From positions 16,710 to 80,709 of the forward strand of contig JAUYBL010000007.1 in the NCBI GenBank assembly GCA_030693065.1: a stretch of DNA of 64,000 bases, read 5' to 3'. Origin of the DNA: Methylococcaceae bacterium. Its GTDB lineage: Bacteria; Pseudomonadota; Gammaproteobacteria; Methylococcales; Methylomonadaceae. The position numbers and the translations under genes were made by a program. Positions within the stretch are counted from its first letter, which is position 1. Each line of letters begins with the position of its first letter. Positions 1-64,000 of this stretch are shown piece after piece. The notes beneath the pieces were generated by a model, which was not told where the DNA came from, made no database searches, and saw only the letters and a program-made list of their open reading frames with translations.

Positions 1-1
1 T

Positions 2-778
2 GTTGTCGGTGTCGAAGCCAGAAAGCTGTTTGAGGATGCGCAAATCATGCTGAAAAAAATCATCAATGAAGAATGGTTAACAGCACGCGCGGTGGTTGGC
101 TTTTTCCCGGCCAACAGCGAGGGCGATGATGTCCTGGTATACACCGACGAATCACGGCAACAAGTGCTGGAAGTGCTGCATCACCTGCGCCAACAAAATA
201 TCAAAGCGCCCGGTCGCCCCAATTTCTGTTTATCAGACTTTATAGCCCCCGCTGATAGCGGTAAAGCTGACTATATCGGCGGTTTTGCCGTCACTACCGG
301 CATAGGCATTGAAGAAAAACTGCAGCAATTCGAACAAGATCACGACGATTACAGTTCTATCATGCTTAAAGCCTTGGCAGACCGTTTGGCAGAAGCTTTT
401 GCAGAATATTTGCACCAAGTCGTGCGTAAAGAATATTGGGGCTATGCGCAAGATGAAGAACACAGTGCCGAGCAGCTAATTCACGAAGCTTATCAAGGTA
501 TACGACCTGCCCCCGGCTATCCCGCCTGCCCCGATCACACCGAAAAAGCCAAGTTGTTCGAGTTGCTCAATGTCACCGAAAACACCAGCATTGAACTCAC
601 CGAAAGCTTTGCAATGTACCCGGCGTCTGCCGTAAGTGGTTGGTATTTTTCACATCCTGAATCCCAATACTTCAACGTCGGTAAAATTGAGCAGGACCAA
701 TTGCAGGATTACGCCAAACGTAAAAACATGGCCGAAGAAGTTGCCGCACGCTGGTTGTCGGCACACTTAAATCATTGA
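2..778 (+). CDS. metH: Methionine synthase (MetH) C-terminal activation-domain portion; the gene is 5'-truncated by the window edge.
   Basis: The reading frame is open from nt 2. The translation VVGVEARKLF..IINEEWLTARAVVGFFPAN..GIRPAPGYPACPDH matches the conserved MetH C-terminal (AdoMet-binding reactivation) domain. Confidence 0.8.
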   Translation, partial: VVGVEARKLFEDAQIMLKKIINEEWLTARAVVGFFPANSEGDDVLVYTDESRQQVLEVLHHLRQQNIKAPGRPNFCLSDFIAPADSGKADYIGGFAVTTGIGIEEKLQQFEQDHDDYSSIMLKALADRLAEAFAEYLHQVVRKEYWGYAQDEEHSAEQLIHEAYQGIRPAPGYPACPDHTEKAKLFELLNVTENTSIELTESFAMYPASAVSGWYFSHPESQYFNVGKIEQDQLQDYAKRKNMAEEVAARWLSAHLNH

Positions 779-779
779 T

Positions 780-1049
780 ATGCATTTATTGTTATTCGGA
801 ACCGCAGGTTGCCATCTTTGCGAGCAAGCAGAAGAAGTTTTGAGCGCCTGCGTTGCGAATGAGAAAAACGTTCTGCTTGAGTTGGTAGATGTTGCCGACG
901 CTGAAAATGAACACTGGCAAGAGCAATACGCGATTCGCATCCCGGTTTTATACCATGCGGACAGCCGGAAAGAATTGGCCTGGCCATTTGATGCTGCAAT
1001 GGTTAATGATTTTATCGCCAGCATAATTGATAACCAGCCTAATCTTTAG
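780..1049 (+). CDS. Small thioredoxin-fold, glutaredoxin-like protein (DUF836-type).
   Basis: 89 aa with a CHLC redox motif near the N-terminus (FGTAGCHLCEQAEEVL). It lies immediately downstream of metH. Confidence 0.55.
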   Translation: MHLLLFGTAGCHLCEQAEEVLSACVANEKNVLLELVDVADAENEHWQEQYAIRIPVLYHADSRKELAWPFDAAMVNDFIASIIDNQPNL

Positions 1050-1203
1050 CCCGACTAAAAGAATAAAACTCAACCAGCACCACCGGTATTAACAACAAAA
1101 TCAACACGGCAATAGCAACAAAAGCCGGGTTGAATACGCCCGCTAGCCAATAAGCACATAATGATGCCAACAATAATCGCATTGGGCTCGGGATTTTAAC
1201 CAT
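1039..1203 (-). CDS. Possible 54-aa single-pass hydrophobic miniprotein.
   Basis: ATG-to-TAG ORF translating MVKIPSPMRLLLASLCAYWLAGVFNPAFVAIAVLILLLIPVVLVEFYSFSRAKD. It overlaps the 3' end of the glutaredoxin-like gene by 11 nt on the opposite strand and is absent from the supplied ORF track (<60 aa). Confidence 0.25.
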   Translation of the reverse strand: MVKIPSPMRLLLASLCAYWLAGVFNPAFVAIAVLILLLIPVVLVEFYSFSRAKD

Positions 1204-1619
1204 GACAAAACTGCCCTCTATAATAAAAAATTTGATTTTATTGCCGGTAGAAAAATAATCCTCCTCAGCAATCCAACATTATCAATGTAGCAATCATAGA
1301 CTTAATTTATAGTGGGGTTTTGCTGGTTTTGTCCGCAAATTAAGATTTGCGGGCTAGTGATTAACAATTAAACATATTGCGTATTCTTTTCAGAAAAACT
1401 GCTTACTTTTTAAACACCCGCTATTTGCGAAAATAATCTCACCTAATCCGCGATATAAACAGGCAATGCGACAGAATGTCACATTGCCTATTTTTTATAT
1501 TTTGTTATCTTGCTTATCCACCTTATAAAAAGTCTAAATCTAATGAAAAATCAATGAGTTTTGTATTTTTCTGTTAGCAGGCGACACTATTTTTCGCCGA
1601 AAACAATCAAGAGCAATAA

Positions 1620-3392
1620 ATGGATATAGATCTCAAGATTCCAAACAAAGTAAAGCTGGTTCACGAGGCCTTGTTGCTTAGGCATACGGTTGAATTCCAA
1701 ATAGACCGGCCGGTACAAGCTTGGCAATGGATGAATCAAACACGCTCAGTACCTGATCAACAAGAATGGGTGCGACCTGAAGTAACAGATGCTTGGTTAC
1801 GATGCCTTGAAGATTATTGTTTGCCCTTGGGTAATTACGCCAATTGGGACAATTATCCCGTTATTGAGGCTGCGGTTGATCATCCCAAACCCGTCAACAA
1901 TATTGAAGAACTGATTAAACAGCTTAGCCACAACTTTCATGTTTTTTTGAAAGAAGCTGGGGTGATGATGGTGCTGACGACTCCGGAAGGCAGATTATTG
2001 TATGTCGCGGGCGAACAGCAGTTCCCAGGATCTTTTATGACTCGAATGCATGTTCAAGGCGCAAATTGGTGTGAGTCAATTCTCGGTAATAACGGCATAG
2101 GCAGTACCGCATTTCTGAAAAAACCGGTCGCATTTCAAGGTATGGAGCATTTTTTAAGTGTACTGCATCCTTTTACTACTGTCGGTTACCCATTACTTGA
2201 TGATGCCGGTGAGTTGATGGCGATTATTGGTTTAGTCAGTGATCATCAAGAAAGCATGAATTCGTTGTTTGCTTTTTTGCATTTGATTTGTGTCTTGGTC
2301 AATACTAATTTGCCGTTAGCGCAAAACACTGCCGCCCAAGAGCGGGTGTTGGAACAAATCCACTTTAATCCCGCCAAGAAAATACAACCTCAACTCAGTA
2401 ATTCTGCTATTTCTGTTGAATTAGACGCGCTCATCAACAAAGCCGTTAAGCTGCAGACGCATAAAATCCCCATTTTAATTACTGGCGAATCAGGTGTGGG
2501 TAAAGACCATTTTGTTGGCTTATTAAAAAATGCCGGCCCCAGAAAAGATGCGCCTTTGATTGCTATTAACTGCGCCTCCATACCTCATGATTTAATTGAA
2601 AGTGAGTTGTTTGGTTATGAATCCGGCAGTTTTACTGGCGCCCGAGCTAACGGTAAGCCAGGCAAATTCATGCTTGCTGACACAGGTATCTTGTTTCTTG
2701 ATGAAATCGGCGATATGAGTTTCGATTTACAATCAACGCTATTACGCGTGCTGGAAACCTCTGAATTTACGCCGGTAGGGGGAAGCAAACCGATTCTGGT
2801 TAATGTACAGGTAGTTGCTGCGACGAATGTGCAATTGCTGGAAGCAGTGGAAGCCGGCCGCTTTCGTCGCGATCTTTACTACCGTTTAAATGGCGCACAA
2901 ATTCATCTTTTACCTCTTCGCGAACGGCCGGATAAAAAAACAATTATTCAGCATATTCTGCAAAGGGAATTAAATGCTATTGCGCCTAATGGTGAGATTG
3001 AAATTTGTCCTGAAGTGCTGTGTTTAATCGCACAACATCCCTGGCCTGGTAACATTCGTCAATTGATTAATGTCATCAGGGCGACCCTTTATACCGCCAG
3101 CAGTCAGCTCATTACCGTTAAAGACCTGCCCGTTGATTTCGTCGCGGAACTCAAACAATTTGGCTCTCCCGATGCCCCGGCAATTAACTCAGCGCTGCAT
3201 CCCCCACTAATTGATAATTCGCCGGTAATGAGCTTAACAGCCTGGGAGTTGCATGGCATCAAAACCGCCTTAAAAGACTGCGAAGGCAATATTTCCATGG
3301 CAGCAAAGAAATTAGGTATAACCCGGACCACACTTTATAAAAAAATGGATCGTTTTGGTCTTAACAGGGAAGGTGATGGTTTATTTGCCTGA
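1620..3392 (+). CDS. Sigma-54-dependent transcriptional activator (bacterial enhancer-binding protein) with an N-terminal sensory (GAF-like) domain, an AAA+ core and a C-terminal HTH.
   Basis: Walker A GESGVGKD, the GAFTGA-type motif ESELFGYESGSFTGA, Walker B/arginine-finger region FLDEIGDM..RVLE, and a C-terminal Fis-type HTH (ISMAAKKLGITRTTLYKKM). Confidence 0.85.
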   Translation: MDIDLKIPNKVKLVHEALLLRHTVEFQIDRPVQAWQWMNQTRSVPDQQEWVRPEVTDAWLRCLEDYCLPLGNYANWDNYPVIEAAVDHPKPVNNIEELIKQLSHNFHVFLKEAGVMMVLTTPEGRLLYVAGEQQFPGSFMTRMHVQGANWCESILGNNGIGSTAFLKKPVAFQGMEHFLSVLHPFTTVGYPLLDDAGELMAIIGLVSDHQESMNSLFAFLHLICVLVNTNLPLAQNTAAQERVLEQIHFNPAKKIQPQLSNSAISVELDALINKAVKLQTHKIPILITGESGVGKDHFVGLLKNAGPRKDAPLIAINCASIPHDLIESELFGYESGSFTGARANGKPGKFMLADTGILFLDEIGDMSFDLQSTLLRVLETSEFTPVGGSKPILVNVQVVAATNVQLLEAVEAGRFRRDLYYRLNGAQIHLLPLRERPDKKTIIQHILQRELNAIAPNGEIEICPEVLCLIAQHPWPGNIRQLINVIRATLYTASSQLITVKDLPVDFVAELKQFGSPDAPAINSALHPPLIDNSPVMSLTAWELHGIKTALKDCEGNISMAAKKLGITRTTLYKKMDRFGLNREGDGLFA

Positions 3393-3505
3393 TGCGCTGC
3401 GACAACCTGTCGCGCGGCAATATGCCACATTTTGTTAGCGGAAGTAGCCTTGTAAAATAGCTGCAACTCTTAAATACACAGCCTCCTAAAGGATACAGAG
3501 TTTTT

Positions 3506-4165
3506 TCAACGACTAATTTTATTAGTCGTTTTTTTTTGCCCCAATTTTGGTGACTTTGCTTTTACTGAGCTTATTTGCTTTTGGTAAATATTAAAAGCTC
3601 TAACGGTGAGCAACATGGTCACTACAACCGCATAAATTAGCGGTTGCGTGTAATCCTTTTTGACCAACCAAAAGTAATGCACTAACGCCGTAATGGCTGC
3701 TGCATATACTGATCGATGTAATACCAACCAATATCGACCAAAACGTTTTTGCATCGATTTCGTTGATGTCAGCGCCAAAGGTAATAGCAATAAGTAGGTA
3801 ACTAACCCAGCCAATATATATGGGCTTTTTGGCACTTCATCGATGAATGCCGTCCAGGATAACGATAAGTCCAGTACTACGTAGACCAACAAATGCAAAC
3901 TGGCGTAGAAAAATGCAAACAGCCCCATCATCCGCCGAAAGCGAACAGGCCAAGATTGCCCGGTAATAATTTTTATCGGCGTTAATGCCAGACCGATACA
4001 TAAAAATCGCAGCGCCCAATCGCCAAAACCAAAATGCAGCGTTTCTATCGGATTTGCGCCTAATTGATCGTCAATGCCAGCAAAAAATAATTCGAAGAAA
4101 GGTAATAAGCTAAGCGTAAAAACCAGCAATTTAATAACTGCCCAATGTTGTTTGTTAAACAACAT
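3506..4165 (-). CDS. msrQ: Protein-methionine-sulfoxide reductase heme-binding membrane subunit MsrQ (YedZ-like).
   Basis: 219-aa polytopic membrane protein with conserved His residues, immediately downstream of and overlapping the MsrP gene. Confidence 0.75.
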   Translation of the reverse strand: MLFNKQHWAVIKLLVFTLSLLPFFELFFAGIDDQLGANPIETLHFGFGDWALRFLCIGLALTPIKIITGQSWPVRFRRMMGLFAFFYASLHLLVYVVLDLSLSWTAFIDEVPKSPYILAGLVTYLLLLPLALTSTKSMQKRFGRYWLVLHRSVYAAAITALVHYFWLVKKDYTQPLIYAVVVTMLLTVRAFNIYQKQISSVKAKSPKLGQKKTTNKISR

Positions 4166-5109
4166 TAAAAAAACTTAGCTAAATCCATATCGGAATAGAG
4201 ACTGGCGACTTGCTCGCCGTAACCGTTAAATTTTTCTGTCTCGCGCTTGGGGGCAAAAATACTCGAGCCCAACACGCGTTCTCGACTCTGGCTCCAGCGC
4301 GGATGCGGAACCTCCGGGTTGACGTTGGCATAAAAACCATATTCTCCGGGGCCACTCTTATTCCATGCGGTTGCCGGCATGGTTTCGGTGAATTCAATTT
4401 TGACGATTGCCTTAATGCTTTTGAAGCCGTATTTCCAAGGCACTATTAACCGCAATGGCGCGCCATTTTGATTTGGCAGTGTGTCGCCATACATGCCGGT
4501 GGCTAAAATGGCTAACGGATGCATGGCTTCATCCATACGCAAGCCTTCTACATAAGGCCATTCCAGCACATGAGCGCGCTGCCCAACCATGATGTCCGGG
4601 TTGTAAAGTGTGGTGAATTGAACGAATTTTGCTTTTGAGGTGGGTTTGAATTTTTTCAGCATTTCACCCAGCGGGAAACCGACCCATGGTACGACCATCG
4701 ACCAAGCCTCGACGCAGCGAAAGCGATAAATTCGCTCTTCTACCGGGTTGGCTTGCAAAATATCTTCTAGATGATATTTTCCTGGGTTTTCAGTTTCACC
4801 ACTCACTTCGACGGTCCAAGGGCTAGTAGTTAAGCCCCGAGCTAATAATGACGAATCTTGTTTGTTGGTGGAAAACTCATAGTAATTGGTATAACTGATT
4901 GCGTCTGCACGATCAGTGATGGCGGCCGTGGTTGAAAGCGTGCTACGGGTAATATTGGCATATTTACCAGCTTCAGCCCGACTCACCTCCGGTAATAATG
5001 CACTGGCTGAAAGCACGCTGGCGGCTTTAATAAATTGCCTCCGGGATTCAAATACTGCTTGATCGGTTATTTCGTGACTTGCGATTTCCGTTTTACTTTT
5101 GATTAACAT
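4165..5109 (-). CDS. msrP: Periplasmic molybdopterin-dependent methionine sulfoxide reductase catalytic subunit MsrP (YedY-like).
   Basis: Tat-type signal (SRRQFIKAASVLSASALL) followed by a sulfite-oxidase-family Moco-binding domain. Operonic with msrQ. Confidence 0.8.
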   Translation of the reverse strand: MLIKSKTEIASHEITDQAVFESRRQFIKAASVLSASALLPEVSRAEAGKYANITRSTLSTTAAITDRADAISYTNYYEFSTNKQDSSLLARGLTTSPWTVEVSGETENPGKYHLEDILQANPVEERIYRFRCVEAWSMVVPWVGFPLGEMLKKFKPTSKAKFVQFTTLYNPDIMVGQRAHVLEWPYVEGLRMDEAMHPLAILATGMYGDTLPNQNGAPLRLIVPWKYGFKSIKAIVKIEFTETMPATAWNKSGPGEYGFYANVNPEVPHPRWSQSRERVLGSSIFAPKRETEKFNGYGEQVASLYSDMDLAKFF

Positions 5110-5145
5110 GTCATCCTCTGCATTTGCAATCTTACTGTCAGCAAG

Positions 5146-5388
5146 TTATTCCACAGAGTGTTTCAGGGCGCAATATAAATCTTCAACTTCTTTTCTGGCC
5201 CAAGGTGTTTTTCTTAAGAATTTGAGGCTCGATTTAATGCTGGGCTCGTTGTTAAAACAACGAATATCAACAAGTCGGCCTAATTTTGGCCAGCCATAAA
5301 CGACAACAAGCTCGGTCACTACAGCTTCCAGCGTTACACCATGCAATGGATCTTTGGCTTGCTGATTTGTATCAGTCTTCCCGCTCAT
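5146..5388 (-). CDS. DUF2132-family small conserved protein.
   Basis: [18 protein letters not shown]....I.CF...[24 protein letters not shown] matches the DUF2132 signature. The start is placed at the internal Met (MSGKTD); the longer ORF (to 5454) would overlap the RIO kinase gene. Confidence 0.45.
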
Positions 5389-6214
5389 AGCGCCTCCGAA
5401 TGGCGTCATCTCTAGCATCGTTAATTTCGCGCATGATGCCGCGAAGATCGGCACGTTTAGTATTGTCTTTGAAATGGCCGGTTAATTTGACCTCAGGCGT
5501 CAACAGCCCACTTTGGTAAAGCTTCCAGATTTCTTTACCGTATTGGGTAGTTAATAACTCCGGGGCAAACTGTCCAAAATAGTCGGCCAGATTTTTGACA
5601 TCACGCTCCAACATATTTGCAGCATTATTGTTGGCTGCCGCATCCACCGCTTGGGGCAAATCGATGATCACCGGACCATGCTCATCAAGCAGAATGTTGT
5701 ATTCAGAAAGATCACCATGAACGATGCCCGCACAAAGCATTTTGACCACTTCTTTAATCAGAAGCCCATGGTATTCCAACGCTTGTTCTTTAGTTAAATC
5801 AAGGTCGTTAAGCCGTGGCGCGGCGTTACCATCCTGATCGGTGACCAGTTCCATCAGCAAGACGCCACCAACAAAATTGTACGGTTTGGGTACTCGCACG
5901 CCTGCAGCAGCAAGTCGATATAAGGCATCAACTTCAGCGTTTTGCCAGACTTCTTCTTGTTGCTTACGTCCAAAGCTAGTGCTTTTTTCCATAGCTCGCG
6001 CCTGGCGACTATTTCGTACTTTGCGTCCTTCTTGGTATAGCGCTTGTTTATGGAAGCCACGTTTATTGGCTTCTTTATAAACCTTCGCGCAGCGAATCTC
6101 GCCTTCGGAACGAACGACATACACAGCGGCTTCCTTACCACTTTTTAAGGGTCGGAGCACTTCATCAACCAAGCCATCGTGTACCAGTGGCTCGATACTT
6201 TTGGGTGTTTTCAT
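5372..6214 (-). CDS. RIO1-family atypical serine protein kinase.
   Basis: ATP-binding lysine context ([15 protein letters not shown]), catalytic loop [13 protein letters not shown] and metal-binding IIDLPQAVD are typical of RIO kinases. Confidence 0.75.
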
Positions 6215-7219
6215 GAACGCCTTTTATGTTGAATTTGTTGACACCAGGGCGACGACGAGCCTAGACCGCTAATAAAGCAGGTTCTTAAAAATAGCCGCTT
6301 GTGGACGATTCCCACTCCACTGCTATGGCTTTGTAAGTATAAATGACCATTTAAATTCAATTTGTGTAGCCTCATAGGGTTAATCGAACGTTAAAGTACT
6401 TGTCCGATTAAGCACATTTTATCCTATCGTCATTTAAAATTCGTGCTCGCTGATCAACATTCTGGTGAGGACGTGGTTTAGCGGAACAATTTAAAAATAA
6501 TCCACAGTTGGTGTTTCTGTCGCTAGAAGGTGTGTTGGTACTTGAATGATCGGCGCCCTTCCCTTGGTAACGCAACCATATGGAGAATCCGCGACCCGAG
6601 AGCACTTCGTCAAACTTGGCCCGGACGGAACGCTGGTAACAATACGAGGCGGGTCAATGACTCCACGACGAAGGATCGCCATTTTTCAAAGGATTCACCG
6701 CGTAATGCTGGCGTCTAATTCGAAGTTCATCCATTAGACATTTTCGGCTAAGGCGGGCTTACATTGCGGCCTTAGGGTTTGCAACTTGTCATCAATATTT
6801 TGGCAACCTTTAGATTTAACGTTATCACTAAGAGCCCTGCATCTTGCAAAGCGTCAAACCTAAGCTAAACGCCGTAGTCGCTTCTCAGAAAAATTCGGTT
6901 CGCCAATAAGTTAAGCCATTTAATTTAACTCATCTCGGTTTAAATCCGCCCTTCAGGCATTAGTGCCAATACTCCGTGTGAGCTAAAAATTTTTATTAGC
7001 GATTCTAAACTTATACTAGAAATGATCTAAAAATTAGCTTAGCATATGTAAAAATGTGATGCGCATCACATTATACATCTTTCCAAGTTAGTAATTTGTC
7101 TTGACAATGTGGTTTTTACCTTTTCTGTGTTAGCTATTTTTCGATCAAAAATTGAAAGCCGCAGACCCCGAAACCTGTCTAGTTCAAATCGTTATAAAAC
7201 ATTTAAACTCAATTTTTTG

Positions 7220-8317
7220 ATGAAAAAAATCCTTTGTGTAGTAGGTACGCGTCCGGAAGCCATTAAAATGGCGCCGGTGATTTTAGCGCTAAAAAAAGAA
7301 CCGTGGGCAAATGTAAGAGTACTGGCAACCGCCCAGCACCGCCACATGCTCGATCAGGTATTGAATTTCTTCAATATTACTCCTGACATCGACCTGAATA
7401 TCATGCGTCCCAATCAGGCACTCACCACTTTAACTGCTCGTTTATTGTTAGAAATGGACGACGTATTGTTGAGCGAAAAGCCTGATGTCGTGCTAGTGCA
7501 GGGTGATACCACCACAGTTATGTCCGTCGCACTGGCATGTTTTTATCATCGTATCGCTGTGGGTCATGTCGAGGCCGGCTTACGCACATGGGACATCAAT
7601 AACCCGTTTCCAGAAGAAGCCAATCGAGTCATTGCCGGGCGTTTGGCGCGTTGGCATTTTGCTCCTACCGAAAGCTCCAGACAAAATTTACTGCGCGAAG
7701 GTATTTCGGATCAAGACATATCCGTGACCGGCAATACCGTGATCGATGCATTGCTGATGACGGCTGCCAATGATTTGGAGTTACCTATTGAATTGGACCC
7801 AGCCAAACGTCTGGTATTAATTACCTCACATCGCCGTGAAAATTTTGGCGAGCCGTTCCGGAATATCTGCTTGGCTCTACGGACATTGTCCGAACGCAAT
7901 CCGGAGGTGCAGTTTTTGTACCCGGTTCATCCCAATCCCAACGTCAAAGATGTTGCCTATGAATTGTTGGCCGACAGACCGAATATTATTTTATGCGAAC
8001 CGCTGGATTACGCACCGTTTGTCGCTGCATTGAAACGCGCCTATCTGATTATTAGTGACTCAGGTGGCGTGCAGGAAGAAGCCCCAGCTTTGGGCAAGCC
8101 TGTGTTGGTACTGCGAGATGAAACCGAGCGTCCAGAAGCGGTAGACCAAGGCGTCGTTAAATTAGTTGGCGCCGATTATGATCGTATCGTTAGCGAAGCC
8201 CAGCGATTGTTAGATGACGAAAACGCATACCGGGCCATGGCTCAGGGGATCTCCCCCTACGGTGACGGTCATGGCGCGGAGAGAATAGCCAAAATACTTA
8301 GGGACTATTTTTCCTAA
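7220..8317 (+). CDS. wecB: UDP-N-acetylglucosamine 2-epimerase (non-hydrolysing, WecB/MnaA type).
   Basis: MKKILCVVGTRPEAIKMAPVI N-terminus, ..HVEAGLRT.., ..SDSGGVQEEAP.. Start taken at the internal ATG (7220) with canonical N-terminus; the ORF-track start (7109) adds a non-homologous leader. Confidence 0.85.
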   Translation: MKKILCVVGTRPEAIKMAPVILALKKEPWANVRVLATAQHRHMLDQVLNFFNITPDIDLNIMRPNQALTTLTARLLLEMDDVLLSEKPDVVLVQGDTTTVMSVALACFYHRIAVGHVEAGLRTWDINNPFPEEANRVIAGRLARWHFAPTESSRQNLLREGISDQDISVTGNTVIDALLMTAANDLELPIELDPAKRLVLITSHRRENFGEPFRNICLALRTLSERNPEVQFLYPVHPNPNVKDVAYELLADRPNIILCEPLDYAPFVAALKRAYLIISDSGGVQEEAPALGKPVLVLRDETERPEAVDQGVVKLVGADYDRIVSEAQRLLDDENAYRAMAQGISPYGDGHGAERIAKILRDYFS

Positions 8318-8416
8318 CGTCAAACTGCCCGACAGTCACGCTGTAGTCATAAAACCCTGACATTATTTGGAAATCATTCGCTAAGGCCCGTGCCGAGCTA
8401 GCTTTACAAATATACG

Positions 8417-10015
8417 ATGTTGATTGCAGCCCTGAATACCATTTCCAATCACTCTTTAAATCTAAACAAAAATAAACATTTTTATATGTCTGCTTCGATA
8501 TACAAATTAGTAGCGTTGCCATTGTCAAAATTCCACAGATGGGCCTTTCTTGCGGTATTTTCCGCTGTTGCCTTATATACGCACTTTGGCAGTCGAAGCC
8601 TGGAGGCATTTAGCTCAGTCTTGCCGATTAATCTGCCAGCCATCGTTGGGGACTTGGCACTCGGCGAACGTATTTTTGGCATATTCGGATATTTCGCATC
8701 CATACTGCCGCATGCCTTACCGGAGCTTCAGTTCAGCGTCTCTTGGCTCGTCAATATTTTTATATCGCTATTTCTACTGATCCTGCTGCTGTTATTTTTC
8801 TATACCGTTCGTCATTATCATTTCACGCTGAATCGTTTATTCGGTCATCAGCGCCATCCTTATATCGATATCGATTCGGCTGACTGGCCGAAGATCACTA
8901 TTTTTATCGCGGCCCATAATGAGGAAGCGGTCATCGCAGGTTGTCTCGAAGCCTTACTGGAGGTGGATTATCCAGCCGATAAAATCCTGCTGATGCCTCT
9001 TAATGATCGCTCAACCGACCGGACACGAGAAATCATCGACGAATTTGTTAGTCAATATCCCGGCAGGATTCAGCCTTTTCACCGAACCAGCGGCAAACCC
9101 GGCAAGGCCGCAGCGCTTAAAGATGCCACCGAATTGGTCGACACTGACATTATTATCGTCTTTGACGCAGACTATGTGCCAGCCAAAGGGCTAATCAAGC
9201 ATCTCGTGGCGCCGTTTTTTGATCCTGAAGTCGGCGCTGTGATGGGACGCGTCGTGCCTCAAAACGTCAGCTCCAGCTTGCTCACCCGTTTGCTTGATTT
9301 AGAACGTTCCGCCGGTTATCAGGTGGACCAGCAGGCGCGGATGAATATGGGCTTAGTACCCCAGTACGGCGGAACAGTGGGTGGTATTCGTCTTCGAGCC
9401 TTAGAGAGTTCTGGCGGCTGGCATGACGATGTGTTGGCGGAAGACACCGACCTGACCATTCGATTTTTGCTCAACAATTGGAAAACAGTGTATCAAAACC
9501 GGGCCGAATGTTACGAGGAAGTGCCCGAAGAATGGCCGGCCAGGGTTAAGCAGATAAAACGCTGGGCAAAAGGACACAACCAAGCGTTATATCGGCATTT
9601 TCGCAAAATCTTGTTTATGTCCGGACTCAAGCCTCAAGAAAAACTTGATGCCATGGCGCTACTCGGCGTTTATGCCATGTCGCCTCTGCTGATTTTCGGC
9701 TGGGTAATTGGCATCGTGCTTTATTATTGCAATCTCAGCCCGATACCCGATTTAGCGCTGAGTTTGTTCGCAATGTCGGCGTTTAGCGTGTTGGGGAATT
9801 TTGCGGCTTTCTTTGAAATCGCCGCGGCGGTTTACTTGGATGGAAGCCAGCAGCGTATTCGGCTCTTGCCCTTCACCGTGATCGGTTTTTTGATCAGCAT
9901 GACGTCGATTTCCATGGCCACTCTGGAGATGATGGCCGATTCAGTCCGCTTGAATCCCCGCGAATTGAAATGGGATAAAACTCCACGTTACCGCAAAGTT
10001 GAGGTGGATGCCTAA
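8417..10015 (+). CDS. Integral-membrane processive family-2 glycosyltransferase (cellulose/chitin/PNAG-synthase-like beta-glycan synthase).
   Basis: N-terminal TM helices, a GT-A core with ITIFIAAHNEE, DxD (IVFDADY), AEDTDL and the processive-synthase Q-x-x-R-W motif (QIKRWAKG), and several C-terminal TM helices. The start is uncertain (8417 or the internal Met at 8486). Confidence 0.75.
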   Translation: MLIAALNTISNHSLNLNKNKHFYMSASIYKLVALPLSKFHRWAFLAVFSAVALYTHFGSRSLEAFSSVLPINLPAIVGDLALGERIFGIFGYFASILPHALPELQFSVSWLVNIFISLFLLILLLLFFYTVRHYHFTLNRLFGHQRHPYIDIDSADWPKITIFIAAHNEEAVIAGCLEALLEVDYPADKILLMPLNDRSTDRTREIIDEFVSQYPGRIQPFHRTSGKPGKAAALKDATELVDTDIIIVFDADYVPAKGLIKHLVAPFFDPEVGAVMGRVVPQNVSSSLLTRLLDLERSAGYQVDQQARMNMGLVPQYGGTVGGIRLRALESSGGWHDDVLAEDTDLTIRFLLNNWKTVYQNRAECYEEVPEEWPARVKQIKRWAKGHNQALYRHFRKILFMSGLKPQEKLDAMALLGVYAMSPLLIFGWVIGIVLYYCNLSPIPDLALSLFAMSAFSVLGNFAAFFEIAAAVYLDGSQQRIRLLPFTVIGFLISMTSISMATLEMMADSVRLNPRELKWDKTPRYRKVEVDA

Positions 10016-10017
10016 TC

Positions 10018-11118
10018 ATGTGGACTTCACTGCTTTTTGCCAGTGCGGCAGGCATGTTTCTAATGCCACTAATACCGGCCTTGCTTGAGCTAAGGCTCAA
10101 GCGCGATATCGAACCGGTGGCGGTAGATCAGGCCAACGCCGGCAACATCGATTATTTCGCGGAAAGTTTCCAAACCTTCATCACCGATGCGATTGATGAC
10201 TATCAATCGGGAAAGACCGATCGTCTAGTGCCGCAAAATTATTCTCTTTATGAGCTCGACAGTCATTTTCAGCCGACGGAGATCGAAGCAAAGCAAGCAA
10301 TCGCCGATAGACTCATAGTCGGTTTTGGTGAGTTGTTTTTGCCTGCGGGTTTTAATTTCAATCAGGAAATATTCGGCAAAAGGAACGTTAACAGCGGCGA
10401 AAACTGCCGCTTGCGCTCTGTTTTGGCACTGGAGAAACTGGTGCTGGGCAAAAATACCCAGCTTTTACGCTGGGCGCACGCCCGTAACATTTTCGCCGCC
10501 AGCGGCTGCGTATTACTGGGTAGAGTGTCTGCAGAAGCCGAGTTTCGCCTGCAACCCTATTGCCAATTTGCCCGTATCAATGCCAATCCGATTTTTGTGG
10601 ATAGCGGCAATGATGTGGATGTTTTGTGTCAGGCATCTAAGCAGTCAAAAACACCTGTCGTAGCGCTTCAATACTTTGTCGATTCCGCCGGACGAGTGAT
10701 GCTGAACAACAACCTGGATTTCCCGGAACACGGAAGTTGGCAGGGCGATATGGTGATTAAGGGCGATGCGTTGATACGCAGAGGCGCTTATATCTCCGGC
10801 AGTTTGAAAGTGTACGGTAATGTTCTGATTGAGCCGGGCGTTGAGATTCTGGGCGCTATTATCAGCAATAAAACGCTAACAATTGCCAGCGATTGCTTGC
10901 TCAACGGCCCGCTGGTCGCTGAGCAAGTCATTGAGATCGATAGCCGCTGCCGTATCGGCAGGTCTGGGGTGCCGAGCACCGTCACTGCGCCGATCATTCG
11001 AATCGCATCTGGAACCCGTGTGTATGGCAGTCTTTGGGCCAGAGAACGCGGCGAAATCGTAGACTCTCTTTCTAACGGCCAACGCGCCGCCCACACTAAC
11101 TCTAAACATCTGAGTTAG
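10018..11118 (+). CDS. Membrane-anchored bactofilin-domain (DUF583, beta-helix) protein, a putative accessory subunit of the GT2 synthase.
   Basis: Starts 2 nt after the synthase stop. An N-terminal hydrophobic helix (MWTSLLFASAAGMFLMPLIPALLEL), then a C-terminal ~110-aa region with the bactofilin-like repeat pattern (IKGDALIRRGAYISGSLKVYGNVLIEPGVEILGAIISNKTLTIASDCLLNGPLVAEQVIEIDSRCRIGRSG). Confidence 0.55.
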   Translation: MWTSLLFASAAGMFLMPLIPALLELRLKRDIEPVAVDQANAGNIDYFAESFQTFITDAIDDYQSGKTDRLVPQNYSLYELDSHFQPTEIEAKQAIADRLIVGFGELFLPAGFNFNQEIFGKRNVNSGENCRLRSVLALEKLVLGKNTQLLRWAHARNIFAASGCVLLGRVSAEAEFRLQPYCQFARINANPIFVDSGNDVDVLCQASKQSKTPVVALQYFVDSAGRVMLNNNLDFPEHGSWQGDMVIKGDALIRRGAYISGSLKVYGNVLIEPGVEILGAIISNKTLTIASDCLLNGPLVAEQVIEIDSRCRIGRSGVPSTVTAPIIRIASGTRVYGSLWARERGEIVDSLSNGQRAAHTNSKHLS

Positions 11119-11122
11119 TCCG

Positions 11123-13051
11123 ATGCAATTTATTAACCCTACCCAAATCATGAGTGATAGTTCTTTCGAGCCAAGCTCGTCGACGCCTGATACAGTCCGT
11201 CCTTCAACAGGTCGAACTGTATTTAAAGGCCGGGTTAATCGTTTGCTGATGGTATTGCTAATCTGCTTTAATCCGACGAACTCCGAGGCCGAACCCTTAA
11301 AGTTGGACGGCTATCAGCAGCTGGATGGCGCTATCACTATTTTTCACAATGGCGATAACGTCGACCCTTATTTTGCCGGTAAAGCCTTGTTGGCAGCGCT
11401 GGACGCGGGCATGGATATAAGAGCCGTAGCCTACTCATGGATAGCCTGGGGCTTGCAACATCAGCGCCAGGATGGTGGTTTCGATAGATTTTGCCGCAAA
11501 AATGGCAATTGGAGCGCTTGCGCAGCTGCGGATGCTGATGACTCGGCCACCGCGGTATGGATTGAGTTGTTGGTCAAACTAGCTCCAGACGCCGGGATGC
11601 CGCCGATCTGGTTGGAGAGCCTTAAGCGCGCGCACCAATTACTGGAAAGCCTGAAAGATCAGAATAGTCGTGTTTACTTCATCTCAGCCAAGCAACCGGT
11701 TGGGTTATTGATGGACAATGTCGAAGTCTATACAGCGTTATCGGCATTGAGTCATTTTAAGGAAAAAACCGGCGAACCCGTGCAGGCCAAGCTATTAGCA
11801 GCCCAAGCAGATGCGTTGGCGAGCGATATTGTCCAAGTGTTTTGGCAGCCTTGCAGCAGCAGCTTCAGGGTCTCAACCCAAATGCTCACCCAGCCCGGTT
11901 TTTATCCCGATAAGGTCGCGGAAATTTTTCCGATTTTGGCGCAAATGCCGGTTCCCGGTCGCGATCACGTCGCGTTTTTTCGGCAATGGTTAAGCGTTAA
12001 TCGCGGGACTTGGTTCCGTCAGGCCAGTATCGATTTTCCGTGGGGATTGGTAGCGATTGCGGCTAGCCAGCTCAAGGAATACGAAAGTGTAAATTGCTGG
12101 CTGGCGTTAGCTGCACCATTGCGCCACGGTAGTCATTGGAATGTGCTTGAGGAGGCAGCGTACGAGTCCCTTTACAGCAATAATCCTCATCCAGCATCGT
12201 GTCAGGTGACAGACCCGCAAAAAAAATCGTCATTTTCTCTGGCAACTCCAGAGAATCTGCGGGCGGTTAAGTCGAATCAGCAGGCTCTGGAATTGCAATG
12301 GAATCCGGTTGCCAGTTCCAATCATGCAGTAGCCTACGAAATTTATCGCGATGGCAAATTTATTGCCACGAGTCGAGTTCCGTTTTATGTCGACAATGCC
12401 GTTGTAAGCTCCACTCGCTATAGCTATAGCGTCACAGCCTACGATGATTTTGGGCATATTTCCGATACTTCCCAAGCAGTTAGCTTAAACACCGTCGCAG
12501 GCCAATTTGCTACCGTGTATCTGGAGACCAAATCCAATCGAGTCAAAATCCACTTGCCGAACCAAGCGGGCGAAAACGATTTGCTGATGGAATCCGCTTG
12601 CCCGCATTTTCTGAAAAAAACGCTTAGTTTGGGTGATGCAACCCAGATTTCGGTGGCCTTTGCCGATGACAACGGGCTAATCGACGATAACCAGGGAAAA
12701 AATTACTTGCTGACCGCTGGTTTAACCACTATCGGGCGAGGCACTGTCAATGTTGCAACCAATCCTTGTCTGGATCGAGAGGCTCCGGGAACTCCGAGTA
12801 ATTTGAAACAAGTTAGTGTAGATCGGCATTCGGTCAACATTGCTTGGACTGCAGCGAACGACAATCAAGCAGTGACGAGTTATTTGGTGCTGCGTAACGG
12901 CGCCGAAATTGGTGAAACCACGCAAACTCAATTTTCTGATAACTGTGTAGCGCCCAAGGCAACCCAACAGTATCAGGTGCGCGCGTTGGATTCCTCTGGC
13001 AATCAATCGGCCGAAAGCCTGCCATTGCTCGTGACCATTCCGAATGAGTAA
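11123..13051 (+). CDS. Secreted protein: N-terminal alpha-helical (probably (alpha/alpha)-barrel glycoside-hydrolase-like) domain plus two C-terminal fibronectin type III domains.
   Basis: A signal-like segment (LLMVLLICFNPTNSEA). Two FN3 units (PENLRAVKSNQQALELQWNPVAS..YEIYRDGKF..YSYSVTAYDDFG; PGTPSNLKQVSVDRHSVNIAWTAAND..YLVLRNGAEIG..YQVRALDSSGN). The exact start is uncertain. Confidence 0.55.
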   Translation: MQFINPTQIMSDSSFEPSSSTPDTVRPSTGRTVFKGRVNRLLMVLLICFNPTNSEAEPLKLDGYQQLDGAITIFHNGDNVDPYFAGKALLAALDAGMDIRAVAYSWIAWGLQHQRQDGGFDRFCRKNGNWSACAAADADDSATAVWIELLVKLAPDAGMPPIWLESLKRAHQLLESLKDQNSRVYFISAKQPVGLLMDNVEVYTALSALSHFKEKTGEPVQAKLLAAQADALASDIVQVFWQPCSSSFRVSTQMLTQPGFYPDKVAEIFPILAQMPVPGRDHVAFFRQWLSVNRGTWFRQASIDFPWGLVAIAASQLKEYESVNCWLALAAPLRHGSHWNVLEEAAYESLYSNNPHPASCQVTDPQKKSSFSLATPENLRAVKSNQQALELQWNPVASSNHAVAYEIYRDGKFIATSRVPFYVDNAVVSSTRYSYSVTAYDDFGHISDTSQAVSLNTVAGQFATVYLETKSNRVKIHLPNQAGENDLLMESACPHFLKKTLSLGDATQISVAFADDNGLIDDNQGKNYLLTAGLTTIGRGTVNVATNPCLDREAPGTPSNLKQVSVDRHSVNIAWTAANDNQAVTSYLVLRNGAEIGETTQTQFSDNCVAPKATQQYQVRALDSSGNQSAESLPLLVTIPNE

Positions 13052-13230
13052 ACAGGCCAGGAGCTGTGTAAATCCGACTCGATTACCTGCTTGTCCAATT
13101 TTTGCAGCAAGCGCCGCAAGTAGGCATAAATAACAGACAACATGACATAAGTGTCAGGCTTAATGACATCGCTGGTTGTCAGCGCCGTTTAATTTTTTTT
13201 AAGTATCTGTATTTAATAGAGTTATATCGT

Positions 13231-13246
13231 TGGCACTCAACTTGCT
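13231..13246 (+). promoter_or_regulatory. Sigma-54 (RpoN) promoter, -24/-12 elements.
   Basis: TGGCACtcaacTTGCT is a perfect match to the TGGCAC-N5-TTGCW consensus with correct GG-N10-GC spacing. It lies 40 nt upstream of the small ORF at 13286 and about 270 nt upstream of the CE4-like gene. Confidence 0.6.
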
Positions 13247-13285
13247 TTAACATCTTTTGATTACTGTTTTATTAATGGAAGTATC

Positions 13286-13510
13286 GTGACCCCTTCAAAG
13301 AAAAAATTGAAATTGTTCAGATCTGCACTCGCACAGATCCTATATGTAAATAATGCTCAAGCTTCAAATTTTCCAGGTGGTTTTACCGACTTTCAAAATG
13401 ACGTAAATGGCGTTGAATATTCTGTTCAAGCTAAGAATTGGCTTCCAAGTGGCGCCGCCAGTGGTGCTGATGCTGGCTTGCGAAATTCCTTACTCGAACC
13501 ATTGAGATAA
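13286..13510 (+). CDS. Possible small secreted protein (74 aa, GTG start) translationally coupled to the downstream CE4-like gene.
   Basis: N-terminus KKKLKLFRSALAQILYVNNAQA resembles a signal peptide. The stop TAA abuts the ATG of the next gene (GAGATAATTATG). It lies directly downstream of the sigma-54 promoter. Confidence 0.3.
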   Translation: MTPSKKKLKLFRSALAQILYVNNAQASNFPGGFTDFQNDVNGVEYSVQAKNWLPSGAASGADAGLRNSLLEPLR

Positions 13511-13512
13511 TT

Positions 13513-15351
13513 ATGTTTTTAATTCGATGGATCATTTTATTAGCAATATTGACACTAACTGTGGTCAAAGGTTTCGACGGCATACCTGCTCTGAGCGATC
13601 TACGCCAAGAAAAACTGGCGCTAGCGCTGCTAGTTCCTGATGAAGCCAATCTTGATGATCCTAAATTGACCGCCTGGCTGGATGCCGCAAGTGAGCAGGG
13701 CGTCAAACTGGATGTGTTGACTGCCAGCCAATTTCTCCGGCCTTATCCATTCAGTCTGTCCAGATATGCCGGGGTAATTCTACCGGACTCGATTCATAAG
13801 ATGATGAGTGAGACCTTGATCGGCGGCGTGCATGATTATGTCAGTTCGGGCGGTAAGCTTATGTTGGTGTTTGATGCGGGCACTTTATTGCCTCCAAATC
13901 AAACCTATGCCCAAGGACAATCGCTGTTTTCCGATCTAGTCGGCGTCAATTACGCGATGTATGACACCTTAGGCGATAAAACCATTGCCATGTCCGAGGT
14001 GTTTGGTGAGCAAGTCGCGTTTATTTCGCTACACGTGCCACCGGGAAAGTTTTCTGCTTCCCAAAGCGGCAATCCGCAATTGATGAGCTTATCGGGTTAC
14101 CAAAACGACAGTGTTGAGTATTCGTATTTTGTTACAGACACACAGTTTTCCGGCAAAACCTTATTATCCGGGAAGGGCAATAAGGTGATTGCGAGTGTTA
14201 ATACTTTCGGCACCGGTCAGGTGTTATTTATTAATTTGCCGCTTGGCTATCTGAAAAATCGCACCGACGGTGTATTGCTAAATGGATTCATGCATTATTT
14301 TTCAGAAAATATCGTCAAGCTACCCACATTATCTTCAGTTCCCGACGGGCTTGGTGGATTGATTGTCAATTTACATATTGATTCAAACGCTAATTTGCCG
14401 GGCTTGATCGCCCTAAAAAAGAAATCCAAGTTTTTTAATTACGGACCTTATTCAGTGCATATCACCTCCGGCCCTGATGTAAATGTTGAAGGCGATGGCT
14501 TGGGGTTCAATCTCTCGAAAAACAAAGAGGCCGCGGAATGGGTGCGTTTTTTCCAAAAACGCGGTGACCAAATCGGTAGCCATGGCGGCTGGATACATAA
14601 TTATTTCGGTGAATTTGTCACCGACGCTAATCAAGATTTATTTACTCCGCTGCTGGAAAAAAATAAACAAGCGCTCGAGGCTATTCTCAATCACCCGGTA
14701 AACGAATACTCGGCCCCCATGGGGAATCATCCGGATTGGGTCACCAAGTGGTTGGATAATCAGAATATTGGCAGTTATTACTTTACCGGCGATATCGGTT
14801 CAGGTCCGACCAAATCTTATCGTGATGAAGCCAGACCGGCAGGCAAAGCCTGGGCATTCCCAGTTTTGACCATGGGTAAGCACGCCTCCTTCGAAGAAAT
14901 GCATGAAAGTCGGGTTGAAGAAAAAATTATCGACCAATGGCTAAATGCCGTATCAACGTTTACCGCTGACAATCGAGTTGCCAGACTTATATATTTTCAC
15001 CCTCCCGGTATTCTCGATTATCCAAGTGCTATCGATAACTGGCTGACAAATTCCGATCAACTTAATAAATCGGGCCGTTTTAATTGGTACACCATGTCTG
15101 ATATTGCCAAATTCTTAGATGAAAGAGAAAAAACGGCATGGAATATTAATCGTGTCGATAATGGCCAAGTAGTTTTGTCTGCCGAAAATATAAACTCCTT
15201 AGCGCATATGACTTGGTTATTACCAAAATCAGCTTATGAAAATCCGGAAATATTATCCGGAAATGTAAATATTTCTCAAGATGACAAATATTTAATTATT
15301 CGGGCTATCGATGGAAAAAGTTTAAAGGTTAATTTGCGAAGCAGCTTGTAA
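13513..15351 (+). CDS. Secreted or membrane-anchored two-domain protein with a C-terminal divergent CE4 (NodB-homology) polysaccharide-deacetylase-like domain.
   Basis: N-terminal signal/anchor. Candidate CE4 motifs: H-I-D (VNLHIDSN), H-x4-H as in PgaB (GSHGGWIH), an RxPYG-like EYSAPMGN, and a late YFHPPG. It is paralogous over its whole length to the C-terminal 760 aa of the 17334 gene. Confidence 0.5.
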   Translation: MFLIRWIILLAILTLTVVKGFDGIPALSDLRQEKLALALLVPDEANLDDPKLTAWLDAASEQGVKLDVLTASQFLRPYPFSLSRYAGVILPDSIHKMMSETLIGGVHDYVSSGGKLMLVFDAGTLLPPNQTYAQGQSLFSDLVGVNYAMYDTLGDKTIAMSEVFGEQVAFISLHVPPGKFSASQSGNPQLMSLSGYQNDSVEYSYFVTDTQFSGKTLLSGKGNKVIASVNTFGTGQVLFINLPLGYLKNRTDGVLLNGFMHYFSENIVKLPTLSSVPDGLGGLIVNLHIDSNANLPGLIALKKKSKFFNYGPYSVHITSGPDVNVEGDGLGFNLSKNKEAAEWVRFFQKRGDQIGSHGGWIHNYFGEFVTDANQDLFTPLLEKNKQALEAILNHPVNEYSAPMGNHPDWVTKWLDNQNIGSYYFTGDIGSGPTKSYRDEARPAGKAWAFPVLTMGKHASFEEMHESRVEEKIIDQWLNAVSTFTADNRVARLIYFHPPGILDYPSAIDNWLTNSDQLNKSGRFNWYTMSDIAKFLDEREKTAWNINRVDNGQVVLSAENINSLAHMTWLLPKSAYENPEILSGNVNISQDDKYLIIRAIDGKSLKVNLRSSL

Positions 15352-15497
15352 AGCTTATCAAGTAAATTGGCATTCAATTACAAAATAACATTACTAATAA
15401 CCGATGAGCATAAATAAATTATTCGCGATCGGTTTTGGATATATTCAATATTTTTTTGTTACACCATTTATTTATGTTTTTATTATTTAGGAAGCGA

Positions 15498-16286
15498 ATG
15501 CGATACGGGATTCTCCTGCTCACGGCTTGTCAATTATGTACCCCATTGGCAGCCGCCGACGAACCTGCGCCTTTTCAAAAAAGCGGTTATGTGCAACTTG
15601 ATATTGGATATGCTGATTTGACAAATCATTTCCAAAACTGGTTTGACCAGTCTTTAAGGGGATATGCTCAGGTCACACCTAATGACGGAATCAATTGGGA
15701 AGTATCCCATCAGAGCCACTTTGCCGAACAGGGAGTGCTTGGCGCGCTAGGGTATCAACGCGTTTTTAATGACGAATGGTATGGCTCGATCAGTGCTTCG
15801 ACTAGTAGCGACGGGTCTTTTTTGCCGTTATACCGCACCGATGCGAATTTATACAAAAAGTGGTTGGATAGGCGAAATTTAGTGACTGGGGTCGGTTTTA
15901 CCTATAGCCAGAGCCGACTAAAAAATTATGATCGTATCGTTTCACTTGATCTTCTTTATTACTTCGACGCGCCATGGATACTCGAACTTGGGGGAAAGAT
16001 TGCTGAAAGTAATCCAGGGAGCGTGGCATCCCACCGAGGGTTTGCAGCGCTAACTTATGGTCAACATAAACATTATTATTTGACCGCGAAATTCGATTAT
16101 GGAACAGAGGGTTGGCAAGCAATCGGGGCAACACAAACAATTAGTAGTTTTGTTAGTCACGAAGCATCGCTCAATTTAAGAACATGGATTAGTAATGACT
16201 TCGGTTTTTCATTGACAACCAATCACTATTCAAATCCAAACTATAGCCGCACCGGAGTCATTGCCGGCATATTTGTCGATTTTTGA
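15498..16286 (+). CDS. Outer-membrane beta-barrel protein, YaiO-like.
   Basis: Signal peptide (MRYGILLLTACQLCTPLAAA), alternating amphipathic beta-strand pattern with Y/W/F girdles, and a C-terminal aromatic residue (..GIFVDF), the typical OMP terminus. Size (about 260 aa) and composition are consistent with the YaiO family. Confidence 0.45.
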   Translation: MRYGILLLTACQLCTPLAAADEPAPFQKSGYVQLDIGYADLTNHFQNWFDQSLRGYAQVTPNDGINWEVSHQSHFAEQGVLGALGYQRVFNDEWYGSISASTSSDGSFLPLYRTDANLYKKWLDRRNLVTGVGFTYSQSRLKNYDRIVSLDLLYYFDAPWILELGGKIAESNPGSVASHRGFAALTYGQHKHYYLTAKFDYGTEGWQAIGATQTISSFVSHEASLNLRTWISNDFGFSLTTNHYSNPNYSRTGVIAGIFVDF

Positions 16287-17089
16287 TCATGCCTGAGAAC
16301 GTTAAAAAACACTATAGGGATCTAACCGCGCTCAGCAAGCGGGGCGTACTTGGAGAGATTATTCCGGAACATCGGGCTTTATTTCGCTCCCATTTTTCCC
16401 GTCTAAATTGGCTGATTATCCTATTTCTGCCGATTCTATTTAATTATGTCGTTTTTGAATCAATGACCTTGATAAGTCAGATTTGGGCAACCTTGTTTGA
16501 GTTTTGGGTTGGGAAAATCGAGATACCGGGCAAGGTGCTGATGTTCGCTACAAACTTAGTAAACCGTGAACTTCTGTTACCTGAGTTATTTATCGTCACC
16601 TCGGCGCCGAGCGCTCAAGATTGGTGGCTATTAGCGCTAATAACCGTGGCTTTATTAGTGTTGATGTATTCCCTTCCAAAGTACTTAATGCCCTTGAGTT
16701 ATATCATTGGTTTTTTAGCGTTGATTATGTTGAGTTCGTTGATTTATTTCTCGATTATGCCGGCCAAGTTTTCTTATACGATTTCCGGCTATTTAAATAA
16801 TCTTACGGTTTCCGCTATTTGGTTGATGTTAGTAATTCCCTGGATTCATGCACTTATTTATTACATTTTCGATTTTTCTTTTTTTAAAAAGGGATTGTTA
16901 ACGACACTAACACTTGTTTTTATAATATTAGCTTTGCCTTTTCAGTTATTGGTTCAGGCGGTCATTCTTGTCAAATATTCAATTATTATGTTGCCGGTTT
17001 TAAATGTTTTTTTCGGATTATTTTTATTGATTCTCTGCTGTTTGTCTTTATATGGCTGGGCAATGAGTTGGGAGCGACATTCTCGATAG
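16283..17089 (+). CDS. Polytopic inner-membrane protein of unknown function (about 8 TM helices).
   Basis: Highly hydrophobic 268-aa ORF overlapping the stop of the OMP gene (ATGA). Confidence 0.45.
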   Translation: MIMPENVKKHYRDLTALSKRGVLGEIIPEHRALFRSHFSRLNWLIILFLPILFNYVVFESMTLISQIWATLFEFWVGKIEIPGKVLMFATNLVNRELLLPELFIVTSAPSAQDWWLLALITVALLVLMYSLPKYLMPLSYIIGFLALIMLSSLIYFSIMPAKFSYTISGYLNNLTVSAIWLMLVIPWIHALIYYIFDFSFFKKGLLTTLTLVFIILALPFQLLVQAVILVKYSIIMLPVLNVFFGLFLLILCCLSLYGWAMSWERHSR

Positions 17090-17140
17090 TAATAATTGAC
17101 GGTAATATTTTTTAAAAAGGTTTTGCTAAGAGTTGTATTT

Positions 17141-17167
17141 AATATAATCCCTATTAGGGATTATATT
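17141..17167. promoter_or_regulatory. Perfect 11-bp inverted repeat (AATATAATCCC-N5-GGGATTATATT), a candidate transcription-factor operator upstream of the 17334 gene.
   Basis: Seen directly in the AT-rich 245-nt gap between 17089 and 17334. Confidence 0.35.
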
Positions 17168-17333
17168 CTGCATTAGGAAATTATTAGAAGTGCGGCTATT
17201 GGCGAAGAAATGAGCTTTTTGTTTAATAACTGGAGCGCATATAAAAATCTATCAGTATTTTAATGACGATATTTGGCATGCGAGTATTGATAGTTAATTT
17301 TTCAATTTTTTTATTTCACTTTATGGATACATT

Positions 17334-20258
17334 ATGAGTACATCACTCCCTTTTAAAAGGAATGCTTACGTGTCGGCTGTGAGCTCCTTGCTGATCTCAG
17401 GTCTCAGCGCGGTCGCAATGCCGCTTCAAGCCGCTGAACTGGTCGTCAATGGCAGTTTTGAACAACCGGCAATTCCCTATTTAAGCTGGAAACTAAGCTC
17501 CACGTTATCCGGCTGGAAGCTTGGTGCTGAAAGCAAGGGTAATAGATTCGAACTTCAAAACAATGTTGCAGGGGCTCCGCAAGCCAAGTTAGGCAACCAA
17601 TTCGCAGAATTGGATTCCAACGGTACCACATTGATTTATCAAGACATTCCGACTACGCCTGGAACTGTCTATCAGCTGCGGTTTCATTTTTCCGCTAGAC
17701 CGGGCGTTGTCGACAACCAGCTGCAGGTCAAATGGGGCGGTACCGTCGTTGGTAATATAAAAGCCAGCGGGTTTCTCAAATTCAATACGGTTTGGAAGGA
17801 TTACACTTACAGCGTGACTGCAACCGGTACCACTACCCGTCTGAGTTTCAGTAACCTTGGAGAAGTCAGCGATAGTTTCGGGGCTTATCTGGATGGCGTC
17901 AGCGTAGTTCCGGCCGACACTACTACTGCTCAAAATTCGACAAAGCTGGCCATTCTATTGCCTGACATCAATGCTGGCTCGACGCCGACCGATGCCTTGA
18001 GCACTCCGGCTGCACAGGCTTGGCTGGATGCAATTAAAGAAGAAGGCTTCAATGTGGAAGTCATTCGCGATAGCCAGTTTGCCTCGGTCGCCGGTAAATA
18101 CAAAGCTGTCATCTTGCCCGATGCGGTACACCAGATCGCTAGCGAACAGTTGTTGAGCGACATTTCCGCTTATGTTAAAGACCAAGGCGGTAACGTGCTG
18201 ATCGTTTACGATTTTGGCGCCCTGAACACTCAAGGCCTCTTCCCGACTTCGGGCCCGAATCCGTTCAGCAACCTAGTCGGCGTCGACTATAACCTGTACG
18301 GTGAGTTATACGGTCAAACCACTCTGTCTCCGGTCGGCTTGGGCCCAATTTACGGTATGGAAAGTACGCTGTGGAAGATGCAAGTACCGCCTGGTAAATA
18401 TATGACCTGGCCTACTGAGGGTTCAGCGACTTTCACCATGGCATCCACTAGCGAGATTGCCACTGCAACAGATCCGGAAAACACACCTACCGCCTATCTG
18501 AAAACCGATAGCAAGGATCCCGGTGGTGTGCGCAAATTCGATGCAGGCTATATTCATCGCATTCCATTCGGACACGAGAAAGGCATCACTCCGGATCAGA
18601 TTTTTGCTGCCCAATCTGAAAAGATTCCCCACAGCGCGTTGATCGGCAAAAGGCCAAACCGGCACAAACAGAACCCGGTTCCGTATTCTCCAGACGACAG
18701 CTTGCAAGGCGTATCTAGCTATTTGTATGGCTTTCTGACCTATCCGACCTACGTTACCTGTAACCTGGGCCATACCTCCAGTGCGAGCGATATAGCTAAC
18801 TTCGACAGCAATTGCACTACCACCGGAGAAAGTTATACCGGTAACCCATTGCTGGTATCTGACAGATTCGGTCTGGTGGCTGGTCACGCATCGCGCGGCA
18901 ACGGTAACGTAATGTTCGTCAATTTACCGTTGAGCCGTCTCAAAACTCAAACTGATGGTTTGTTGATGCATGGAGCAATCCGTTATTTTGGCGACGATTT
19001 ATCACAACTCCCAAGATTGGCTTCTGTGCCAAACGGGATTCCTGGTATGACAGTCAATGTGCATGTTGACTCCCAAGACGCCTTGGCACCAATCAACGAA
19101 ATGAAGGCTGCCGGTATTTGGGATAATGGTCCATTCTCGGTGCATTTCACCGGTGGTCCGGTCGTTGATTATCAAGAATGTCTAGCCGATAGCAACGGCT
19201 TGCCGATCCGCTCGTTGCCTGTCAACGGTCAACCGGCCACTTGCGCGAATTTGATCGCTAACCCGCTGGGTGATGTGGTTTATCAAAAAGACGTCAACGG
19301 TAACAAAATCGTTAAGTCAACTGCGGCAGTCGGTTTGAATATCCCCAATAATTCTGCGGCCAAAGCGGCTATTCAATATTTTGCCGCGAAAGGCCATCAG
19401 ATAGGTGCGCATGGCGGTTGGTTGCATGACTACTACGGCAATAACGCACATGACGATATTTACGACCTGTCGACAACTCCGTCAACCTTGGTCAATCCAT
19501 CCAATCAGGCTACTTACCAACCTTATTTAGAGTTGAACAAAACAACTGTCGATAAAGTTGTCGCTCGAAAAACCACCGAGTATTCGGCGCCAATGGGTAA
19601 CAACTCAAAATGGGCGGTCAACTGGTTAGAAAACAATGGGGTGTTGGGTGCTTATTTCTTGGGTGATACCGGCATGGGAGCGACAAGGCACTGGCGCGAA
19701 GGCGACCTGCTGAACCAATCAATCTGGATGTTCCCCGTCACCCCGCTGGGCTTGTACGCCACCTTTGAGGAGTTTACCGAATATGGCGTGGATACTGCTG
19801 ACGTCACCAATTGGCTAACCAAATTGGTTGATTTCGAAGTCGTTAACCGCACGAACCGCTTGGTGTATTTCCACCCGCCTGGAGCAGTAGACTACTTACC
19901 ATCGCTGCAATCGATGATTGATAGAGCCGATAGTTATGCAAACAGCAGTAACCACGACTTCAAATGGTACTCGATGACCGACATTGCCAAATTCATGACA
20001 AATCGGAAGCAGGTCAGCTGGTCAGTTACACCGCAAAGCGGCAAGTTATTGTTCCAGGCTTCTCATCCAAGCAGTCTGGTAGGTCAGACTTGGATTCTGC
20101 CCAAAGAGGAATACAATAAACCGACGGTGAATTCCACTTACAACTACTGGACGCTTTGGGGCTATAAACCCTCAGCAACAGTCTCGGAAGATGGTGAAGC
20201 TTGGTTGGTAACAGTGAATTCTGGTACCAGTATCAGTTTTACCGTATCTGCCAAGTAA
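17334..20258 (+). CDS. Large secreted protein with an N-terminal DUF642-like carbohydrate-binding-type beta-sandwich domain, a middle domain and a C-terminal CE4-like deacetylase-like domain paralogous to 13513..15351.
   Basis: Signal peptide (..AVAMPLQAA), the ELVVNGSFEQP..GW..G..FELQ..AELDS motif typical of DUF642-like domains, then regions collinear with the 612-aa paralog (VNVHVDSQ, AHGGWLHDYYG, EYSAPMGN, VYFHPPG). Confidence 0.55.
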   Translation: MSTSLPFKRNAYVSAVSSLLISGLSAVAMPLQAAELVVNGSFEQPAIPYLSWKLSSTLSGWKLGAESKGNRFELQNNVAGAPQAKLGNQFAELDSNGTTLIYQDIPTTPGTVYQLRFHFSARPGVVDNQLQVKWGGTVVGNIKASGFLKFNTVWKDYTYSVTATGTTTRLSFSNLGEVSDSFGAYLDGVSVVPADTTTAQNSTKLAILLPDINAGSTPTDALSTPAAQAWLDAIKEEGFNVEVIRDSQFASVAGKYKAVILPDAVHQIASEQLLSDISAYVKDQGGNVLIVYDFGALNTQGLFPTSGPNPFSNLVGVDYNLYGELYGQTTLSPVGLGPIYGMESTLWKMQVPPGKYMTWPTEGSATFTMASTSEIATATDPENTPTAYLKTDSKDPGGVRKFDAGYIHRIPFGHEKGITPDQIFAAQSEKIPHSALIGKRPNRHKQNPVPYSPDDSLQGVSSYLYGFLTYPTYVTCNLGHTSSASDIANFDSNCTTTGESYTGNPLLVSDRFGLVAGHASRGNGNVMFVNLPLSRLKTQTDGLLMHGAIRYFGDDLSQLPRLASVPNGIPGMTVNVHVDSQDALAPINEMKAAGIWDNGPFSVHFTGGPVVDYQECLADSNGLPIRSLPVNGQPATCANLIANPLGDVVYQKDVNGNKIVKSTAAVGLNIPNNSAAKAAIQYFAAKGHQIGAHGGWLHDYYGNNAHDDIYDLSTTPSTLVNPSNQATYQPYLELNKTTVDKVVARKTTEYSAPMGNNSKWAVNWLENNGVLGAYFLGDTGMGATRHWREGDLLNQSIWMFPVTPLGLYATFEEFTEYGVDTADVTNWLTKLVDFEVVNRTNRLVYFHPPGAVDYLPSLQSMIDRADSYANSSNHDFKWYSMTDIAKFMTNRKQVSWSVTPQSGKLLFQASHPSSLVGQTWILPKEEYNKPTVNSTYNYWTLWGYKPSATVSEDGEAWLVTVNSGTSISFTVSAK

Positions 20259-20359
20259 GCTGTAATTCTGCAAAAACGGGACTCGCTCTTTAAGACTTTT
20301 AGGGCGAGTCCGTTCAGTTCAATGGTCAGATTCGCCCTATAAGGGCCATTCAATTCTTT

Positions 20360-20384
20360 CATCCTACTCCCGCGGAGTAGGATG
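20360..20384 (+). terminator. Hairpin (CATCCTACTCC-CGC-GGAGTAGGATG) followed by an A/T run, likely a terminator of the 17334 gene. A second weaker hairpin lies at 20278-20312.
   Basis: 11-bp perfect stem with a 3-nt loop read in the sequence. Confidence 0.4.
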
Positions 20385-20703
20385 AAAATGCCGGGAATTT
20401 TAGGCTATCTGGTTTACTCATAACCTCTCTGCTGGTCAGATCCACTCATCTTTTGCGATCTCGACAATACTATTTACAGCGTATTCTAATCGAAGGTAAA
20501 AACGGTTACTGACTCAACTACATTAGAGCCAAACGAGCGAACACCTAGCTTGCCTGGATCAGGCAGTATCTTTTTGGTCATGAACCTGTTGAACCTGGAA
20601 AGGACTTTTTTGTCTCGAGTAAAATAGTTTTATCGCAACATTAAGACATGCTTCGGAACAGATATTTTTAATACCTACCCGGCCTGCTCGGTTGGTTTGT
20701 TTA

Positions 20704-21948
20704 TTACCTGGGTCGTTCTTGGGGGGCATTTAGCCAATCACGCACGCCTAGCCCCGCCCACAATCCGGTAGCAAAGCAGGCGGTTAATAAATAGCCACCT
20801 GTTGGCGCTTCCCAGTCGAGCATTTCGCCTGCGCAAAATACCCCCGGCATAGCTGAAAGCATAAGCTTATCGTCAATTGCGCTAAAGCAAATACCGCCTG
20901 CGCTACTAATGGCTTCACCTATAGGTCTGGCCCCAGTGAGTTTAACGGGTAACGCTTTAATGGTTGTACACAGCAGCATCGGGTCAGCACAATCATCAGT
21001 ACTTAATATTTCATGCAGCAGCGCTATTTTTACTGCCGACAATTTTAGGCGTTTGCGCAGGTGATTGGCTAGTGACTGTTTGCCACGCGGCATAGATACT
21101 TTGCCCAATAATGTATCGAAATCATTATCCGGGGCTAAATCGATGTAGACAGTGACACTGCCTACTACCGCAATTTCATCACGCAATAAAGCCGACAAAC
21201 TGTAAATTAAGCCACCTTCTAGCCCGGTTTGTGTGATTACAAACTCCCCTTTTTGGCTGACTTGTTGCCCGGCCGCGATGAATGAGACCTGCACCGATTT
21301 CAACGCTTGCCCGGCAAAACGGTTGCAAAAATACTCGCTCCAACTTACGTCAAAGCCACAATTGGCCGGCTTTAGAGGATTGATTGTCACCGATTTATCA
21401 TGCAGTAGCGGAACCCAAGTGCCAGTTGAGCCAAGCTGCGGCCAGCTGGCACCGCCCAACGCCAGTATAGTGGCATCCGCGGCGGAAGTTTTTTCACCAT
21501 TTGCTGTATTAAAGCGCAGGGCATTGTTTTCCGTCCAGCCCAACCATTGATGGCGAACATGAAACATCACTCCGGCTAAGCGCAATCTGTGCAACCATGC
21601 TCGCAGCAATGGCGCGGCTTTCATATCAGTAGGAAATATGCGGCCAGAGCTGCCGGTAAAGGTGTTTATTCCCAGTTCCTTTAGCCAGGCAACCAGCGCG
21701 TCAGGTCCAAAGTCTGACAACATTGCTTCAAGATGCCTTCGACTAGCACCATAGCGCGTTAAAAACCTATCGAATGGCTCGGCATTGGATATATTCATCC
21801 CGCCTTTACCGGCCATTAGAAACTTGCGACCAACCGAGGGCATAGCATCGTAAACATCAACCTTTATGCCACTTTTAATCAAAACTTCAGCTGCCATCAA
21901 TCCAGCAGGCCCGCCGCCTATAATGGCAACGGTCTTGGTATTAGCCAT
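20704..21948 (-). CDS. HI0933/BaiN-family NAD(P)/FAD-dependent flavoprotein oxidoreductase.
   Basis: N-terminal Rossmann motif VAIIGGGPAGLMAAEVL and family-typical length (about 410 aa). Start placed at MANTKT. Confidence 0.65.
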   Translation of the reverse strand: MANTKTVAIIGGGPAGLMAAEVLIKSGIKVDVYDAMPSVGRKFLMAGKGGMNISNAEPFDRFLTRYGASRRHLEAMLSDFGPDALVAWLKELGINTFTGSSGRIFPTDMKAAPLLRAWLHRLRLAGVMFHVRHQWLGWTENNALRFNTANGEKTSAADATILALGGASWPQLGSTGTWVPLLHDKSVTINPLKPANCGFDVSWSEYFCNRFAGQALKSVQVSFIAAGQQVSQKGEFVITQTGLEGGLIYSLSALLRDEIAVVGSVTVYIDLAPDNDFDTLLGKVSMPRGKQSLANHLRKRLKLSAVKIALLHEILSTDDCADPMLLCTTIKALPVKLTGARPIGEAISSAGGICFSAIDDKLMLSAMPGVFCAGEMLDWEAPTGGYLLTACFATGLWAGLGVRDWLNAPQERPR

Positions 21949-21984
21949 GATAACTGTCTGTAGAATCAATAAGCCGCTCGACTA

Positions 21985-23295
21985 TCAAACCAATCGTCCC
22001 CACAAGTCGTAGTCATCGGCCTCTTCTAATTCAACATCAACAAAATCGCCGACTTTTAGATGTGTGGCACCATCAATAAATACTTGACCGTCAATTTCGG
22101 GGGCATCAGCTTTACTTCTAGCCACCGCGCCTTCTTCGACCACTTCGTCAATTAGCACGGTTTCGATCCGGCCAATGCGTTGTTGCAGACGCGCGGCGCT
22201 AATTTCGGCTTGATGTGCCATAAAGCGCGCCAAGCGTTCTTGTTTGACTTCTTCGGGTATGGCATTGGGTAATTCATTGGCGGCTGCGCCTTTGACTGGC
22301 GAATAAGCGAAACAGCCAACTCTATCCAATTGCGCCTCAGTCATAAAATCCAGCAACTCTTCAAATTCTTGTTCAGTTTCGCCGGGAAAACCGACGATAA
22401 AGGTGCTGCGCAGAGTAATGTCCGGACAGATGTCGCGCCAGGCTTTGATGCGGTGCAGGTTGTTTTCGCTGGCTGCCGGACGTTTCATCAATTTAAGAAT
22501 ACGGCTGTTGGCATGCTGAAAGGGAATGTCCAGATACGGCAATATCTTGCCTTCAGCCATCAGTGGAATGACGTCGTCAACATGCGGATAGGGATAAACG
22601 TAATGCATTCTGACCCAGATGCCTAAATCGCCGAGGGCTTCAGCTAAGTCATAAAAACGAGTGTTAACGGCGCGGCCTTTCCAGTCGCGGGATTGGTATT
22701 TCAGATCCAGACCATAGGCGCTGGTATCTTGCGAAACAACTAACAATTCCTTAACGCCGGCATTGGCCAGTCGTTCAGCTTCCAGCAGTACATCGTCAAC
22801 TGGCCGACTAACCAAGTCGCCGCGCATGGATGGAATAATGCAGAAGGTGCAACGATGATTACAACCTTCGGAAATTTTTAAATAGGCATAATGTCTAGGC
22901 GTCAGTTTGATGCCTTGCGGCGGCACCAGGCTGATGAAAGGGTCATGAGGCGGCGGTAAATGTTCATGCACTGCGTTGACGACCTCTTCTAATGCATGTG
23001 CGCCGGTGACTTTTAAAACTTGTGGGTGGCGTGCGCGAATTTCGTCTTCTCTGGCACCCAAGCAACCAGTAACAATTACCCTGCCATTTTGTGCCAGCGC
23101 TTCGCCGATACTATCCAATGATTCTTCCACTGCTGCATCGATAAAGCCGCAGGTATTAACGACGACCAGATCGGCGTCCTGATAGGTTGGCGACACGGTG
23201 TAGCCTTCTGAGCGGAGTTTGGTCAAAATTCTTTCGCTATCAACCAGCGCTTTGGGGCAACCCAAACTGATAAAGCCTATATGTGGGGCAGTCAT
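21985..23295 (-). CDS. rimO: Ribosomal protein S12 methylthiotransferase RimO (radical-SAM MTTase).
   Basis: An MTTase N-domain ([17 protein letters not shown]), a radical-SAM CxxxCxxC box ([11 protein letters not shown]) and a TRAM C-terminus. Start placed at MTAPHIGF. Confidence 0.85.
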
Positions 23296-23520
23296 GTGAA
23301 TCTCTTGGTATATAAATCGGATTAGTCTATCGAATATGGCATTTTGCATAAAACAAAAAGCCTTATCTTTTTGGTAGCCAGCTTATTAAATCGGGAGGAT
23401 AAATCTGATGTCGCTCTGTTAAAAAGAACTTAGAGCGTGAAACGACTAGGAAAATGGGTTTAGCGATTTAAGTGATTCAGCCAACCGTTCAGCTGGCTGA
23501 ATCTGATTACAAGACGATGC

Positions 23521-23904
23521 TTAGTGAGCCGCGTCGTAAGTTACTTTTATTTCTTGAAGAATTTTCAGAGCGTCTCTTAAAGCAGCTTCAGCTGGTTGAG
23601 ATTCGCCTTTATCAATTGCTTCACGAGCTGCTTTCAATTGATTGTTAGCATATTGACGGCTACGTTCGGTTTGTTCGTAGCGGAACTCTTTTTGCAACTG
23701 GCGTGCTTCACCAATAGGAGCCAAAACAGCTGCTTTGTCAGCACCTTTTTCGATTAAGGCAATTGCTTCTTCAACTTTAGCAATTGTACCTTCAGCAGCT
23801 TCACGTACTTTGGCTTCTTCAGCTTTACCAGCAAAAGCAGTTGATGAAATCATTGCCATAGATGCTAAAGCAATAGAAACCACGATATTTTTGAATAACT
23901 TCAT
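23521..23904 (-). CDS. Small secreted alpha-helical, Ala/Lys/Glu-rich protein of unknown function.
   Basis: Signal peptide (MKLFKNIVVSIALASMAMISSTAFA) followed by about 100 aa of predicted amphipathic helices. Paralogous to the divergently oriented 24296 gene. Confidence 0.5.
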   Translation of the reverse strand: MKLFKNIVVSIALASMAMISSTAFAGKAEEAKVREAAEGTIAKVEEAIALIEKGADKAAVLAPIGEARQLQKEFRYEQTERSRQYANNQLKAAREAIDKGESQPAEAALRDALKILQEIKVTYDAAH

Positions 23905-24295
23905 TGATTATTTCCCTCGGAGTTGTGGATGTTAGCTTCCACTTTAAAAAACGATTAAGACGATGTGCGGAATAACATATTTAAACAAATGTGCCATTTG
24001 CCAATAAATTGTAGCATGGAAGGTAATCTGTAATAGTAAATTGTTGACTTAAATACTCAAAAATTAGAGTGGCCACTTGGGTACATTCTTAGCCATATTC
24101 TCAAAACAAATTACTGATATACCCTTATAAACAAGCTGTCTCAGACAACTAAGCAAATTTGTTTTCGCATGACCACATTCACAAATTTTTGATATACTGA
24201 AAAACGGCTATTAACTGTGGTTATTTTGCAGAATTGTGGCCGGGTAACATCCAGTTGTATTCAAAATTAAAATTATTAATCGAGGTAGAAACCGT

Positions 24296-24682
24296 ATGAA
24301 AGTATTGAAAAAAATCCTTGTTTCATTGGCAATAGCATCAGCACTGGGTGCAGCATCACATTCAGCAATGGCTGAAACCGATAAAGGCCGCGTTGTTTAC
24401 GCACCTGCAGAAGCAATTGATAACACTGTTGCAAAAATTAGAACTGCATTAGCTGCAATTACTCAAGGAACCGATGGCGATAAAGCAGCTGATCTGATTA
24501 AAGATGCATCTGACTCTTCTAAAGAAATCAATGCCAATGACAGAGTAGATCGCGCACGCCAAAAAGCTAACAACCTTTTAAAATCAGCACGTACTCACGC
24601 AAAAGACAAAGCAACTCAAGAAGCAGAGCAAGAATTAAGAGAAGCCATAACAGCTTTTGAAGCCTTGAAGCCCCTCATTTAA
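24296..24682 (+). CDS. Small secreted alpha-helical protein, paralog of the 23521..23904 gene.
   Basis: Signal peptide (MKVLKKILVSLAIASALGAASHSAMA). Similar length and composition, with a shared ...ARQ.ANN.LK.AR.... motif. Confidence 0.5.
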   Translation: MKVLKKILVSLAIASALGAASHSAMAETDKGRVVYAPAEAIDNTVAKIRTALAAITQGTDGDKAADLIKDASDSSKEINANDRVDRARQKANNLLKSARTHAKDKATQEAEQELREAITAFEALKPLI

Positions 24683-24795
24683 TTCAAAACCTGTAAGTTT
24701 GGTGTTGTATCAATACGATATCTGTGATAAAAATTAAGCGCTTGCGATGTGATGCAGGCGCATAATAATTTACAAAATCTTTTAGGAGGATCACA

Positions 24796-24918
24796 ATGAA
24801 AAAAGTATTATCTTTAGTAGCTATGGCGTTAATGATTGTTGGCCTAAGTGGCTGCATGGACGACCCAGATGGTTCTAAACAAAAAGTTTCTGGCTCTACT
24901 TCCAGCATTCAGCTTTAA
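24796..24918 (+). CDS. 40-aa lipoprotein (entericidin-size) with a lipobox.
   Basis: RBS AGGAGGA 6 nt upstream. MKKVLSLVAMALMIVGLSGC (lipobox LSGC), then 20 polar residues. Followed by a strong rho-independent terminator. Confidence 0.4.
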   Translation: MKKVLSLVAMALMIVGLSGCMDDPDGSKQKVSGSTSSIQL

Positions 24919-24935
24919 TTTTTAAGCTTCTGGAA

Positions 24936-24970
24936 TAAAAAAGCCCAGCTACTAGCTGGGCTTTTTTTTG
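24936..24970 (+). terminator. Rho-independent terminator.
   Basis: AAAAAAGCCCAGCTactAGCTGGGCTTTTTTTT: a GC-rich hairpin plus a U-tract. Confidence 0.7.
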
Positions 24971-25085
24971 CGTCACAAGACGGTTTGCAATAAGCAAGGA
25001 TTGCTTTTTTAGGGTTACTAAGCGATATAGACGCTTTCATATACCCGATAAACTTATAACTATTAAAAAATGGAGATGGTGAAAT

Positions 25086-25664
25086 ATGCCGACAGATCAA
25101 TATTTACAAGGCCAACTAGCCAAGTTTTTGGTCCGAACACAAGCAATAACAGCCTTATGCATATTGCTTGCACTGGCTGGGCTGGATTTCTTTTTTCCGA
25201 CTAATTACCATCTGCAAGCTGGGATACATGGCATCAGTTCTATTTCTGCGTTGGTCCTAGGCACATATTTGACCCATCGGGCTTATGCTTTAATTCGAGG
25301 CGTGCATATTAATTTCCACTCGTTGCGCTATTGGCTAATGGGTGCAACGGCGATAAATTTTCTCGGCGCCCTCAGCGGTAACTGGATTTACATGCGCTAT
25401 CGTGGACAGGATGGCCCAAAAGACTGGATTTTGGCGAATGTACCTGCTTTCCATAATTATTTGATGGAGTTCAAAGAGTTCGTTTCGTTATTCCCGTTTC
25501 CATTAATGCTGGCGGGATCATTCATTTTATTTTATTACGGCGATGCTATTCGCGAGCGCCGCGACTTGACTCAATTGGTCGGCATCTTGATATTACTAGC
25601 CTGGCTGTTTTTATTGTTGGGCTTTGTGGCTGGATTGACACTGGCCAAATTACGCTTTGTATAA
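25086..25664 (+). CDS. Integral membrane protein (4-5 TM), first gene of a four-gene envelope operon; function unknown (possibly CopD-like).
   Basis: Hydrophobicity pattern and tight operon spacing with the CopC-like gene downstream. Confidence 0.4.
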   Translation: MPTDQYLQGQLAKFLVRTQAITALCILLALAGLDFFFPTNYHLQAGIHGISSISALVLGTYLTHRAYALIRGVHINFHSLRYWLMGATAINFLGALSGNWIYMRYRGQDGPKDWILANVPAFHNYLMEFKEFVSLFPFPLMLAGSFILFYYGDAIRERRDLTQLVGILILLAWLFLLLGFVAGLTLAKLRFV

Positions 25665-25675
25665 GAGAAATTGTA

Positions 25676-26107
25676 ATGTCTGAATTTCAATCCCCCGAAG
25701 AGCAATCAAAGCTAGAATCCACTGAACAAGAAACGTTGTTCTCTGGACCTGCAATTGCTGCAACTGTATCGCTATTACTGGGTTTTTACACCCTAATGAT
25801 CACCCACCACATTTCCCGACTAAGCAAAGAAATGGATAAGTTCATCCATTCTTATGGCTATTGGATACCCGGCTCTACCGGCGTCGGGCCAGATGGCAGC
25901 ATTGGTTCTTATGCGGGTAAAGAGGCCCTAGCATTATTGGTTTGGGGCTTAAGCTGGACTATTTTTCACCTGCTTTGGCGGAAGCAAGACATATCTGTTC
26001 GAGGCTGGCTGCCAATATTTTTAGGGGGCTTATTGCTAGTTTCTCTAGCATTTATTCATCCTATTATCGATCCATTCATACTCTTGCTGATCGATGTATT
26101 TGGCTAA
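25676..26107 (+). CDS. Integral membrane protein (4 TM), function unknown.
   Basis: Hydrophobic 143-aa ORF 12 nt downstream of the previous gene. Confidence 0.4.
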   Translation: MSEFQSPEEQSKLESTEQETLFSGPAIAATVSLLLGFYTLMITHHISRLSKEMDKFIHSYGYWIPGSTGVGPDGSIGSYAGKEALALLVWGLSWTIFHLLWRKQDISVRGWLPIFLGGLLLVSLAFIHPIIDPFILLLIDVFG

Positions 26108-26119
26108 GCGGGCACTTCA

Positions 26120-26503
26120 ATGCATACTGAAACAATGACAAAAACTAAACATTTTTTTCTCGGACTAGTTCTATTACTGGCTGTTGTTCAACAACCGGTA
26201 TATGCCGAAGGCGTGCTAATGAAAGCGCAGCCTCGCGATAATGCGGCGGTATCTAACTTTGATAGACAAGTAAAATTGTGGTTCAGCGGCAACGTCGGTG
26301 ACCGCGCACCGTCACTGGTTGTACTAGACGATCAAGGCACACGAGTTGATAACGCCGACTTGCAATTAACCATTGATGATCGCAGTGAATTAAGCGCAAC
26401 CACCAAGCCGCTAACACCTGGCAATTATATTGTGCGCTACCGTGTTGTAACAGAAGATGGCCTGGTCGTCAGCGGCATCAGTAGATTCACAATTAAACCT
26501 TAA
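26120..26503 (+). CDS. CopC-family periplasmic beta-sandwich protein (a copper-chaperone-like fold).
   Basis: Signal peptide, then ..VKLWFSGNV..GNYIVRYRVVTEDGLVVSGISRFTIKP matching the CopC domain pattern. It lacks the N-terminal His of Cu(II)-binding CopC. Confidence 0.5.
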   Translation: MHTETMTKTKHFFLGLVLLLAVVQQPVYAEGVLMKAQPRDNAAVSNFDRQVKLWFSGNVGDRAPSLVVLDDQGTRVDNADLQLTIDDRSELSATTKPLTPGNYIVRYRVVTEDGLVVSGISRFTIKP

Positions 26504-26524
26504 GCTTCGGCCGGAGTCGCTCTT

Positions 26525-27133
26525 ATGACCTCAATAAATATGCTGGTAAAAATATTGTCTTTGCTGATGGTTTCTTCCATAGCAACTGCGTCAGTGCCGT
26601 TAGCAAAACGTGCCGGTGCCGGTGGAAAAATGGATATGTATGGTTGCATGCAAAGCAACGATTATTACATTGCTAACTTTGCCGCTTATCAAGGTGACTT
26701 ACAGCAACCTAAAAATGAAAGTGCTTTATTAACGGCTTTATGCGAAGAGTTACCGGCCGTTGGCTCGACACAAATCAGCATTGACTTACTGGATCGAGAT
26801 GTGCGCCGTAAACCGGTCACTATTAAGGTGTTGGATAGCAATGCTAAGGTCATATTAGAAACACCGCCTACGGTACCCAAACAAGGCGTACTTACCGCGA
26901 ATGTAAACTTCCCCGTACCTGGGCACTACCAAGTGGTGTTGTATATTGATGACAACGAACTTAAAGTTGCTCCAGAAATAGGTGCGCTACATATTCCGCT
27001 AACAGTTGCATTGGTTACGCCAGGCACTTCGGCATCCATGAGTAACTTATCCATAATTGTTCTAGCTATCTTGGTTATAGCATTGGTGTTTGGTTGGTTA
27101 ATGCCGCGCTGGCTAAAACCTGAACACGCTTAG
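26525..27133 (+). CDS. Periplasmic protein with an N-terminal signal and a C-terminal membrane anchor; unknown function, last gene of the operon.
   Basis: Signal peptide (..SSIATASVPLA) and a C-terminal TM (SIIVLAILVIALVFGWLM) followed by basic residues. Confidence 0.4.
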   Translation: MTSINMLVKILSLLMVSSIATASVPLAKRAGAGGKMDMYGCMQSNDYYIANFAAYQGDLQQPKNESALLTALCEELPAVGSTQISIDLLDRDVRRKPVTIKVLDSNAKVILETPPTVPKQGVLTANVNFPVPGHYQVVLYIDDNELKVAPEIGALHIPLTVALVTPGTSASMSNLSIIVLAILVIALVFGWLMPRWLKPEHA

Positions 27134-27144
27134 GGCAAATATCA

Positions 27145-28119
27145 TTACGGCACATTGGCAATAACAATAGCCCGCTTGGGCGCTGGTAAGCCTTCGCAAG
27201 TTAGATCTAAATTATCTGAATTAAGAAAATTCTTAAGCGAATGAAACGGCATCCATTCCGTACTGCGCTGTTCTTCCGTACTGGTTACCGTAACGTCAAC
27301 CACCCGGATATTGTTAAAGCCGCATCGCGCCAGCCAGTTGATTAATGTGGGAACACTGGGTAAAAACCACACATTACGCATTTTGGCATAACGGTCTTCC
27401 GGCAACAGCGTTTCACCTACCCCCCCATCAATAATCAAGGTTTCCAAAACCAATTCACCACCAGGCTTAAGACACGCTTTAAGCTCCAATAAATGGTCGA
27501 TGGGCGAACGCCGATGATAGAGCACGCCCATCGAAAAAACCGTATCAAATGCTTTCACCTCAGGCGGAATATCTTCTATACCGACAGGCAATACGTAAAT
27601 CGGCGCTTCGCCGTACAGCTTTCTGATCAGTTGAAACTGCATGACATTGAGCAGCAACGGATCAACACCTATTACCATGCGGGCACCCGCGCCTAACATG
27701 CGCCAACAGTGGTAGCCATTACCACAACCGACATCAAGCACCATTCGTTGCTGCAGCGGGCTAATATGATCTTTTAAACGATTCCATTTCCAATCGGATC
27801 GCCACTCCGTGTCTATATGTACACCAAAAAGATCGTACGGCCCTTTACGCCAAGGCAACAGGGTTTTTAACTGCGATTCAAACAGTATTTGACTGTTAAT
27901 TGACAAATCACTGCCTCTGCCAATCTGCACAGTATCGGCATCTAACAATCGATGCGAGGTGTCAAAAGTCGGCAAGTCGGCAATCATTGCTTGCCATTGA
28001 CTTAAGGTGCCATGCCGATTTTGGCTAAGTGCATTAAGTAACTGTTCAGGGAGTTGGTTAGCCCAGTCGTCGGCTTTGGCATCAAGCAAAGCTTGGTAAA
28101 GCGGTTGATAATCGATCAT
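27145..28119 (-). CDS. cmoB: tRNA U34 carboxymethyltransferase CmoB.
   Basis: 324 aa with the characteristic N-terminus MIDYQPLYQALL..W...LPEQL and a class-I methyltransferase fold (VLDVGCGNGYH). Confidence 0.8.
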   Translation of the reverse strand: MIDYQPLYQALLDAKADDWANQLPEQLLNALSQNRHGTLSQWQAMIADLPTFDTSHRLLDADTVQIGRGSDLSINSQILFESQLKTLLPWRKGPYDLFGVHIDTEWRSDWKWNRLKDHISPLQQRMVLDVGCGNGYHCWRMLGAGARMVIGVDPLLLNVMQFQLIRKLYGEAPIYVLPVGIEDIPPEVKAFDTVFSMGVLYHRRSPIDHLLELKACLKPGGELVLETLIIDGGVGETLLPEDRYAKMRNVWFLPSVPTLINWLARCGFNNIRVVDVTVTSTEEQRSTEWMPFHSLKNFLNSDNLDLTCEGLPAPKRAIVIANVP

Positions 28120-28225
28120 TACGATAAGGGAAAGCGCTCGAAATTATTCGAGTTATAAGCAGAAGTTTGTGCTTTTGAAAAAAGTATTAACCCCGCCCAA
28201 CAGGCGGGGTTATTGCAGATTTTAT

Positions 28226-28870
28226 TTAGGAATTAGCGGCAGATTTTGCGGCCAGAGCTTCAGCGTTGCGCTTTACTAGCCCGTCGATAACAGCACTTAA
28301 AGAACCTTTGGTCTGTACTTCATTGGTAAAAGTGCTGCGATAGTTAGTTACCAAACTCACACCTTCAATCGTAATGTCGTAAGCTTTCCATCGTCCATCA
28401 TCTGCCAAAAACATCCGGTAATTGACGGCAACGGGTTGAATGCCGGGTTGCAATACTTCGGTTTTGACAATAGCTTTGTTGGCATCTTCACCTTGTTCCA
28501 TTGGCAGGAAATGAACCGTCCATTCTTTAAATTCAACAAAGGCCCGAGAGTAAGTTCTTACCAGTAAGGTCTGAAATTCATGTTTGAAACGCTCGCGCTC
28601 ATCATTAGTCGCGGTTTTCCAAAGCTTACCCAATACCAATGCAGAAATTTTGTCGAAATCGGTATGTGGATAGATAACTTCATTGACGAATTGGTTAACT
28701 TTGCCAAAATTCTGGATAAAAGACTTATCCTGCAATTTAGCCTGTAATTTATCCGCAGAAACTTTTATCACCTGTTGCGGCGGCGCCAATGTCTCGGCAC
28801 TCGCTGTGGAAGGCATAATGCCAAACAACAGTGCCAATAAACCAAATATCATAAAATGCTTAGCTTTCAT
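28226..28870 (-). CDS. MlaC/Ttg2D-family periplasmic phospholipid-binding protein.
   Basis: Signal peptide (MKAKHFMIFGLLALLFGIMPSTASA), a good RBS (AGAGGG) before this start, and toluene-tolerance family motifs (..LGKLWK..ERE.F..EF..LLVRTYS..). The ORF-track N-terminal extension is non-homologous. Confidence 0.65.
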   Translation of the reverse strand: MKAKHFMIFGLLALLFGIMPSTASAETLAPPQQVIKVSADKLQAKLQDKSFIQNFGKVNQFVNEVIYPHTDFDKISALVLGKLWKTATNDERERFKHEFQTLLVRTYSRAFVEFKEWTVHFLPMEQGEDANKAIVKTEVLQPGIQPVAVNYRMFLADDGRWKAYDITIEGVSLVTNYRSTFTNEVQTKGSLSAVIDGLVKRNAEALAAKSAANS

Positions 28871-29014
28871 AAAACCCTCTAAAATCCCATTGGTAAACGC
28901 ATAAATCTTCGTCAATATTAAGAACTCTGCATTCACTGATACAATAACAAACACGTCAATAATGCCGACATTAGACAGAAATTTGTCGGCAAAACACAAC
29001 GAACCTATGAGTAA

Positions 29015-30036
<1,022 letters not shown>

Positions 30037-30037
<1 letters not shown>

Positions 30038-30876
30038 TGTCAGCAGATCGTTATGCGGTGCTTGGTCATCCGATAAAACACAGTAAATCACCACGCATTC
30101 ATCAAATTTTTGCCGAACAAACCGGGCAAAATCTTAGCTACAGCGCTCAAGAAGTACTGCCGGAGCACTTTCAGGATGCAGTCACCGAATTCTTTGCGCA
30201 AGGCGGTAAAGGCTTAAATTGTACAGTGCCATTAAAGGAACTGGCTTGGGCATTTGCCTCACAGAAAACGCCGCGCGCGCAGTTAAGCAAAGCGGTTAAC
30301 ACCTTAAAACTGGAACAAGATGGTTCGATACTAGGCGATAACACTGACGGCGTTGGTTTAGTCACCGATTTAACGCTCAACCATGGCATTACCCTGACCG
30401 ATAAGCGCGTGTTGATTTTGGGTGCAGGTGGCGCCAGTCGCGGCATTATTGGCCCGCTGCTTGAGCAAAAACCCCAGTCACTCATAATTGCAAATCGTAC
30501 TATTGATAAAGCCCTGGGCTTAGCAGAAGAATTTCAAACTATTGCGCCAGTAGCCGGATGTGGCTTTACTGAATTGGCTGGGCAACAATTTGATTTAATT
30601 TTAAATGCCACGTCAGCTAGCTTGAGCTCGGAACTGCCGCCGTTACCGCCTGCTTTACTGGCTGAAAACGGCGTTTGCTATGACCTTGCCTATGGCAATG
30701 AACCCACGCCTTTTGTCCGCTGGGGCCGGGACCAACATGCCATAAAAAGCCTGGATGGCTTGGGCATGCTGGTTGAACAGGCTGCAGAAGCGTTTTTCAT
30801 CTGGCGAGGCGTTCGCCCTGAAACACAAACTGTTATTGCCTTGCTCAATTCCGAAAGAACCGGCATTCCGAGTTAA
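30037..30876 (+). CDS. aroE: Shikimate dehydrogenase.
   Basis: YAVLGHPIKHSKSPRIH..NCTVPLKE..ILGAGGASRGI are classic AroE motifs. Start overlaps the hemB stop. Confidence 0.85.
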
Positions 30877-31406
30877 TCGGTTTCTAAGTGCTCATTTTTA
30901 AGCAGGATGTAATGCTGATAAGAATATTCCAAAAAGGCCTTTTCCGACTCTGTTAAGGGCCTGACTTGCCTGGCAGGTGTGCCGACATACAGATACCCGC
31001 TTTCCAGTCTTTTGCCAGGCGGCACCAACGCCCCCGCCCCCAACATCACATAATCTTCCAGCACGGCACCGTCCAGAATGATTGCCCCGATACCGACCAG
31101 GCAATAATCGCCGATGGTGCACGCATGCACGACGGCACGGTGACCAACCGTAACACCTTTGCCAATCTTAAGCGGCCGACTTTCCGGAGCAAACGGCCCG
31201 GCATGCGAAACATGCAGCACAGAGCCATCTTGAATGTTAGTACCTGCACCGATGCTGATGCTTTCAACATCTCCGCGAACCACAACCGTGGGCCAGATTG
31301 AGACATCGTCGCCCAATGTCACGTTACCAATGACTACCGCACTGTCATCAATAAACACTGCTTGACCAATGTGCGGCAGTACGCCGTTAAACTGTCTAAT
31401 TGCCAC
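30873..31406 (-). CDS. Gamma-class carbonic anhydrase family (hexapeptide-repeat, YrdA/CaiE/PaaY-like) protein.
   Basis: Left-handed beta-helix hexapeptide repeats with conserved His residues (..GDYCLVGIGAIILDGAVLEDYVMLGAG..). Confidence 0.75.
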   Translation of the reverse strand: MAIRQFNGVLPHIGQAVFIDDSAVVIGNVTLGDDVSIWPTVVVRGDVESISIGAGTNIQDGSVLHVSHAGPFAPESRPLKIGKGVTVGHRAVVHACTIGDYCLVGIGAIILDGAVLEDYVMLGAGALVPPGKRLESGYLYVGTPARQVRPLTESEKAFLEYSYQHYILLKNEHLETD

Positions 31407-31495
31407 GTTAACTCCTGATTCCTTAACTATACTAAGGCGAATTTATCATCAACTTGACAGTTGTGATAGTAAAAAACCCACCTACAGAGGCGCAT

Positions 31496-32506
31496 ATGGC
31501 ACTGTTAAACACACTTAAAAGACAATTCCGCTCGGTTATCGAATGGCAAAATCCGCACCCGGACGCGCTGTTTCAACAATGGACCGATAATGGTGATGAA
31601 ATCAAAAATGCCTCCACGTTGATTGTCGGCCCCGGACAAGGCTGCATATTTGTCTATCAAGGCAAAGTACAGGCGGTTATAGAGAAGCAATGCCTCATCA
31701 ATCTTGCAACCGACAACATTCCGTTCTGGACCACGATCAGCAAATTTATGCAGTTTTTTGAGAGCGAGCACAAAGTCGGCATTTACTTTTTCAAAACCAG
31801 CCAAATACTCGATCAAAAATGGGGCACGACCTCGGTCATCAAATACCAAGACCCCAAATACCAGTTTCCGGTGGGCTTAAAACTATTTGGGAACTACAGC
31901 TACCGTATTGCCGAGCCTAAAGATTTTTTTGTCAATGTGGTCGGTAGTCACAATGATTTTTTCATTGATGATTTCAGAGCCATCATGTCGGCGCGAATTA
32001 TTCATCCGTTGGCCGATTTTCTGGCAACCAGCCGCTACAGCTACGCTGAGATAGATGCTAACCGCGAAGAAATAGCCCTGGGACTTAAAGTAAAGTTATC
32101 GATTGCGTTTCAAGCATTGGGATTTGATATTACCGATTTTCGGATTGAAGGTACTGATTTCGACGATGACACCCTCAAACGCGTTAACCGCATTGCCGAC
32201 TTAACCGCAGAAACTCAGGCCGCGCAAGCTGCAGGCGTTGATTATGCCAAATTGCAGCATCTTGAAGCCATGCGCGAGGCCGCCAGAAATGAAGGTGGTG
32301 GCGCGGGCATTGGTTTAGGCATGGGCGCAGGCATCGGTTTTGGTCAGCAAATGGCGCAGACTCTGACTGAACCGGCGGCAGGAGCGCAACCCGTTGCGAA
32401 CGACACTGTCGCAAAGCTGACTGAACTCAAACATCTATTTACCGCTGAACTGATTTCAGCTGATGAATATGCCGCCAAGAAAAAAGCCATCCTGGATAGT
32501 CTTTAA
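31496..32506 (+). CDS. SPFH (band-7)-type domain protein with a Gly-rich linker and a C-terminal SHOCT motif (COG4260 'virion core protein-like').
   Basis: Start at MALLNTLKRQF with RBS ACAGAGG. A Gly-rich segment GGGAGIGLGMGAGIGFG, and a C-terminus ..LISADEYAAKKKAILDSL (SHOCT-like). Confidence 0.55.
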   Translation: MALLNTLKRQFRSVIEWQNPHPDALFQQWTDNGDEIKNASTLIVGPGQGCIFVYQGKVQAVIEKQCLINLATDNIPFWTTISKFMQFFESEHKVGIYFFKTSQILDQKWGTTSVIKYQDPKYQFPVGLKLFGNYSYRIAEPKDFFVNVVGSHNDFFIDDFRAIMSARIIHPLADFLATSRYSYAEIDANREEIALGLKVKLSIAFQALGFDITDFRIEGTDFDDDTLKRVNRIADLTAETQAAQAAGVDYAKLQHLEAMREAARNEGGGAGIGLGMGAGIGFGQQMAQTLTEPAAGAQPVANDTVAKLTELKHLFTAELISADEYAAKKKAILDSL

Positions 32507-32509
32507 CCC

Positions 32510-33178
32510 ATGGCAAAATGTACTCACTGTTCGGCACCGTTACCCGCCAACAGCAATCGTTGTAATTACTGCAGAACCCGCAATGATGTCGACCTGACCG
32601 GCCGCCAAGCATATAGCTTAAAAGGTCAATCGAACCGAAATTGTCCACATTGCCATACCCCTTTGCAGACCATCGATTTGCATCTCAATGGTAAAGTGGA
32701 AATAGATCGTTGCAACGATTGTTTTGGACTGTTTTTTGATCCCGGCAAAATAGAATTACTACTGGAACATACCGTTAGCGATGTCTATGACATCAACATC
32801 AAGCAACTGGATAACATCAATAGTGAGCGCTATCAGGCTGATAAACCGGTCAAATACATAAAATGCCCAACGTGCCAGAATTTTATGCTGCGTCGGGTGT
32901 TTGGCTATCGTAGCGGCGTCATTATCGATCAATGCAAAATCCACGGTATCTGGCTGGATAGCGGCGAAATCACCCATTTACTGGAATGGAAAAAAGCCGG
33001 CGGGCAATTGTTGGCGGCACAGAAAGAAATTACCGTAAGCTCGATACCTGCAAAATCCAAAAGCACCGGCCTAGCCAGAGATAATCGTACTAGCGGCCTG
33101 AGCGACTTTGAAGGCCCAACGGCATTGGATGTCTTGGAGACCTTAGCGAACGTGCTTGGCAAGCTATTTAAAGAGTAA
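32510..33178 (+). CDS. Protein with two tandem TFIIB-type zinc-ribbon modules; unknown function, operonic with the SPFH gene.
   Basis: Two repeats of the pattern C-P-x-C ... D-x-C-x-x-C/H-G-x-W/F-x-D (CPHCHTPL..IDRCNDCFGLFFDPGKIELLL and CPTCQNFM..IDQCKIHGIWLDSGEITHLLEW). Starts 4 nt after the SPFH stop. Confidence 0.5.
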   Translation: MAKCTHCSAPLPANSNRCNYCRTRNDVDLTGRQAYSLKGQSNRNCPHCHTPLQTIDLHLNGKVEIDRCNDCFGLFFDPGKIELLLEHTVSDVYDINIKQLDNINSERYQADKPVKYIKCPTCQNFMLRRVFGYRSGVIIDQCKIHGIWLDSGEITHLLEWKKAGGQLLAAQKEITVSSIPAKSKSTGLARDNRTSGLSDFEGPTALDVLETLANVLGKLFKE

Positions 33179-33345
33179 CTGAACAATTATCGACACTAAA
33201 CATTACCCAGCGCAAAACAATGATTTTTTTATAAAAAGTCGAGTTTGTTATACTTCCTGAACGTAAATCAAACCAGAGCGGTAATTTTTCTAGTCGCTAT
33301 GGCAGGCAACATGTATTTATACGAACAGTTTTTCAGGAAATAGGC

Positions 33346-34629
33346 ATGTCATTTCTAAATTCCCTTTTCAAAGAGCGAAAAAAAACACCGGTAACATGCA
33401 GTCTGGAACCCGAAGCAGTATCTATTGATACCTTGGAAACACTGATTCCTGTCCGTAATTTTAGTAATGACAAGTTATTGGCTTTTGCAACCGAAGCTAA
33501 AACAGAAGTTTATCCTGCCGAGACGCTGTTATTCAGCGCCGGTGATCAAGCTGACAGCGTTCTTTATCTTCTAAAAGGTTCGGTCACATTATCGGACAAT
33601 AGTGGGCAAAACTACGAGATTCACGCGGGAACCACCAAGGCGAAATTTCCTTTATCCAGTGGCGCCCTGCATACCACGACAGCACTAGCCGTATCGGACG
33701 TTGCGGTAATGAGAGTCTCGCATAACATTATGGCAAGTCGGCACGCTGAAGCGACACCCCTAGCAGAGCTTCACATTCCTGAAGAATTATCTGAAAACCA
33801 CTTACTGCAAGCTTTTGTGCAACATTACAACAACGAAGAAATGGAAATACCTTCGCTGCCGGATATTGCTGTTAGATTAAGACACGCGATGCAATATGAC
33901 ATTGGCATTGCCGATGCGGTAAAAATCATCCAACTGGATCCGGTGATTTCAGCCAAACTGGTTGAAGTGGCCAATTGCCCGCTTTACGTCTGCGCCACAC
34001 CGGCCAAAAGCTGTTTTACCGCCGTCAATCGAATTGGCTTGCATGCCACGCGCAGCTTGGTAATCAGCTTAAGCATCCATCACATTTTCAAAAGCAAATC
34101 GCCGGTAATAAAAAAACACCTGGATAGAATTTGGAAGCAGAGCCTTTATATTTCAACGCTAAGCTATGTTCTGGCAAGTGTCAGTAAGCAAGCAAATCCG
34201 GAAGAAGCCTTATTGGCCGGACTGGTGTGCGATATAGGTGCGGTGCCGTTTTTGAATTTTGCCGCCAACTTGCCCAAAGATTACTACACCGAAACAGACA
34301 TTGAGCAGGCATTGCCGTATGTCAAAGGGCCAATAGGCTACCGGATTTTGCAGAACTGGGGATTTACTGAAGACTTTATCAAAATCCCACTATTTTCTGA
34401 GGATTGGTATCAAAATCAAGGACCGGAACTGGATTTGACCGATATTGTGGTGCTCTCGCGGCTACATAGCAAAATCGGTCTTACTCAGTTAACTGAATTG
34501 CCAGCGATTACCTCTATCCCGGCCGCCAGCAAGTTAAAGGATTACTCGCTATCTCCAGAACATTCTTTAAAAATCCTGCATGAAGCCAAGCAACAAGTGC
34601 ATGATGCATTGGCGGCACTCATTCATTAA
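33346..34629 (+). CDS. Signalling protein with an N-terminal cyclic-nucleotide-binding-like domain and a C-terminal HDOD domain.
   Basis: cNMP-like beta-barrel region (..YPAETLLFSAGDQADSVLYLLKGSVTL..), then an HDOD-like region (IAVRLRHAMQYDIGIADAVKIIQLDPVISAKLVEVANCPLY..). Confidence 0.6.
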   Translation: MSFLNSLFKERKKTPVTCSLEPEAVSIDTLETLIPVRNFSNDKLLAFATEAKTEVYPAETLLFSAGDQADSVLYLLKGSVTLSDNSGQNYEIHAGTTKAKFPLSSGALHTTTALAVSDVAVMRVSHNIMASRHAEATPLAELHIPEELSENHLLQAFVQHYNNEEMEIPSLPDIAVRLRHAMQYDIGIADAVKIIQLDPVISAKLVEVANCPLYVCATPAKSCFTAVNRIGLHATRSLVISLSIHHIFKSKSPVIKKHLDRIWKQSLYISTLSYVLASVSKQANPEEALLAGLVCDIGAVPFLNFAANLPKDYYTETDIEQALPYVKGPIGYRILQNWGFTEDFIKIPLFSEDWYQNQGPELDLTDIVVLSRLHSKIGLTQLTELPAITSIPAASKLKDYSLSPEHSLKILHEAKQQVHDALAALIH

Positions 34630-34638
34630 TTGCTAGTT

Positions 34639-34731
34639 ATACCAATCACAATAAGTTCACATGCTATCCCTTCTCCAACGGGAGAAGGTTAGGATGAGGG
34701 GTTCAAAATAAAAACTTATTGTGATTGGTAT
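34639..34731. mobile_element. MITE-like palindromic element, copy 1 (93 bp; 19-bp terminal inverted repeats ATACCAATCACAATAAGTT/AACTTATTGTGATTGGTAT around a CCTTCTCCAACGGGAGAAGG hairpin).
   Basis: Near-identical to the reverse complement of 49163..49254. Its last nucleotide overlaps the lptG stop codon. Confidence 0.6.
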
Positions 34732-35834
34732 TATTGCGCCTTACGGATTGCCAATAGCGCCAGACTTAACGCTATCAAACTGGGCGCCACGGCAATAAGT
34801 GGCGGATTAAGATCATAAATCAGCCCAATATGGCCGGTGATTTTATCGATAATGTTAAAGCCCATACCGATCACCACCCCTATCATCATCCGTCCGCCCA
34901 GACTTACGCCGCGCTTAACCCCAATCACAAACGGTGCCGAAATCAGCAGCATAATAAAAGTCACCAGCGGATTCACTATGCGTCCCCATAAAGCCATTTC
35001 ATAGACGTGTGATTTTTGTTGGTTGTCTTTCAAAAAATCGATATATGTCATCAAATCATAAAGCGCCAAATTATTGGGATTGACGACCACAATTTTCACC
35101 AAATCCGGAGCGATAGACGAGCGCCAAATGCTTTCAGTTTGTTGACTGGCGAGTATTTGCTTAGTGGAAATTTCAGATTGCTTGATTTGCTCAAGCTGCC
35201 ATTGCTGGTCGCCTAAAAAGCGGGCGCTATCGGCATGGGTTGATAAGCGTAGATGCGCGGCATCATCTAGCTCGAAAATATTTATATCAGACAAACTGCC
35301 GTCATCTTGCAATTGCCGCACATTGATGAATTTTTTACCTTCGCGTAACCACAGCCCGTATTTACTATTCATGACGACTTGCTCGTTTTGTGCCGTCACT
35401 TTTAACAAACGAGCTGCACGCTCAGCAGAGGGCGCGACAAACTCACCGACAGTAATAGCCATGACAACCAAAATTGCGCCCGCCAACATCACTGCGCGCA
35501 AAATACCGAACACCGACAAACCGGCCGCGCGCATGGCAATGATTTCATGGTTATTGCCCATGGCTCCCAAAATAAACAGACTGCCCAATAAGGCCGAAGC
35601 AGGCATCAGCTCATAAAAAACAGTCGGTGAGGTCAGCGCCAAATAGGTAAAAATTTCTTTTAAGCCATAGTGGCCTTTACCTAAATCTTTAATTTCGTCA
35701 CTGAAAGTGAACAGATTAAACAGCGTCAACAACAACACCAGCGCAACCAAGGAGCCTTTCAAAATCTCCCTGACGATATACCCGTTGATTACATTCACTT
35801 TGTCACCTTGCTCTTGAGTGTCGCGCGCAGCCAT
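34731..35834 (-). CDS. lptG: LPS export ABC transporter permease LptG.
   Basis: 367-aa six-TM permease with a periplasmic beta-jellyroll insert, immediately downstream of lptF. Typical lptFG pair divergent from pepA. Confidence 0.75.
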   Translation of the reverse strand: MAARDTQEQGDKVNVINGYIVREILKGSLVALVLLLTLFNLFTFSDEIKDLGKGHYGLKEIFTYLALTSPTVFYELMPASALLGSLFILGAMGNNHEIIAMRAAGLSVFGILRAVMLAGAILVVMAITVGEFVAPSAERAARLLKVTAQNEQVVMNSKYGLWLREGKKFINVRQLQDDGSLSDINIFELDDAAHLRLSTHADSARFLGDQQWQLEQIKQSEISTKQILASQQTESIWRSSIAPDLVKIVVVNPNNLALYDLMTYIDFLKDNQQKSHVYEMALWGRIVNPLVTFIMLLISAPFVIGVKRGVSLGGRMMIGVVIGMGFNIIDKITGHIGLIYDLNPPLIAVAPSLIALSLALLAIRKAQ

Positions 35835-36931
35835 TGCCAGCCATACAATCGTGCCAACAATATGCTACCCATAATAAACAACAACAAGTTGACACCGACC
35901 GCACCTAACCAAACCGGAATGGTTCCCTTAATCACCCAACTTTGACTGACATTAACCAAATTGCCATAACTAAAATAGATTAAAAATCCAACCAGCATAT
36001 TGCCGTAAACCCCGCTCCGTGGCGACATCTGCGCCAATGGTACGGCAATAAAACTGAGCAACATAATGCCCAAGGGGATGAATAACCGCCGTTGCAATTC
36101 GGCAATATCACGACGTGCGGCCGACTTAAGCAATACCTCGGTAGCGATAGATTCTTGAATGAAACTGTCGGCAGCGACTTTACTATCTACCCGCACCGAG
36201 TATTCATCGAATTGTTCAAGCACATAATTCAATGCGCCGGGATGGCCTTGTATGCGTTCGCCTTGTTCCAAAACCATATAGCGGCCAGTAGGTAAATCTT
36301 CCAAGTGACCTGTTTTGGCGTTAATGATGCCAAGGGTGCCATGTTGGCGATTTTGCACAAACACACCGTGCATTTTTTTGTCGTCGGAAATTTTTTCGAC
36401 ATAAACCACCAAATCACCCTGGCTATATTCGCTAAACTTTCCAGCAGCGATACCTCTAAGATCGGCCGATTCTTCGTCTTGTTGCATCAGCTGCCCGACG
36501 CGTGCTTCAGCCCACGGCGCCACATACGTGGAAAGCCCGGTAGCAAAAATCGACAACGGCAATACCAACACAAACACAGCCCGATACATAACGCCAGCTC
36601 CCCCACCGGCGGAGGCAACAGCGGCCATTTCTTGATCCCGATACATTCTACCCAGCACCATCAGCACCGCCATAAAAATGGCGGCGGGAAGAAAGGTGAC
36701 GCAGGCGATAACGGTCTTTAAGCCCAAAATACTTAGCAGGATTTCATTGGACACTTGGCCTTCAATCGCCTTGTCTAAAATTCTAATGAACTTACGGCTA
36801 ACAATAATGACCACAATCACTGTCAACACCGATGTCAGCGTTTTCAACAGATCTTGCGCGATCATTTTGTCCAGGATGCTAATGAACGGCCGATACCCCG
36901 ATTTGTAGCCTTTTGACCAGTCTTCTGCCAA
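35795..36931 (-). CDS. lptF: LPS export ABC transporter permease LptF.
   Basis: 378-aa YjgP/YjgQ-family permease. It is divergent from pepA, as in many gammaproteobacteria. The true start is possibly the internal Met (MIAQDLL, about 36865). Confidence 0.75.
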   Translation of the reverse strand: MAEDWSKGYKSGYRPFISILDKMIAQDLLKTLTSVLTVIVVIIVSRKFIRILDKAIEGQVSNEILLSILGLKTVIACVTFLPAAIFMAVLMVLGRMYRDQEMAAVASAGGGAGVMYRAVFVLVLPLSIFATGLSTYVAPWAEARVGQLMQQDEESADLRGIAAGKFSEYSQGDLVVYVEKISDDKKMHGVFVQNRQHGTLGIINAKTGHLEDLPTGRYMVLEQGERIQGHPGALNYVLEQFDEYSVRVDSKVAADSFIQESIATEVLLKSAARRDIAELQRRLFIPLGIMLLSFIAVPLAQMSPRSGVYGNMLVGFLIYFSYGNLVNVSQSWVIKGTIPVWLGAVGVNLLLFIMGSILLARLYGWQWLRATLKSKVTK

Positions 36932-37047
36932 GCTTGTCTCCCCAATCTAAATCGATTTTGTGTTGTATAATCCGGCCCAGCCGTAGGATCTGCTGCGCTA
37001 TGCAGCTATCTTCCTATCAACCCTTTTACATCCAGCCGAGTTAAGCC

Positions 37048-38535
37048 ATGGACTATTCTATAGAAAGCGCCCCCTTAGAAAAACTGCAATCTGATTGCAT
37101 CATTGTCGGCGTCTACCAAGATCAACAACTTAGTACATCTGCAACCACCCTTAACAGCAGCAGCCAAGGGTTGATAGCTACAATCGTCAGCCGCGGCGAC
37201 ATCAGCGGAAAAAACGGTGAAACATTGTTAATCAACGCCGTGTCCGGCATCGCTAGCGACCGGATATTGCTGGTCGGCCTGGGTGAAAATAAACCTTTAT
37301 CCGGCAAAGATTACAAAAAAGCCCTGCAAGCAGCGGCCAACAGCTTGAAAAAACCTTACATTAAATCCGTGGTCTCGGCATTATCAGAAACCCCGGTTGA
37401 TAATCGCGACTGGGCATGGAAAGCCCGGCAAGTGGTTGAAGCATTCCATGATGCCGCCTACCAATTTACAGCCTGTAAATCCGATAAAACCACCGAAAGT
37501 AAGCTCGAAAAACTCAGCATCGCCGCCCCGGAAACGCAAGCCGCTGCGGCGCAAACGGGTTTAGCCCAAGGCCGCGCCATCGCGGAAGGCGTCGCGTTAA
37601 CCAAACTGCTTGCTGACTTGCCTGGCAACATCTGCACACCGTCTTATATTGCTGAACAAGCACTCGAATTAGGCAAAAAACATAGCAGCTTAGCGGTGAG
37701 CATTCTGGAAGAAGCCGAAATGGCAGTGCTGGGCATGGGCGCATTGTTGTCCGTGTCACGCGGCAGTCGCCAACCTGCCAAATTAATCACCATCAACTAC
37801 CAAGGCGGTGCTCCTGACAGCAAACCGATTGTGCTTATTGGCAAAGGTTTAACGTTCGATGCGGGCGGTATCTCGTTAAAACCTGCGCCCGGTATGGATG
37901 AAATGAAGTACGACATGTGCGGCGGTGCATCGGTACTGGGCACCCTGCAGGCGGCGGCACAATTGCAATTACCATTGAATATCATCGGATTGGTTCCTTC
38001 TTCAGAAAACCTGCCTGATGGCGATGCCAACAAACCGGGCGACATTCTCACCAGCATGTCCGGTCAAACCATTGAAGTACTCAATACCGATGCCGAAGGC
38101 CGCTTATTGTTGTGCGACACGCTAACTTATGCCGAACGCTTCAATCCTGAAGTCGTCATCGACTTGGCGACATTGACCGGCGCTTGCCTGGTCGCCTTAG
38201 GCCGTGTACCGAGCGGCTTATTGGGTAATGATGATGCCCTGTGCGATGACTTAATTGCCGCTGGCGATGTCGCCAATGACACACTCTGGCGCCTGCCGCT
38301 CTGGGAAGAATACCAAGAGCAACTCAAATCCAATTTTGCCGACATCGCCAATGTCGGCGGCAAAGATGCGGGTACCATTACCGCCGCCTGCTTCCTGGCA
38401 CGTTTTGCCGAAAAATTCCGTTGGGCGCACCTGGATATTGCCGGTACTGCTTGGCGTACTGGCCAAAACAAAGGCGCAACCGGTCGTCCGGTACCGTTGC
38501 TGGTGCAATACCTGCTTAATCGAGCACAAGGCTAA
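37048..38535 (+). CDS. pepA: Leucyl aminopeptidase (M17 family).
   Basis: The M17 catalytic signature region ..[35 protein letters not shown]... Confidence 0.85.
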
Positions 38536-38544
38536 AATCGATTC

Positions 38545-38988
38545 ATGCCGGAGGCCACTTTTTACGTTTTGCAGTCAGATTCCCAACGGGAACGTTTTGC
38601 CTTCGCTTGCCGACTGATTGAAAAAGCCTACCGTAGCGGTCAGTTCGGCTATGTACTCACCGATTCCGATGCACAAAGCCAGCTCATTGACGACCTGCTC
38701 TGGACCTTCAGGGCAGGTAGTTTTATACCGCATCAACAGGTCACCGGCGAGCTGCCTGCATTGAAAAATATCTTTCTGATCGGCTCGACGCCCACGCCGC
38801 AAGCTTGGCAAAAACTCGTCATCAACTTATCCAATCAATCCCCGCAAAACTTTCAGCAGGCCACGCGCATCCTGGAAATACTCGATAACAGCGAAGCCAC
38901 CAAAGAACCCGGCAGACAACGTTGGATTCAATACAAACAGGCAGGATTTGATGTGACCAAGCATGAATTTGATAAAGCTGTTGATTAA
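38545..38988 (+). CDS. holC: DNA polymerase III chi subunit.
   Basis: 147 aa, N-terminus ATFYVLQSD....FACRLIEKAY, conserved position after pepA. Confidence 0.75.
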   Translation: MPEATFYVLQSDSQRERFAFACRLIEKAYRSGQFGYVLTDSDAQSQLIDDLLWTFRAGSFIPHQQVTGELPALKNIFLIGSTPTPQAWQKLVINLSNQSPQNFQQATRILEILDNSEATKEPGRQRWIQYKQAGFDVTKHEFDKAVD

Positions 38989-39239
38989 GCCCTTCGACGG
39001 AGCTCAGGATGACCGGTCATTTGTTGATTTCGTTTGTGGTCGACTGCACGGATGCAGGAGGTAGGACACCAACAGTAGGCGCTTTAGGCGACGCAGGAGC
39101 AGTTGCCGAGAGCCTGTCGAACCAAACGTAATAAATTAATTTATAAGGTACCGTTCGCACTGAGCTTGTCGAAGTGCAGAATGATATTCGAAAATGCCAA
39201 AGTACCAGATTCCTTACATGCAAGAACCCAAGGACCACG

Positions 39240-41984
39240 ATGCAACTCCAGCTTGAAGACCTGCTTTACCAACAAAAAGCCATACAAAGCGCTGTTGATG
39301 TCTTCAAAGGTCAAAGCAAAAACTTGCCAAACCGGCCCTTGCTGTCGCCAATCAATACCACAGACATCACCTCAAACCAGTGTCTATTAAGCCTGGAGCA
39401 GATACATAAAAACAAACTCGCTATCCTGCAACAAAACGCCTTGCCGGAACATGACGCCGCGTTAAGCGATGAGCCGCAAATCTGCATCGAAATGGAAACC
39501 GGCACCGGTAAAACGCTGGTGTATATCCGCACCATTTACCAACTCTACAAAGAATACGGCTACACCAAATTCATCATTCTGGTGCCGTCGATTGCAGTCA
39601 AAGAAGGCATTATCAATACACTGGAAAGCTTTGCAGACCAGCTAAAAGCCCAATATCAACAAAACATTCACTGGTTTGAATACGACAGTAAACGTCTGAA
39701 CCAACTTAAGCATTTTGTTACCGACGATCAGCCGCAAATCATGCTGACCACTGTTCAAGCCTTTACTGCGGAAGATCGCATCCTTAACCAAACCGGTCGG
39801 GATGACAGCATTGGCGGATTTACTTACCTGGAAGCCTTAGGCCAAACACGCCCCATCATTATCATGGACGAGCCGCAAGAAGGCATGGATACCGACTTGG
39901 CGCAAAAACGCCTGAGCACCTTAACGCCTTTGTTTGTGTTTCGGTACTCGGCCACCCATAAGCGCATCATCAACCGGCTATATCGTTTAACGCCTTACGA
40001 CGCTTACGCAGAAGGCTTGGTGAAAAAGATTGAAGTGCTTTCGGTAGCCGAAATCAACGACGAAGCTACCTTAAAAATTGAGCTACAGGAGATTCAAACC
40101 CAAGCCGGACAAGACCCCAAAGCCAAGCTAAATCTTTGGCACAATCTCAAAACCGGCTTTGCGCTTAAAGCCAGTAAATGGCTGAAGGCCGGTGACAATC
40201 TGGGTGCAGTCACCAACAACATCAGCTATCAAGACTTTACCGTCGAGCGCGTCTACAAAGGTCTTCGAGACAAGCACTGGAAAATCCATTTCAGCAACGG
40301 CGTGGAAATAGAACAACACCAACGGCAAGGCGACATTGGCGGCATCTTCCGTCAGCAGCTGTATTGGTTAATCAGCAGCCATTTTGATAAACAACAAAAG
40401 CTCAGGCCCCGCGGCATCAAATGCCTGTCGCTTATTTTTATCGACAAAGTCGATAATTACCTCGGTGCCGAACCACTGATAAAACAACTGTTTGTCGAAG
40501 AATATCAACGCGTTCACCAAGAACGCACCAACAAACCGGCCAACCCGGCACAAATTATCGCCGTGCAAGGCTACTACTTTGCCCGCACCGGCAAAGGCGA
40601 CTTTACCGACAACGAAAGCGCCATGCTCAAAAACCGGGAAATTTACGACCTTATCCTTAAAGACAAGCAGCAACTGTTGTCGCTGGATAACCCCGTTGAA
40701 TTTATCTTTTCGCATTCCGCGCTGGGCGTCGGCTGGGATAACCCCAACATTTTCAACATCGCCACCCTTAACCAAACCTACAGCGAAATCAAAAAACGCC
40801 AGGAAATAGGCCGCGGCCTGCGCATCTGTGTCAATCAACAAGGTCGGCGCATTTATGACCCGGCCAGCGACGATGCCGATGATGAAATCAACGTGTTAAC
40901 GCTTATTCCCAATGAAACTTACGAAACCTTCGCCTTGCAATATCAGGCGCAATTGTCGGAAGAATTCGGTAAAGACGGCAAACAGCCGCCACTGCGCAAA
41001 AACAGCAAAGGCAACAAAAAGCCAAACACACTCACCCGCAATGATGCGCGCTTTAACAGCGACAGCTTTCGTGAGTTTTGGCAGGCATTGGCCAGAAAAA
41101 CCCAATACACCGTAAGTTTTGATGAAGCGGAAATTATCCGTTGCGGCATTCAAGAACTGAACAAAATAAACATCCCCAGCTACGAAGCCGAAATACGCCT
41201 AACCCGCATCAAAGCCCTGCAAAACATCCAGGGCCAAGGCGAGGAAATAGGCCGGGAAATCGCCCAGCTTAAAGCCAGTTACTCGGCGGCGGATATTGTC
41301 GAACAAATCAGCGAGAACACCTCACTCAGCTACCGCGTGGTGTTTAACATCATAAAAGCCCTGGATAACAAAGCCCAAATACTGCGCAATCCGCCGTTGT
41401 TCATCCAGCAATCCAGCACAGCACTTAAACGCATTGAACTGGCCGAAATGCTGCGCACTCTCAGTTACCATGAAACCGGCGACAGCTTTTCTCTGGAGTT
41501 GTTTAAAGAAGCGATTCATACCTATGCACCGGTTGAGCCCACGCCCAACAAAGGCATTTACGACTTTGCCATCTGCGATGCCGATTCTCAGCCGGAGCAT
41601 AACTTTGCCCGCCAAGCCGACAACGACCCAAAAGTTGTGTGTTTATTAAAACTGCCCGATTTCTACCAAATCCCCACGCCCATCGGTGAATACTACCGCC
41701 CGGATTTTGGCCTAGTCGTCAAACAAAGCAGCCTTAAAAACTCTGACAGCAGCGAACTGTATTTTGTTATCGAAACCAAAAGCACCAATGACATCAACGA
41801 CGACAAAGCCCTCACCGAACACGAACGCAACAAAATCCAATGCGCCGTTAAACATTTTCAGGCCTTGGGCATCCGTGCCGAAATTGGTGGCGAGGTAACT
41901 TACCAAGTTAAAGAAGATCCGGGCAGCTACCAGCAAGCCAGCTTTCAGGCGCCGGTTAAAGACTATGGAGATGTAAAGATATAA
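39240..41984 (+). CDS. Type III restriction-modification endonuclease subunit (Res)-like SF2 helicase with a C-terminal PD-(D/E)xK nuclease domain.
   Basis: Helicase motif I (METGTGKTLVYIRT), a motif II region (IIIMDEPQEG), later helicase motifs, and a C-terminal YYRPDFGLVV..ELYFVIETKS (PD..ExK). Start taken at MQLQLEDLL (39240) rather than the ORF-track 39174. Confidence 0.65.
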   Translation: MQLQLEDLLYQQKAIQSAVDVFKGQSKNLPNRPLLSPINTTDITSNQCLLSLEQIHKNKLAILQQNALPEHDAALSDEPQICIEMETGTGKTLVYIRTIYQLYKEYGYTKFIILVPSIAVKEGIINTLESFADQLKAQYQQNIHWFEYDSKRLNQLKHFVTDDQPQIMLTTVQAFTAEDRILNQTGRDDSIGGFTYLEALGQTRPIIIMDEPQEGMDTDLAQKRLSTLTPLFVFRYSATHKRIINRLYRLTPYDAYAEGLVKKIEVLSVAEINDEATLKIELQEIQTQAGQDPKAKLNLWHNLKTGFALKASKWLKAGDNLGAVTNNISYQDFTVERVYKGLRDKHWKIHFSNGVEIEQHQRQGDIGGIFRQQLYWLISSHFDKQQKLRPRGIKCLSLIFIDKVDNYLGAEPLIKQLFVEEYQRVHQERTNKPANPAQIIAVQGYYFARTGKGDFTDNESAMLKNREIYDLILKDKQQLLSLDNPVEFIFSHSALGVGWDNPNIFNIATLNQTYSEIKKRQEIGRGLRICVNQQGRRIYDPASDDADDEINVLTLIPNETYETFALQYQAQLSEEFGKDGKQPPLRKNSKGNKKPNTLTRNDARFNSDSFREFWQALARKTQYTVSFDEAEIIRCGIQELNKINIPSYEAEIRLTRIKALQNIQGQGEEIGREIAQLKASYSAADIVEQISENTSLSYRVVFNIIKALDNKAQILRNPPLFIQQSSTALKRIELAEMLRTLSYHETGDSFSLELFKEAIHTYAPVEPTPNKGIYDFAICDADSQPEHNFARQADNDPKVVCLLKLPDFYQIPTPIGEYYRPDFGLVVKQSSLKNSDSSELYFVIETKSTNDINDDKALTEHERNKIQCAVKHFQALGIRAEIGGEVTYQVKEDPGSYQQASFQAPVKDYGDVKI

Positions 41985-41998
41985 ATAGTGCCAACGAT

Positions 41999-42130
41999 AC
42001 GTGACGCAGAGCGTCACCTGCGGCATTCCCATTTATGCCCTTTAGGGTACGCAGAGCGTGGGAACGATAACAACCATCGCTCCCATGCTCTGCGTGGGAG
42101 TGTAGCCCGAGACGCTCTGCGTCTCGCACC
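41999..42130. repeat. Cluster of four REP-like GC-rich palindromes sharing an ACGCAGAGCGT / ACGCTCTGCGT core.
   Basis: GTGACGCAGAGCGTCAC; GGGTACGCAGAGCGTGGGAACG; CTCCCATGCTCTGCGTGGGAG; CGAGACGCTCTGCGTCTCG. They lie in the 165-nt gap between res and the mod remnant. Confidence 0.55.
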
Positions 42131-42149
42131 GCTGGACCGTAGAGCGAAT

Positions 42150-42494
42150 ATGAAAGAAAATAAAATGCCCAACACCCCCGATGTCCAGCAAGAACGCTTG
42201 CAGGAATTAAAACGCCTGTTTCCCGACCTGTTCGACGGCGAAGGCCAGCTTAAACTCGACGACCTTAAACAACTGGCGGGCGAGCCCAGCCAACACAAAG
42301 AACGTTACGACTTTACTTGGTCAGGCAAACGCAACGCCAAACAGGCCGCTTACAGTCCGACCACCGCCGCGCTGACTTACGATGAAACCCGCTCAGTCAA
42401 TCCCGACAAGGCAGGCGGCAACCTGATTATCGAAGGCGAAAATCTGGAAAGCCTTAAATGCCGACGCCAAATGGAATCTGCGCCAGCATCTTAA
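42150..42494 (+). pseudogene. 5' remnant (114 codons) of a type III mod (adenine-specific DNA methyltransferase) gene.
   Basis: MKENKMPNTP..LQELKRLFPDLFDGEGQLKLDDLKQLAGE....ERYDFTWSGKRNAKQAAYSPTTAALTYDETRSVNPDKAGGNLIIEGENLESLK matches the conserved N-terminus of type III Mod proteins. It stops just before the catalytic and target-recognition domains should begin. Confidence 0.55.
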
Positions 42495-42593
42495 GTATTT
42501 GTTTATTGCGTTTTAGGTATTCCCAAAGATTGACGTGGAAGCGATACAATGCAATTACGTGTTAACAAATTGAATACACAAGGGGATCACAAA

Positions 42594-42809
42594 ATGAACA
42601 CCGCAGAAAAAGTTTATCAAGATCTACAAGCTTTTCCAGAACCGTTAGCACAAGAGGTTTTGCAGTTCGTGGAGTTTTTAAAGTTTAAACAGCTTAATTC
42701 AGAAAAAACGCCCAACGACACCACAGTAGCAGCAATGCATGCAGCCGAGCGGGGCGAATATGAGGCAACCAGCTTGAATGATTTAAAAAAGCAGTGGGAT
42801 GATGCGTGA
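42594..42809 (+). CDS. Type II antitoxin (DUF2281-type N-terminus, DinJ/RelB-like C-terminus).
   Basis: RBS AAGGGGA. The N-terminal motif VYQDLQAFPEPLAQEVLQFVEFLKFK is a DUF2281 hallmark. Its stop overlaps the toxin start (ATGA). Confidence 0.55.
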   Translation: MNTAEKVYQDLQAFPEPLAQEVLQFVEFLKFKQLNSEKTPNDTTVAAMHAAERGEYEATSLNDLKKQWDDA

Positions 42810-43075
42810 GAGAAATTGTCCAAACCTCGCAATTTAAACAGGACTTAAAGAAGATAAAACATTCAGCCCGTTATAAAGTCGACGATTTGTTAGCGGTTGT
42901 TGAATCGTTAGCTTGTGATAAACCACTTGCTGAAAAACATCGAGCACATGATTTATCTGGTAATTGGCAATCACACAAAGAATGTCATATAAAACCTGAC
43001 TGGCTGCTCATTTATCGCTTACTTGACGATACCTTGGTGTTAGTTAGGACAGGTACGCACAGTGAATTATTCTAA
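42806..43075 (+). CDS. yafQ: YafQ-family (RelE-superfamily) mRNA interferase toxin.
   Basis: 89 aa; ..FKQDLKKI.....LLAVVESLA...[14 protein letters not shown]....[28 protein letters not shown] is collinear with E. coli YafQ, including the catalytic His residues. Confidence 0.7.
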
Positions 43076-43103
43076 GAATTTTATAAAAACAGACCTTTCA
43101 ACC

Positions 43104-45923
43104 ATGGAAAAAACATACTCCCCGCACGACATTGAACAACGCTGGTATCAAACCTGGGAACAGCAAGGCTATTTTGCTGATCAACCCGAAAAAACCGATG
43201 CAGAATCTTACTGCATTATGATTCCGCCGCCGAATGTCACCGGCAGTCTGCATATGGGCCATGCCTTTCAAGACACCATCATGGATGCCTTGACTCGCTA
43301 TCATCGCATGAAAGGCTATCGCACCTTATGGCAGCCCGGCACCGATCATGCCGGTATCGCAACGCAAATGGTGGTTGAACGCCTGTGTAATGCCGAGGGT
43401 CTTACCCGCCACGATTACGGCCGGGATAAGTTCATTGAAAAAGTCTGGCAATGGAAGGAAGAGTCCGGCGGCACCATTACCAGGCAATTGCGGCGTATGG
43501 GCTCGTCTCTGGATTGGAGTCGCGAGCGTTTTACCATGGACGAAGGCATGTCCGAGGCGGTGCAGGAGGTGTTTATTCGCCTGTACGAAGAAGGCCTGAT
43601 TTACCGCGGCAAACGTCTAGTTAACTGGGATCCGGTACTGCACACCGCGGTGTCCGATCTGGAAGTGTTATCCGAAGAAGAAAGCGGCTTCATGTGGCAT
43701 ATCCGTTATCCGTTAAGCAACGGCACCGGCCATTTGATCGTGGCGACCACCCGTCCGGAAACGCTGCTTGGCGATGCCGCCGTAGCGATTCATCCGAATG
43801 ATGACCGCTACAAACATTTATTAGGCGAATATGTTGAGCTGCCGTTAACCGGCCGTCGCATCCCGATTATTGCGGATGAATATGTCGACCCTGAATTCGG
43901 TACCGGCTGCGTAAAAATTACCCCGGCCCATGATTTTAACGATTACGAAGTATGGACGAGACACCGCAACCATTCAGCTATTCAAGCATTGCCCAATGGC
44001 GGCTTGATCAATATTTTTACCATTGATGCGCAAATTAGAAACAACAAGGATGATGATAGCCAACTGATTCCGCATCAATATTTTGGCCTGGATCGCTTTG
44101 AAGCCCGCAAACAGATTGTGGCTGATTTGGAAGCGCAAGGCTTGCTGGAAAAAGTCGCCGACCATAAATTGATGGTGCCGCGCGGCGATCGCAGTCAAAG
44201 CGTTATCGAGCCGCTGTTAACCGACCAATGGTACGTCAAAGTTGCGCCATTGGCGGAACCGGCCATCGCCGCGGTTGAAAATGGCGACATTAAGTTTGTG
44301 CCCGACAACTGGAAAAATACCTATTTTGATTGGATGCGTAATATTCAGGACTGGTGTATTTCCCGGCAAATCTGGTGGGGCCATCGCATTCCGGCCTGGT
44401 ATGACGACAAGGGCAATATTTACGTGGGGCGTTCCGAACAAGCTATTCGCGATCGTCATCACTTGCCCGCCGATTACCCGATTCGTCAGGATGAAGACGT
44501 ATTGGATACGTGGTTTTCGTCAGCGTTATGGCCGTTTTCAACATTGGGTTGGCCGGAAAATACCGAAGAATTAGCCAAGCATTATCCGACCAGCGTGCTG
44601 GTCACAGGCTTTGACATCATTTTCTTCTGGGTGGCGCGGATGATTATGATGGGCTTGAAGTTTCAAGGCCAAGTGCCGTTCAAGGAAGTCTATATTCACG
44701 GCTTGGTTCGTGATGCCGAAGGCCAGAAAATGTCCAAATCCAAAGGCAATGTATTGGATCCTATCGACATTATTGATGGCATCGAACTGGAAGCTTTGGT
44801 TGCCAAGCGTGTCTCTGGAATGATGCAGCCGCATCTAGCCAAAAAAATCGAACAATCTACACGCAAACAATTTCCTGACGGCATCGCCTCGTTCGGTACC
44901 GATGCGCTGCGTTTTACTTTTGCTTCGTTGGCGTCGACGGGCCGGGATATTCGCTTTGACCTAGCGCGTACCGAAGGTTATCGCAATTTCTGTAACAAGC
45001 TATGGAATGCGGCGCGTTATGTGCTGATGAACACCGAAGAGCAAGATAATGGTTTATCAGATGGTCCCATTGCATACACGCAAGTCGATCGTTGGATTAC
45101 CGCCCGTTTACATCAAGTGACTGCGGTGACCAGCAATGCCATCGACAACTACCGCTTTGATTTGGCGGCGCAGTCAATCTATGAATTTACCTGGAACGAG
45201 TACTGCGACTGGTACTTGGAATTAGCCAAAATATCACTTCAATCGGATGATCTGGCTTTGCAACGCGGCACTCGCAAAACTTTGCTGAATGTTCTGGAAA
45301 CCTTGCTGCGCTTGGCACATCCGATCATGCCGTATATAACCGAAGAAATTTGGCAACGGGTTGCGCCTCTCGCCGGTATCACCGAAAAAACCATTATGTT
45401 GCAGCCTTATCCGGTCGCAGACGATGCATTGATTGATCTCAATGCGATTACTCAAGCCAACTGGATCATGACCTTTATTTTGGGCGTGCGTCGTATTCGT
45501 GGCGAGATGAATATTGCTCCGGGTAAACCGTTACCAGTATTGCTGCAAAATGGCTCTGATGCGGATCAAAAAAATCTATCCCAAAGCCTGAGTTATTTAC
45601 AAAAACTGGGCCGATTAGAGTCAATCACCTGGCTAAATCCAGATGACACTACACCGGAATCAGCAATTGCCTTGGTTGGTGAGTTGAAAATTTTGATACC
45701 TATGGCTGGGTTAATCGATAAAGAAGCCGAGTTAGCAAGGCTGGCAAAAGAAATCCAAAAAATTGCTAACGATTTGCCAAGAGTCGAGGGTAAGTTGAAT
45801 AATCCCGCTTTTGTTGATAAAGCGCCACCGGAAGTAATTGATAAGGAACGCGCCAAATTGGCAGAAATGCGCTCTTTGCTAAACAATCTTGAGCAACAAC
45901 AAGAGAAAATCCGCTCATTGTAG
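43104..45923 (+). CDS. valS: Valine--tRNA ligase.
   Basis: HIGH-class motifs ([15 protein letters not shown]), KMSKS and a C-terminal coiled-coil. Start taken at MEKTYSP. Confidence 0.9.
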
Positions 45924-46176
45924 AAACCGCTTGTTCTACGCAGTCACCCACATTGTTAGCGTTGGTGACTGCCCTTCTAATCATTACAAAACACCCTCGC
46001 CTGTTTTGCCAGTCCTTGTAAATTTTCGGTTAAGAGCTTTTTTAAACAAAGAGATAATTTTTGAGGTGAAATTCATCAGTGTTTCCCCAAGAATAGACAA
46101 CCCGTCATGCCAGTTGGACAAATCTGTCATGTCGTCTATAGTTTTTCCACACACTTGATTTTTAAAATCACTCGCC

Positions 46177-47892
46177 ATGGCATCTGTTTTTACTGACTTA
46201 CAATTTAATGGCCTAACTCGTTGTTTTATCGAGAACGGTCTGCTGACTGAAAATGACGCACAAAAGTATATTCAGGACGCGCAAAAAGCCAAAGTGTCGT
46301 TAATTGCCTATTTGGTTACCAATAAACTGATCGATAGTAAAACAATTGCAGCCCGCGCTTCTGTTGAGTTTGGCATACCTTATTTTGATTTGGATGCCAT
46401 TGATTATCGAAGCTTGCCAATTAGTCGAGTAGCGGAAAAACTGATTCGCAAACACCACGCCCTGCCTTTATTTATTCGCGGCAATACGCTGTTTTTGGCC
46501 ATCTCTGATCCAACTAATTTTCAAGCGTTGGATGACATCAAATTTCAAAGCCGCCTCAATCCTGAAGCCATTCTGGTTGAAGAAGATAAGCTTGCCAAAA
46601 TCATTGATATCGCATTAGAAGCGGCCGATACATCCATGTCCGATATGCTGGATGCTGATCTGGACAATCTTGAGATCACCGGTGGCGATGAAGACACCAC
46701 CAAAACAGACAGCAATTCCGACATTGACGATGCGCCGATTGTTCGTTTTGTAAACAAAATTCTGCTTGATGCTATTAAACAAGGTGTCTCCGATATTCAC
46801 ATGGAGCCTTACGAAAAAAACTTTCGCATTAGGTACCGTGCCGATGGCATCTTGCATCAGATAGCCAGCCCACCTGCCAGCATTTCCGGTCGGATCATTT
46901 CCAGAATCAAGGTGATGTCGAAGATGGATATTGCCGAACGCAGGGTACCTCAAGATGGCCGAATCAAGATGACGCTATCTAAAAATCGGGCGATTGATTT
47001 TCGGGTTAACACCTGTCCAACACTGTTTGGCGAGAAAGTCGTGTTACGTATTTTAGATCCTACCAGCGCGCAAATCGGTATCGAAAAACTGGGATTTGAA
47101 CCAGAACAGCAACGGCTTTTTTTGAATGCTATTAATAAACCTTATGGGCTGGTTTTGGTAACTGGCCCTACCGGTAGCGGTAAAACCGTGACCTTATATA
47201 CGGGCTTGAACTTGCTTAATAGTGTCGAACGAAATATCTCAACCGCCGAAGACCCTGTCGAAATCACGGTGGAAGGGATTAATCAGGTCAACATGAATGT
47301 TAAATCTGGGCTTACATTTGCAACAGCCTTACGGGCTTTTTTGCGGCAAGATCCTGACATTATTATGGTGGGCGAAATTCGTGACACCGAAACTGCTGAA
47401 ATTGCGGTCAAAGCAGCACAAACAGGCCATTTGGTGTTATCCACCCTGCATACTAACGATGCTCCGCAAACATTAAATCGCTTAATGCAAATGGGTATTC
47501 CGCCTTTTAATATCGTCTCGGCAGTTAATTTAATTATGGCGCAGCGTTTGGCCAGGCGATTATGCGAGCGCTGTAAAACGCCTGCTGACTATCCCGAAGT
47601 TACCTATTTATCATCTGGTTTTAAACAAGATGAACTGGCAACACTAAAAATATTTAAAGCCGGCTCAGGATGTGAGCATTGCACCAATGGCTATAAAGGC
47701 CGGGTGGGTATTTATCAGGTAATGACATTGAGCGAAAAAATGCGCTCACTAATTCTTGAAGGAGGTAACGCTATGCAACTGGCTGAACAGGCAACTGCTG
47801 ACGGCATTAACGATTTGCGAGCGTCCGGATTAAATAAAGTGCGAATGGGCGTCACCAGCCTTGAAGAAATCGATCGTGTAACCAAGGAATAA
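46177..47892 (+). CDS. pilB: Type IV pilus assembly ATPase PilB.
   Basis: GspE-family ATPase with Walker A GPTGSGKT, a tetracysteine motif (CERC..CEHC), and operon context with pilC and pilD. Confidence 0.85.
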   Translation: MASVFTDLQFNGLTRCFIENGLLTENDAQKYIQDAQKAKVSLIAYLVTNKLIDSKTIAARASVEFGIPYFDLDAIDYRSLPISRVAEKLIRKHHALPLFIRGNTLFLAISDPTNFQALDDIKFQSRLNPEAILVEEDKLAKIIDIALEAADTSMSDMLDADLDNLEITGGDEDTTKTDSNSDIDDAPIVRFVNKILLDAIKQGVSDIHMEPYEKNFRIRYRADGILHQIASPPASISGRIISRIKVMSKMDIAERRVPQDGRIKMTLSKNRAIDFRVNTCPTLFGEKVVLRILDPTSAQIGIEKLGFEPEQQRLFLNAINKPYGLVLVTGPTGSGKTVTLYTGLNLLNSVERNISTAEDPVEITVEGINQVNMNVKSGLTFATALRAFLRQDPDIIMVGEIRDTETAEIAVKAAQTGHLVLSTLHTNDAPQTLNRLMQMGIPPFNIVSAVNLIMAQRLARRLCERCKTPADYPEVTYLSSGFKQDELATLKIFKAGSGCEHCTNGYKGRVGIYQVMTLSEKMRSLILEGGNAMQLAEQATADGINDLRASGLNKVRMGVTSLEEIDRVTKE

Positions 47893-47894
47893 TC

Positions 47895-49115
47895 ATGGCA
47901 GAACAAGCTGAGCAACTGGACTTTATCTGGGAAGGGACTGACAAGAACAAAAAAAAATCCGGCGGGGAAATCTCTGCCAAAAGCGAGGCAATAGCAAAAA
48001 CCGAGCTAAGACGCCAAGGTTATCGCGTCACTAAATTCAAGAAAAAACCTAAGCCATTATTTAAAGCCAGAGTTCAAGCCATTACGCCTGGGGATATAGC
48101 GATTTTTGCCCGGCAATTAGCAACAATGCTGTCAGCGGGTGTGCCGTTAGTACAATCTTTTGATATTGTTGGTAGAGGCCATGAAAACCTCAGTATGCGC
48201 GACTTGTTGTTAGGCATCAAAGCCGATATTGAAGGCGGAGATACCTTATCTGAGGCATTGGGCAAACGGCCAATATATTTTGATGAATTGTTTTGTAATT
48301 TGGTCAATGCCGGTGAGCATGCCGGTATTTTAGAAACCTTGTTAGGCAAGATCGCTACCTACAAGGAAAAGACCGAATCGATGAAGAAAAAGATCAAAAA
48401 GGCGCTAACCTACCCGATCTCAGTCGTTGTCGTAGCGTTTGTGGTAACCACAATTTTGCTGATTTTTGTAGTACCGGTCTTTGAAGACCTCTTCAAAAGC
48501 TTTGGCGCAGACTTACCGGCATTTACCCGTATGGTGATTGACATGTCGGAGTGGATGCAAGAATGGTGGTGGATAGTGATTGGCATCGTGGTCGGTGCTG
48601 TTTATACCTTTGGCTATTTCAAAAAACGCTCAAAGCCGTTCAATCACTTTCTCGATAAAACATTACTGAAAATCCCTGTGGTCGGGCTTATTTTAAACAA
48701 GTCCGCCATTGCGCGATTTGCCAGAACCTTATCTACGATGTCGGCTGCGGGAGTGCCATTGGTCGACGCACTGGAATCAGTAGCGGGTGCCTGCGGCAAC
48801 ATCATTTATGCTGAAGCGGTGTTAAAGATGCGCGAAGAAGTAGCCACCGGCCAACGCTTGCAGTTTGCTATGAGTCAGGCCAATTTGTTTCCGCACATGG
48901 TGCAGCAAATGGTGGCCATCGGCGAAGAATCGGGCTCGATGGACGCGATGCTGGCCAAGGTTGCCGATTTTTACGAAGAAGAAGTCGATAATCTGGTCGA
49001 CAACTTAAGCAGCTTAATGGAACCAATAATCATGGTTATTTTAGGGATTCTGGTCGGCGGCTTGATTGTCGCGATGTACTTGCCTATTTTCAAAATGGGT
49101 GCGGCTGTCGGGTAA
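47895..49115 (+). CDS. pilC: Type IV pilus platform protein PilC.
   Basis: GspF-family duplicated domain architecture, 406 aa. Confidence 0.85.
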   Translation: MAEQAEQLDFIWEGTDKNKKKSGGEISAKSEAIAKTELRRQGYRVTKFKKKPKPLFKARVQAITPGDIAIFARQLATMLSAGVPLVQSFDIVGRGHENLSMRDLLLGIKADIEGGDTLSEALGKRPIYFDELFCNLVNAGEHAGILETLLGKIATYKEKTESMKKKIKKALTYPISVVVVAFVVTTILLIFVVPVFEDLFKSFGADLPAFTRMVIDMSEWMQEWWWIVIGIVVGAVYTFGYFKKRSKPFNHFLDKTLLKIPVVGLILNKSAIARFARTLSTMSAAGVPLVDALESVAGACGNIIYAEAVLKMREEVATGQRLQFAMSQANLFPHMVQQMVAIGEESGSMDAMLAKVADFYEEEVDNLVDNLSSLMEPIIMVILGILVGGLIVAMYLPIFKMGAAVG

Positions 49116-49162
49116 AACTTCCAAAAATTTAGATTGTTTCATTTTTATGTGGATAACGCCTT

Positions 49163-49254
49163 ATACCAATCCCAATAAGTTTTTATTTAAAACCCTCATC
49201 CTAACCTTCTCCCGTTGGAGAAGGGATAGTAGGTGAACTTATTGGGATTGGTAT
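49163..49254. mobile_element. MITE-like palindromic element, copy 2 (92 bp), inverted relative to copy 1 and inserted between pilC and pilD.
   Basis: ATACCAATCCCAATAAGTT...CCTTCTCCCGTTGGAGAAGG...AACTTATTGGGATTGGTAT. It is followed at 49300-49430 by further GGCATCCAGC(G/A)GGAGA(A/G)GG-type partial repeats. Confidence 0.6.
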
Positions 49255-49535
49255 TAAATTATTCTTCCCCCTGTCTTAACCCATAGGTATCTACACAAGT
49301 TTTTGGCCCCTTCTCGGCAATTGCTCCTGCATTGCCCTACTACCTACATCCATGTAGGCATCCAGCGGGAGAAGGTTGGGATGACGACTGCAAGGATGCA
49401 GGCATCCAGCAGGAGAGGGAGTAAAATGGTTCTACAACTCATTGATTCTATATTGTAAAAAAGTTGTGTAGATAGTTATGGTCTTAACCCGCGCTTCTCT
49501 TAAGAAGAGAGCGCATATTCTTTTCCAAAATCCTT

Positions 49536-50411
49536 ATGATGCAAGAGCTAAACATCCAGTTAAATAATCCTGTTTTTTTCGTTAGCTTAGTCGGCATTAT
49601 TGGATTGTTAGTCGGCAGCTTTTTAAATGTAGTCATTTATCGACTGCCGGTGATGATGAACCGTAGCTGGCGCAAAGACTGCCTGGAGTATTTGCAACTC
49701 CCTCCCGATCAGGAAAATAACGAGCCGTTCAACCTATCCGTACCGCTATCTCGGTGCCCCCAATGTGCATCGCCTATCAAACCGTGGCAAAACATCCCTG
49801 TTTTTAGCTATCTATGGTTGCGCGGCAAATGCGCCAACTGTAAACACCCTATTTCTTTGCGTTATCCGGTTATAGAGGCATTTACTGCTATTACCTCAGT
49901 CATCGTTGCCTGGCATTTTGGTTATACATTTCAGGCTGGATTTGCATTGTTGCTGACTTGGGCATTAATTGCCCTTGCTTTTATTGATATTGATAGCCAA
50001 TTATTGCCGGACTTAATCACCTTACCGTTGCTGTGGCTAGGCCTGCTCTTGAATTTATTTGGGATATTTACTGATACGCATACCAGCATTATTGGCGCAA
50101 TTGCCGGTTATATGGTTCTCTGGAGCGTCTACCACTTATTTAAACTATTAACCGGCAAAGAAGGCATGGGCTATGGTGATTTCAAATTATTAGCTGTGTT
50201 CGGTGCTTGGCTGGGCTGGCAGACCTTGCCGATGATCATCATTTTGTCGTCATTGGTCGGGGCAGTGATCGGCATCGGCATGATTATTTTTGTTAAACGC
50301 GATCACACTATTCCTATTCCTTTTGGTCCGTATTTAGCGGCCGCTGGTTGGATTGCTTTGTTATGGGGCGAACCCATCAATCAACTTTATTTAGACTTTG
50401 TTGGTCTTTAA
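49536..50411 (+). CDS. pilD: Prepilin peptidase / N-methyltransferase PilD.
   Basis: An N-terminal tetracysteine region (CPQC..CANC), A24 peptidase TM topology and the catalytic Asp context. Confidence 0.85.
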   Translation: MMQELNIQLNNPVFFVSLVGIIGLLVGSFLNVVIYRLPVMMNRSWRKDCLEYLQLPPDQENNEPFNLSVPLSRCPQCASPIKPWQNIPVFSYLWLRGKCANCKHPISLRYPVIEAFTAITSVIVAWHFGYTFQAGFALLLTWALIALAFIDIDSQLLPDLITLPLLWLGLLLNLFGIFTDTHTSIIGAIAGYMVLWSVYHLFKLLTGKEGMGYGDFKLLAVFGAWLGWQTLPMIIILSSLVGAVIGIGMIIFVKRDHTIPIPFGPYLAAAGWIALLWGEPINQLYLDFVGL

Positions 50412-50414
50412 GCA

Positions 50415-51047
50415 ATGTTAAAAGTTGGCCTGACTGGCGGTATAGGCTGCGGTAAAAGTACGGTTACCCGGCTGTTTGCGGCAATGGATGTGCCTGTTAT
50501 CGACGCGGACCAAATCGCACACCAGTTAGTAGAAAAGGAACAGCCTGCACTCAAGCAGATACAACTGGCTTTTGGCGGCAGTGTAATTAACGCGGATGGC
50601 TCACTAAATAGAGCCGCACTTCGAGACATCGTTTTTTTCGATATTGAGCAAAAACAACGTCTTGAAGCCATATTGCATCCCTTAGTTTTCAAAACCATCA
50701 CCACAACGCTTGAAAAACTCAGCGCACCTTATTGCCTTATAGCTATCCCATTATTGTTTGAGTCAGGCAAAGCCGACTTTGTTGACCGCGTACTGGTGAT
50801 TGATTGTCCGGTTGCAATGCAGATTGAGCGAGTTAGTCAGCGAGATCATTTAGCGCGCCAAACCATACAAGCCATCATTGACAGTCAAGTCTCTCGAGCA
50901 TTCAGAATAACCCACGCCGATGATGTGATAGATAACTCAGATGCCGAAGATAGGCTTGCGGAACAGGTTAAAAAACTGCACAATTCCTACCTTTCATTAA
51001 GCGCCTGCCGGGATAATCGAGTCTGTGAACAACACCATCACCTATGA
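50415..51047 (+). CDS. coaE: Dephospho-CoA kinase.
   Basis: VGLTGGIGCGKSTV P-loop. The 3' end overlaps zapD by about 20 nt; the true stop may be read differently. Confidence 0.8.
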   Translation: MLKVGLTGGIGCGKSTVTRLFAAMDVPVIDADQIAHQLVEKEQPALKQIQLAFGGSVINADGSLNRAALRDIVFFDIEQKQRLEAILHPLVFKTITTTLEKLSAPYCLIAIPLLFESGKADFVDRVLVIDCPVAMQIERVSQRDHLARQTIQAIIDSQVSRAFRITHADDVIDNSDAEDRLAEQVKKLHNSYLSLSACRDNRVCEQHHHL

Positions 51048-51795
51048 ATTTCCACTCAACGAACGTATTCGGGTTTTCATACGGCTAGAACAGCTCTTTC
51101 AACAATTTAATCACTTTTTAACTGGACCCACCGTTGCCGATAAGCGCGCAGCGATCGCAACACTGCTGGATATTATGTCCATTTTCAGACGCAATGATCT
51201 AAAGTCAGAAATATTAAAAGAGCTGGATCGACACGCCAAAGTACTCAATAAAATCGCCACGAGCCAAAGTGTTAACACAGAAAAAGTTCATGAATTGCTA
51301 GACCAAATCTCAGATATTAGCCAGAAACTCTATGCTGCCAATGGCAAGATTGGTATCCATGTTATGGAGAGTGATTTATTTCAGAGTGTTACCCAACGTA
51401 GCTCTATACCTGGCGGCACTTGTTCATTTGATTTACCCGAATACCATTATTGGCTCGAACAAGATGAGCCGACCCGGCTTAGAGATCTAGAACGCTGGAG
51501 CAGCCCGTTTACCGATGTGCGTAATGCCATTGATCTGATTCTTAATTTCATCCGCAACAGCGATGCACCTAGCCAAGAAGTTGCCGTTGCCGGTTTTTTT
51601 CAGTTCTCATTAGACCGGGGCCAGCCGTACCAATTGATCAAAGTAAGCGTCGATAAAACCTTGTCTTGTTTTGCAGAAATCAGCGGCGGCAAGCATCGTT
51701 GCAGTATCCGATTTATGAAGCCATCAGAAGATGATAAGCGTCCAACCCAAAGCCACGACGATATCCCATTTACATTGAACTGCTGCCTTTTCTAA
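51025..51795 (+). CDS. zapD: Cell division protein ZapD.
   Basis: [19 protein letters not shown]-terminus and conserved coaE-zapD-yacG synteny. Confidence 0.8.
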
Positions 51796-51998
51796 TGTCC
51801 GAGTCAACACTACAGGTCAAATGTCCAACTTGCCGCCGTCCGGTACCTTGGAGCCCTGAACAAGAATTTAAGCCCTTCTGCAGTGAGCGTTGCAAAATGA
51901 TTGATCTTGGTGAATGGGCTATGGAAGAAAAAGTGATTCCAGGCGAGCCGCTAGAGGACACTCTTGATCAACTAGACGATGACAGTTTTTTTCAGTGA
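51795..51998 (+). CDS. yacG: DNA gyrase inhibitor YacG (zinc ribbon).
   Basis: [16 protein letters not shown] zinc-ribbon motifs, 67 aa. Confidence 0.8.
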
Positions 51999-52033
51999 CT
52001 TTTGAGCATATCGAGCTTGGCTGAAGTAAATTT

Positions 52034-52075
52034 GAGGCATAAAAAAACCAGCCGATGCTGGTTTTTTTATGCCTC
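52034..52075. terminator. Bidirectional rho-independent terminator between yacG (+) and tRNA-Asp (-).
   Basis: GAGGCATAAAAAAACCAGC-cgat-GCTGGTTTTTTTATGCCTC: a long perfect palindrome with T-tracts on both strands. Confidence 0.7.
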
Positions 52076-52084
52076 AATTCTTTT

Positions 52085-52161
52085 TGGCGGAGTGGACGGG
52101 ACTCGAACCCGCGACCACCGGCGTGACAGGCCGGTATTCTAACCAACTGAACTACCACTCC
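52085..52161 (-). tRNA. tRNA-Asp (anticodon GTC).
   Basis: The reverse complement gives GGAGTGGTAGTTCAGTTGGTTAGAATACCGGCCTGTCACGCCGGTGGTCGCGGGTTCGAGTCCCGTCCACTCCGCCA: a 7-bp acceptor stem, anticodon loop CTGTCAC, T-loop GGTTCGAGTCC, CCA encoded. Confidence 0.9.
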
Positions 52162-52228
52162 GTTTTGAGAGCGCGTATTGTATAAGGTTTTTATTATCCG
52201 TCAAGCAAAGATAAGCACATAGATTAAT

Positions 52229-52972
52229 ATGATGGCAGCATCGAGAGAATTTGAATTTGTAGTACGGAAATGGAATGCCTGGGTTCCCGGCATGAAATAT
52301 CATCCGGATTGGCACGATTGGTTTAATAATCAAGACCCTATTGAGCCTGAACAAGCGCTCATATCCAGCAATGTACCCAAACCTCTACAACGCCGATTAA
52401 GTCCCTTAGCTAGAGCGGTTTTTAATGCTGCGGATGCCTGTATTGATAATGATGTTGCGATGCCTGTTGTGTTCAGCTCTGCGCATGGCGAAGTTAATAA
52501 GTCGTTAGAAATGCTTAAAGACATGCAACGCGGCGAGGATATTTCACCTACTGCATTCAGCTTATCAGTGCATAACGCTATTTCCGGCTTGTTTTCGATC
52601 GCCCATAGCAATCATCAAGAAATTACTGTGCTTGCACCCGGCCAAGACGGCATCGCGGCGGCGTTTATTGAAGCGCTTGGGTTATTGCAGGAAGGCCATG
52701 ATGACGTGCTGATCATTTTATATGACGAGCCCCTGTCCGAATTTTATCCATACTTACCTTTTGCCCTCACGGCCAAAACCAGCGGTGCCTTGGCATTAAA
52801 AATTTCTTGGGCAGGTGACGGCTTGCCATTGCAGTTATGTCGTTCATCCGAGCACCGTAATGATGGCGAACATGCCTTACAAATATTCTCCTTTTTAAAA
52901 TTTCTAGTAACGGATGATCAGTCTTTACAACTAGGTAACCATAGACACAGCTGGATATGGCAAAAAAAATAA
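52229..52972 (+). CDS. Beta-ketoacyl-synthase N-terminal-domain-like protein (Ketoacyl-synt_2 / chain-length-factor-like), first gene of an aryl-polyene-type cluster.
   Basis: ..ISPTAFSLSVHNAISGLFSIAH.. is the hallmark of the small KS-like proteins that open APE/xanthomonadin-type clusters. Confidence 0.5.
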   Translation: MMAASREFEFVVRKWNAWVPGMKYHPDWHDWFNNQDPIEPEQALISSNVPKPLQRRLSPLARAVFNAADACIDNDVAMPVVFSSAHGEVNKSLEMLKDMQRGEDISPTAFSLSVHNAISGLFSIAHSNHQEITVLAPGQDGIAAAFIEALGLLQEGHDDVLIILYDEPLSEFYPYLPFALTAKTSGALALKISWAGDGLPLQLCRSSEHRNDGEHALQIFSFLKFLVTDDQSLQLGNHRHSWIWQKK

Positions 52973-53739
52973 ACTATCTATGGCGGCTTTTGGCAACAGG
53001 GCTGAGTTTTTTCATCTTTGGTGCGGGCGGTTTTCTGTTATGGGTATTAGTGTTCCCGACACTCTCTCTATTACCCGGCACTTCCAGGCAAAAAGCCAAC
53101 CGCGGCCAACAAGTCGTGCATTACAGTTTTTATGTGTTTATTGGCTTGATGCACAGACTTGGCGTGATGACCTACGAAATAGACGGTTTAGACAAGTTAA
53201 ATCGCCCCGGACAATTAATTGTCGCCAATCATCCCACATTGATAGACATCGTATTTTTGATCAGCCGAATTAACCAGGCCAACTGTATTGTCAAAGCCCG
53301 GCTGTGGCATAATCCTTTCATGCGCGGTCCCATATTAAATGCTGGCTACATCAGCAACGGAGATCCCGAACAGATGATCGCTGAGTGCGTTGATTACTTA
53401 AAATCCGGCGGTTGTATGATTATTTTCCCGGAAGGTACGCGTTCAGTTCCGGGCAAGCCGTATCGATTTCAACGCGGTGCCGCAGCCATCGCCTTGCAGG
53501 CAAACGCAATAGTAACGCCGGTGATACTGACTTGTTATCCCAGCACATTAACCAAAGCGGAACAGTGGTATCAAATCCCTCAGCGCCGCTTTCATATAGC
53601 GATGCATGTTGGCGATGATTTTGTACTGGATGAATTCACCGCCACCAGCGCCAAAGCCTTAGCCGTCCGCCACTTTAACCAGCATTTACAAGATTACTTT
53701 ACTCAACAGCGGGAGCTTTATCTGCACCATGGAAAATGA
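52957..53739 (+). CDS. Lysophospholipid (PlsC-type) acyltransferase.
   Basis: The H-x4-D motif ANHPTLIDIV and a FPEGTRS block. Confidence 0.6.
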   Translation: MAKKINYLWRLLATGLSFFIFGAGGFLLWVLVFPTLSLLPGTSRQKANRGQQVVHYSFYVFIGLMHRLGVMTYEIDGLDKLNRPGQLIVANHPTLIDIVFLISRINQANCIVKARLWHNPFMRGPILNAGYISNGDPEQMIAECVDYLKSGGCMIIFPEGTRSVPGKPYRFQRGAAAIALQANAIVTPVILTCYPSTLTKAEQWYQIPQRRFHIAMHVGDDFVLDEFTATSAKALAVRHFNQHLQDYFTQQRELYLHHGK

Positions 53740-53977
53740 ATTAAAACAACTCATCATCGACGCACTGGATTTGGAAGACATCAGTATCGCCGATATAGAC
53801 AGTCAGGCGCCTTTGTTCAATGATGGATTAGGATTAGATTCGATAGATGCTCTGGAATTGGGCTTGGCTATTCGAAAAAAATACAACGTAAAGATTGATG
53901 CCGAAAAGGAAGATGTTGTGAAAATCTTCTCCTCGGTAGCCACATTGGCTGCATACATTCAAGCTGAGCGCAGTTGA
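53729..53977 (+). CDS. Acyl carrier protein.
   Basis: 82 aa with the phosphopantetheine attachment motif LGLDSIDALEL. Confidence 0.7.
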   Translation: MENELKQLIIDALDLEDISIADIDSQAPLFNDGLGLDSIDALELGLAIRKKYNVKIDAEKEDVVKIFSSVATLAAYIQAERS

Positions 53978-53985
53978 GATAAGCC

Positions 53986-54234
53986 ATGCAAACACGCGAA
54001 GAAATTCTAGCGGCGATTAAAGAAATCATGGTCGAAATGTTCGAAATCGACGAACACGCCATCACTCTTGACGCCAAATTATACGAAGACTTGGACTTTG
54101 ACAGCATCGATGCGGTCGATATGATCGTCAGGCTGAAAGAAATGACCGGCAAATCTGTCAAAGCTGAAGATTTCAAAACAGCCCGAACCATTGGCGATGT
54201 GGTCGAGGCCGTTTACAAAATGATTAACAGCTAA
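53986..54234 (+). CDS. Acyl carrier protein (second, tandem).
   Basis: 82 aa with motif LDFDSIDAVDMI. Confidence 0.7.
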   Translation: MQTREEILAAIKEIMVEMFEIDEHAITLDAKLYEDLDFDSIDAVDMIVRLKEMTGKSVKAEDFKTARTIGDVVEAVYKMINS

Positions 54235-54236
54235 AC

Positions 54237-54788
54237 ATGAACTTGCTAATCAACAGCCTGATTGGTCTAGCAACGTTGCTATACCCATTCGCTGTTTTTT
54301 TCGGCAGCCGATATTTTGAGCCCTGGAAATTGGCCGGAATCTTGATTGCGTTGTTGTTAGTCAGGCTGGCGGCCAGTGTCTCCAGAAAACACTGGAGCAC
54401 CCCATTATTGATTGGCGGTATTGGCTATGCCTTATTCGTTATGTGGAGCAATCAGTTAGGCGCGTTGCGACTCTACCCGGTGTTAGTCAATAGTTTGATG
54501 CTATTAATTTTTGGCTGGAGTTTACTATCGCCACCCAGTTTGATCGAGCGTCTGGCACGCTTACAGCATCCCGATTTGCCGCCGCAAGGCGTTATCTATA
54601 CTCGTCGCGTTACCCAAGTCTGGTGCGGCTTCTTTATCGTCAATGGCTCGATCGCTTTGGCAACGGCGCTATGGGCGAGCCTGGAAATATGGAGCTTATA
54701 TAACGGCTTCATCGCCTACCTATTAATGGGCATTTTATTTGGCGGCGAATATCTAATCAGGATGAGAACGCAAAAACATGTTCAATAA
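54237..54788 (+). CDS. Small integral membrane protein (5 TM), typical APE-cluster membrane component.
   Basis: Hydrophobic 183-aa ORF between the ACP genes and the ligase gene. Confidence 0.4.
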   Translation: MNLLINSLIGLATLLYPFAVFFGSRYFEPWKLAGILIALLLVRLAASVSRKHWSTPLLIGGIGYALFVMWSNQLGALRLYPVLVNSLMLLIFGWSLLSPPSLIERLARLQHPDLPPQGVIYTRRVTQVWCGFFIVNGSIALATALWASLEIWSLYNGFIAYLLMGILFGGEYLIRMRTQKHVQ

Positions 54789-56472
54789 GTTGGTCCCGCT
54801 GTCGCATTATCTAGTTACCCCCAAAGCCGCTAACGATGTCATTGCCACCCATGCCGGACAAACTTATTCAGCTAAGCAATTTGCCGACGCTGTTAAATTC
54901 TGGGTTAACAAATTGCAAGCTCAACCCGTCCAGCGCTATGCTTTATATACCGAAGATACCTATCCTTTTGCGGTAATGTTGTTTGCGCTGCTACATGCCG
55001 GTAAAGAAATCTGGATACCCGGAAATAACCGCCCCGGCACAGCTCAACAGTTACCGCAAGATTGTCAGTTACTAGGCGATTGGGATGCTGGCAAACCTAT
55101 CGATTACTATTTGCAGACAACAGAATATTCCTCTTTGTCTTTGGCGCCGTTAAACGCCTTCGAACCTCAATTGGTTATTTTTACATCCGGCTCCACCGGG
55201 CAGCCTGAACCGATAGCCAAATGCTTAAATCAGTTTCAGCTTGAAATCGACGCACTGGAACAACTCTGGGGTGCGCAGCTCGGCAACGCGCAAGCCTTGG
55301 CAACCGTCAGCCATCAACATATTTACGGTTTACTGTTTCGGGTATTATGGCCTTTATCTGCAGGGCGCTGTTTTCATAGTCAAACAGCGATCAATCCGGA
55401 AATTCTAATCAAATCCGCCGGATCAATACCGGCATACTGGATTGCCAGTCCGGCGCATCTCAAGCGCTTGGATCAGCATTCACCCTGGTCAGGCATTGCC
55501 GACTTAAAGGCGATTTTCAGTTCCGGCGGCGCCTTGCCAGAGAACGCCGCACAACAAATCATGACGTTTAGCGGCCAAACGGTGCTTGAAATTTATGGCA
55601 GTTCCGAGACGGGTGGCATTGCCTGGCGCACACAAGAGAAGACCTGGACATTATTTTCAGGCATGCACTTAACCTTTAAAAATGACAGTTGGCATTTGCA
55701 TTCGCCTTATTTGGTAATCCCCGAAAATTGCCAATTAAACGACCAACTCACCGTACTGGATGATGGTCGTTTTCTGCTACATGGACGTTCAGACCGCATC
55801 GTTAAAATAGAAGAAAAGCGCCTGTCCTTAACCGAACTGGAACAGCGCTTGCTGACATTGCCCTGGATAGATGAGGCGCATGCGTTGGTAATCGCTAAAA
55901 GCAGAGATTTGGTCGCTGTTACCGTAGTGTTAAGTCAATCGGGAGCCGAACAGCTAGCAACCCAAGGAAGAAATCCATTAATTAAGCAGCTCCGCAAAGC
56001 GCTTGAGCCTTGGTTTGAAGCAGTTGTGCTGCCCAGAAAATGGTTATTCGTTAATACCATGCCGTTAACGCCCCAGGGCAAAATCGATCAGCACTTATTA
56101 ACCAGTCTGCTGGACGTTGATAACCGCAAGCTCCCTCAAGCGCTCAATCTTGTAATAACTGCCGACGACATCAAACTTGGGCTTAAAGTACCGGAAGATT
56201 TAGTGTATTTTCCCGACCATTTTGCCAGCTACCCGTTATTGCCTGGCGTCGTGCAACTTGCTTGGGCGGAGCATTTCGGCAAACTATTTTTCGTTATTAA
56301 TAAGCCGTTTAGGCACATGGAAGTGATTAAATTTATAAAAATCATCCAACCCGGTGATGAATTGACTCTGACCCTCAACTGGAAAGCAAATACCGGAAAA
56401 TTGTATTTTAATTTCAGTTCAGCTCAAGGTCCGCACAGCTCAGGGCGAATGGTTTATGAGGGTAATAAATGA
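54778..56472 (+). CDS. AMP-dependent synthetase/ligase (adenylating enzyme) fused to a C-terminal hot-dog (FabA/FabZ-like dehydratase-like) domain.
   Basis: AMP-binding core motifs VIFTSGSTGQPEP and YGSSETGG. The C-terminal about 110 aa (..YPLLPGVVQLAWAEH..) resembles a hot-dog fold. Confidence 0.55.
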   Translation: MFNKLVPLSHYLVTPKAANDVIATHAGQTYSAKQFADAVKFWVNKLQAQPVQRYALYTEDTYPFAVMLFALLHAGKEIWIPGNNRPGTAQQLPQDCQLLGDWDAGKPIDYYLQTTEYSSLSLAPLNAFEPQLVIFTSGSTGQPEPIAKCLNQFQLEIDALEQLWGAQLGNAQALATVSHQHIYGLLFRVLWPLSAGRCFHSQTAINPEILIKSAGSIPAYWIASPAHLKRLDQHSPWSGIADLKAIFSSGGALPENAAQQIMTFSGQTVLEIYGSSETGGIAWRTQEKTWTLFSGMHLTFKNDSWHLHSPYLVIPENCQLNDQLTVLDDGRFLLHGRSDRIVKIEEKRLSLTELEQRLLTLPWIDEAHALVIAKSRDLVAVTVVLSQSGAEQLATQGRNPLIKQLRKALEPWFEAVVLPRKWLFVNTMPLTPQGKIDQHLLTSLLDVDNRKLPQALNLVITADDIKLGLKVPEDLVYFPDHFASYPLLPGVVQLAWAEHFGKLFFVINKPFRHMEVIKFIKIIQPGDELTLTLNWKANTGKLYFNFSSAQGPHSSGRMVYEGNK

Positions 56473-57203
56473 AAACCTGCATCGTCGTTCCCGTTTATAA
56501 CCACGAAGACGCAATTCCTAAGGTGGTGGAAAAACTAAAAGAATTTAAGTTACCGTGTTTTTTAATCAATGACGGCAGCTCATTACAATGCGCACAAGTG
56601 CTGGAAGACTGCGCGAAACGAGAGTCAAGCTGGCTGACATTAATTAACCGTCCAGAAAACAGCGGTAAAGGTGCAGCGGTACTCGATGGCTTTAAGGCCG
56701 CACGATTATTGGGCTTTAGCCATGCCCTTCAAATTGACGCCGATGGTCAGCACGACATTAATGATATTGCTGTATTTCTTGCTGCCAGCAAACAAAACCC
56801 CAACGCCATGATCCTGGGTAAGCCGCTATTCGATCCTTCCGCACCTAAAAGCCGTTTGTATGGACGACGAGTAACTAATTTCTGGATAGCAATCAACACC
56901 TTGTCGTTGCAGATTGCCGACGGCATGTGTGGCTTTCGTTTATATCCGCTCGCCGCAGTTGCCGAGTTAATCGCAACGACGCCGATAGCCAAACGCATGG
57001 ATTTTGATATTGATATTGTGGTGCGTCTTTACTGGCAAGGCGTCGATACCATCAACATCCAAACTGCCGTGCAATACCCCTATGACGGCGTTTCGCATTT
57101 TAAGATGTGGCGTGACAACGTGATGATTTCAAAAGCCCATGCCAAACTGTTTTTCGGCATGTTACCTCGCCTCCCGCAATTACTAAAAAGACACTGGCGA
57201 TGA
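56469..57203 (+). CDS. Family-2 glycosyltransferase (polyprenyl-phosphate sugar transferase-like).
   Basis: IVVPVYNHEDAI.. followed by D..D motifs (QIDADGQHD). Confidence 0.6.
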   Translation: MKTCIVVPVYNHEDAIPKVVEKLKEFKLPCFLINDGSSLQCAQVLEDCAKRESSWLTLINRPENSGKGAAVLDGFKAARLLGFSHALQIDADGQHDINDIAVFLAASKQNPNAMILGKPLFDPSAPKSRLYGRRVTNFWIAINTLSLQIADGMCGFRLYPLAAVAELIATTPIAKRMDFDIDIVVRLYWQGVDTINIQTAVQYPYDGVSHFKMWRDNVMISKAHAKLFFGMLPRLPQLLKRHWR

Positions 57204-58129
57204 GCAAATCCGCGCATTGGTCTGCTATGGGAGAATGGAGTCTGGTCTGGGGCATGCGCTTTTTATTGCGTGTTTACCTGCTGTTCGGGCGGCGGGTATT
57301 GCAATGGTTTTTATACCCGGTCGTGAGCTATTACTGGCTAGCAAATAAATCCGGCAGAGCGGCTAGTTTGGATTATCTCAAGCGCATTAAGCAATTCGCA
57401 CCAGCCGTAAACTTAAACGACAATCTTTGGACCAGCTATCGACATTTCATTAGCTTTGCCAACGCCATTATCGATAAATTGGCGGCCTGGTCGGGCGCAT
57501 TGTCTCTTACTGATGTCGACTATCAAGGACGCGAACAATTGCTCGCGGCCATTAACAGCTGCAAAGGCGCTGTGCTGTTGGGTTCGCATCTGGGTAATCT
57601 TGAAGTCTGCCGCATGATTGCCGATCTGGATAATGCCCCTCGTATTAACGTGCTGGTACACACCAAACACGCAGAAAAATTCAATCGCCTGTTAAAACAA
57701 ACTAACGAACACAGTGGGTTAAACCTGATTCAGGTCACTGAGATTAACGCCGCCACCTCAATGCTGTTGAGCGATAAAATCGACAACGGCGAATTGGTGA
57801 TAATCGCCGCCGACCGTACGCCGGTCAGTCCACAACCGCGCGTTAGTAAAGTTAAGTTTTTGGGCCGCGACGCGCTGTTTCCGCAAGGTCCGTTTATTCT
57901 GGCTTCATTGTTTAAGTGCCCGGTTTACACGTTGTTTTGCTTAAAACATCATGACAAGCACACCATCTATTTTGAACATTTCAGCGATGAATTAACCTTC
58001 CCCAGAAAAACCCGCGAGCAAGCCATGCAGCAAACCATTCAGCGCTACGCCCAGCGCCTTGAGCATTACTGTTTAATGGCACCGTTACAGTGGTTTAATT
58101 TTTTCGATTTTTGGCGACTAAATGAGTGA
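57200..58129 (+). CDS. LPLAT-superfamily (LpxL/HtrB-like) acyltransferase.
   Basis: N-terminal membrane anchor and the lauroyl-acyltransferase-like fold typical of APE clusters. Assignment is from general similarity only. Confidence 0.4.
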   Translation: MSKSAHWSAMGEWSLVWGMRFLLRVYLLFGRRVLQWFLYPVVSYYWLANKSGRAASLDYLKRIKQFAPAVNLNDNLWTSYRHFISFANAIIDKLAAWSGALSLTDVDYQGREQLLAAINSCKGAVLLGSHLGNLEVCRMIADLDNAPRINVLVHTKHAEKFNRLLKQTNEHSGLNLIQVTEINAATSMLLSDKIDNGELVIIAADRTPVSPQPRVSKVKFLGRDALFPQGPFILASLFKCPVYTLFCLKHHDKHTIYFEHFSDELTFPRKTREQAMQQTIQRYAQRLEHYCLMAPLQWFNFFDFWRLNE

Positions 58130-59654
58130 TAAAAAAACCGTAGTATTCGATGGCCAGCCGTTGACCATTGAAGACATTTGCCGGATTGCCCACCAACACG
58201 CGCAAGTTGAGTTAAGCCCGCAGCCGGAATTTATCGAGCGTATCGACAAAGGCGCGCGCTTTATCGATACCTTGTTAAAAGAACAAGGCTTTGTCTATGG
58301 CGTAACGACCGGTTATGGCGACTCCTGCACCGTTTCCATCCCGCTCAACCTGGTCGAACAACTGCCCAAACAGCTCTACACCTTCCACGGTTGCGGGCTG
58401 GGCGATCATTTTGATGCTGAGCAAACCAGGGCCATTTTGGCAGTGCGTTTAACCAGTCTGGCGCGCGGTTTTTCCGGTGTACGCTATCGCTTATTACAGC
58501 AGCTGGCTGAATGTTTAAAGCAGAACATCCTGCCGTTGATCCCGCAGGAAGGTTCAGTCGGCGCCAGCGGCGATTTAACGCCGTTGTCTTATGTCGCAGC
58601 GGTGCTGGCGGGTGAACGAGACGTTTTGTATCAGGGCGAGCGCCAAGCCACGCAAACTGTGTTTGCCGCGCTGAATATTGAGCCGCTTACCTTAAAACCC
58701 AAAGAAGGCTTGGCGATTATGAACGGCACCGCCGCAATGACCGGCATCGCCTGCCTGGCCTATCAACGCGCCGAGTATTTATCGCAACTGACCACACGCA
58801 TCACCAGCTTGGCGTCGGTCGCTTTAAACGGCAACGCCTACCACTTTGACGAAAAACTGTTTTCAGTCAAACCGCATCCAGGCCAAAATCGCGTCGCGGA
58901 ACGATTGCGTGCCGATTTGCAATTGCAAGACAGCGCGCCGCGCAACGACACCCGCTTGCAAGATCGTTATTCCCTGCGTTGTGCGCCGCATGTCATCGGT
59001 GTGCTGGAAGATTCATTGCCCTGGCTGCGGCAGTTTATCGAAAACGAATTAAACAGCGCCAACGACAATCCCATCATCGATGCCGAAGGCGAACACGTTT
59101 TACATGGCGGCCATTTTTACGGCGGCCACATTGCCTTTGCGATGGACTCTCTTAAAACGGCCGTGGCGAATTTAGCCGATTTAATGGACCGGCAAATGGC
59201 GCAACTAATGGACCCCAAATTCAACCACGGCCTGCCCGCCAATCTGTCCGGCGCCAGCGGCGAACAAGCTTTGTTGAACCACGGCTTCAAAGCCCTGCAA
59301 ATCGCCGTCTCCGCCTGGACCGCAGAAGCCCTAAAACTGACCATGCCCGCCAGCGTGTTCTCCCGCTCCACCGAATGCCACAACCAAGACAAAGTCAGTA
59401 TGGGCACTATTGCGGCTAGAGATTGCATTCGTATTCTGGAGTTGACCGAACAGGTGGCGGTGGCGGTGTTGTTTGCTGTGATTCAGGGCGTTGAGTTGCG
59501 AGGCAATGTAGAGGCGTTGAGTCCGGCATTGCAAAATACTGTTAAGCAACTGCGACTACATAGTCCGTTTTTGAGCACTGACCGGGCATTGGAGCAAGAG
59601 CTACGGGGGTGTTTGGAGATGACACGAAAACAATATTGGGAACTGTATGATTAA
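58122..59654 (+). CDS. Aromatic amino acid ammonia-lyase (HAL/PAL/TAL family, MIO-dependent).
   Basis: The MIO-forming triad Ala-Ser-Gly in GSVGASGDLTPLSYVAA, plus the conserved ..NDNP.. and ..HGG.F.. blocks. Confidence 0.8.
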   Translation: MSDKKTVVFDGQPLTIEDICRIAHQHAQVELSPQPEFIERIDKGARFIDTLLKEQGFVYGVTTGYGDSCTVSIPLNLVEQLPKQLYTFHGCGLGDHFDAEQTRAILAVRLTSLARGFSGVRYRLLQQLAECLKQNILPLIPQEGSVGASGDLTPLSYVAAVLAGERDVLYQGERQATQTVFAALNIEPLTLKPKEGLAIMNGTAAMTGIACLAYQRAEYLSQLTTRITSLASVALNGNAYHFDEKLFSVKPHPGQNRVAERLRADLQLQDSAPRNDTRLQDRYSLRCAPHVIGVLEDSLPWLRQFIENELNSANDNPIIDAEGEHVLHGGHFYGGHIAFAMDSLKTAVANLADLMDRQMAQLMDPKFNHGLPANLSGASGEQALLNHGFKALQIAVSAWTAEALKLTMPASVFSRSTECHNQDKVSMGTIAARDCIRILELTEQVAVAVLFAVIQGVELRGNVEALSPALQNTVKQLRLHSPFLSTDRALEQELRGCLEMTRKQYWELYD

Positions 59655-59659
59655 CATCA

Positions 59660-59745
59660 GTTCCTCGTTCAACTTCTCGTTCCCATGCGCCGCGTACCCT
59701 CTGGGGCATAAATGGGAATGCTTAACAGGCGCGCTGCGCCCCGAG
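59660..59745. repeat. REP element (degenerate GTTCCCA..GCG..TGGGAA palindrome plus GGCGCGCTGCGCC palindrome) on the 5' side of the RAYT gene.
   Basis: Palindromes read directly; related copies at 60297..60343 and 60768..60816. Confidence 0.55.
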
Positions 59746-59754
59746 TACTAAACA

Positions 59755-60291
59755 ATGGGTCGCAGCCGCTACCGAATTTACGACGGACAAGCCCCACATT
59801 TTTTAACCTGCACCGTGTTGAACTGGATACCGCTGTTTACTCGCCCACAAACCGCTGGCATCATTCTGGATGCGCTACGACACAGGCAAGAAGAACTAGG
59901 CTGGAAAATATACGGCTACGTCATCCTGGAAAATCACCTGCATTTAATTGTACAAGCAGAAAACCTGGCTTTGGAATTGCCGCGCTTTAAATCCTACACG
60001 GCTCGCCAACTGATCGACCATCTGAAAGAATGCGGCGCCGAGCGATTACTGCAACAACTGGCGTTTTTCCGCAAGGATCACAAACGTGATCGAGATTATC
60101 AATGCTGGGAAGAAGGATCGCACCCGCAGCTTATTGAAAATGAACAGGTGCTTCAGCAGAAACTCGAGTATATCCACCAAAACCCGGTAAAACGGGGTTA
60201 TGTAGATGATCCTACGCATTGGAGATATTCCAGCGCTAGGGATTACTCCGGGCAAACTGGGTTGATTTCCGTTTATAAGAGTTGGTTGTGA
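59755..60291 (+). mobile_element. REP-associated tyrosine transposase (RAYT; IS200/IS605-like Y1 HuH transposase).
   Basis: 178 aa with the HuH motif (ENHLHLIV) and a catalytic Tyr block (LEYIHQNPVKRGY). Flanked on both sides by REP palindromes. Confidence 0.75.
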
Positions 60292-60296
60292 TTCTT

Positions 60297-60343
60297 GGCG
60301 CAGCGCGCCTTAAATGCATTCCCACGCCGCGCGTGGGAACGAG
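60297..60343. repeat. REP element (GGCGCAGCGCGCC plus TTCCCACGCCGCGCGTGGGAA) on the 3' side of the RAYT gene.
   Basis: Perfect palindromes read directly. Confidence 0.6.
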
Positions 60344-60388
60344 ATACTAAAAATTTTTGTATATTTTCTAATACCTACGGATACCTAA

Positions 60389-60742
60389 ATGAAATCAGCA
60401 ATCACAATCGCGGCAGCACTTATCCTGACAGCCTGTTCCAACTCATCAGGCGTCGTTAAAATAGGTCCAGACACTTTTACGATATCAACATCTGCATCCC
60501 CGGGGAAAGGAGGTGTTCCCGCAGCAAAACGAATTGCTTACCAAGAAGCAGCAGAAGAATGCTCGCACCGTGGTGATTTAGAGGTCTTCACCCTAAGCGA
60601 AAAGACTTCCTCCCCGACATGGACGGAAGGTATGGCCAGTATGGAACTGAACTTTCGCTGTCTGCGCTTTAACGATCCTGAATTCCAACGTCAACGGTTG
60701 CAGAGTTCGCCTGACCAAATTATTGAGAATCGTCAGCGATGA
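60389..60742 (+). CDS. Small lipoprotein of unknown function.
   Basis: Lipobox (AALILTAC), 117 aa, sandwiched between two REP elements. Confidence 0.45.
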   Translation: MKSAITIAAALILTACSNSSGVVKIGPDTFTISTSASPGKGGVPAAKRIAYQEAAEECSHRGDLEVFTLSEKTSSPTWTEGMASMELNFRCLRFNDPEFQRQRLQSSPDQIIENRQR

Positions 60743-60767
60743 ACATCACAGATATGACTAAAGATTA

Positions 60768-60816
60768 TCCTCGTTCCCACGCGCTGCGTGGGAATGCAGT
60801 CAAGGCGCGCTGCGCC
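60768..60816. repeat. REP element (GTTCCCACGCGCTGCGTGGGAATG plus GGCGCGCTGCGCC).
   Basis: Perfect palindromes read directly, immediately upstream of the thioesterase relic. Confidence 0.6.
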
Positions 60817-60831
60817 AAGTAACTAAAAACA

Positions 60832-61119
60832 ATGACCACACCACCATCGACTTAGAAATCCCCTTCCATGATGTCGACATGATGGAGATCGTCTGGCATG
60901 GGTATACTGGAAACCATCTATTACAACTACCCGCAAATGCGTGACTCCGGTTACGCGTGGCCAGTATTTGATCTTAGAGTTCGCTACACTAAACCGGTAA
61001 TGTTTAGACAAATCATTACCGTCAGGGCAGAAAACGTTGAATGTGAAAATCTCTTGAAATTAAATCGCCTAATTTATAGCTCCCACGCCCCTAATTGTCG
61101 TGCATGGTATTTTAGATAA
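60832..61119 (+). pseudogene. 4-hydroxybenzoyl-CoA-thioesterase-like (YbgC-type hot-dog) gene disrupted by two frameshifts.
   Basis: Start-frame ATG 60832 (MTT.) runs into a stop. The middle segment in the +2 frame reads IPFHDVDMMEIVWH (the hot-dog thioesterase catalytic N-terminal block). The 3' segment returns to the start frame (GILETIYYNY..YAWPVFDLRVRYTKPV..ITVRAENV) and matches the rest of the fold. Confidence 0.45.
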
Positions 61120-61176
61120 TGATAGCCTGTCGACACTAACCAATATCGGCTTTTTACTCCCTAATCAGTTAATCTC

Positions 61177-61344
61177 ATGTTTCGACTCAGCCAATACATG
61201 CGCGAGCTTATCGCGCCTACCTCAATCAAACCAGCACGTAAACCTGCGGCGCCTGTAGTGATTTGGAATTTGATTCGCCGCTGCAACCTTACCTGCAAGC
61301 ATTGTTACACCACCTCCGCAGACAAAGATTTTCCCGCGAGTTGA
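61177..61344 (+). pseudogene. N-terminal 55-codon stub of a radical-SAM enzyme.
   Basis: ..[25 protein letters not shown].. contains the CxxxCxxC cluster-binding motif, then a stop; no continuation in any frame. Confidence 0.4.
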
Positions 61345-61374
61345 CCACGCCACGGTGATGGATGACTTAAAGGC

Positions 61375-61500
61375 TTGGCAAAAGACCGTCAAGCAACTGT
61401 GCGAGCATAATGCTTATTTGAATACTGATCGGGCATTGGAGCAGGAATCACTATGTTGTTTGGAGCTGACCAGGAAACAGCATTGGAATTTGTATGAGTA
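61375..61500 (+). pseudogene. 3'-terminal fragment of a second ammonia-lyase (HAL/TAL) paralog.
   Basis: 61381-61500 aligns at about 75% nucleotide identity to the last 120 nt of the lyase gene (59535-59654). Translation ..KTVKQLCEHNAYLNTDRALEQESLCCLELTRKQHWNLYE* versus ..NTVKQLRLHSPFLSTDRALEQELRGCLEMTRKQYWELYD*. Confidence 0.5.
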
Positions 61501-61560
61501 GAACCAGAACGTCTCGATTCCACATCAATAGGCGCATAACAGTCAAATAGACGGCAAACT

Positions 61561-61772
61561 TAAAAAGTGTCAGATTTTTTTACACCTTGGAAAACTGTTG
61601 ATTTCTTCAATTTCTAACGTGTGAAAGCTTTAAGGCTATTTAGGATAAGTCTTACAAATTTAACTCAGCGGCTAACTCAATCTGTCTTCCGCTTTCTTTT
61701 TCTCATTGCTTGTAAAGAAAAAAGGATAAATTCCTAGACACAAAGGTAAAAAGTGTCGGATTTCTTTACAAC
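61561..61772. promoter_or_regulatory. Two about 26-bp direct repeats (TAAAAAGTGTCAGATTTTTTTACACC at 61561-61586; TAAAAAGTGTCGGATTTCTTTACAACC at 61747-61772), candidate upstream activator sites for the sigma-54 promoter below.
   Basis: Read directly; separated by 186 bp, the distal one about 70 bp upstream of the -24 element. Confidence 0.35.
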
Positions 61773-61833
61773 CCTTACCATGCACTCTCCTCAAAAAACA
61801 AATAAGCCATTGAATAAAAACAATTTATTTTTA

Positions 61834-61849
61834 TGGCATTGCCTTTGCT
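61834..61849 (+). promoter_or_regulatory. Sigma-54 promoter (TGGCATtgcctTTGCT) upstream of the PEP-CTERM protein gene.
   Basis: Matches TGGCAC-N5-TTGCW with correct GG-N10-GC spacing, about 200 nt upstream of the ATG at 62052. Confidence 0.45.
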
Positions 61850-62051
61850 TATATTTTTACAGTAGCCCAAATTATCGGCTACAGACTAAAAATAAATCGA
61901 AATAAGATTTTCGAGGTTGCTATAGGTATTCATACGAATATGTTTACCTTATATTTTTAATCAAAATAATAAGGGTGGACTTATTTACTATGTGCTCATT
62001 TAATTAATTTGAGGATAGGGAGTATTTTCATTTTAAATACTTACGGAGAAC

Positions 62052-62870
62052 ATGATGAAAAAAAAATATTTTGAAAAAACGCTATTAGCTGGTTTGCTTA
62101 TGACCAGCGGTTCGGCGTTTGCTCTTCCAGCGTTACAATTAGATATTAGTGGCGGTACCTATGATTTAAGCTCTGAAACGATTGTTAAAAGCGGCTCATC
62201 TTTTGATGTTTACGCTTTTGCGACACCACAAGGAAATCTTAGTTCGAGCGAAATAAAAGGTACCCAATACTACCTTTCCGCTGCTTTAACCGGGCCGAAC
62301 GGTTTGGTTCCTCAGCAAGGTCAGAACCTGGGTAGTTTTTCTTACACTATTGGATCAATAACCACTGCAGTTAATGTAACATCAGGTTTAGTATTTGGAA
62401 CACCACCATTGGATGAGTTTTTCCAAAATGCATCTAATGTTTTTGATAATGGGGATTTAAGTAAACACTCAATTTTTCCTACATATTTCAAACAAATCGC
62501 TCTTGATCCTTTTACGGACAGCCAACAGATAGTAGGTTACAACACAGCCACTAGACCTGGCGGGCCTTTAACTACAGATGCAGGCACTGGCACGTTTTAT
62601 CAAAAAATAAGTTTTAACCTAGCGGGACTAGCTTCCGGATATGATTTACATTGGGATTTATATTCAACTAAAGTTGCTACGAACTCTAGTGATGTAAATA
62701 TAAATGACTTTGCACCATATTCCCATGATGCTGAAAGTATTCGGGATAACAATCCACCACCACCTCCACCCGATGAAAATGTTCCAGAACCTACAGCGCT
62801 TTGGATGTTGGGCTTAGGATTACTGGGCTTAGCGGGCTTTAAACGTAAACAATCTAAATTAGCTGCTTAA
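62052..62870 (+). CDS. PEP-CTERM-sorted secreted protein (exosortase substrate).
   Basis: N-terminal signal peptide. The C-terminus is ..PPPPPPDENVPEPTALWMLGLGLLGLAGFKRKQSKLAA: a Pro-rich spacer, VPEP motif, TM helix and basic tail, the canonical PEP-CTERM domain. Confidence 0.75.
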   Translation: MMKKKYFEKTLLAGLLMTSGSAFALPALQLDISGGTYDLSSETIVKSGSSFDVYAFATPQGNLSSSEIKGTQYYLSAALTGPNGLVPQQGQNLGSFSYTIGSITTAVNVTSGLVFGTPPLDEFFQNASNVFDNGDLSKHSIFPTYFKQIALDPFTDSQQIVGYNTATRPGGPLTTDAGTGTFYQKISFNLAGLASGYDLHWDLYSTKVATNSSDVNINDFAPYSHDAESIRDNNPPPPPPDENVPEPTALWMLGLGLLGLAGFKRKQSKLAA

Positions 62871-62890
62871 TTTCAGGCTGTTTACGTAAT

Positions 62891-62919
62891 AAAAAGGGCG
62901 CTTTATGCGCCCTTTTTTG
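62891..62919. terminator. Bidirectional rho-independent terminator between convergent genes.
   Basis: AAAAAGGGCGC-tttat-GCGCCCTTTTTTG. Confidence 0.7.
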
Positions 62920-62969
62920 TGCCACTTAAATCGTTAGTAGGAGTGGGTAGGGCCAGCTCCTACCTATTA

Positions 62970-64000
62970 TTAGAAATTAATCGCTTTGCTAGCTCCCAAC
63001 GAATTCCCTGCTTTATCAAACGCTTGTACTGTATAAGTATAAGTGCCTTTGCTGCTGGGTTTGTCGTTATATTTAAGGCTAGTAGTGCTGCTGATTTTAG
63101 TACCGTTACGGCTAATATCGTAATGGTCAACGCCTGAGCCTGCATCTGTTGATGCACTCCATGATAGAGCGATTTGGGTTTTTTTAACTACTAGGGCTGA
63201 CAAGTTACCGGGAGCCGTAGGTGCGGTACCATCAACAATCACACTAGCTGATGCGCTGGCATTGTTATGACCGTTGGCTGTTACAGTAACTGATTTGCTG
63301 TAAGTACCATCTGTTGTTGGTGCGGTTAATGTCCAGGTAGCAGTTGCACTACCCGCAGGATTTAATGCATACGACCCAATAATGCCGCCGTCACTGTTAG
63401 TTAAGGTAAAGGTGGTCGCGTTGCAAACTGATGAATCGTTATTGGTCAGCGAAACATTGAAAGAGATGGTCGCCCCGGTTTTACTGTAAATAGAGCTAGG
63501 CGTTAATGCCACAGCAGGTGCGGCACTGGTGCAAACGGCTTGTGCGGCGGTAGCTGCTGAGCCGATATTAGAATACACAGAGTTACCGTTACTGTTATAG
63601 GTACGGACGCGGTATTGATATGTGGTTGCCGCCACCAATCCGCTATCGCTAAAGCTGGTGATATTACTATTTGTAACAGCAATTTCTGACCAGTTAATAC
63701 CATCAGCTGAACGCTCTAGTCTAAAGCCGGTCTCATCATTGGCATTATCCGTCCAGGCTATATTGATTTGGCTGACAGATAGTGCAACAGCTGTTAAGTT
63801 GCTGGGGGCATTGGGCACTGCAGTTGATACTGTTGCCCTGAATGCGGCAACAATGCCTTTATTGTTATTCATCGACAAGGCGTTATTTTCTGTCGCTGTA
63901 CCGGTCACTTCGCCTGTAGACAAACTGACATTTGGGTTTGAGAAATAGCTGATTCTGTTAGCACCGGTGCAAGCGTAAGACATAACGGTTCTAAAACCGG
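62970..64000 (-). CDS. C-terminal part of a large secreted surface protein with multiple FN3 (and Ig-like) repeats; the gene continues beyond the window end.
   Basis: FN3 units (PNAPSNLTAVALSVSQINIAWTDNANDETGFRLERS..YQYRVRTYNSNGNS; PTAPGNLSALVVKKTQIALSWSAS..YTYTVQAFDKAGNS) and a Ser/Thr/Ala-rich Ig-like middle region. The ORF is open to the window edge. Confidence 0.6.
   Translation of the reverse strand, partial: GFRTVMSYACTGANRISYFSNPNVSLSTGEVTGTATENNALSMNNNKGIVAAFRATVSTAVPNAPSNLTAVALSVSQINIAWTDNANDETGFRLERSADGINWSEIAVTNSNITSFSDSGLVAATTYQYRVRTYNSNGNSVYSNIGSAATAAQAVCTSAAPAVALTPSSIYSKTGATISFNVSLTNNDSSVCNATTFTLTNSDGGIIGSYALNPAGSATATWTLTAPTTDGTYSKSVTVTANGHNNASASASVIVDGTAPTAPGNLSALVVKKTQIALSWSASTDAGSGVDHYDISRNGTKISSTTSLKYNDKPSSKGTYTYTVQAFDKAGNSLGASKAINF

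Follow-up and report, generated by a model that had tools for sequence, protein, structure and literature searches.

The polysaccharide locus studied here contains, between the genes of a 642-aa and a 612-aa protein, a 461-nt intergenic region (13052-13512) that carries a sigma-54 promoter sequence followed by a small ORF reaching almost to the next gene. Is the distal half of the locus expressed from an enhancer-dependent promoter, which activator would this promoter obey, where did it come from and is the small ORF a gene? The first-pass annotation of this DNA had proposed such a promoter, had pointed to a sigma-54 activator encoded in the same window, and had suggested that the ORF encodes a co-secreted subunit or is an artefact. 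Here, the window means the whole stretch of DNA analyzed, 64,000 nt from a Methylobacter-like bacterium of the Methylococcaceae. We favor, with a probability of about 0.6, a reading in which a PEP-CTERM-type sigma-54 promoter was inserted into the spacer, a PrsR-type activator switches on the distal genes, and the ORF is a remnant. The features are listed in Table 1.

Table 1. Positions of the discussed features within the window
Feature	Position	Strand	Remarks
wecB	7109-8317		
PgaC-like GT2 synthase	8417-10015		
366-aa protein gene	10018-11118		
642-aa CBM25/fn3 protein gene	11123-13051		
Insert-derived DNA	13056-13435	+	about 380 nt here, about 480 nt in L001; missing from L045-L048
Conserved block	13141-13187	+	extra half-sites TGACA 13143-13147 and TGTCA 13178-13182; weak hairpin CGCTG-gttgt-CAGCG
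Enhancer-like site TGTCAGGCTTAATGACA	13152-13168	+	perfect TGTCA-N7-TGACA palindrome; resembles PEP-CTERM-box motif 1
62-nt AT-rich spacer	13169-13230	+	T8 tract 13193-13200; presumed bending/looping region
Predicted sigma-54 -24/-12 promoter TGGCACtcaacTTGCT	13231-13246	+	GG at 13232-13233, GC at 13244-13245
74-codon ORF, most likely chimeric	13286-13510	+	GTG start; codons 1-50 insert, 51-74 old spacer
Remaining ancestral spacer	13436-13512	+	common to L045; holds ribosome-binding region of 612-aa gene
612-aa protein gene, first downstream of promoter	13513-15351	+	membrane-anchored; GH42-middle-like, NodB/CE4-like, C-terminal beta-sandwich
YaiO-family outer-membrane beta-barrel gene	15435-16286	+	TIGR04390, 150 bits
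268-aa protein gene	16283-17089	+	always last gene of block in relatives
974-aa paralog of 612-aa protein	17334-20258		carries DUF642 domain
Reference PEP-CTERM promoter	61568-61849	+	motif-1 copies 61568-61584 and 61754-61770; sigma-54 site 61834-61849

The sigma-54 site and its upstream element

The sequence TGGCACTCAACTTGCT at 13231-13246 (+) is the sole exact match to TGGCAC-N5-TTGCW on both strands of the 64-kb window, and the exact RpoN -24/-12 consensus claimed earlier is therefore present and unique. Shuffling leads to an expectation of 0.16 matches (at least one match in 16 of 100 shuffles), and because of this the motif by itself is suggestive, not decisive. The site is oriented to the downstream genes and predicts a transcription start at about 13257; it is separated by 39 nt from the GTG of the small ORF and by 266 nt from the 612-aa gene. 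No sigma-70-like site was found on the + strand of the region 13052-13512. With relaxed search criteria, the window yielded a second good sigma-54 site in an intergenic region, TGGCATtgcctTTGCT at 61834-61849. Near wecB, the 974-aa gene and the gene of the sigma-54 activator (1620-3392) neither a sigma-54 site nor the motif 1 described below was detected, just a GC-less TGGCAT at about 17275. The rpoN gene is absent from the window and from the first 10 kb past its right-hand end; the presence of the activator gene suggests that the organism uses sigma-54. In the related loci L001, L049 and L050 the -24/-12 elements are retained as TGGCAT-N5-TTGCT (TGGCATtcaacTTGCT). The sole change in the core motif, C to T, yields TGGCAT, the form that is found at PEP-CTERM gene promoters.

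The first-pass annotation had recommended a search for activator-binding inverted repeats between 13052 and 13230. This region indeed contains the palindrome at 13152-13168, which is flanked by TGACA and TGTCA half-sites and has its center about 97 bp ahead of the predicted start. The left half, AAGTGTCAG, is that of motif 1 of the PEP-CTERM box; the right half shares the terminal ACA with motif 1 and reads ATGACA in place of TTTACA, which makes the site a perfect TGTCA-N7-TGACA palindrome. The site is identical in L001, L049 and L050. Within the AT-rich spacer that follows, 13169-13230, no IHF consensus is found at one mismatch or fewer.

In the proteobacterial PEP-CTERM promoters described by Haft et al. 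(2006, PMC1569441), a motif 1 of 17 nt, which has TTTACA at its end and in some cases occurs more than once, is separated by 62.8 +/- 10.6 nt from a sigma-54 motif, and the start codon follows after 71 +/- 38 nt. In the same work PrsR, an NtrC-type response regulator, was proposed to bind motif 1, and a few such sites preceded genes that are not PEP-CTERM genes. For the Aquincola PEP-CTERM gene pepA, RpoN dependence was shown experimentally and the start was mapped (PMC9850573). A reference promoter of this kind is located in our window, where it serves a PEP-CTERM "choice-of-anchor N" gene (62052-62870) and carries two 17-mer copies, TGTCAGATTTTTTTACA and TGTCGGATTTCTTTACA, upstream of its sigma-54 site. 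The gap between motif 1 and the sigma-54 site is 63 nt at this gene (61754-61834), 62 nt at the 13152 site, also 62 nt in L048, and 72-74 nt in the promoters of L052-L054. The 62-nt gap of the 13152 site falls within the range given by Haft et al., and so do the 39 nt to the GTG of the small ORF. The 266 nt to the 612-aa gene exceed their maximum of 221 nt, so that the leader length suits just the small ORF. The genes behind the 13231 promoter are not PEP-CTERM genes: the small ORF has no Pfam or NCBIfam match and the downstream genes are polysaccharide genes.

How much of this likeness could be chance? The pattern GTGTCRG-N8-ACA has three matches in the window against 0.09 expected, all of them upstream of the two good intergenic sigma-54 sites. 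A composite pattern of enhancer and sigma-54 site matches twice in the window and in none of 100 shuffles. Since the composite pattern was partly drawn from the 13152 site, an extra test that was not fitted to this site was run. Here, 14 of 127,964 positions match either reference motif-1 copy at five mismatches or fewer, and the chance of such a match within +/- 1 nt of the reference gap is roughly 3 x 10^-4. In about 600 kb, a sigma-54 site with TGT-N11-ACA at most 100 nt upstream occurs at three independent promoters only, with gaps of 62-63 nt. A position weight matrix (PWM) for motif 1 was built from nine canonical Methylococcales sites (window, L048, and the PEP-CTERM promoter orthologs in L052-L054), all of which end in TTTACA. 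It places the 13152 site at rank 6 of 127,958 positions with 8.1 bits, compared to 25-34 bits for the canonical sites. The 13152 site is a weak match to motif 1, has not the TTTACA end that Haft et al. call diagnostic, and is single-copy, whereas the canonical promoters here have two copies. It resembles the known element in sequence and is best filed as PEP-CTERM-box-like. Retention of the -24/-12 elements in relatives, the high identity of the stretch 13141-13285 to L001 and the enhancer spacing together raise the promoter above chance, and we infer that it is probably functional. The earlier proposal that it serves the second half of the polysaccharide locus fits the arrangement of a good sigma-54 site that points at the distal genes.

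Insertion history of the spacer and status of the small ORF

Orthologous loci were collected by protein similarity, and the spacer was taken as the DNA between the orthologs of the 642-aa and the 612-aa genes. It measures 461 nt in the window and 590 nt in L001, whose 612-aa protein is 92% identical to that of the window. The other spacers are 108 nt in L045 (612-aa protein 85% identical), 114 nt in L046 (68%; Methylomonas, also L002), 107 nt in L047 (62%) and 131 nt in L048 (55%), and these short spacers (107-131 nt) contain no promoter and no ORF. In the alignment L045 joins TAAACAG straight to GTGATTAAA, where L001 has about 480 extra bases. The window carries the insertion too but has lost 119 nt, a deletion that took away its 3' end together with ~30 nt from the beginning of the old spacer. 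Four outgroups have the short form, which makes it parsimonious to place the insertion in an ancestor shared by the window and L001. Thus, the most parsimonious reading of the alignments is that the promoter came on a recent insertion of about 400-480 nt that is limited to one Methylobacter subclade. This event was missing from the first-pass picture of the region: the module appears to be a lineage-specific insert in the formerly ~108-nt spacer of a contiguous operon. Neither a target-site duplication nor terminal repeats were found at the insertion, and a search for a donor or second copy with blastn and tblastn against the window and 49 loci (540 kb) returned orthologous sites only.

The insert is unevenly conserved. 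When the window is compared with L001, identity is 93% for the module 13141-13285 and 71% for the adjacent 5' part of the insert; the latter figure is similar to the level of synonymous divergence in the flanking genes (about 0.3). Piece by piece, identity amounts to 96% in the enhancer block 13141-13187, 88% in the spacer, 94% in the -24/-12 site, 95% in the leader, 87% in the ORF part and 83% in the old spacer. The conservation is seen in three closely related lineages, and hence part of it may be shared ancestry.

The small ORF is preceded by a Shine-Dalgarno-like GGAAG at 13277-13281, and its TAA at 13508-13510 lies 2 nt before the ATG of the 612-aa gene at 13513. The distance of about 40 nt to the promoter and the stop abutting the next start, both noted earlier, were measured as 39 nt and a 2-nt gap. 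Of the signal-peptide-like N-terminus, the charged n-region KKKLK and the AQA are present; because an Arg interrupts the hydrophobic core LFRSALAQILYV, we consider it only loosely signal-peptide-like. Judged by eye, the L001 allele has a better hydrophobic core and no AXA site. The alleles are 74 aa (window), 112 aa (L001) and 61 aa (L049 and L050) long and differ in their C-termini. The 119-nt deletion shifts the reading frame, and therefore the last 24 codons in the window read the old spacer in another frame than in L001; in L049 and L050 a 1-nt deletion shortens the ORF to 61 codons. Across the 52 initial codons present in both alleles, the window and L001 differ by 17 non-synonymous and three synonymous changes. 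The dN/dS value is 1.66, with changes distributed 9:8:3 over the codon positions, compared to 0.14 and 0.12 for the flanking genes.

Among 5.8 billion proteins searched by word index, the ORF itself was the sole match. HMMER, run in full over 1.84 billion representatives, returned just the 61-aa allele (P0122) and one fn3-repeat protein, a spurious match. L045-L048 keep the whole operon and have no such ORF. ORFs of 60-110 codons are frequent in non-coding frames of the window, and L045, without the insertion, likewise has two open frames across its old spacer. The ribosome-binding site and the GTG are 100% conserved in all alleles. From the frame changes, the substitutions, the lack of homologs and the chance ORF length, the ORF is best read as a chimera, in which what is most likely the leftover start of a secreted-protein gene runs into DNA of the old spacer. 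The three alleles, the dN/dS value and the lack of homologs outside the clade speak against a co-secreted subunit, and the alternative of an artefact comes nearer to the truth.

A parallel is found in L048. There, a composite promoter (TGTCAGCATATTTTACA, 62 nt, TGGCATatataTTGCT) lies before a 783-aa gene, the 63% ortholog of the 974-aa gene of the window and the first gene in the orthologous cluster. Taken together, the two cases suggest that two lineages tied the polysaccharide cluster to the same promoter type in different ways.

The activator, a proposed course of events and alternative explanations

The first-pass annotation had offered the sigma-54 activator at 1620-3392 as a regulator. 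This protein has the sigma-54 interaction, lid and Fis-type HTH domains; a receiver domain is absent, the first 267 residues have no Pfam match, and it reaches 231 bits with the PrsR model, whose cut-off is 502.6. Its gene is about 10 kb from the promoter; the unrelated genes in between encode a ferric-reductase-like membrane protein, a molybdopterin-binding oxidoreductase and a RIO kinase, and in Methylomonas the activator gene is not adjacent to the polysaccharide cluster. Neither a copy of the palindrome nor a sigma-54 site was found near it. The PEP-CTERM-box-like site, the missing receiver domain and the position beyond unrelated genes all argue against this protein as the cognate regulator. 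Since the 13152 site is like motif 1 and a canonical promoter is present in the same window, the activator is likely of the PrsR type, and we would give PrsR itself somewhat better than even odds as the most likely activator. Genes for prsR, prsK, prsT or an exosortase were not found in the window or in the 10 kb past its right-hand end; we infer the presence of the activator in the genome from the canonical box at 61568-61849.

The proposed course of events would start with the ~108-nt spacer, which received the ~480-nt insertion in one Methylobacter subclade and later lost 119 nt, leaving 380 nt. The insert would have the layout of a PEP-CTERM gene promoter, with an enhancer site, a 62-nt spacer, a sigma-54 site, a 39-nt leader with ribosome-binding site and the start of a secreted-protein gene. 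A phosphorylated NtrC-family activator of the PrsR type would bind to the palindrome, some 100 bp ahead of the start, reach the promoter by looping of the AT-rich spacer, and use ATP for opening the complex of the sigma-54 holoenzyme. Transcription would begin near 13257 and run through a leader of ~256 nt into the genes at 13513-17089. In this way an additional promoter inside a synthase-type polysaccharide operon, responding in step with those of PEP-CTERM surface proteins, may now serve the modification and export half. A by-product of this would be the 74-codon ORF, its first 50 codons a decaying captured 5' end and its last 24 codons old spacer that is open by chance. A wider version of this idea is possible, and we put it forward only tentatively: a promoter cassette copied from a PEP-CTERM gene, made up of enhancer, sigma-54 site and 5' coding stub, may have brought the modification and export genes under the PrsK/PrsR regulon when it entered the operon, and L048 may have done likewise by another route. 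Joint production of the N-acetyl-sugar polymer and the exosortase-sorted PEP-CTERM proteins would then have been selected repeatedly, the polymer perhaps serving as matrix or attachment target for these proteins.

Several other explanations deserve consideration. The insertion might be an inactive scar, a dead fragment across which the distal genes are transcribed by read-through from a promoter upstream of wecB. The ancestral tight operon with its ~110-nt spacer would suit such a scar, as would the poor PWM match of the single-copy enhancer site and the clear decay of the captured coding part. However, a dead fragment does not easily account for a regulatory part (13141-13285) that is conserved to 93% when the rest of the insertion is at 71%, nor for a core change from C to T that gives TGGCAT, the form of real PEP-CTERM promoters, and the L048 lineage independently carries such a promoter on the same cluster. 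We therefore regard the scar as unlikely. The conserved block has also to be considered as mainly a terminator for the upstream genes (13141-13200), a role compatible with the inserted promoter. A consensus scan shows a hairpin at 13170-13184 followed by a T-rich tail, but the stem has just 5-6 pairs, the stretch 13130-13205 folds no better than shuffles (z = -0.4), and the conserved block reaches 30 nt upstream of the hairpin and covers the palindrome. There is thus only a slim chance that termination is its main function.

A similarly small chance is left for the ORF as a sequence-indifferent leader that couples translation to the 612-aa gene. It would explain why ribosome-binding site and GTG are fully conserved in all small-ORF alleles, and why the sequence of each allele stays open, in one frame or over several in succession, until 2-7 nt short of the ATG. 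However, ORFs of 60-110 codons are common by chance in the window, the old spacer of L045 is open in two frames without any insertion, and the first ORF of L049 and L050 falls short by 160 nt. Least probable of all seems the reading in which the activator at 1620-3392 drives the promoter and the 74-aa product is a (co-)secreted subunit of the polysaccharide machinery. A sigma-54 activator is encoded in the window, with an N-terminal region of ~260 aa that has no assignment, and the ORF has a plausible ribosome-binding site, a loosely signal-like N-terminus and a stop that abuts the next start. Against this stand the 10 kb of unrelated genes in between, the separation from the cluster in Methylomonas, the lack of a palindrome near the activator gene and the resemblance of the 13152 site to a PEP-CTERM box instead. 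The product itself fares no better, with three alleles in differing frames, a dN/dS of 1.66, no homologs and no counterpart in relatives that keep the operon. A regulatory RNA in the leader was also considered and rejected: Rfam searches on 12900-13700 (E up to 10) gave two chance-level matches only, and the 274-nt leader folds no better than shuffles (z = -0.23), which speaks against a riboswitch or sRNA.

Relation to known systems

The promoter belongs to a known class and does not constitute a new kind of system. It shares with PEP-CTERM-box sigma-54 promoters, for which regulation by PrsK/PrsR/PrsT is assumed, the order of parts (TGT...ACA 17-mer, spacer of ~62 nt, -24/-12 elements, short leader, ORF whose N-terminus is signal-like) and the identical left half-site, and a canonical example stands at 61568-61849. 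In contrast to these promoters, the 13152 module has ATGACA in a single copy and a decaying ORF without PEP-CTERM domain, and the genes served are those of polysaccharide modification and export. Classical promoters of the NtrC family such as glnAp2 are alike in having a palindrome about 100 bp upstream of the -24/-12 elements with bendable DNA between, but the spacer here has no IHF consensus. The arrangement is also comparable to promoter capture by insertion of a gene fragment, in which a promoter and a 5' coding stub enter an operon, with the stub neutral and the regulatory part conserved; in this case no donor, target-site duplication or terminal repeats were found.

If the preferred reading, an inserted PEP-CTERM-type promoter, is true, it adds a target that is not a PEP-CTERM gene to the predicted PrsR regulon of methanotrophs and ties a wecB/GT2/deacetylase/YaiO polysaccharide system to the exosortase world. 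It would furthermore represent a clean and datable case of an operon gaining an internal enhancer-dependent promoter, with a natural "minus" allele of the L045 type. For annotation, caution is advisable, since the deposited 74-aa "hypothetical protein" is probably not a gene.

The locus itself resembles the Pga (PgaABCD) and Nfr (NfrB/NfrA/WecB; PMC8669469) systems in the clustering of wecB, a PgaC-like GT2, a deacetylase-like protein and an outer-membrane beta-barrel. It differs from them in that the GT2 has no MshEN or c-di-GMP domain match, the barrel is of the YaiO type without TPR matches, and the 366-aa, 642-aa and 268-aa proteins are extra. The GT2 scores 131.7 bits as PgaC, against an equivalog cut-off of 422.3, and no protein of the locus reaches an equivalog cut-off. 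The label "CE4-like" that the first-pass annotation gave to the 612-aa protein stands on the predicted fold and not on the profile: the Pfam match to PF01522 (CE4) is at 19.4 bits, below the 23.1 cut-off, but the model (pLDDT 91.5) resembles a deacetylase. In Foldseek it matches 3rxz (TM 0.61 on target), ArnD 8t0j (0.62) and the deacetylase domain of NDST1 9f6z, and because these are polysaccharide deacetylase folds the label is acceptable. The model also contains a GH42-middle-like N-terminal domain. A sequence search of solved structures gave noise only. His288, Asp290, His357 and His362 are invariant in 38 homologs. A metagenome scan for the 612-aa protein found relatives of 35-46% identity only and no further close ones. 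In the genome scan, relatives in the same range of 35-46% come mostly from Acidobacteriota.

A polysaccharide cluster and a composite promoter in a relative

In this cluster wecB is grouped with the genes for a GT2 synthase resembling PgaC, for a deacetylase-like protein and for a barrel of the YaiO type, in a gene layout that resembles Nfr or Pga. Because these genes are co-located, the cluster suggests a synthase-dependent polymer with N-acetyl-mannosamine or N-acetyl-glucosamine. Its conservation spans Methylococcales to Acidobacteriota and Comamonadaceae. In L048, a relative's locus, the orthologous cluster begins with a 783-aa gene whose orthologue in the window, at 63%, is the 974-aa gene; upstream of the 783-aa gene lies a composite promoter of the same type as the PEP-CTERM-box promoters. 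In the 974-aa protein, a DUF642/choice-of-anchor-C domain is fused to a complete paralogue of the deacetylase-like 612-aa protein; 5' of the 974-aa gene there is a TGGCAT that lacks the -12 GC. For the sigma-54 activator, which the first-pass annotation proposed as regulator of the promoter upstream of the 612-aa gene, the N-terminal ~267 residues, which form the presumed sensory domain, gave no Pfam family match, even at E up to 5.

Coordinates of the features (in the window unless a relative's locus is named)
Feature	Position	Details
Polysaccharide cluster	7109-17089	
974-aa gene	17334-20258	
TGGCAT	~17275	
Composite promoter	L048 154-247	
783-aa gene	L048 458-2809	
Activator N-terminus	1620-2420	
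Mini-ORF, 21-22 codons	13440-13505; L045 328-393; L001 7925-7993	MDFQ..LILACE.., end YSNH
Canonical PEP-CTERM-box promoter	61568-61849	motif-1 copies 61568-61584 and 61754-61770; sigma-54 site 61834-61849
Promoter and served gene	61568-62870	
RAYT gene	59755-60291	
Putative lipid-pathway cluster	52229-59654	
Type III endonuclease-like gene	39174-41984	239 bits

A mini-ORF before the 612-aa gene

The mini-ORF ends 7 nt before the ATG of the 612-aa gene in four of the relatives' loci (L045, L001, L049 and L050), and the L045 and L001 versions differ by a 3-nt in-frame indel. In the window copy the start ATG is changed to ATT. The element may encode a genuine leader peptide or may simply be conserved ribosome-binding DNA.

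The PEP-CTERM-box promoter and other loci of the window

The canonical PEP-CTERM-box promoter serves a PEP-CTERM 'choice-of-anchor N' gene. Both copies of motif 1, the enhancer-like element, are retained in the orthologous promoters of three other Methylococcales, where the gap between motif 1 and the sigma-54 site is 72-74 nt. The 1.3-kb non-coding stretch that bears this promoter is adjoined by a RAYT gene (REP-associated tyrosine transposase).

Elsewhere in the window lies a further cluster whose gene content resembles that of an aryl-polyene or flexirubin-type lipid pathway: alongside two acyl carrier proteins and a ketoacyl-synthase-like protein, it encodes an AMP-ligase, an aromatic ammonia-lyase, a GT2 and two acyltransferases, one of them LpxL-like. 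The gene resembling a type III restriction-modification endonuclease scores under the equivalog cut-off.

Follow-up and report, generated by a model that had tools for sequence, protein, structure and literature searches.

The stretch of DNA analyzed here (the window) comprises 64,000 nucleotides from a Methylococcaceae bacterium (GCA_030693065.1, JAUYBL010000007.1:16710-80709) and carries two copies of a short repeat bounded by terminal inverted repeats (TIRs). Copy 1 lies between two convergent genes, an HDOD-domain gene and lptG, with lptF upstream of lptG. Copy 2 lies in the 420-bp spacer that runs from pilC to pilD. The closest named LptG relatives belong to Methylobacter MAGs, and the window is Methylobacter-like, within the Methylococcales. 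The pilC-pilD stretch agrees with MAG contig JAUXXL010000036.1 at both positions where JGI contig L129 departs from the window. In independent short-read assemblies of the same organism, contig ends fall inside copy 1 and copy 2, as is expected because multi-copy repeats break assemblies in this way. The coordinates of all features are listed in Table 1.

Table 1. Features of the two copies, their surroundings, and related elements. Positions are those of the window unless a comparison locus (L number) is given.
Feature	Position	Strand	Remarks
HDOD-domain gene	33346-34629	+	Convergent with lptG
TSD left copy TTA, copy 1	34637-34639		Identical TTA on both sides; single TAA in the L122 empty site
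Copy 1	34640-34730		91 bp, TIR to TIR
Left TIR, copy 1	34640-34657	+	TACCAATCACAATAAGTT, exact match; 1 difference from the L260 IS TIR
Core triplex motif, copy 1	34669-34699	+	8/8 Watson-Crick pairs, 8/8 purine-motif triads; architecture as in E. coli TMECO/BoxC
Core stem 1, copy 1	34669-34676	+	CCTTCTCC, followed by loop AACG
Core stem 2, copy 1	34681-34688	+	GGAGAAGG, followed by loop TTA
Core stem 3, copy 1	34692-34699	+	GGATGAGG
Right TIR, copy 1	34713-34730	-	TIR match (AACTTATTGTGATTGGTA on the + strand)
TSD right copy, copy 1	34731-34733	-	TAA stop codon of lptG
lptG	34731-35834	-	Minus-strand ORF
pilC	47895-49115		
TSD left copy TTA, copy 2	49161-49163		Identical flanks
Copy 2	49164-49253		90 bp, orientation opposite to copy 1
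TIR, copy 2	49164-49181	+	TACCAATCCCAATAAGTT, identical to the L260 IS TIR
Core triplex motif, copy 2	49194-49224	-	Stem 3 complement 49194-49201; stem 2 complement 49205-49212; loop; stem 1 complement 49217-49224
Second TIR, copy 2	49236-49253	-	TIR match
TSD right copy TTA, copy 2	49254-49256		Identical flanks
pilD	49536-50411		
Second MITE	49282-49480		199 bp; TIRs CATAGGTATCTACACAAG and CATAACTATCTACACAAC
9-bp duplication, second MITE	49273-49281; 49481-49489		GTCTTAACC, perfect
~48-nt insert	~49316-49363; L021 ~7600-7650; L052 ~4800-4860; L184 ~11780-11830; L050, L180, L213		GGCAATTGCTCCTGCATTGCCCTACTACCTACATCCATGTAGGCATCC and variants
Palindromic repeats (inverted pairs I2-I5)	41991-42135; 59674-59755; 60282-60343; 60770-60819		Built on TGGGAATGC...GCGTGGGAAC / GCGCAGCGCGCC
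Direct repeat D1	59525-59660; 61372-61507		136 nt, 72% identity, 1.8 kb apart
IS5-like IS	L029 2811-4271; split copy L090 1-1029		DUF772 + DDE_Tnp_1; TIR GAGCYACTTGCAAAA; ATAA flanks
Complete IS630-family IS	L260 72-1250		1179 bp; flanks TAA/TAA
Nested or abutting IS630 copies	L259 372-669		Opposite orientation; 1.7-kb contig
Joint, pilC-element to fumC stop codon	L131 3222-3362 (GCA_030694805.1)		
pilD with another upstream neighbor	L261 1437-1800		96% relative; BLAST homology to the window starts at 49481

An alignment of the two copies shows six substitutions and a 1-base indel (~92% identity), and the pair is the longest inverted repeat detected in the window by a repeat finder (I1 and I6). 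The original prediction had described two near-identical copies in opposite orientation, 93 bp long, with 19-bp TIRs and a central hairpin. Both copies are indeed there, as is the hairpin (CCTTCTCC-AACG-GGAGAAGG, 34669-34688) and as are the TIRs, which are perfect inside each copy; the sizes needed correction, to 18 bp for the TIR and 91 bp for the element, since the larger figures count one flanking base of the target-site duplication (TSD) on each side. No special meaning attaches to the inverted arrangement that had also been emphasized, as the copies are two independent insertions 14.4 kb apart. In the window, the TIR pattern yielded four exact arms and, at up to three mismatches, five matches compared with 0.2 expected from shuffled sequences. 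As RNA, the element folds into a long hairpin on either strand, at -44 kcal/mol (z = -7.2) on one and -42 kcal/mol (z ~ -7) on the other. The excess of matches over the shuffles, together with the z score of the fold, indicates that the two-copy TIR pattern did not arise by chance.

A scan of one genome per species, using a two-arm pattern that demanded 13 conserved bases per arm, returned 104 loci, every one of them in the Methylococcales (Methylobacter, Methyloglobulus, Methylomarinum, MAGs, and the isolate M. tundripaludum OWC-G53F). Full copies extracted from these loci number 108, giving at least 108 in ~22 Methylococcales genomes, and 89 of the 108 are exactly 91 bp long. Scanning metagenomes with a single arm gave at least 120 loci, mostly further copies. 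Counts per genome, which are lower bounds because both scans needed conserved arms (a bias that affects copy counts and arm conservation alike), reached at least 32 in Methylobacter GFS_3396, at least 23 in Methyloglobulus TF_21, and 12 in a long-read Methylococcales assembly. The 32 copies of GFS_3396 have a mean identity of 98%, with 121 of 496 pairs identical. Copies are homogeneous within a genome and subfamilies differ between genomes, a pattern of lineage-specific bursts. Apart from one probably spurious case, no ORF of 120 or more codons runs across any copy, and all 187 copies analyzed for gene context are intergenic. Our literature search found no earlier description of MITEs in methanotrophs. 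When viral contigs were scanned with a single arm, the 11 matches were all one-armed and inside coding sequence of low-GC contigs, and we regard them as chance. Extra CCCAAT/CCAAT units occur at the TIR tip of some copies (e.g., TACCAATACCAATCCCAATCCCAATAAG), at left ends in L049 (~1731-1760), L055, L092, and L107 and at a right end in L103; they suggest slippage of a short repeat internal to the TIR.

The lptG locus offers a direct comparison of filled and empty sites. The junction of lptG and the HDOD-domain gene, with gene order kept, is present without the element in L126-L128 (98% LptG identity), L122 (96%), and L123-L125 (86%), where just 2-7 bp separate the two stop codons. The empty site of L122 reads GCAATAACTATCAG, compared with GCAATAA[element]TAACTAGCAA in the window, and contains a single TAA; read over a longer stretch, L122 has GCAATAACTATCAGTTAAT where the window has GCAATAA[91 bp]TAACTAGCAATTAAT. 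L123 belongs to MAG JABFRC, which holds copies elsewhere (L044, L049), and its empty site is therefore not due to absence of the family. The original prediction placed the last base before the lptG stop within the element. Instead, the stop codon itself (34731-34733, TTA on the plus strand) is the right copy of the TSD and lies outside the element, and the LptG C-terminus (...IRKAQ*) is intact beside it. From this alignment, the element appears to have inserted into the TAA stop codon of lptG, the duplication restoring the stop. A second pair of sites is provided by a 1.46-kb IS5-like IS that is intact in L029 and split by a copy of the element in L090; the empty site contains a single TTA. 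The 8-kb block of L029 that holds this IS also contains ISAs1-like and IS1595-like transposases.

These sites bear on whether the repeat might instead be a terminator or RNA-stability hairpin of ancient origin, conserved and fixed at two gene ends, a reading that the original prediction tied to occurrence at these two sites only and retention in all relatives. The strong fold of each strand would suit such a role, as would the 94 gene 3' ends that lie within 150 nt of the 187 copies. However, relatives whose LptG is 86-98% identical have an empty site, which favors mobility, and hundreds of dispersed copies with target duplications are not what a fixed hairpin would leave. More than half of the copies (103/187) lie over 150 nt from any gene end, and the interior shows no bias in orientation with respect to the upstream gene (44 vs 37, P = 0.5). 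A scan of both window elements on both strands for intrinsic terminators found no G+C-rich hairpin with a T-run, nor did the window copies contain a sigma-70 promoter consensus. The proposed role of copy 1 as a terminator or stability element for lptFG is accordingly unsupported, there being no T-run after either hairpin and no orientation bias. As the primary identity of the element, a terminator or stability hairpin is refuted, and we assign that reading almost no probability. At gathering score, Rfam models matched only a tRNA-Asp in the whole window, and a permissive search over copy 1 gave a best hit with E = 0.15 and 20 bits against a gathering score of 62. For the PIT motifs of E. coli, promoter and terminator activity have been reported absent (PMC4666352). 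There is no evidence of a host function for the element.

Identical 3-bp flanks were found in 83 of 102 genome copies (TAA 40, TTA 39, TGA 4). The metagenome copies, an independent set, had them in 61 of 76 cases (TTA 31, TAA 27, TCA 3). The 3-bp duplication is therefore present in 144 of 178 scorable copies, with totals of 67 TAA, 70 TTA, 4 TGA, and 3 TCA; TAA or TTA account for 95%, and the type is TNA. None of the other duplication lengths tried on the genome copies fits. The flanking context is roughly palindromic, R-W-S|TWA|S-W-Y, and centered on the middle base, a symmetry expected with a dimeric transposase. In the IS630/Tc1/mariner group, a TA target with a 2-bp duplication has been held to be exclusive (PMC2170065), whereas the empty sites described here call for 3 bp. 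Four observations speak against a TA target. If only TA were duplicated and the element started with CC, empty sites like TAATATAA would result, and none were seen. If the target were TA plus one extra base, that base would have to switch ends within one subfamily, as copies with TAA and TTA flanks share the same interior orientation. No TA duplication can be read into TGA or TCA flanks, and the target symmetry centers on the middle base. In 10 of 187 copies, the TSD is the stop codon of the neighboring gene. A preference for TAA/TTA targets, combined with restoration of the stop by the duplication, accounts for these insertions, and a functional explanation is unneeded.

No transposase gene was found in the 64-kb window. 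When 770 kb of genome loci together with the window were searched for TIRs, allowing up to three mismatches, just extra copies and one truncated arm (L047) came up rather than a parent IS. Two pairs of TIRs 1.4 kb apart, in L207 and L225, turned out to be separate copies flanking rpoH and a response-regulator gene. On metagenome contigs L170, L220, and L235, however, an arm is followed by sequence that is not from the element, the opposite strand of which encodes LPPYSPELNPVEQIW, the C-terminal part of a DDE transposase of the IS630 type; L257-L259 also carry such IS ends with the transposase C-terminus. A protein search with this C-terminal fragment returned 134 short DDE_3 proteins, some of them named Methylobacter or Methyloprofundus transposases. 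L257, L258, and L259 were rejected as full parents, being truncated or nested IS630 copies with no recognizable left end. In L259, two copies of the parent family are nested or abut beside an IS5-type DDE_Tnp_1 gene.

A complete IS is present in L260, and both of its TIRs are exactly TACCAATCCCAATAAGTT, the TIR of copy 2. The transposase of this IS is spread over three frames; with the frames joined, it scores 229.5 bits (cutoff 100) with the NCBIfam model NF033545 (IS630 family transposase), a score that required two frame corrections in the sole complete IS recovered with these TIRs. Its Pfam domains are DDE_3 together with HTH_29, HTH_33, and HTH_32. Plasmid relatives of the protein match in two pieces, some of them annotated as a wHTH ORF and a DDE ORF, and one frame change of L260 therefore probably reflects a two-ORF organization; the other is probably decay. 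Past the TIR, the left IS end resembles the element over only ~8 more bases, and the interior of the element is not IS sequence. The TIR of copy 1 differs from that of the L260 IS at arm position 9 only, with A instead of C, and this position also varies among related ISs. Among 27 cases of changed arms in the family, 26 are changed on one side, the sole symmetric change being the A/A of copy 1 at position 9. With nearly all changes one-sided, nothing points to selection for pairing of the arms.

Seven related full-length IS630 elements on annotated plasmids, with 42-51% transposase identity, have TACCA termini and identical TNA flanks: TAA in Moraxella osloensis and Photobacterium toruni, TCA in Polaromonas JS666 and Aeromonas media, and TGA in Azospirillum (ISAli3), Spartinivicinus, and Skermanella. 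In Polaromonas JS666, the interrupted TauD gene is back in frame with a single TCA. As read from these flanks, the 3-bp TNA duplication is a property of the IS clade (8/8 full-length elements, including L260).

A 3-bp TWA/TNA duplication is also the hallmark of PIF/Harbinger and of the IS1031 and IS427 groups of IS5. The element could on this basis be taken for a Tourist-like MITE moved by an IS5-family or PIF/Harbinger-type transposase, all the more as the same genomes contain IS5-like transposases. The ends argue otherwise. The TIRs of the IS5-like IS of L029 are unrelated (GAGCYACTTGCAAAA), the exact 18-bp TIR belongs to an IS with an IS630-family transposase, and the TNA duplication is shared by all eight full-length elements of the IS630 clade. 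We therefore regard mobilization by an IS5- or Harbinger-type enzyme as highly improbable. The repeated IS5-like, ISAs1-like, and IS1595-like transposases of L029 were each rejected as the parent, having other ends.

Taken together, the element is small and non-coding, has TIRs shared with an IS, is flanked by a TSD, and occurs as dispersed copies at sites that are filled in some genomes and empty in others, in keeping with the general features of MITEs (PMC3184786). We consider it very probable, from sequence comparison, that the 91-bp repeat is a MITE, a transposase-less derivative of an IS630-family IS found in the Methylococcales (Methylobacter, Methyloglobulus, Methylomarinum). The original prediction of a recently mobilized, non-autonomous MITE-like element is borne out in this respect by the copies, the TSDs, the cognate transposase, and the empty sites. 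We infer that the element transposes. In the model that we favor, an IS630 transposase supplied in trans would bind both TIRs and then excise the element, which would integrate at TNA through cuts staggered by 3 nt, and repair would then duplicate the TNA. Where the target is a TAA stop codon, the duplication would remake the stop and leave the gene unharmed, which would explain why insertion flush against gene ends is tolerated.

The interior of the element has an architecture of its own. The 31-nt core of copy 1, CCTTCTCCAACGGGAGAAGGTTAGGATGAGG, consists of the blocks CCTTCTCC-AACG-GGAGAAGG-TTA-GGATGAGG, the first two of which form the hairpin described above. Set antiparallel to the purine block, the third block offers G*G, A*A, or T*A at 8/8 positions and would thus complete a purine-motif triplex. 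Both window copies have 8/8 pairs and 8/8 triads. The arrangement falls within the published definition of such motifs, namely pyrimidine, purine, and G/A/T blocks with stems of 6-15 nt, loops of 1-6 nt, and at most one mismatch (PMC4666352). Among 131 unique family members, 84 have 8/8 pairs together with 8/8 triads and 113 have at least seven of each, compared with a rate of 0.0007 for 8/8 triads in control 8-mers from the same elements. The three stems are conserved like the TIRs, even though they were not used in finding the copies. Loop 1 varies (AGCG, TGCT, AAAG, AGTG, AGAG, AACG), as does loop 2 (TTA, CCA, CTA, CTG, TCA), and the third strand is almost only GGATGAGG or GGTTGAGG, which differ in A versus T and are both compatible with a triplex. 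The stems look as if they are under constraint, with counts that are inflated by shared descent within subfamilies. In the CBDCZN subfamily, the hairpin has been lost.

Similar motifs are known from E. coli and other bacteria as BoxC, PIT, or TMECO (Holder et al. 2015, PMC4666352), with the same order of pyrimidine stem, 4-nt loop, purine stem, TTA loop, and G/A/T third strand. An E. coli copy that we read directly is CCCTCGCCCC-TCTG-GGGAGAGGG-TTA-GGGTGAGGGG. Like the element studied here, these motifs are always intergenic, show no strand bias, and often occur as inverted pairs (PMC4666352). Two differences stand out. The Methylococcales stems are richer in A/T (CCTTCTCC/GGAGAAGG/GGATGAGG vs CCCTCGCCCC/GGGAGAGGG/GGGTGAGGGG) and several positions differ, and the Methylococcales motif sits inside a TIR-bounded, TSD-making element, whereas for the E. 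coli motif no transposon link was found. G-rich variants (GGGAGAGGG...GGGTGAGGG) coexist with A-rich ones in the same Methylococcales loci. By base pattern, the element carries as its interior cargo a putative pyrimidine-purine-purine intrastrand triplex motif of the BoxC/PIT/TMECO type.

This resemblance raises the alternative that the triplex is the real unit, a REP/BoxC-type palindrome whose spread is due to a RAYT-type (IS200/IS605-like) enzyme or to recombination, and that the outer repeats are incidental. In line with independent spread, the fetched loci contain 75 occurrences of the core module that do not belong to TIR-bounded copies, and these often form inverted pairs of one G-rich and one A-rich module. 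The core module is also found within the second, unrelated repeat of the window. The boundaries nevertheless fit the larger unit. The duplication sits exactly outside the 18-bp TIRs, the empty sites correspond to removal of the whole 91 bp plus one TNA, and the arms match the IS630 IS. To our knowledge, elements of the REP/RAYT type make no target duplications. The hallmarks of REPs are a 20-40 bp palindrome and a GTAG or CGTC head (PMC3733652), compared with 91 bp, a TACC head, and a 3-bp duplication in this element. Spread of the triplex by a REP-type route is thus very unlikely as an account of the 91-bp repeat, and we retain its reading as an IS630-derived MITE.

The second, unrelated MITE adjoins copy 2. 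It is flanked by a perfect 9-bp duplication, and its empty site is present in the relative L261 (cctgtcttaactcg). Elsewhere, members of this second family are ~175 bp long and usually have two inverted triplex modules, with 9-bp duplications in 3/8 copies. The third partial match noted by the earlier reader (49361-49393) is part of this second MITE. A ~48-nt insert recurs in the triplex-hairpin loop of both MITE families and looks like a third small repeat, targeting or tolerated in that loop. Further repeats of the window, unrelated to the 91-bp element, comprise palindromic repeats at four places. A direct repeat, D1, is also present.

For copy 2 itself, an empty site was not found, as all assemblies with an identical PilC carry the element. 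In a relative with 80% PilD identity, pilC and pilD abut with no spacer. In the 96% relative (L261), where pilD has another upstream neighbor and BLAST homology to the window starts at 49481, a further ~20-nt stretch just right of copy 2 is similar by eye. In L131, the junction of pilC and the element runs on into the fumC stop codon. The joints in L131 and L261 may result from recombination between copies or may be assembly chimeras.

The triplex motif is thus found in two unrelated Methylococcales MITEs, the 91-bp IS630-type element with its 3-bp TSD and the ~175-200 bp element with other TIRs and a 9-bp TSD. According to Holder et al., the origin of the widespread triplex motifs is unknown, and these authors never found them with transposases (PMC4666352). 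We tentatively raise the possibility, which we consider somewhat unlikely on present evidence, that the BoxC/PIT-type triplex motif is a module under selection and is carried through genomes by MITEs as cargo. If so, this would account for where BoxC/PIT/TMECO motifs came from and how they were dispersed in E. coli, cyanobacteria, and many other bacteria, and it would suggest that the motif has an effect that serves either transposition or the host. With a BoxC/PIT-like motif found inside a mobile element, hitch-hiking on MITEs becomes a concrete and testable answer to the question posed by Holder et al. Linked to this reading, one IS630 clade would integrate with a stagger of 3 nt instead of 2 nt. 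An IS630 clade with 3-bp TNA duplications, ISAli3 included, bears on how transposases set the target stagger. Our search of the literature on IS630 for TWA, TNA, or 3-bp duplications found nothing relevant; ISfinder may already record them. For methanotrophs, the results contribute a MITE family whose parent IS has been identified, whose target is defined, and for which empty sites are documented. A practical consequence is that short-read assemblies of Methylococcales MAGs break at these repeats, which are also located at apparent rearrangement joints.

RUP of Streptococcus pneumoniae, Correia elements of Neisseria, and the eukaryotic Stowaway elements are MITEs associated with IS630/Tc1-mariner-type transposition, with links to IS630-Spn1 and to TA targets. 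The Methylococcales element resembles them in its size of ~100 bp, lack of coding capacity, perfect TIRs shared with an IS, long hairpin, and IS630-family parent transposase, as well as in being intergenic and multi-copy with empty and filled sites between relatives. It differs in its 3-bp TNA duplication (not TA), its unrelated TIR, its Methylococcales host, and an interior that is a putative triplex rather than IS-derived. Nezha of Anabaena and Nostoc likewise has TIRs that match an IS and a recent mobility inferred from empty and filled orthologous sites (PMC3184786). Nezha is, however, 130-170 bp long and cyanobacterial, with another TIR and no triplex core described (PMC3184786). The parent IS shares with ISY100 (PMC2170065) and with ISAli3 of Azospirillum an NF033545 transposase with an N-terminal HTH and a DDE domain, a length of ~1.1-1.2 kb, and short TIRs. 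ISY100 uses almost only TA with a 2-bp duplication (PMC2170065), in contrast to the 3-bp TNA of the TACCA-ended clade to which ISAli3 belongs. Tourist elements and mPing (PIF/Harbinger; PMC4561436, PMC2836001) have the same TAA/TTA 3-bp duplication and small size but are eukaryotic and belong to another transposase superfamily. Set against these systems, the element represents a new MITE family of a known type, less ordinary in its 3-bp-duplicating IS630 parent clade, its triplex cargo, and its frequent, harmless insertion into stop codons; within the literature examined, such triplex cargo had not been tied to mobile DNA before.

Follow-up and report, generated by a model that had tools for sequence, protein, structure and literature searches.

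Within the 64-kb stretch of DNA analysed here (the window), the interval between holC and valS is a chromosomal island of a Methylobacter-like methanotroph, composed of a type III restriction-modification (R-M) system, in which res precedes mod, and a separate downstream DUF2281/YafQ toxin-antitoxin (TA) module (Table 1). An original prediction, made from the sequence alone, had described a decaying type III R-M locus in which res is full-length and mod truncated. All of its pieces (res, palindromes, mod stub, TA pair and valS) were found at the positions it gave, and its assignment of the locus is upheld by profile and EcoP15I matches. The prediction had further proposed a comparison with a strain carrying an intact mod-res pair; this is provided by a metagenome contig (L001), which carries intact genes at the same site in the order holC-res (914 aa)-mod (619 aa, N6_N4_Mtase)-DUF2281-YafQ-valS, with valS called from tRNA-synt_1 and Anticodon_1. 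An Rfam scan of positions 38500-43300 returned no matches, and a promoter and terminator scan found none beyond shuffled expectation. Positions 39019-39040 resemble the mod 3' end at 42497-42518 (18/22 nt), where a rough estimate for this region gives ~0.3 such matches by chance.

Table 1. Features of the holC-valS island and the associated transposase, in window coordinates
Feature	Coordinates	Strand	Details
holC (DNA polymerase III chi)	38545..38988	+	Pfam DNA_pol3_chi 9e-36; left housekeeping flank
res, type III restriction subunit, intact	39240..41984	+	914 aa; SF2 helicase + C-terminal PD-ExK nuclease
REP hairpin cluster, res-mod spacer	41991..42135		GTGACGCAGAGCGTCAC; ACGCAGAGCGTGGGAACGAT/ATCGCTCCCATGCTCTGCGT; GAGACGCTCTGCGTCTC
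mod 5' stub	42150..42460	+	native codons 1-104; ends just before DPPY catalytic motif
Deletion junction	42460..42461	+	blastn + global alignment, window vs L001
mod 3' remnant	42461..42516	+	last 56 nt with original stop; out of frame; aligns with L001 12752-12807
DUF2281-family antitoxin	42594..42809	+	71 aa (ATG 42594) or 86 aa (ATG 42549)
YafQ/RelE-family predicted toxin	42806..43075	+	89 aa; GTG start
valS	43104..45923	+	right housekeeping flank
RAYT (REP-associated tyrosine transposase)	59755..60291	+	NCBIfam NF047646, 99.3 bits (cut-off 80)

The Res subunit and its motif II

The maximal res open reading frame extends from a GTG at 39174 to 41984 and encodes 936 aa, with an alternative ATG start at 39240. 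Since all Res homologues compared begin with MQLQLE, Res is likely a protein of 914 aa starting from this ATG; the original prediction was right in calling it full-length, while its figure of 936 aa describes the maximal GTG frame. Homology searches, suggested at the outset as a check, identified the 936-aa frame as a type III Res on the basis of Pfam (ResIII, 7e-17; RE_endonuc, 1.2e-24, at residues 793-912 of that frame), the PADLOC profile REase_III (PDLC03647; 6e-179, the best profile match) and EcoP15I Res (4zcf_C; 1.3e-42). The score against the NCBIfam equivalog for type III endonucleases (NF012027) was 239 bits, below the cut-off of 564 bits, from which we place this Res in a distant subfamily, apart from EcoP15I. 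More than 7,900 homologues were found, and the best 120 are mostly 890-932 aa in length.

Alignment to EcoP15I Res located the SF2 helicase motifs I (ETGTGKT), II (MDEPQ), III (YSATH) and VI (QEIGRGLR), which are kept in 26 homologues, as well as a PD-(D/E)xK endonuclease domain in which RPDFG...VIETK aligns with SPDFA...IIETK of EcoP15I. Motif II reads DEPQ within MDEPQEGMD, at residue 209 of the 914-aa protein, and had been put forward as a possible sign of decay. Against this, DEPQ is invariant in all 26 homologues (53-95% identity), including Res proteins adjoining an intact Mod, and the corresponding motif in EcoP15I is itself DEPH and not DEAH. As judged from these alignments, DEPQ is the normal motif II of this Res family. 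Outgroup-polarised counts gave 14 non-synonymous to 48 synonymous substitutions in the res lineage of the window, and 19 to 45 in that of L001; these counts, which have low power to date the deletion described below, show no non-synonymous excess that would point to relaxed selection on the orphan res.

The mod deletion and the adjacent toxin-antitoxin module

Across lptF/G, pepA, holC and pilB the window and L001 are 99.3-100% identical, and their alignment continues on either side of one gap. This gap is a single deletion of 1,493 nt (L001 11259-12751), which is not a multiple of 3 and hence frameshifting. The deleted segment comprises mod codons ~105-601 with the DPPY motif, the target recognition domain (TRD) and the FxGxG AdoMet motif, leaving the window mod without about 80% of the gene; a cognate adjacent Mod with these elements is absent in the window and present in L001, whose product is a true type III Mod (EcoP15I Mod, 4zcf_A, 1.5e-68; 6k0w, 7e-83). 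The remaining stub was best matched by the PADLOC profile MTase_III (PDLC03634; 1.5e-24), and a tblastn search with L001 Mod as the query recovered residues 1-104 at 99% identity, together with residues 596-619 in the 3' remnant. The stub frame (42150-42494) does span the 114 codons first attributed to Mod, and the protein is indeed truncated, but only 104 of these codons are native, the last 10 being out of frame up to a stop ending at 42494.

Imperfect direct repeats, CTGGAAAGCCTTAAATGCC and CTGGAACGCG(C/T)(C/G)TTAAACACC, lie at the two break points and are perfect over at most 8 nt; their likeness, which takes the form CTGGAA..GCCTTAAA..CC, is stronger in other mod alleles. One deletion event between these short repeats, which most likely arose by replication slippage or microhomology-mediated joining, removed the central codons of mod and shifted the frame; it left the 104-codon stub, the 10-codon out-of-frame tail and, from the former 3' end of the gene, 56 nt. 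The L001 mod allele is ~6-8% diverged from the parental allele, and the exact microhomology used is to that extent one that we infer. Identity to L001 is 94.2% to the left of the junction, and 4 mismatches occur in the 36 nt to its right. A tie between the deletion and a boundary of recombination with the TA cassette was considered and ruled out, because both sides of the junction share one divergent R-M allele tract; that boundary is 36 nt or more to the right of the junction. By the same comparison, res, the TA module and the REP hairpins between res and mod all predate the deletion; as read from their sequences, res and both TA genes remain intact. Given that res bears neither a lesion nor an excess of amino-acid changes, the deletion is probably recent.

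Assignment of the TA pair rests on an antitoxin match to Pfam DUF2281 (4e-07, above the cut-off) and on toxin matches to Pfam YafQ_toxin (1e-32; 112.7 bits, cut-off 30), TIGR02385 RelE_StbE (100.5 bits, cut-off 27.9) and YafQ-family toxins in the PDB (3e-16 to 1e-12). The narrow NCBIfam YafQ model TIGR00053 scored 76.7 bits, below its cut-off of 87.25, and RelE/YafQ superfamily is for this reason the safer label. The GTG of the toxin overlaps the stop of the immediately upstream antitoxin gene by 4 nt, and the ATG of valS follows 28 nt past the toxin stop; profile matches and coordinates both agree with the YafQ/RelE-type pair that had been predicted to end 28 nt before valS.

REP hairpins and variation at the holC-valS site

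The core ACGCAGAGCGT occurs in 4 copies at 41991-42135, where 0.8 chance matches would be expected in the whole window, and the 165-nt res-mod spacer that contains them has a predicted fold of -87.5 kcal/mol (z = -9.1). The strict REP consensus TCCCACGCTNNAGCGTGGGA gave no matches at up to 3 mismatches, and detection of the family needed looser patterns and blastn-short. Hairpins also flank the window RAYT, at 59677-59745 and 60296-60340, with a further pair at 60768-60812, and all four of these REP places lie between open reading frames. This transposase, which had no match in Pfam and was identified through NCBIfam, is part of the REP family, separate from the R-M locus, and shares 55% identity with the RAYT of a related contig (L014). 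Hairpins around the RAYTs of L014 and another relative (L013) are 80-87% identical to window positions 42000-42126. The palindromes are accordingly genuine REPs, as first supposed, with the same family flanking the RAYTs of the window, L013 and L014. Their portrayal as an invasion forming part of the decay does not hold, in that REPs are also present, at another copy number, in the res-mod spacer of L001, where the R-M system is intact.

The same site was found in a range of states among related genomes. In L015 it is empty, with valS following holC after 82 nt, whereas L014 carries an internally deleted res beside an intact mod, and L013 combines a nonsense codon in res with a frameshift in mod. 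Since the lesions of L014 and L013 are independent, decay of R-M genes is recurrent between holC and valS. Possible additional truncations of mod in L002 and L010 were disregarded as unreliable, since both fall no more than 300 nt from a contig end. Gene order was res then mod in 6/6 independent contexts examined, and mod alleles that differ in their recognition domain still show 80-100% conservation in the N- and C-terminal parts of Mod. In the slot ahead of valS, relatives variously carry a YafQ TA, a PemK TA, a RAYT, or an antitoxin accompanied by what is left of a toxin.

Probable inactivity of the locus, alternative readings and known systems

Type III R-M systems cleave DNA in an ATP-dependent reaction that needs two inversely oriented sites, and their recognition site is hemi-methylated. 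By analogy with the biochemistry of EcoP1 and EcoP15, the system of the window strain is very probably inactive and its res gene useless without Mod, which lends support, at that strength, to the near-certain inactivity claimed in the original prediction: Mod is lost here, and it is Mod that directs Res to DNA, stabilises it and protects it from proteolysis (PMC3874151). With Mod providing both sequence recognition and stabilisation of Res, neither methylation nor restriction is expected from the locus. Loss of mod would be harmless to the cell, and, as the series of states at this site shows, either type III gene can go first because Res is harmless without Mod.

We regard a simple internal deletion of mod in an island-borne R-M system, amounting to ordinary decay with an inactive locus, as by far the most credible account, and several alternatives were weighed against it. 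The original prediction had the DUF2281/YafQ cassette inserting into mod and replacing its 3' portion, as an addiction module occupying a defence-island remnant. The position of the pair directly after the stub, and the exchangeable occupancy of the slot before valS, would fit such an event, but it is extremely unlikely: L001 has the same TA genes (99.1-99.6% identity; 99.4% over the TA block at 42497-43132) downstream of a complete 619-aa mod, the window keeps the mod-TA spacer as well as the mod 3' end upstream of the TA genes, and the junction falls within mod sequence on both sides. An alternative in which mod is in reality intact, the deletion reflecting either an error of assembly or sequencing or an allele carried by a minority of a mixed population, is also highly improbable. 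In its favour, a 25-mer across the junction had no match in the metagenome contigs, the deletion allele being seen only in this window, and odd joins occur inside mod at the contig ends of related assemblies (L002, L010); the break-point repeats are, however, too short for assembler collapse, the junction lies mid-way in a contiguous 64-kb sequence, and its flanks align cleanly base by base. Chimeric assembly of L001 is unlikely in turn, because its first 12,400 nt, which stop about 400 nt short of the mod 3' end, are shared by L002, and because L003 and L004 have res in common with it, along with the beginning of the spacer between res and mod.

Other readings accept the deletion and question its consequence. 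The orphan Res might still be used, together with a Mod encoded elsewhere or the 104-aa stub, and so keep a role in defence or DNA processing. It bears no lesion, retains every catalytic motif and has a low ratio of non-synonymous to synonymous change, and the conserved terminal parts of Mod mean that binding by a Mod paralogue is conceivable in principle. That ratio, however, mostly reflects time before the deletion, the window holds no second Mod-like gene in its 64 kb, disruption of res in close relatives gives no sign of selection keeping it here, and the stub is without any catalytic or DNA-recognition element; we thus consider continued use quite improbable. A functional "Res-only" derivative, working through a Mod paralogue elsewhere or as a modification-independent helicase-nuclease, alone or with the stub, is a very doubtful proposition; if true, it would make the gene a functional type III derivative, not a pseudogene-in-waiting.

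Under the preferred reading of simple mod deletion, the locus is an ordinary, well-documented kind of R-M decay, for which the correct annotation is a type III R-M system whose res is orphaned and whose mod is a disrupted pseudogene, beside an independent RelE/YafQ-type TA module; labels such as active defence system or TA-driven replacement should be avoided. The window locus has little importance beyond annotation. The one-site series shows R-M turnover in a free-living methanotroph lineage, with members that are empty, intact, mod-deleted, res-deleted or damaged in both genes, and with varied Mod recognition domains and pre-valS occupants.

Compared with the REP/RAYT (REPIN) systems of gammaproteobacteria (PMC2817692, PMC3116915), the elements seen here are alike in being short, GC-rich, imperfect intergenic palindromes, present singly and as inverted pairs, and in the flanking of a single RAYT gene by REPs; three REP-bearing places were counted within 64 kb, a copy number that reflects the scope of the window. 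Like the type II modules of the YafQ-DinJ/RelE kind, the TA pair has a small upstream antitoxin gene overlapping the toxin start and a toxin that keeps the C-terminal GTHSELF and HIKPDW segments, whereas its antitoxin is of the DUF2281 type and not DinJ. In EcoP1, mod precedes res with a 2-bp gap (PMC3874151), unlike the res-then-mod order found here. EcoP15I likewise differs in reading DEPH where the window Res has DEPQ, and in the window Mod is deleted. Res nevertheless shares with EcoP15I and EcoP1I (Mod2Res1; PDB 4ZCF) the arrangement of an N-terminal SF2 helicase (motifs I, II, III and VI) followed by a C-terminal PD...ExK nuclease, and would be expected by analogy to show the same dependence on Mod, while the Mod of the sister strain (L001) is, as in EcoP15I, a DPPY...TRD...FxGxG methyltransferase. 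A further close correspondence is with the subfamily defined by PADLOC REase_III (PDLC03647) and MTase_III (PDLC03634), termed 'type III restriction enzyme' by JGI: apart from the missing mod segment of the window, the locus agrees with it in DEPQ and in the adjacent N6_N4_Mtase gene, and Res shows no difference.

Gene content of the holC-valS interval

Every piece described in the original prediction was recovered from the interval between holC and valS, and the description proved accurate. The long ORF was confirmed as a type III restriction subunit (Res), matching Pfam ResIII and RE_endonuc, PADLOC REase_III (6e-179) and the EcoP15I Res subunit (PDB 4zcf_C; 1.3e-42), the latter alignment spanning ETGTGKT, DEPQ/DEPH, SAT, QEIGRGLR and the nuclease PDF...IETK. 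The proposed length of 936 aa corresponds to the maximal ORF from a GTG; because homologues begin at or near MQLQLE (26 of 26 read), the start is assigned to the ATG at 39240, preceded by AAGGA, with a likely product of 914 aa. Homologues number over 7,900, and nearly all of the best 120 measure 890-932 aa. The short ORF matched PADLOC MTase_III (1.5e-24) at profile positions 3-108 of 621 only, confirming a truncated mod. Between holC and res, a 40-codon predicted ORF was also called in L001, a close sister metagenome contig, and in the related contig L002; it has no family match in the L001 gene table.

Features of the window and their nucleotide identity to the sister contig L001
Feature	Position	Strand	Identity to L001	Remark
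lptG/lptF	left of pepA	-	99.2-99.7%	
pepA	37048-38535	+	99.2-99.7%	
holC	38545-38988	+	99.2-99.7%	
holC-res spacer			99.2-99.7%	
Predicted ORF	39009-39131			40 codons
res	from 39240	+	91.7%	long ORF
res-mod spacer				palindrome-rich
mod stub	42150-42494	+	94.2%	short ORF
Deletion junction	42460|42461			first 36 nt past it: 4 mismatches
mod 3' remnant	42461-42516			56 nt with original stop
TA segment	42497-43132	+	99.4%	two small overlapping ORFs
valS	from 43104	+		ATG
valS, 5' two-thirds	43133 to about 45000	+	about 92%	
pilB		+	100%	
REP hairpins	59677-59745			flank RAYT
RAYT	59755-60291			NCBIfam NF047646, 99.3 bits (cut-off 80)
REP hairpins	60296-60340			flank RAYT
117-aa ORF	60389-60742			lipoprotein-like N-terminus
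REP hairpins	60768-60812			

Of the two small ORFs, the first encodes a DUF2281 protein and the second a YafQ/RelE toxin (Pfam YafQ_toxin, 1e-32; TIGR02385, 100.5 bits; PDB YafQ-family toxins, 3e-16 to 1e-12), with a 4-nt overlap between the toxin GTG and the antitoxin stop. As predicted, this toxin-antitoxin (TA) pair ends 28 nt before valS, and since no promoter-like site was found in this gap (43076-43103), transcription of the essential valS may start within the TA operon or run through it.

The res-mod spacer contains four copies of the core ACGCAGAGCGT, against 0.8 expected in the whole window, and these form nested hairpins; the folding energy of the whole spacer is -87.5 kcal/mol (z = -9.1). 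Hairpins of the same types (TCCCAYGC-N3-GCGTGGGA and GRCGC-N3-GCGYC) recur at the three distal sites tabulated, where two of them flank a REP-associated tyrosine transposase (RAYT) gene. The 117-aa ORF lies between two inverted REP pairs, at 60296-60340 and 60768-60812. In the related loci L013 and L014, a RAYT 55% identical to that of the window lies between mod and valS, and its flanking hairpins are 80-87% identical to window 42000-42126. Together, these hairpins and transposase genes give good support to the REP label.

Origin of the mod stub

P0001, at 95% identity the nearest homologue of Res, is encoded on the 105-kb contig L001 among the same neighbours, in the order holC, res (914 aa), an intact 619-aa N6_N4_Mtase gene, DUF2281, YafQ and valS. 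Its matches to 6k0w (7e-83) and EcoP15I Mod (1.5e-68) identify the L001 methyltransferase as a genuine type III Mod. The window aligned with L001 up to, and again beyond, a single gap of 1,493 nt (L001 11259-12751), a length that also shifts the frame. Left of the junction, the native Mod reading frame continues for 104 codons as far as IIEGENLESLKC, just before the IYIDPPYN motif; to its right, 10 out-of-frame codons run to a stop, and the mod remnant is followed by the normal mod-TA spacer. Lost from mod are DPPY, the entire target recognition domain and DFFAGSGTT. The break points are similar in sequence: on the left lies CTGGAAAGCCTTAAATGCC, and on the right CTGGAACGCGTGTTAAACACC (L001) or CTGGAACGCGCCTTAAACACC (the L005 allele; one further base differs in L014), the L005 version having GCCTTAAA in common with the left. 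This likeness would fit a deletion by slippage or a microhomology-mediated event. Separately, 39019-39040 (CATTTGTTGATTTCGTTTGTGG), 30 nt past the holC stop, matches the last mod codons at 42497-42518 (CATTTGTTTATTGCGTTTTAGG) at 18 of 22 positions, which could be an island-boundary relic or chance (about 0.3 such matches expected by rough estimate).

Two other processes had been proposed for the decay. The TA module was thought to have replaced the mod 3' portion; the same pair (99.1-99.6% identical) occupies the same place in L001, 3' of an intact mod, and so replaced nothing. REP invasion had likewise been counted as part of the decay, but the corresponding L001 spacer is also REP-filled (203 nt long and differing in hairpin number from the 165-nt spacer of the window) although the system there is intact, so the REPs are not a sign of decay. 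REPs were absent from the more distant relatives L005 and L007.

Exchange and variation at the holC-valS site

Identity to L001 varies sharply along the window (see table). Furthermore, window 39207-42462, from res to the mod stub, is 92.3% identical to L013, a different species with flanks only 87-88% identical, and is thus as close to it as the window res is to L001. Both features indicate that homologous recombination between lineages has exchanged the R-M unit together with part of valS. Differences in res are mostly synonymous, and the junction of the deletion falls within the divergent tract rather than at its edge. The divergent portion of valS forms a second tract, in an essential gene adjoining the island, between TA and pilB sides of 99.4-100% identity.

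A HolC scan of species-representative genomes, combined with the metagenome contigs, yielded a series of states for this site. In L015, a Methylococcaceae MAG, the site is empty, with an 82-nt holC-valS gap (9424-9505), identifying res-mod-TA as an insertion relative to a conserved pepA-holC-valS arrangement. Complete systems occur with the YafQ pair in L001, with DUF2281 and a PemK toxin in L005, and with DUF2281 and a PemK remnant of 17 codons (MISEGQIVLFRFLQADQ*) in L007. The L005 (5825-6399) and L007 (13417-13680) slots before valS hold a TA module unlike that of the window: its DUF2281 antitoxin shares just 32-33% identity with the window's, the N-terminal half being conserved, and its toxin is of the PemK/MazF type. 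L014 (Methylococcaceae bacterium C3_concoct.bin.71, 6922-8016) has lost about 1.7 kb of res out of frame (codon ~15 to ~583; window 39286 joined to 41012) and retains an intact 665-aa mod with a different recognition domain, a decay reciprocal to that of the window at the same site, where res is intact and mod deleted. In L013 (Methylobacter sp. STB_140, 2078-7652), codon 55 of res is TAA where the window has ATA, and mod is split near its 3' end by a frameshift or deletion (ORFs 4943-6589 and 6625-6876), in an assembly of 8x coverage in which errors are possible. RAYT occupies the TA slot in both. L010 (8085-8381) and L002 (12401-12525) diverge from otherwise identical twins inside mod, less than 300 nt from a contig end, L010 directly after DPPYNT and into an unrelated gene on the opposite strand; each break could mark either another disruption of mod or a chimeric assembly. 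Across four intact Mod alleles, identity is 80-100% in the N-terminal 200 and the final ~200 alignment columns and only 12-58% in the central recognition domain. Specificity alleles of type III mod genes usually show such a variable centre between conserved ends.

Functional state and comparison with EcoP systems

Polarising res substitutions with L005 and L007 as outgroups assigned 14 non-synonymous and 48 synonymous changes to the window lineage, and 19 and 45 to that of L001. The orphan res has therefore gained no extra amino-acid changes, which suggests, on a weak test, that the mod deletion is recent. No other Mod-like sequence was found in the 64-kb window; a Mod may be encoded elsewhere in the genome. 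In EcoP1/EcoP15, site recognition, the positioning of Res and its protection from proteolysis all depend on Mod (PMC3874151). We infer that the present locus would neither methylate nor cut, and that losing mod would have been costless to the cell. The locus is a genuine yet unremarkable case of a type III R-M system in decay, for which the mechanism in the original prediction (TA replacement, REP invasion and a decayed DEPQ motif) is unsupported.

As to the last of these, MDEPQEGMDT is invariant in all 26 Res homologues retrieved (53-95% identity), and DEPQ occurs at loci with a full-length Mod (P0001, P0003, P0004, P0045, P0018 and P0113); one relative, the L013 Res, has DEPH. EcoP15I itself carries DEPH rather than DEAH. 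DEPQ is thus the normal motif II of this Res subfamily and no mark of decay. Gene order, too, is a subfamily property rather than a peculiarity of this locus: res precedes mod in six independent contexts (L001, L005, L007, L009, L011 and L012), overlapping it by 4 nt in L009 and L012, so that deletion of mod has no polar effect on res. The EcoP1 order is the reverse, mod then res, with 2 bp between the genes (PMC3874151).
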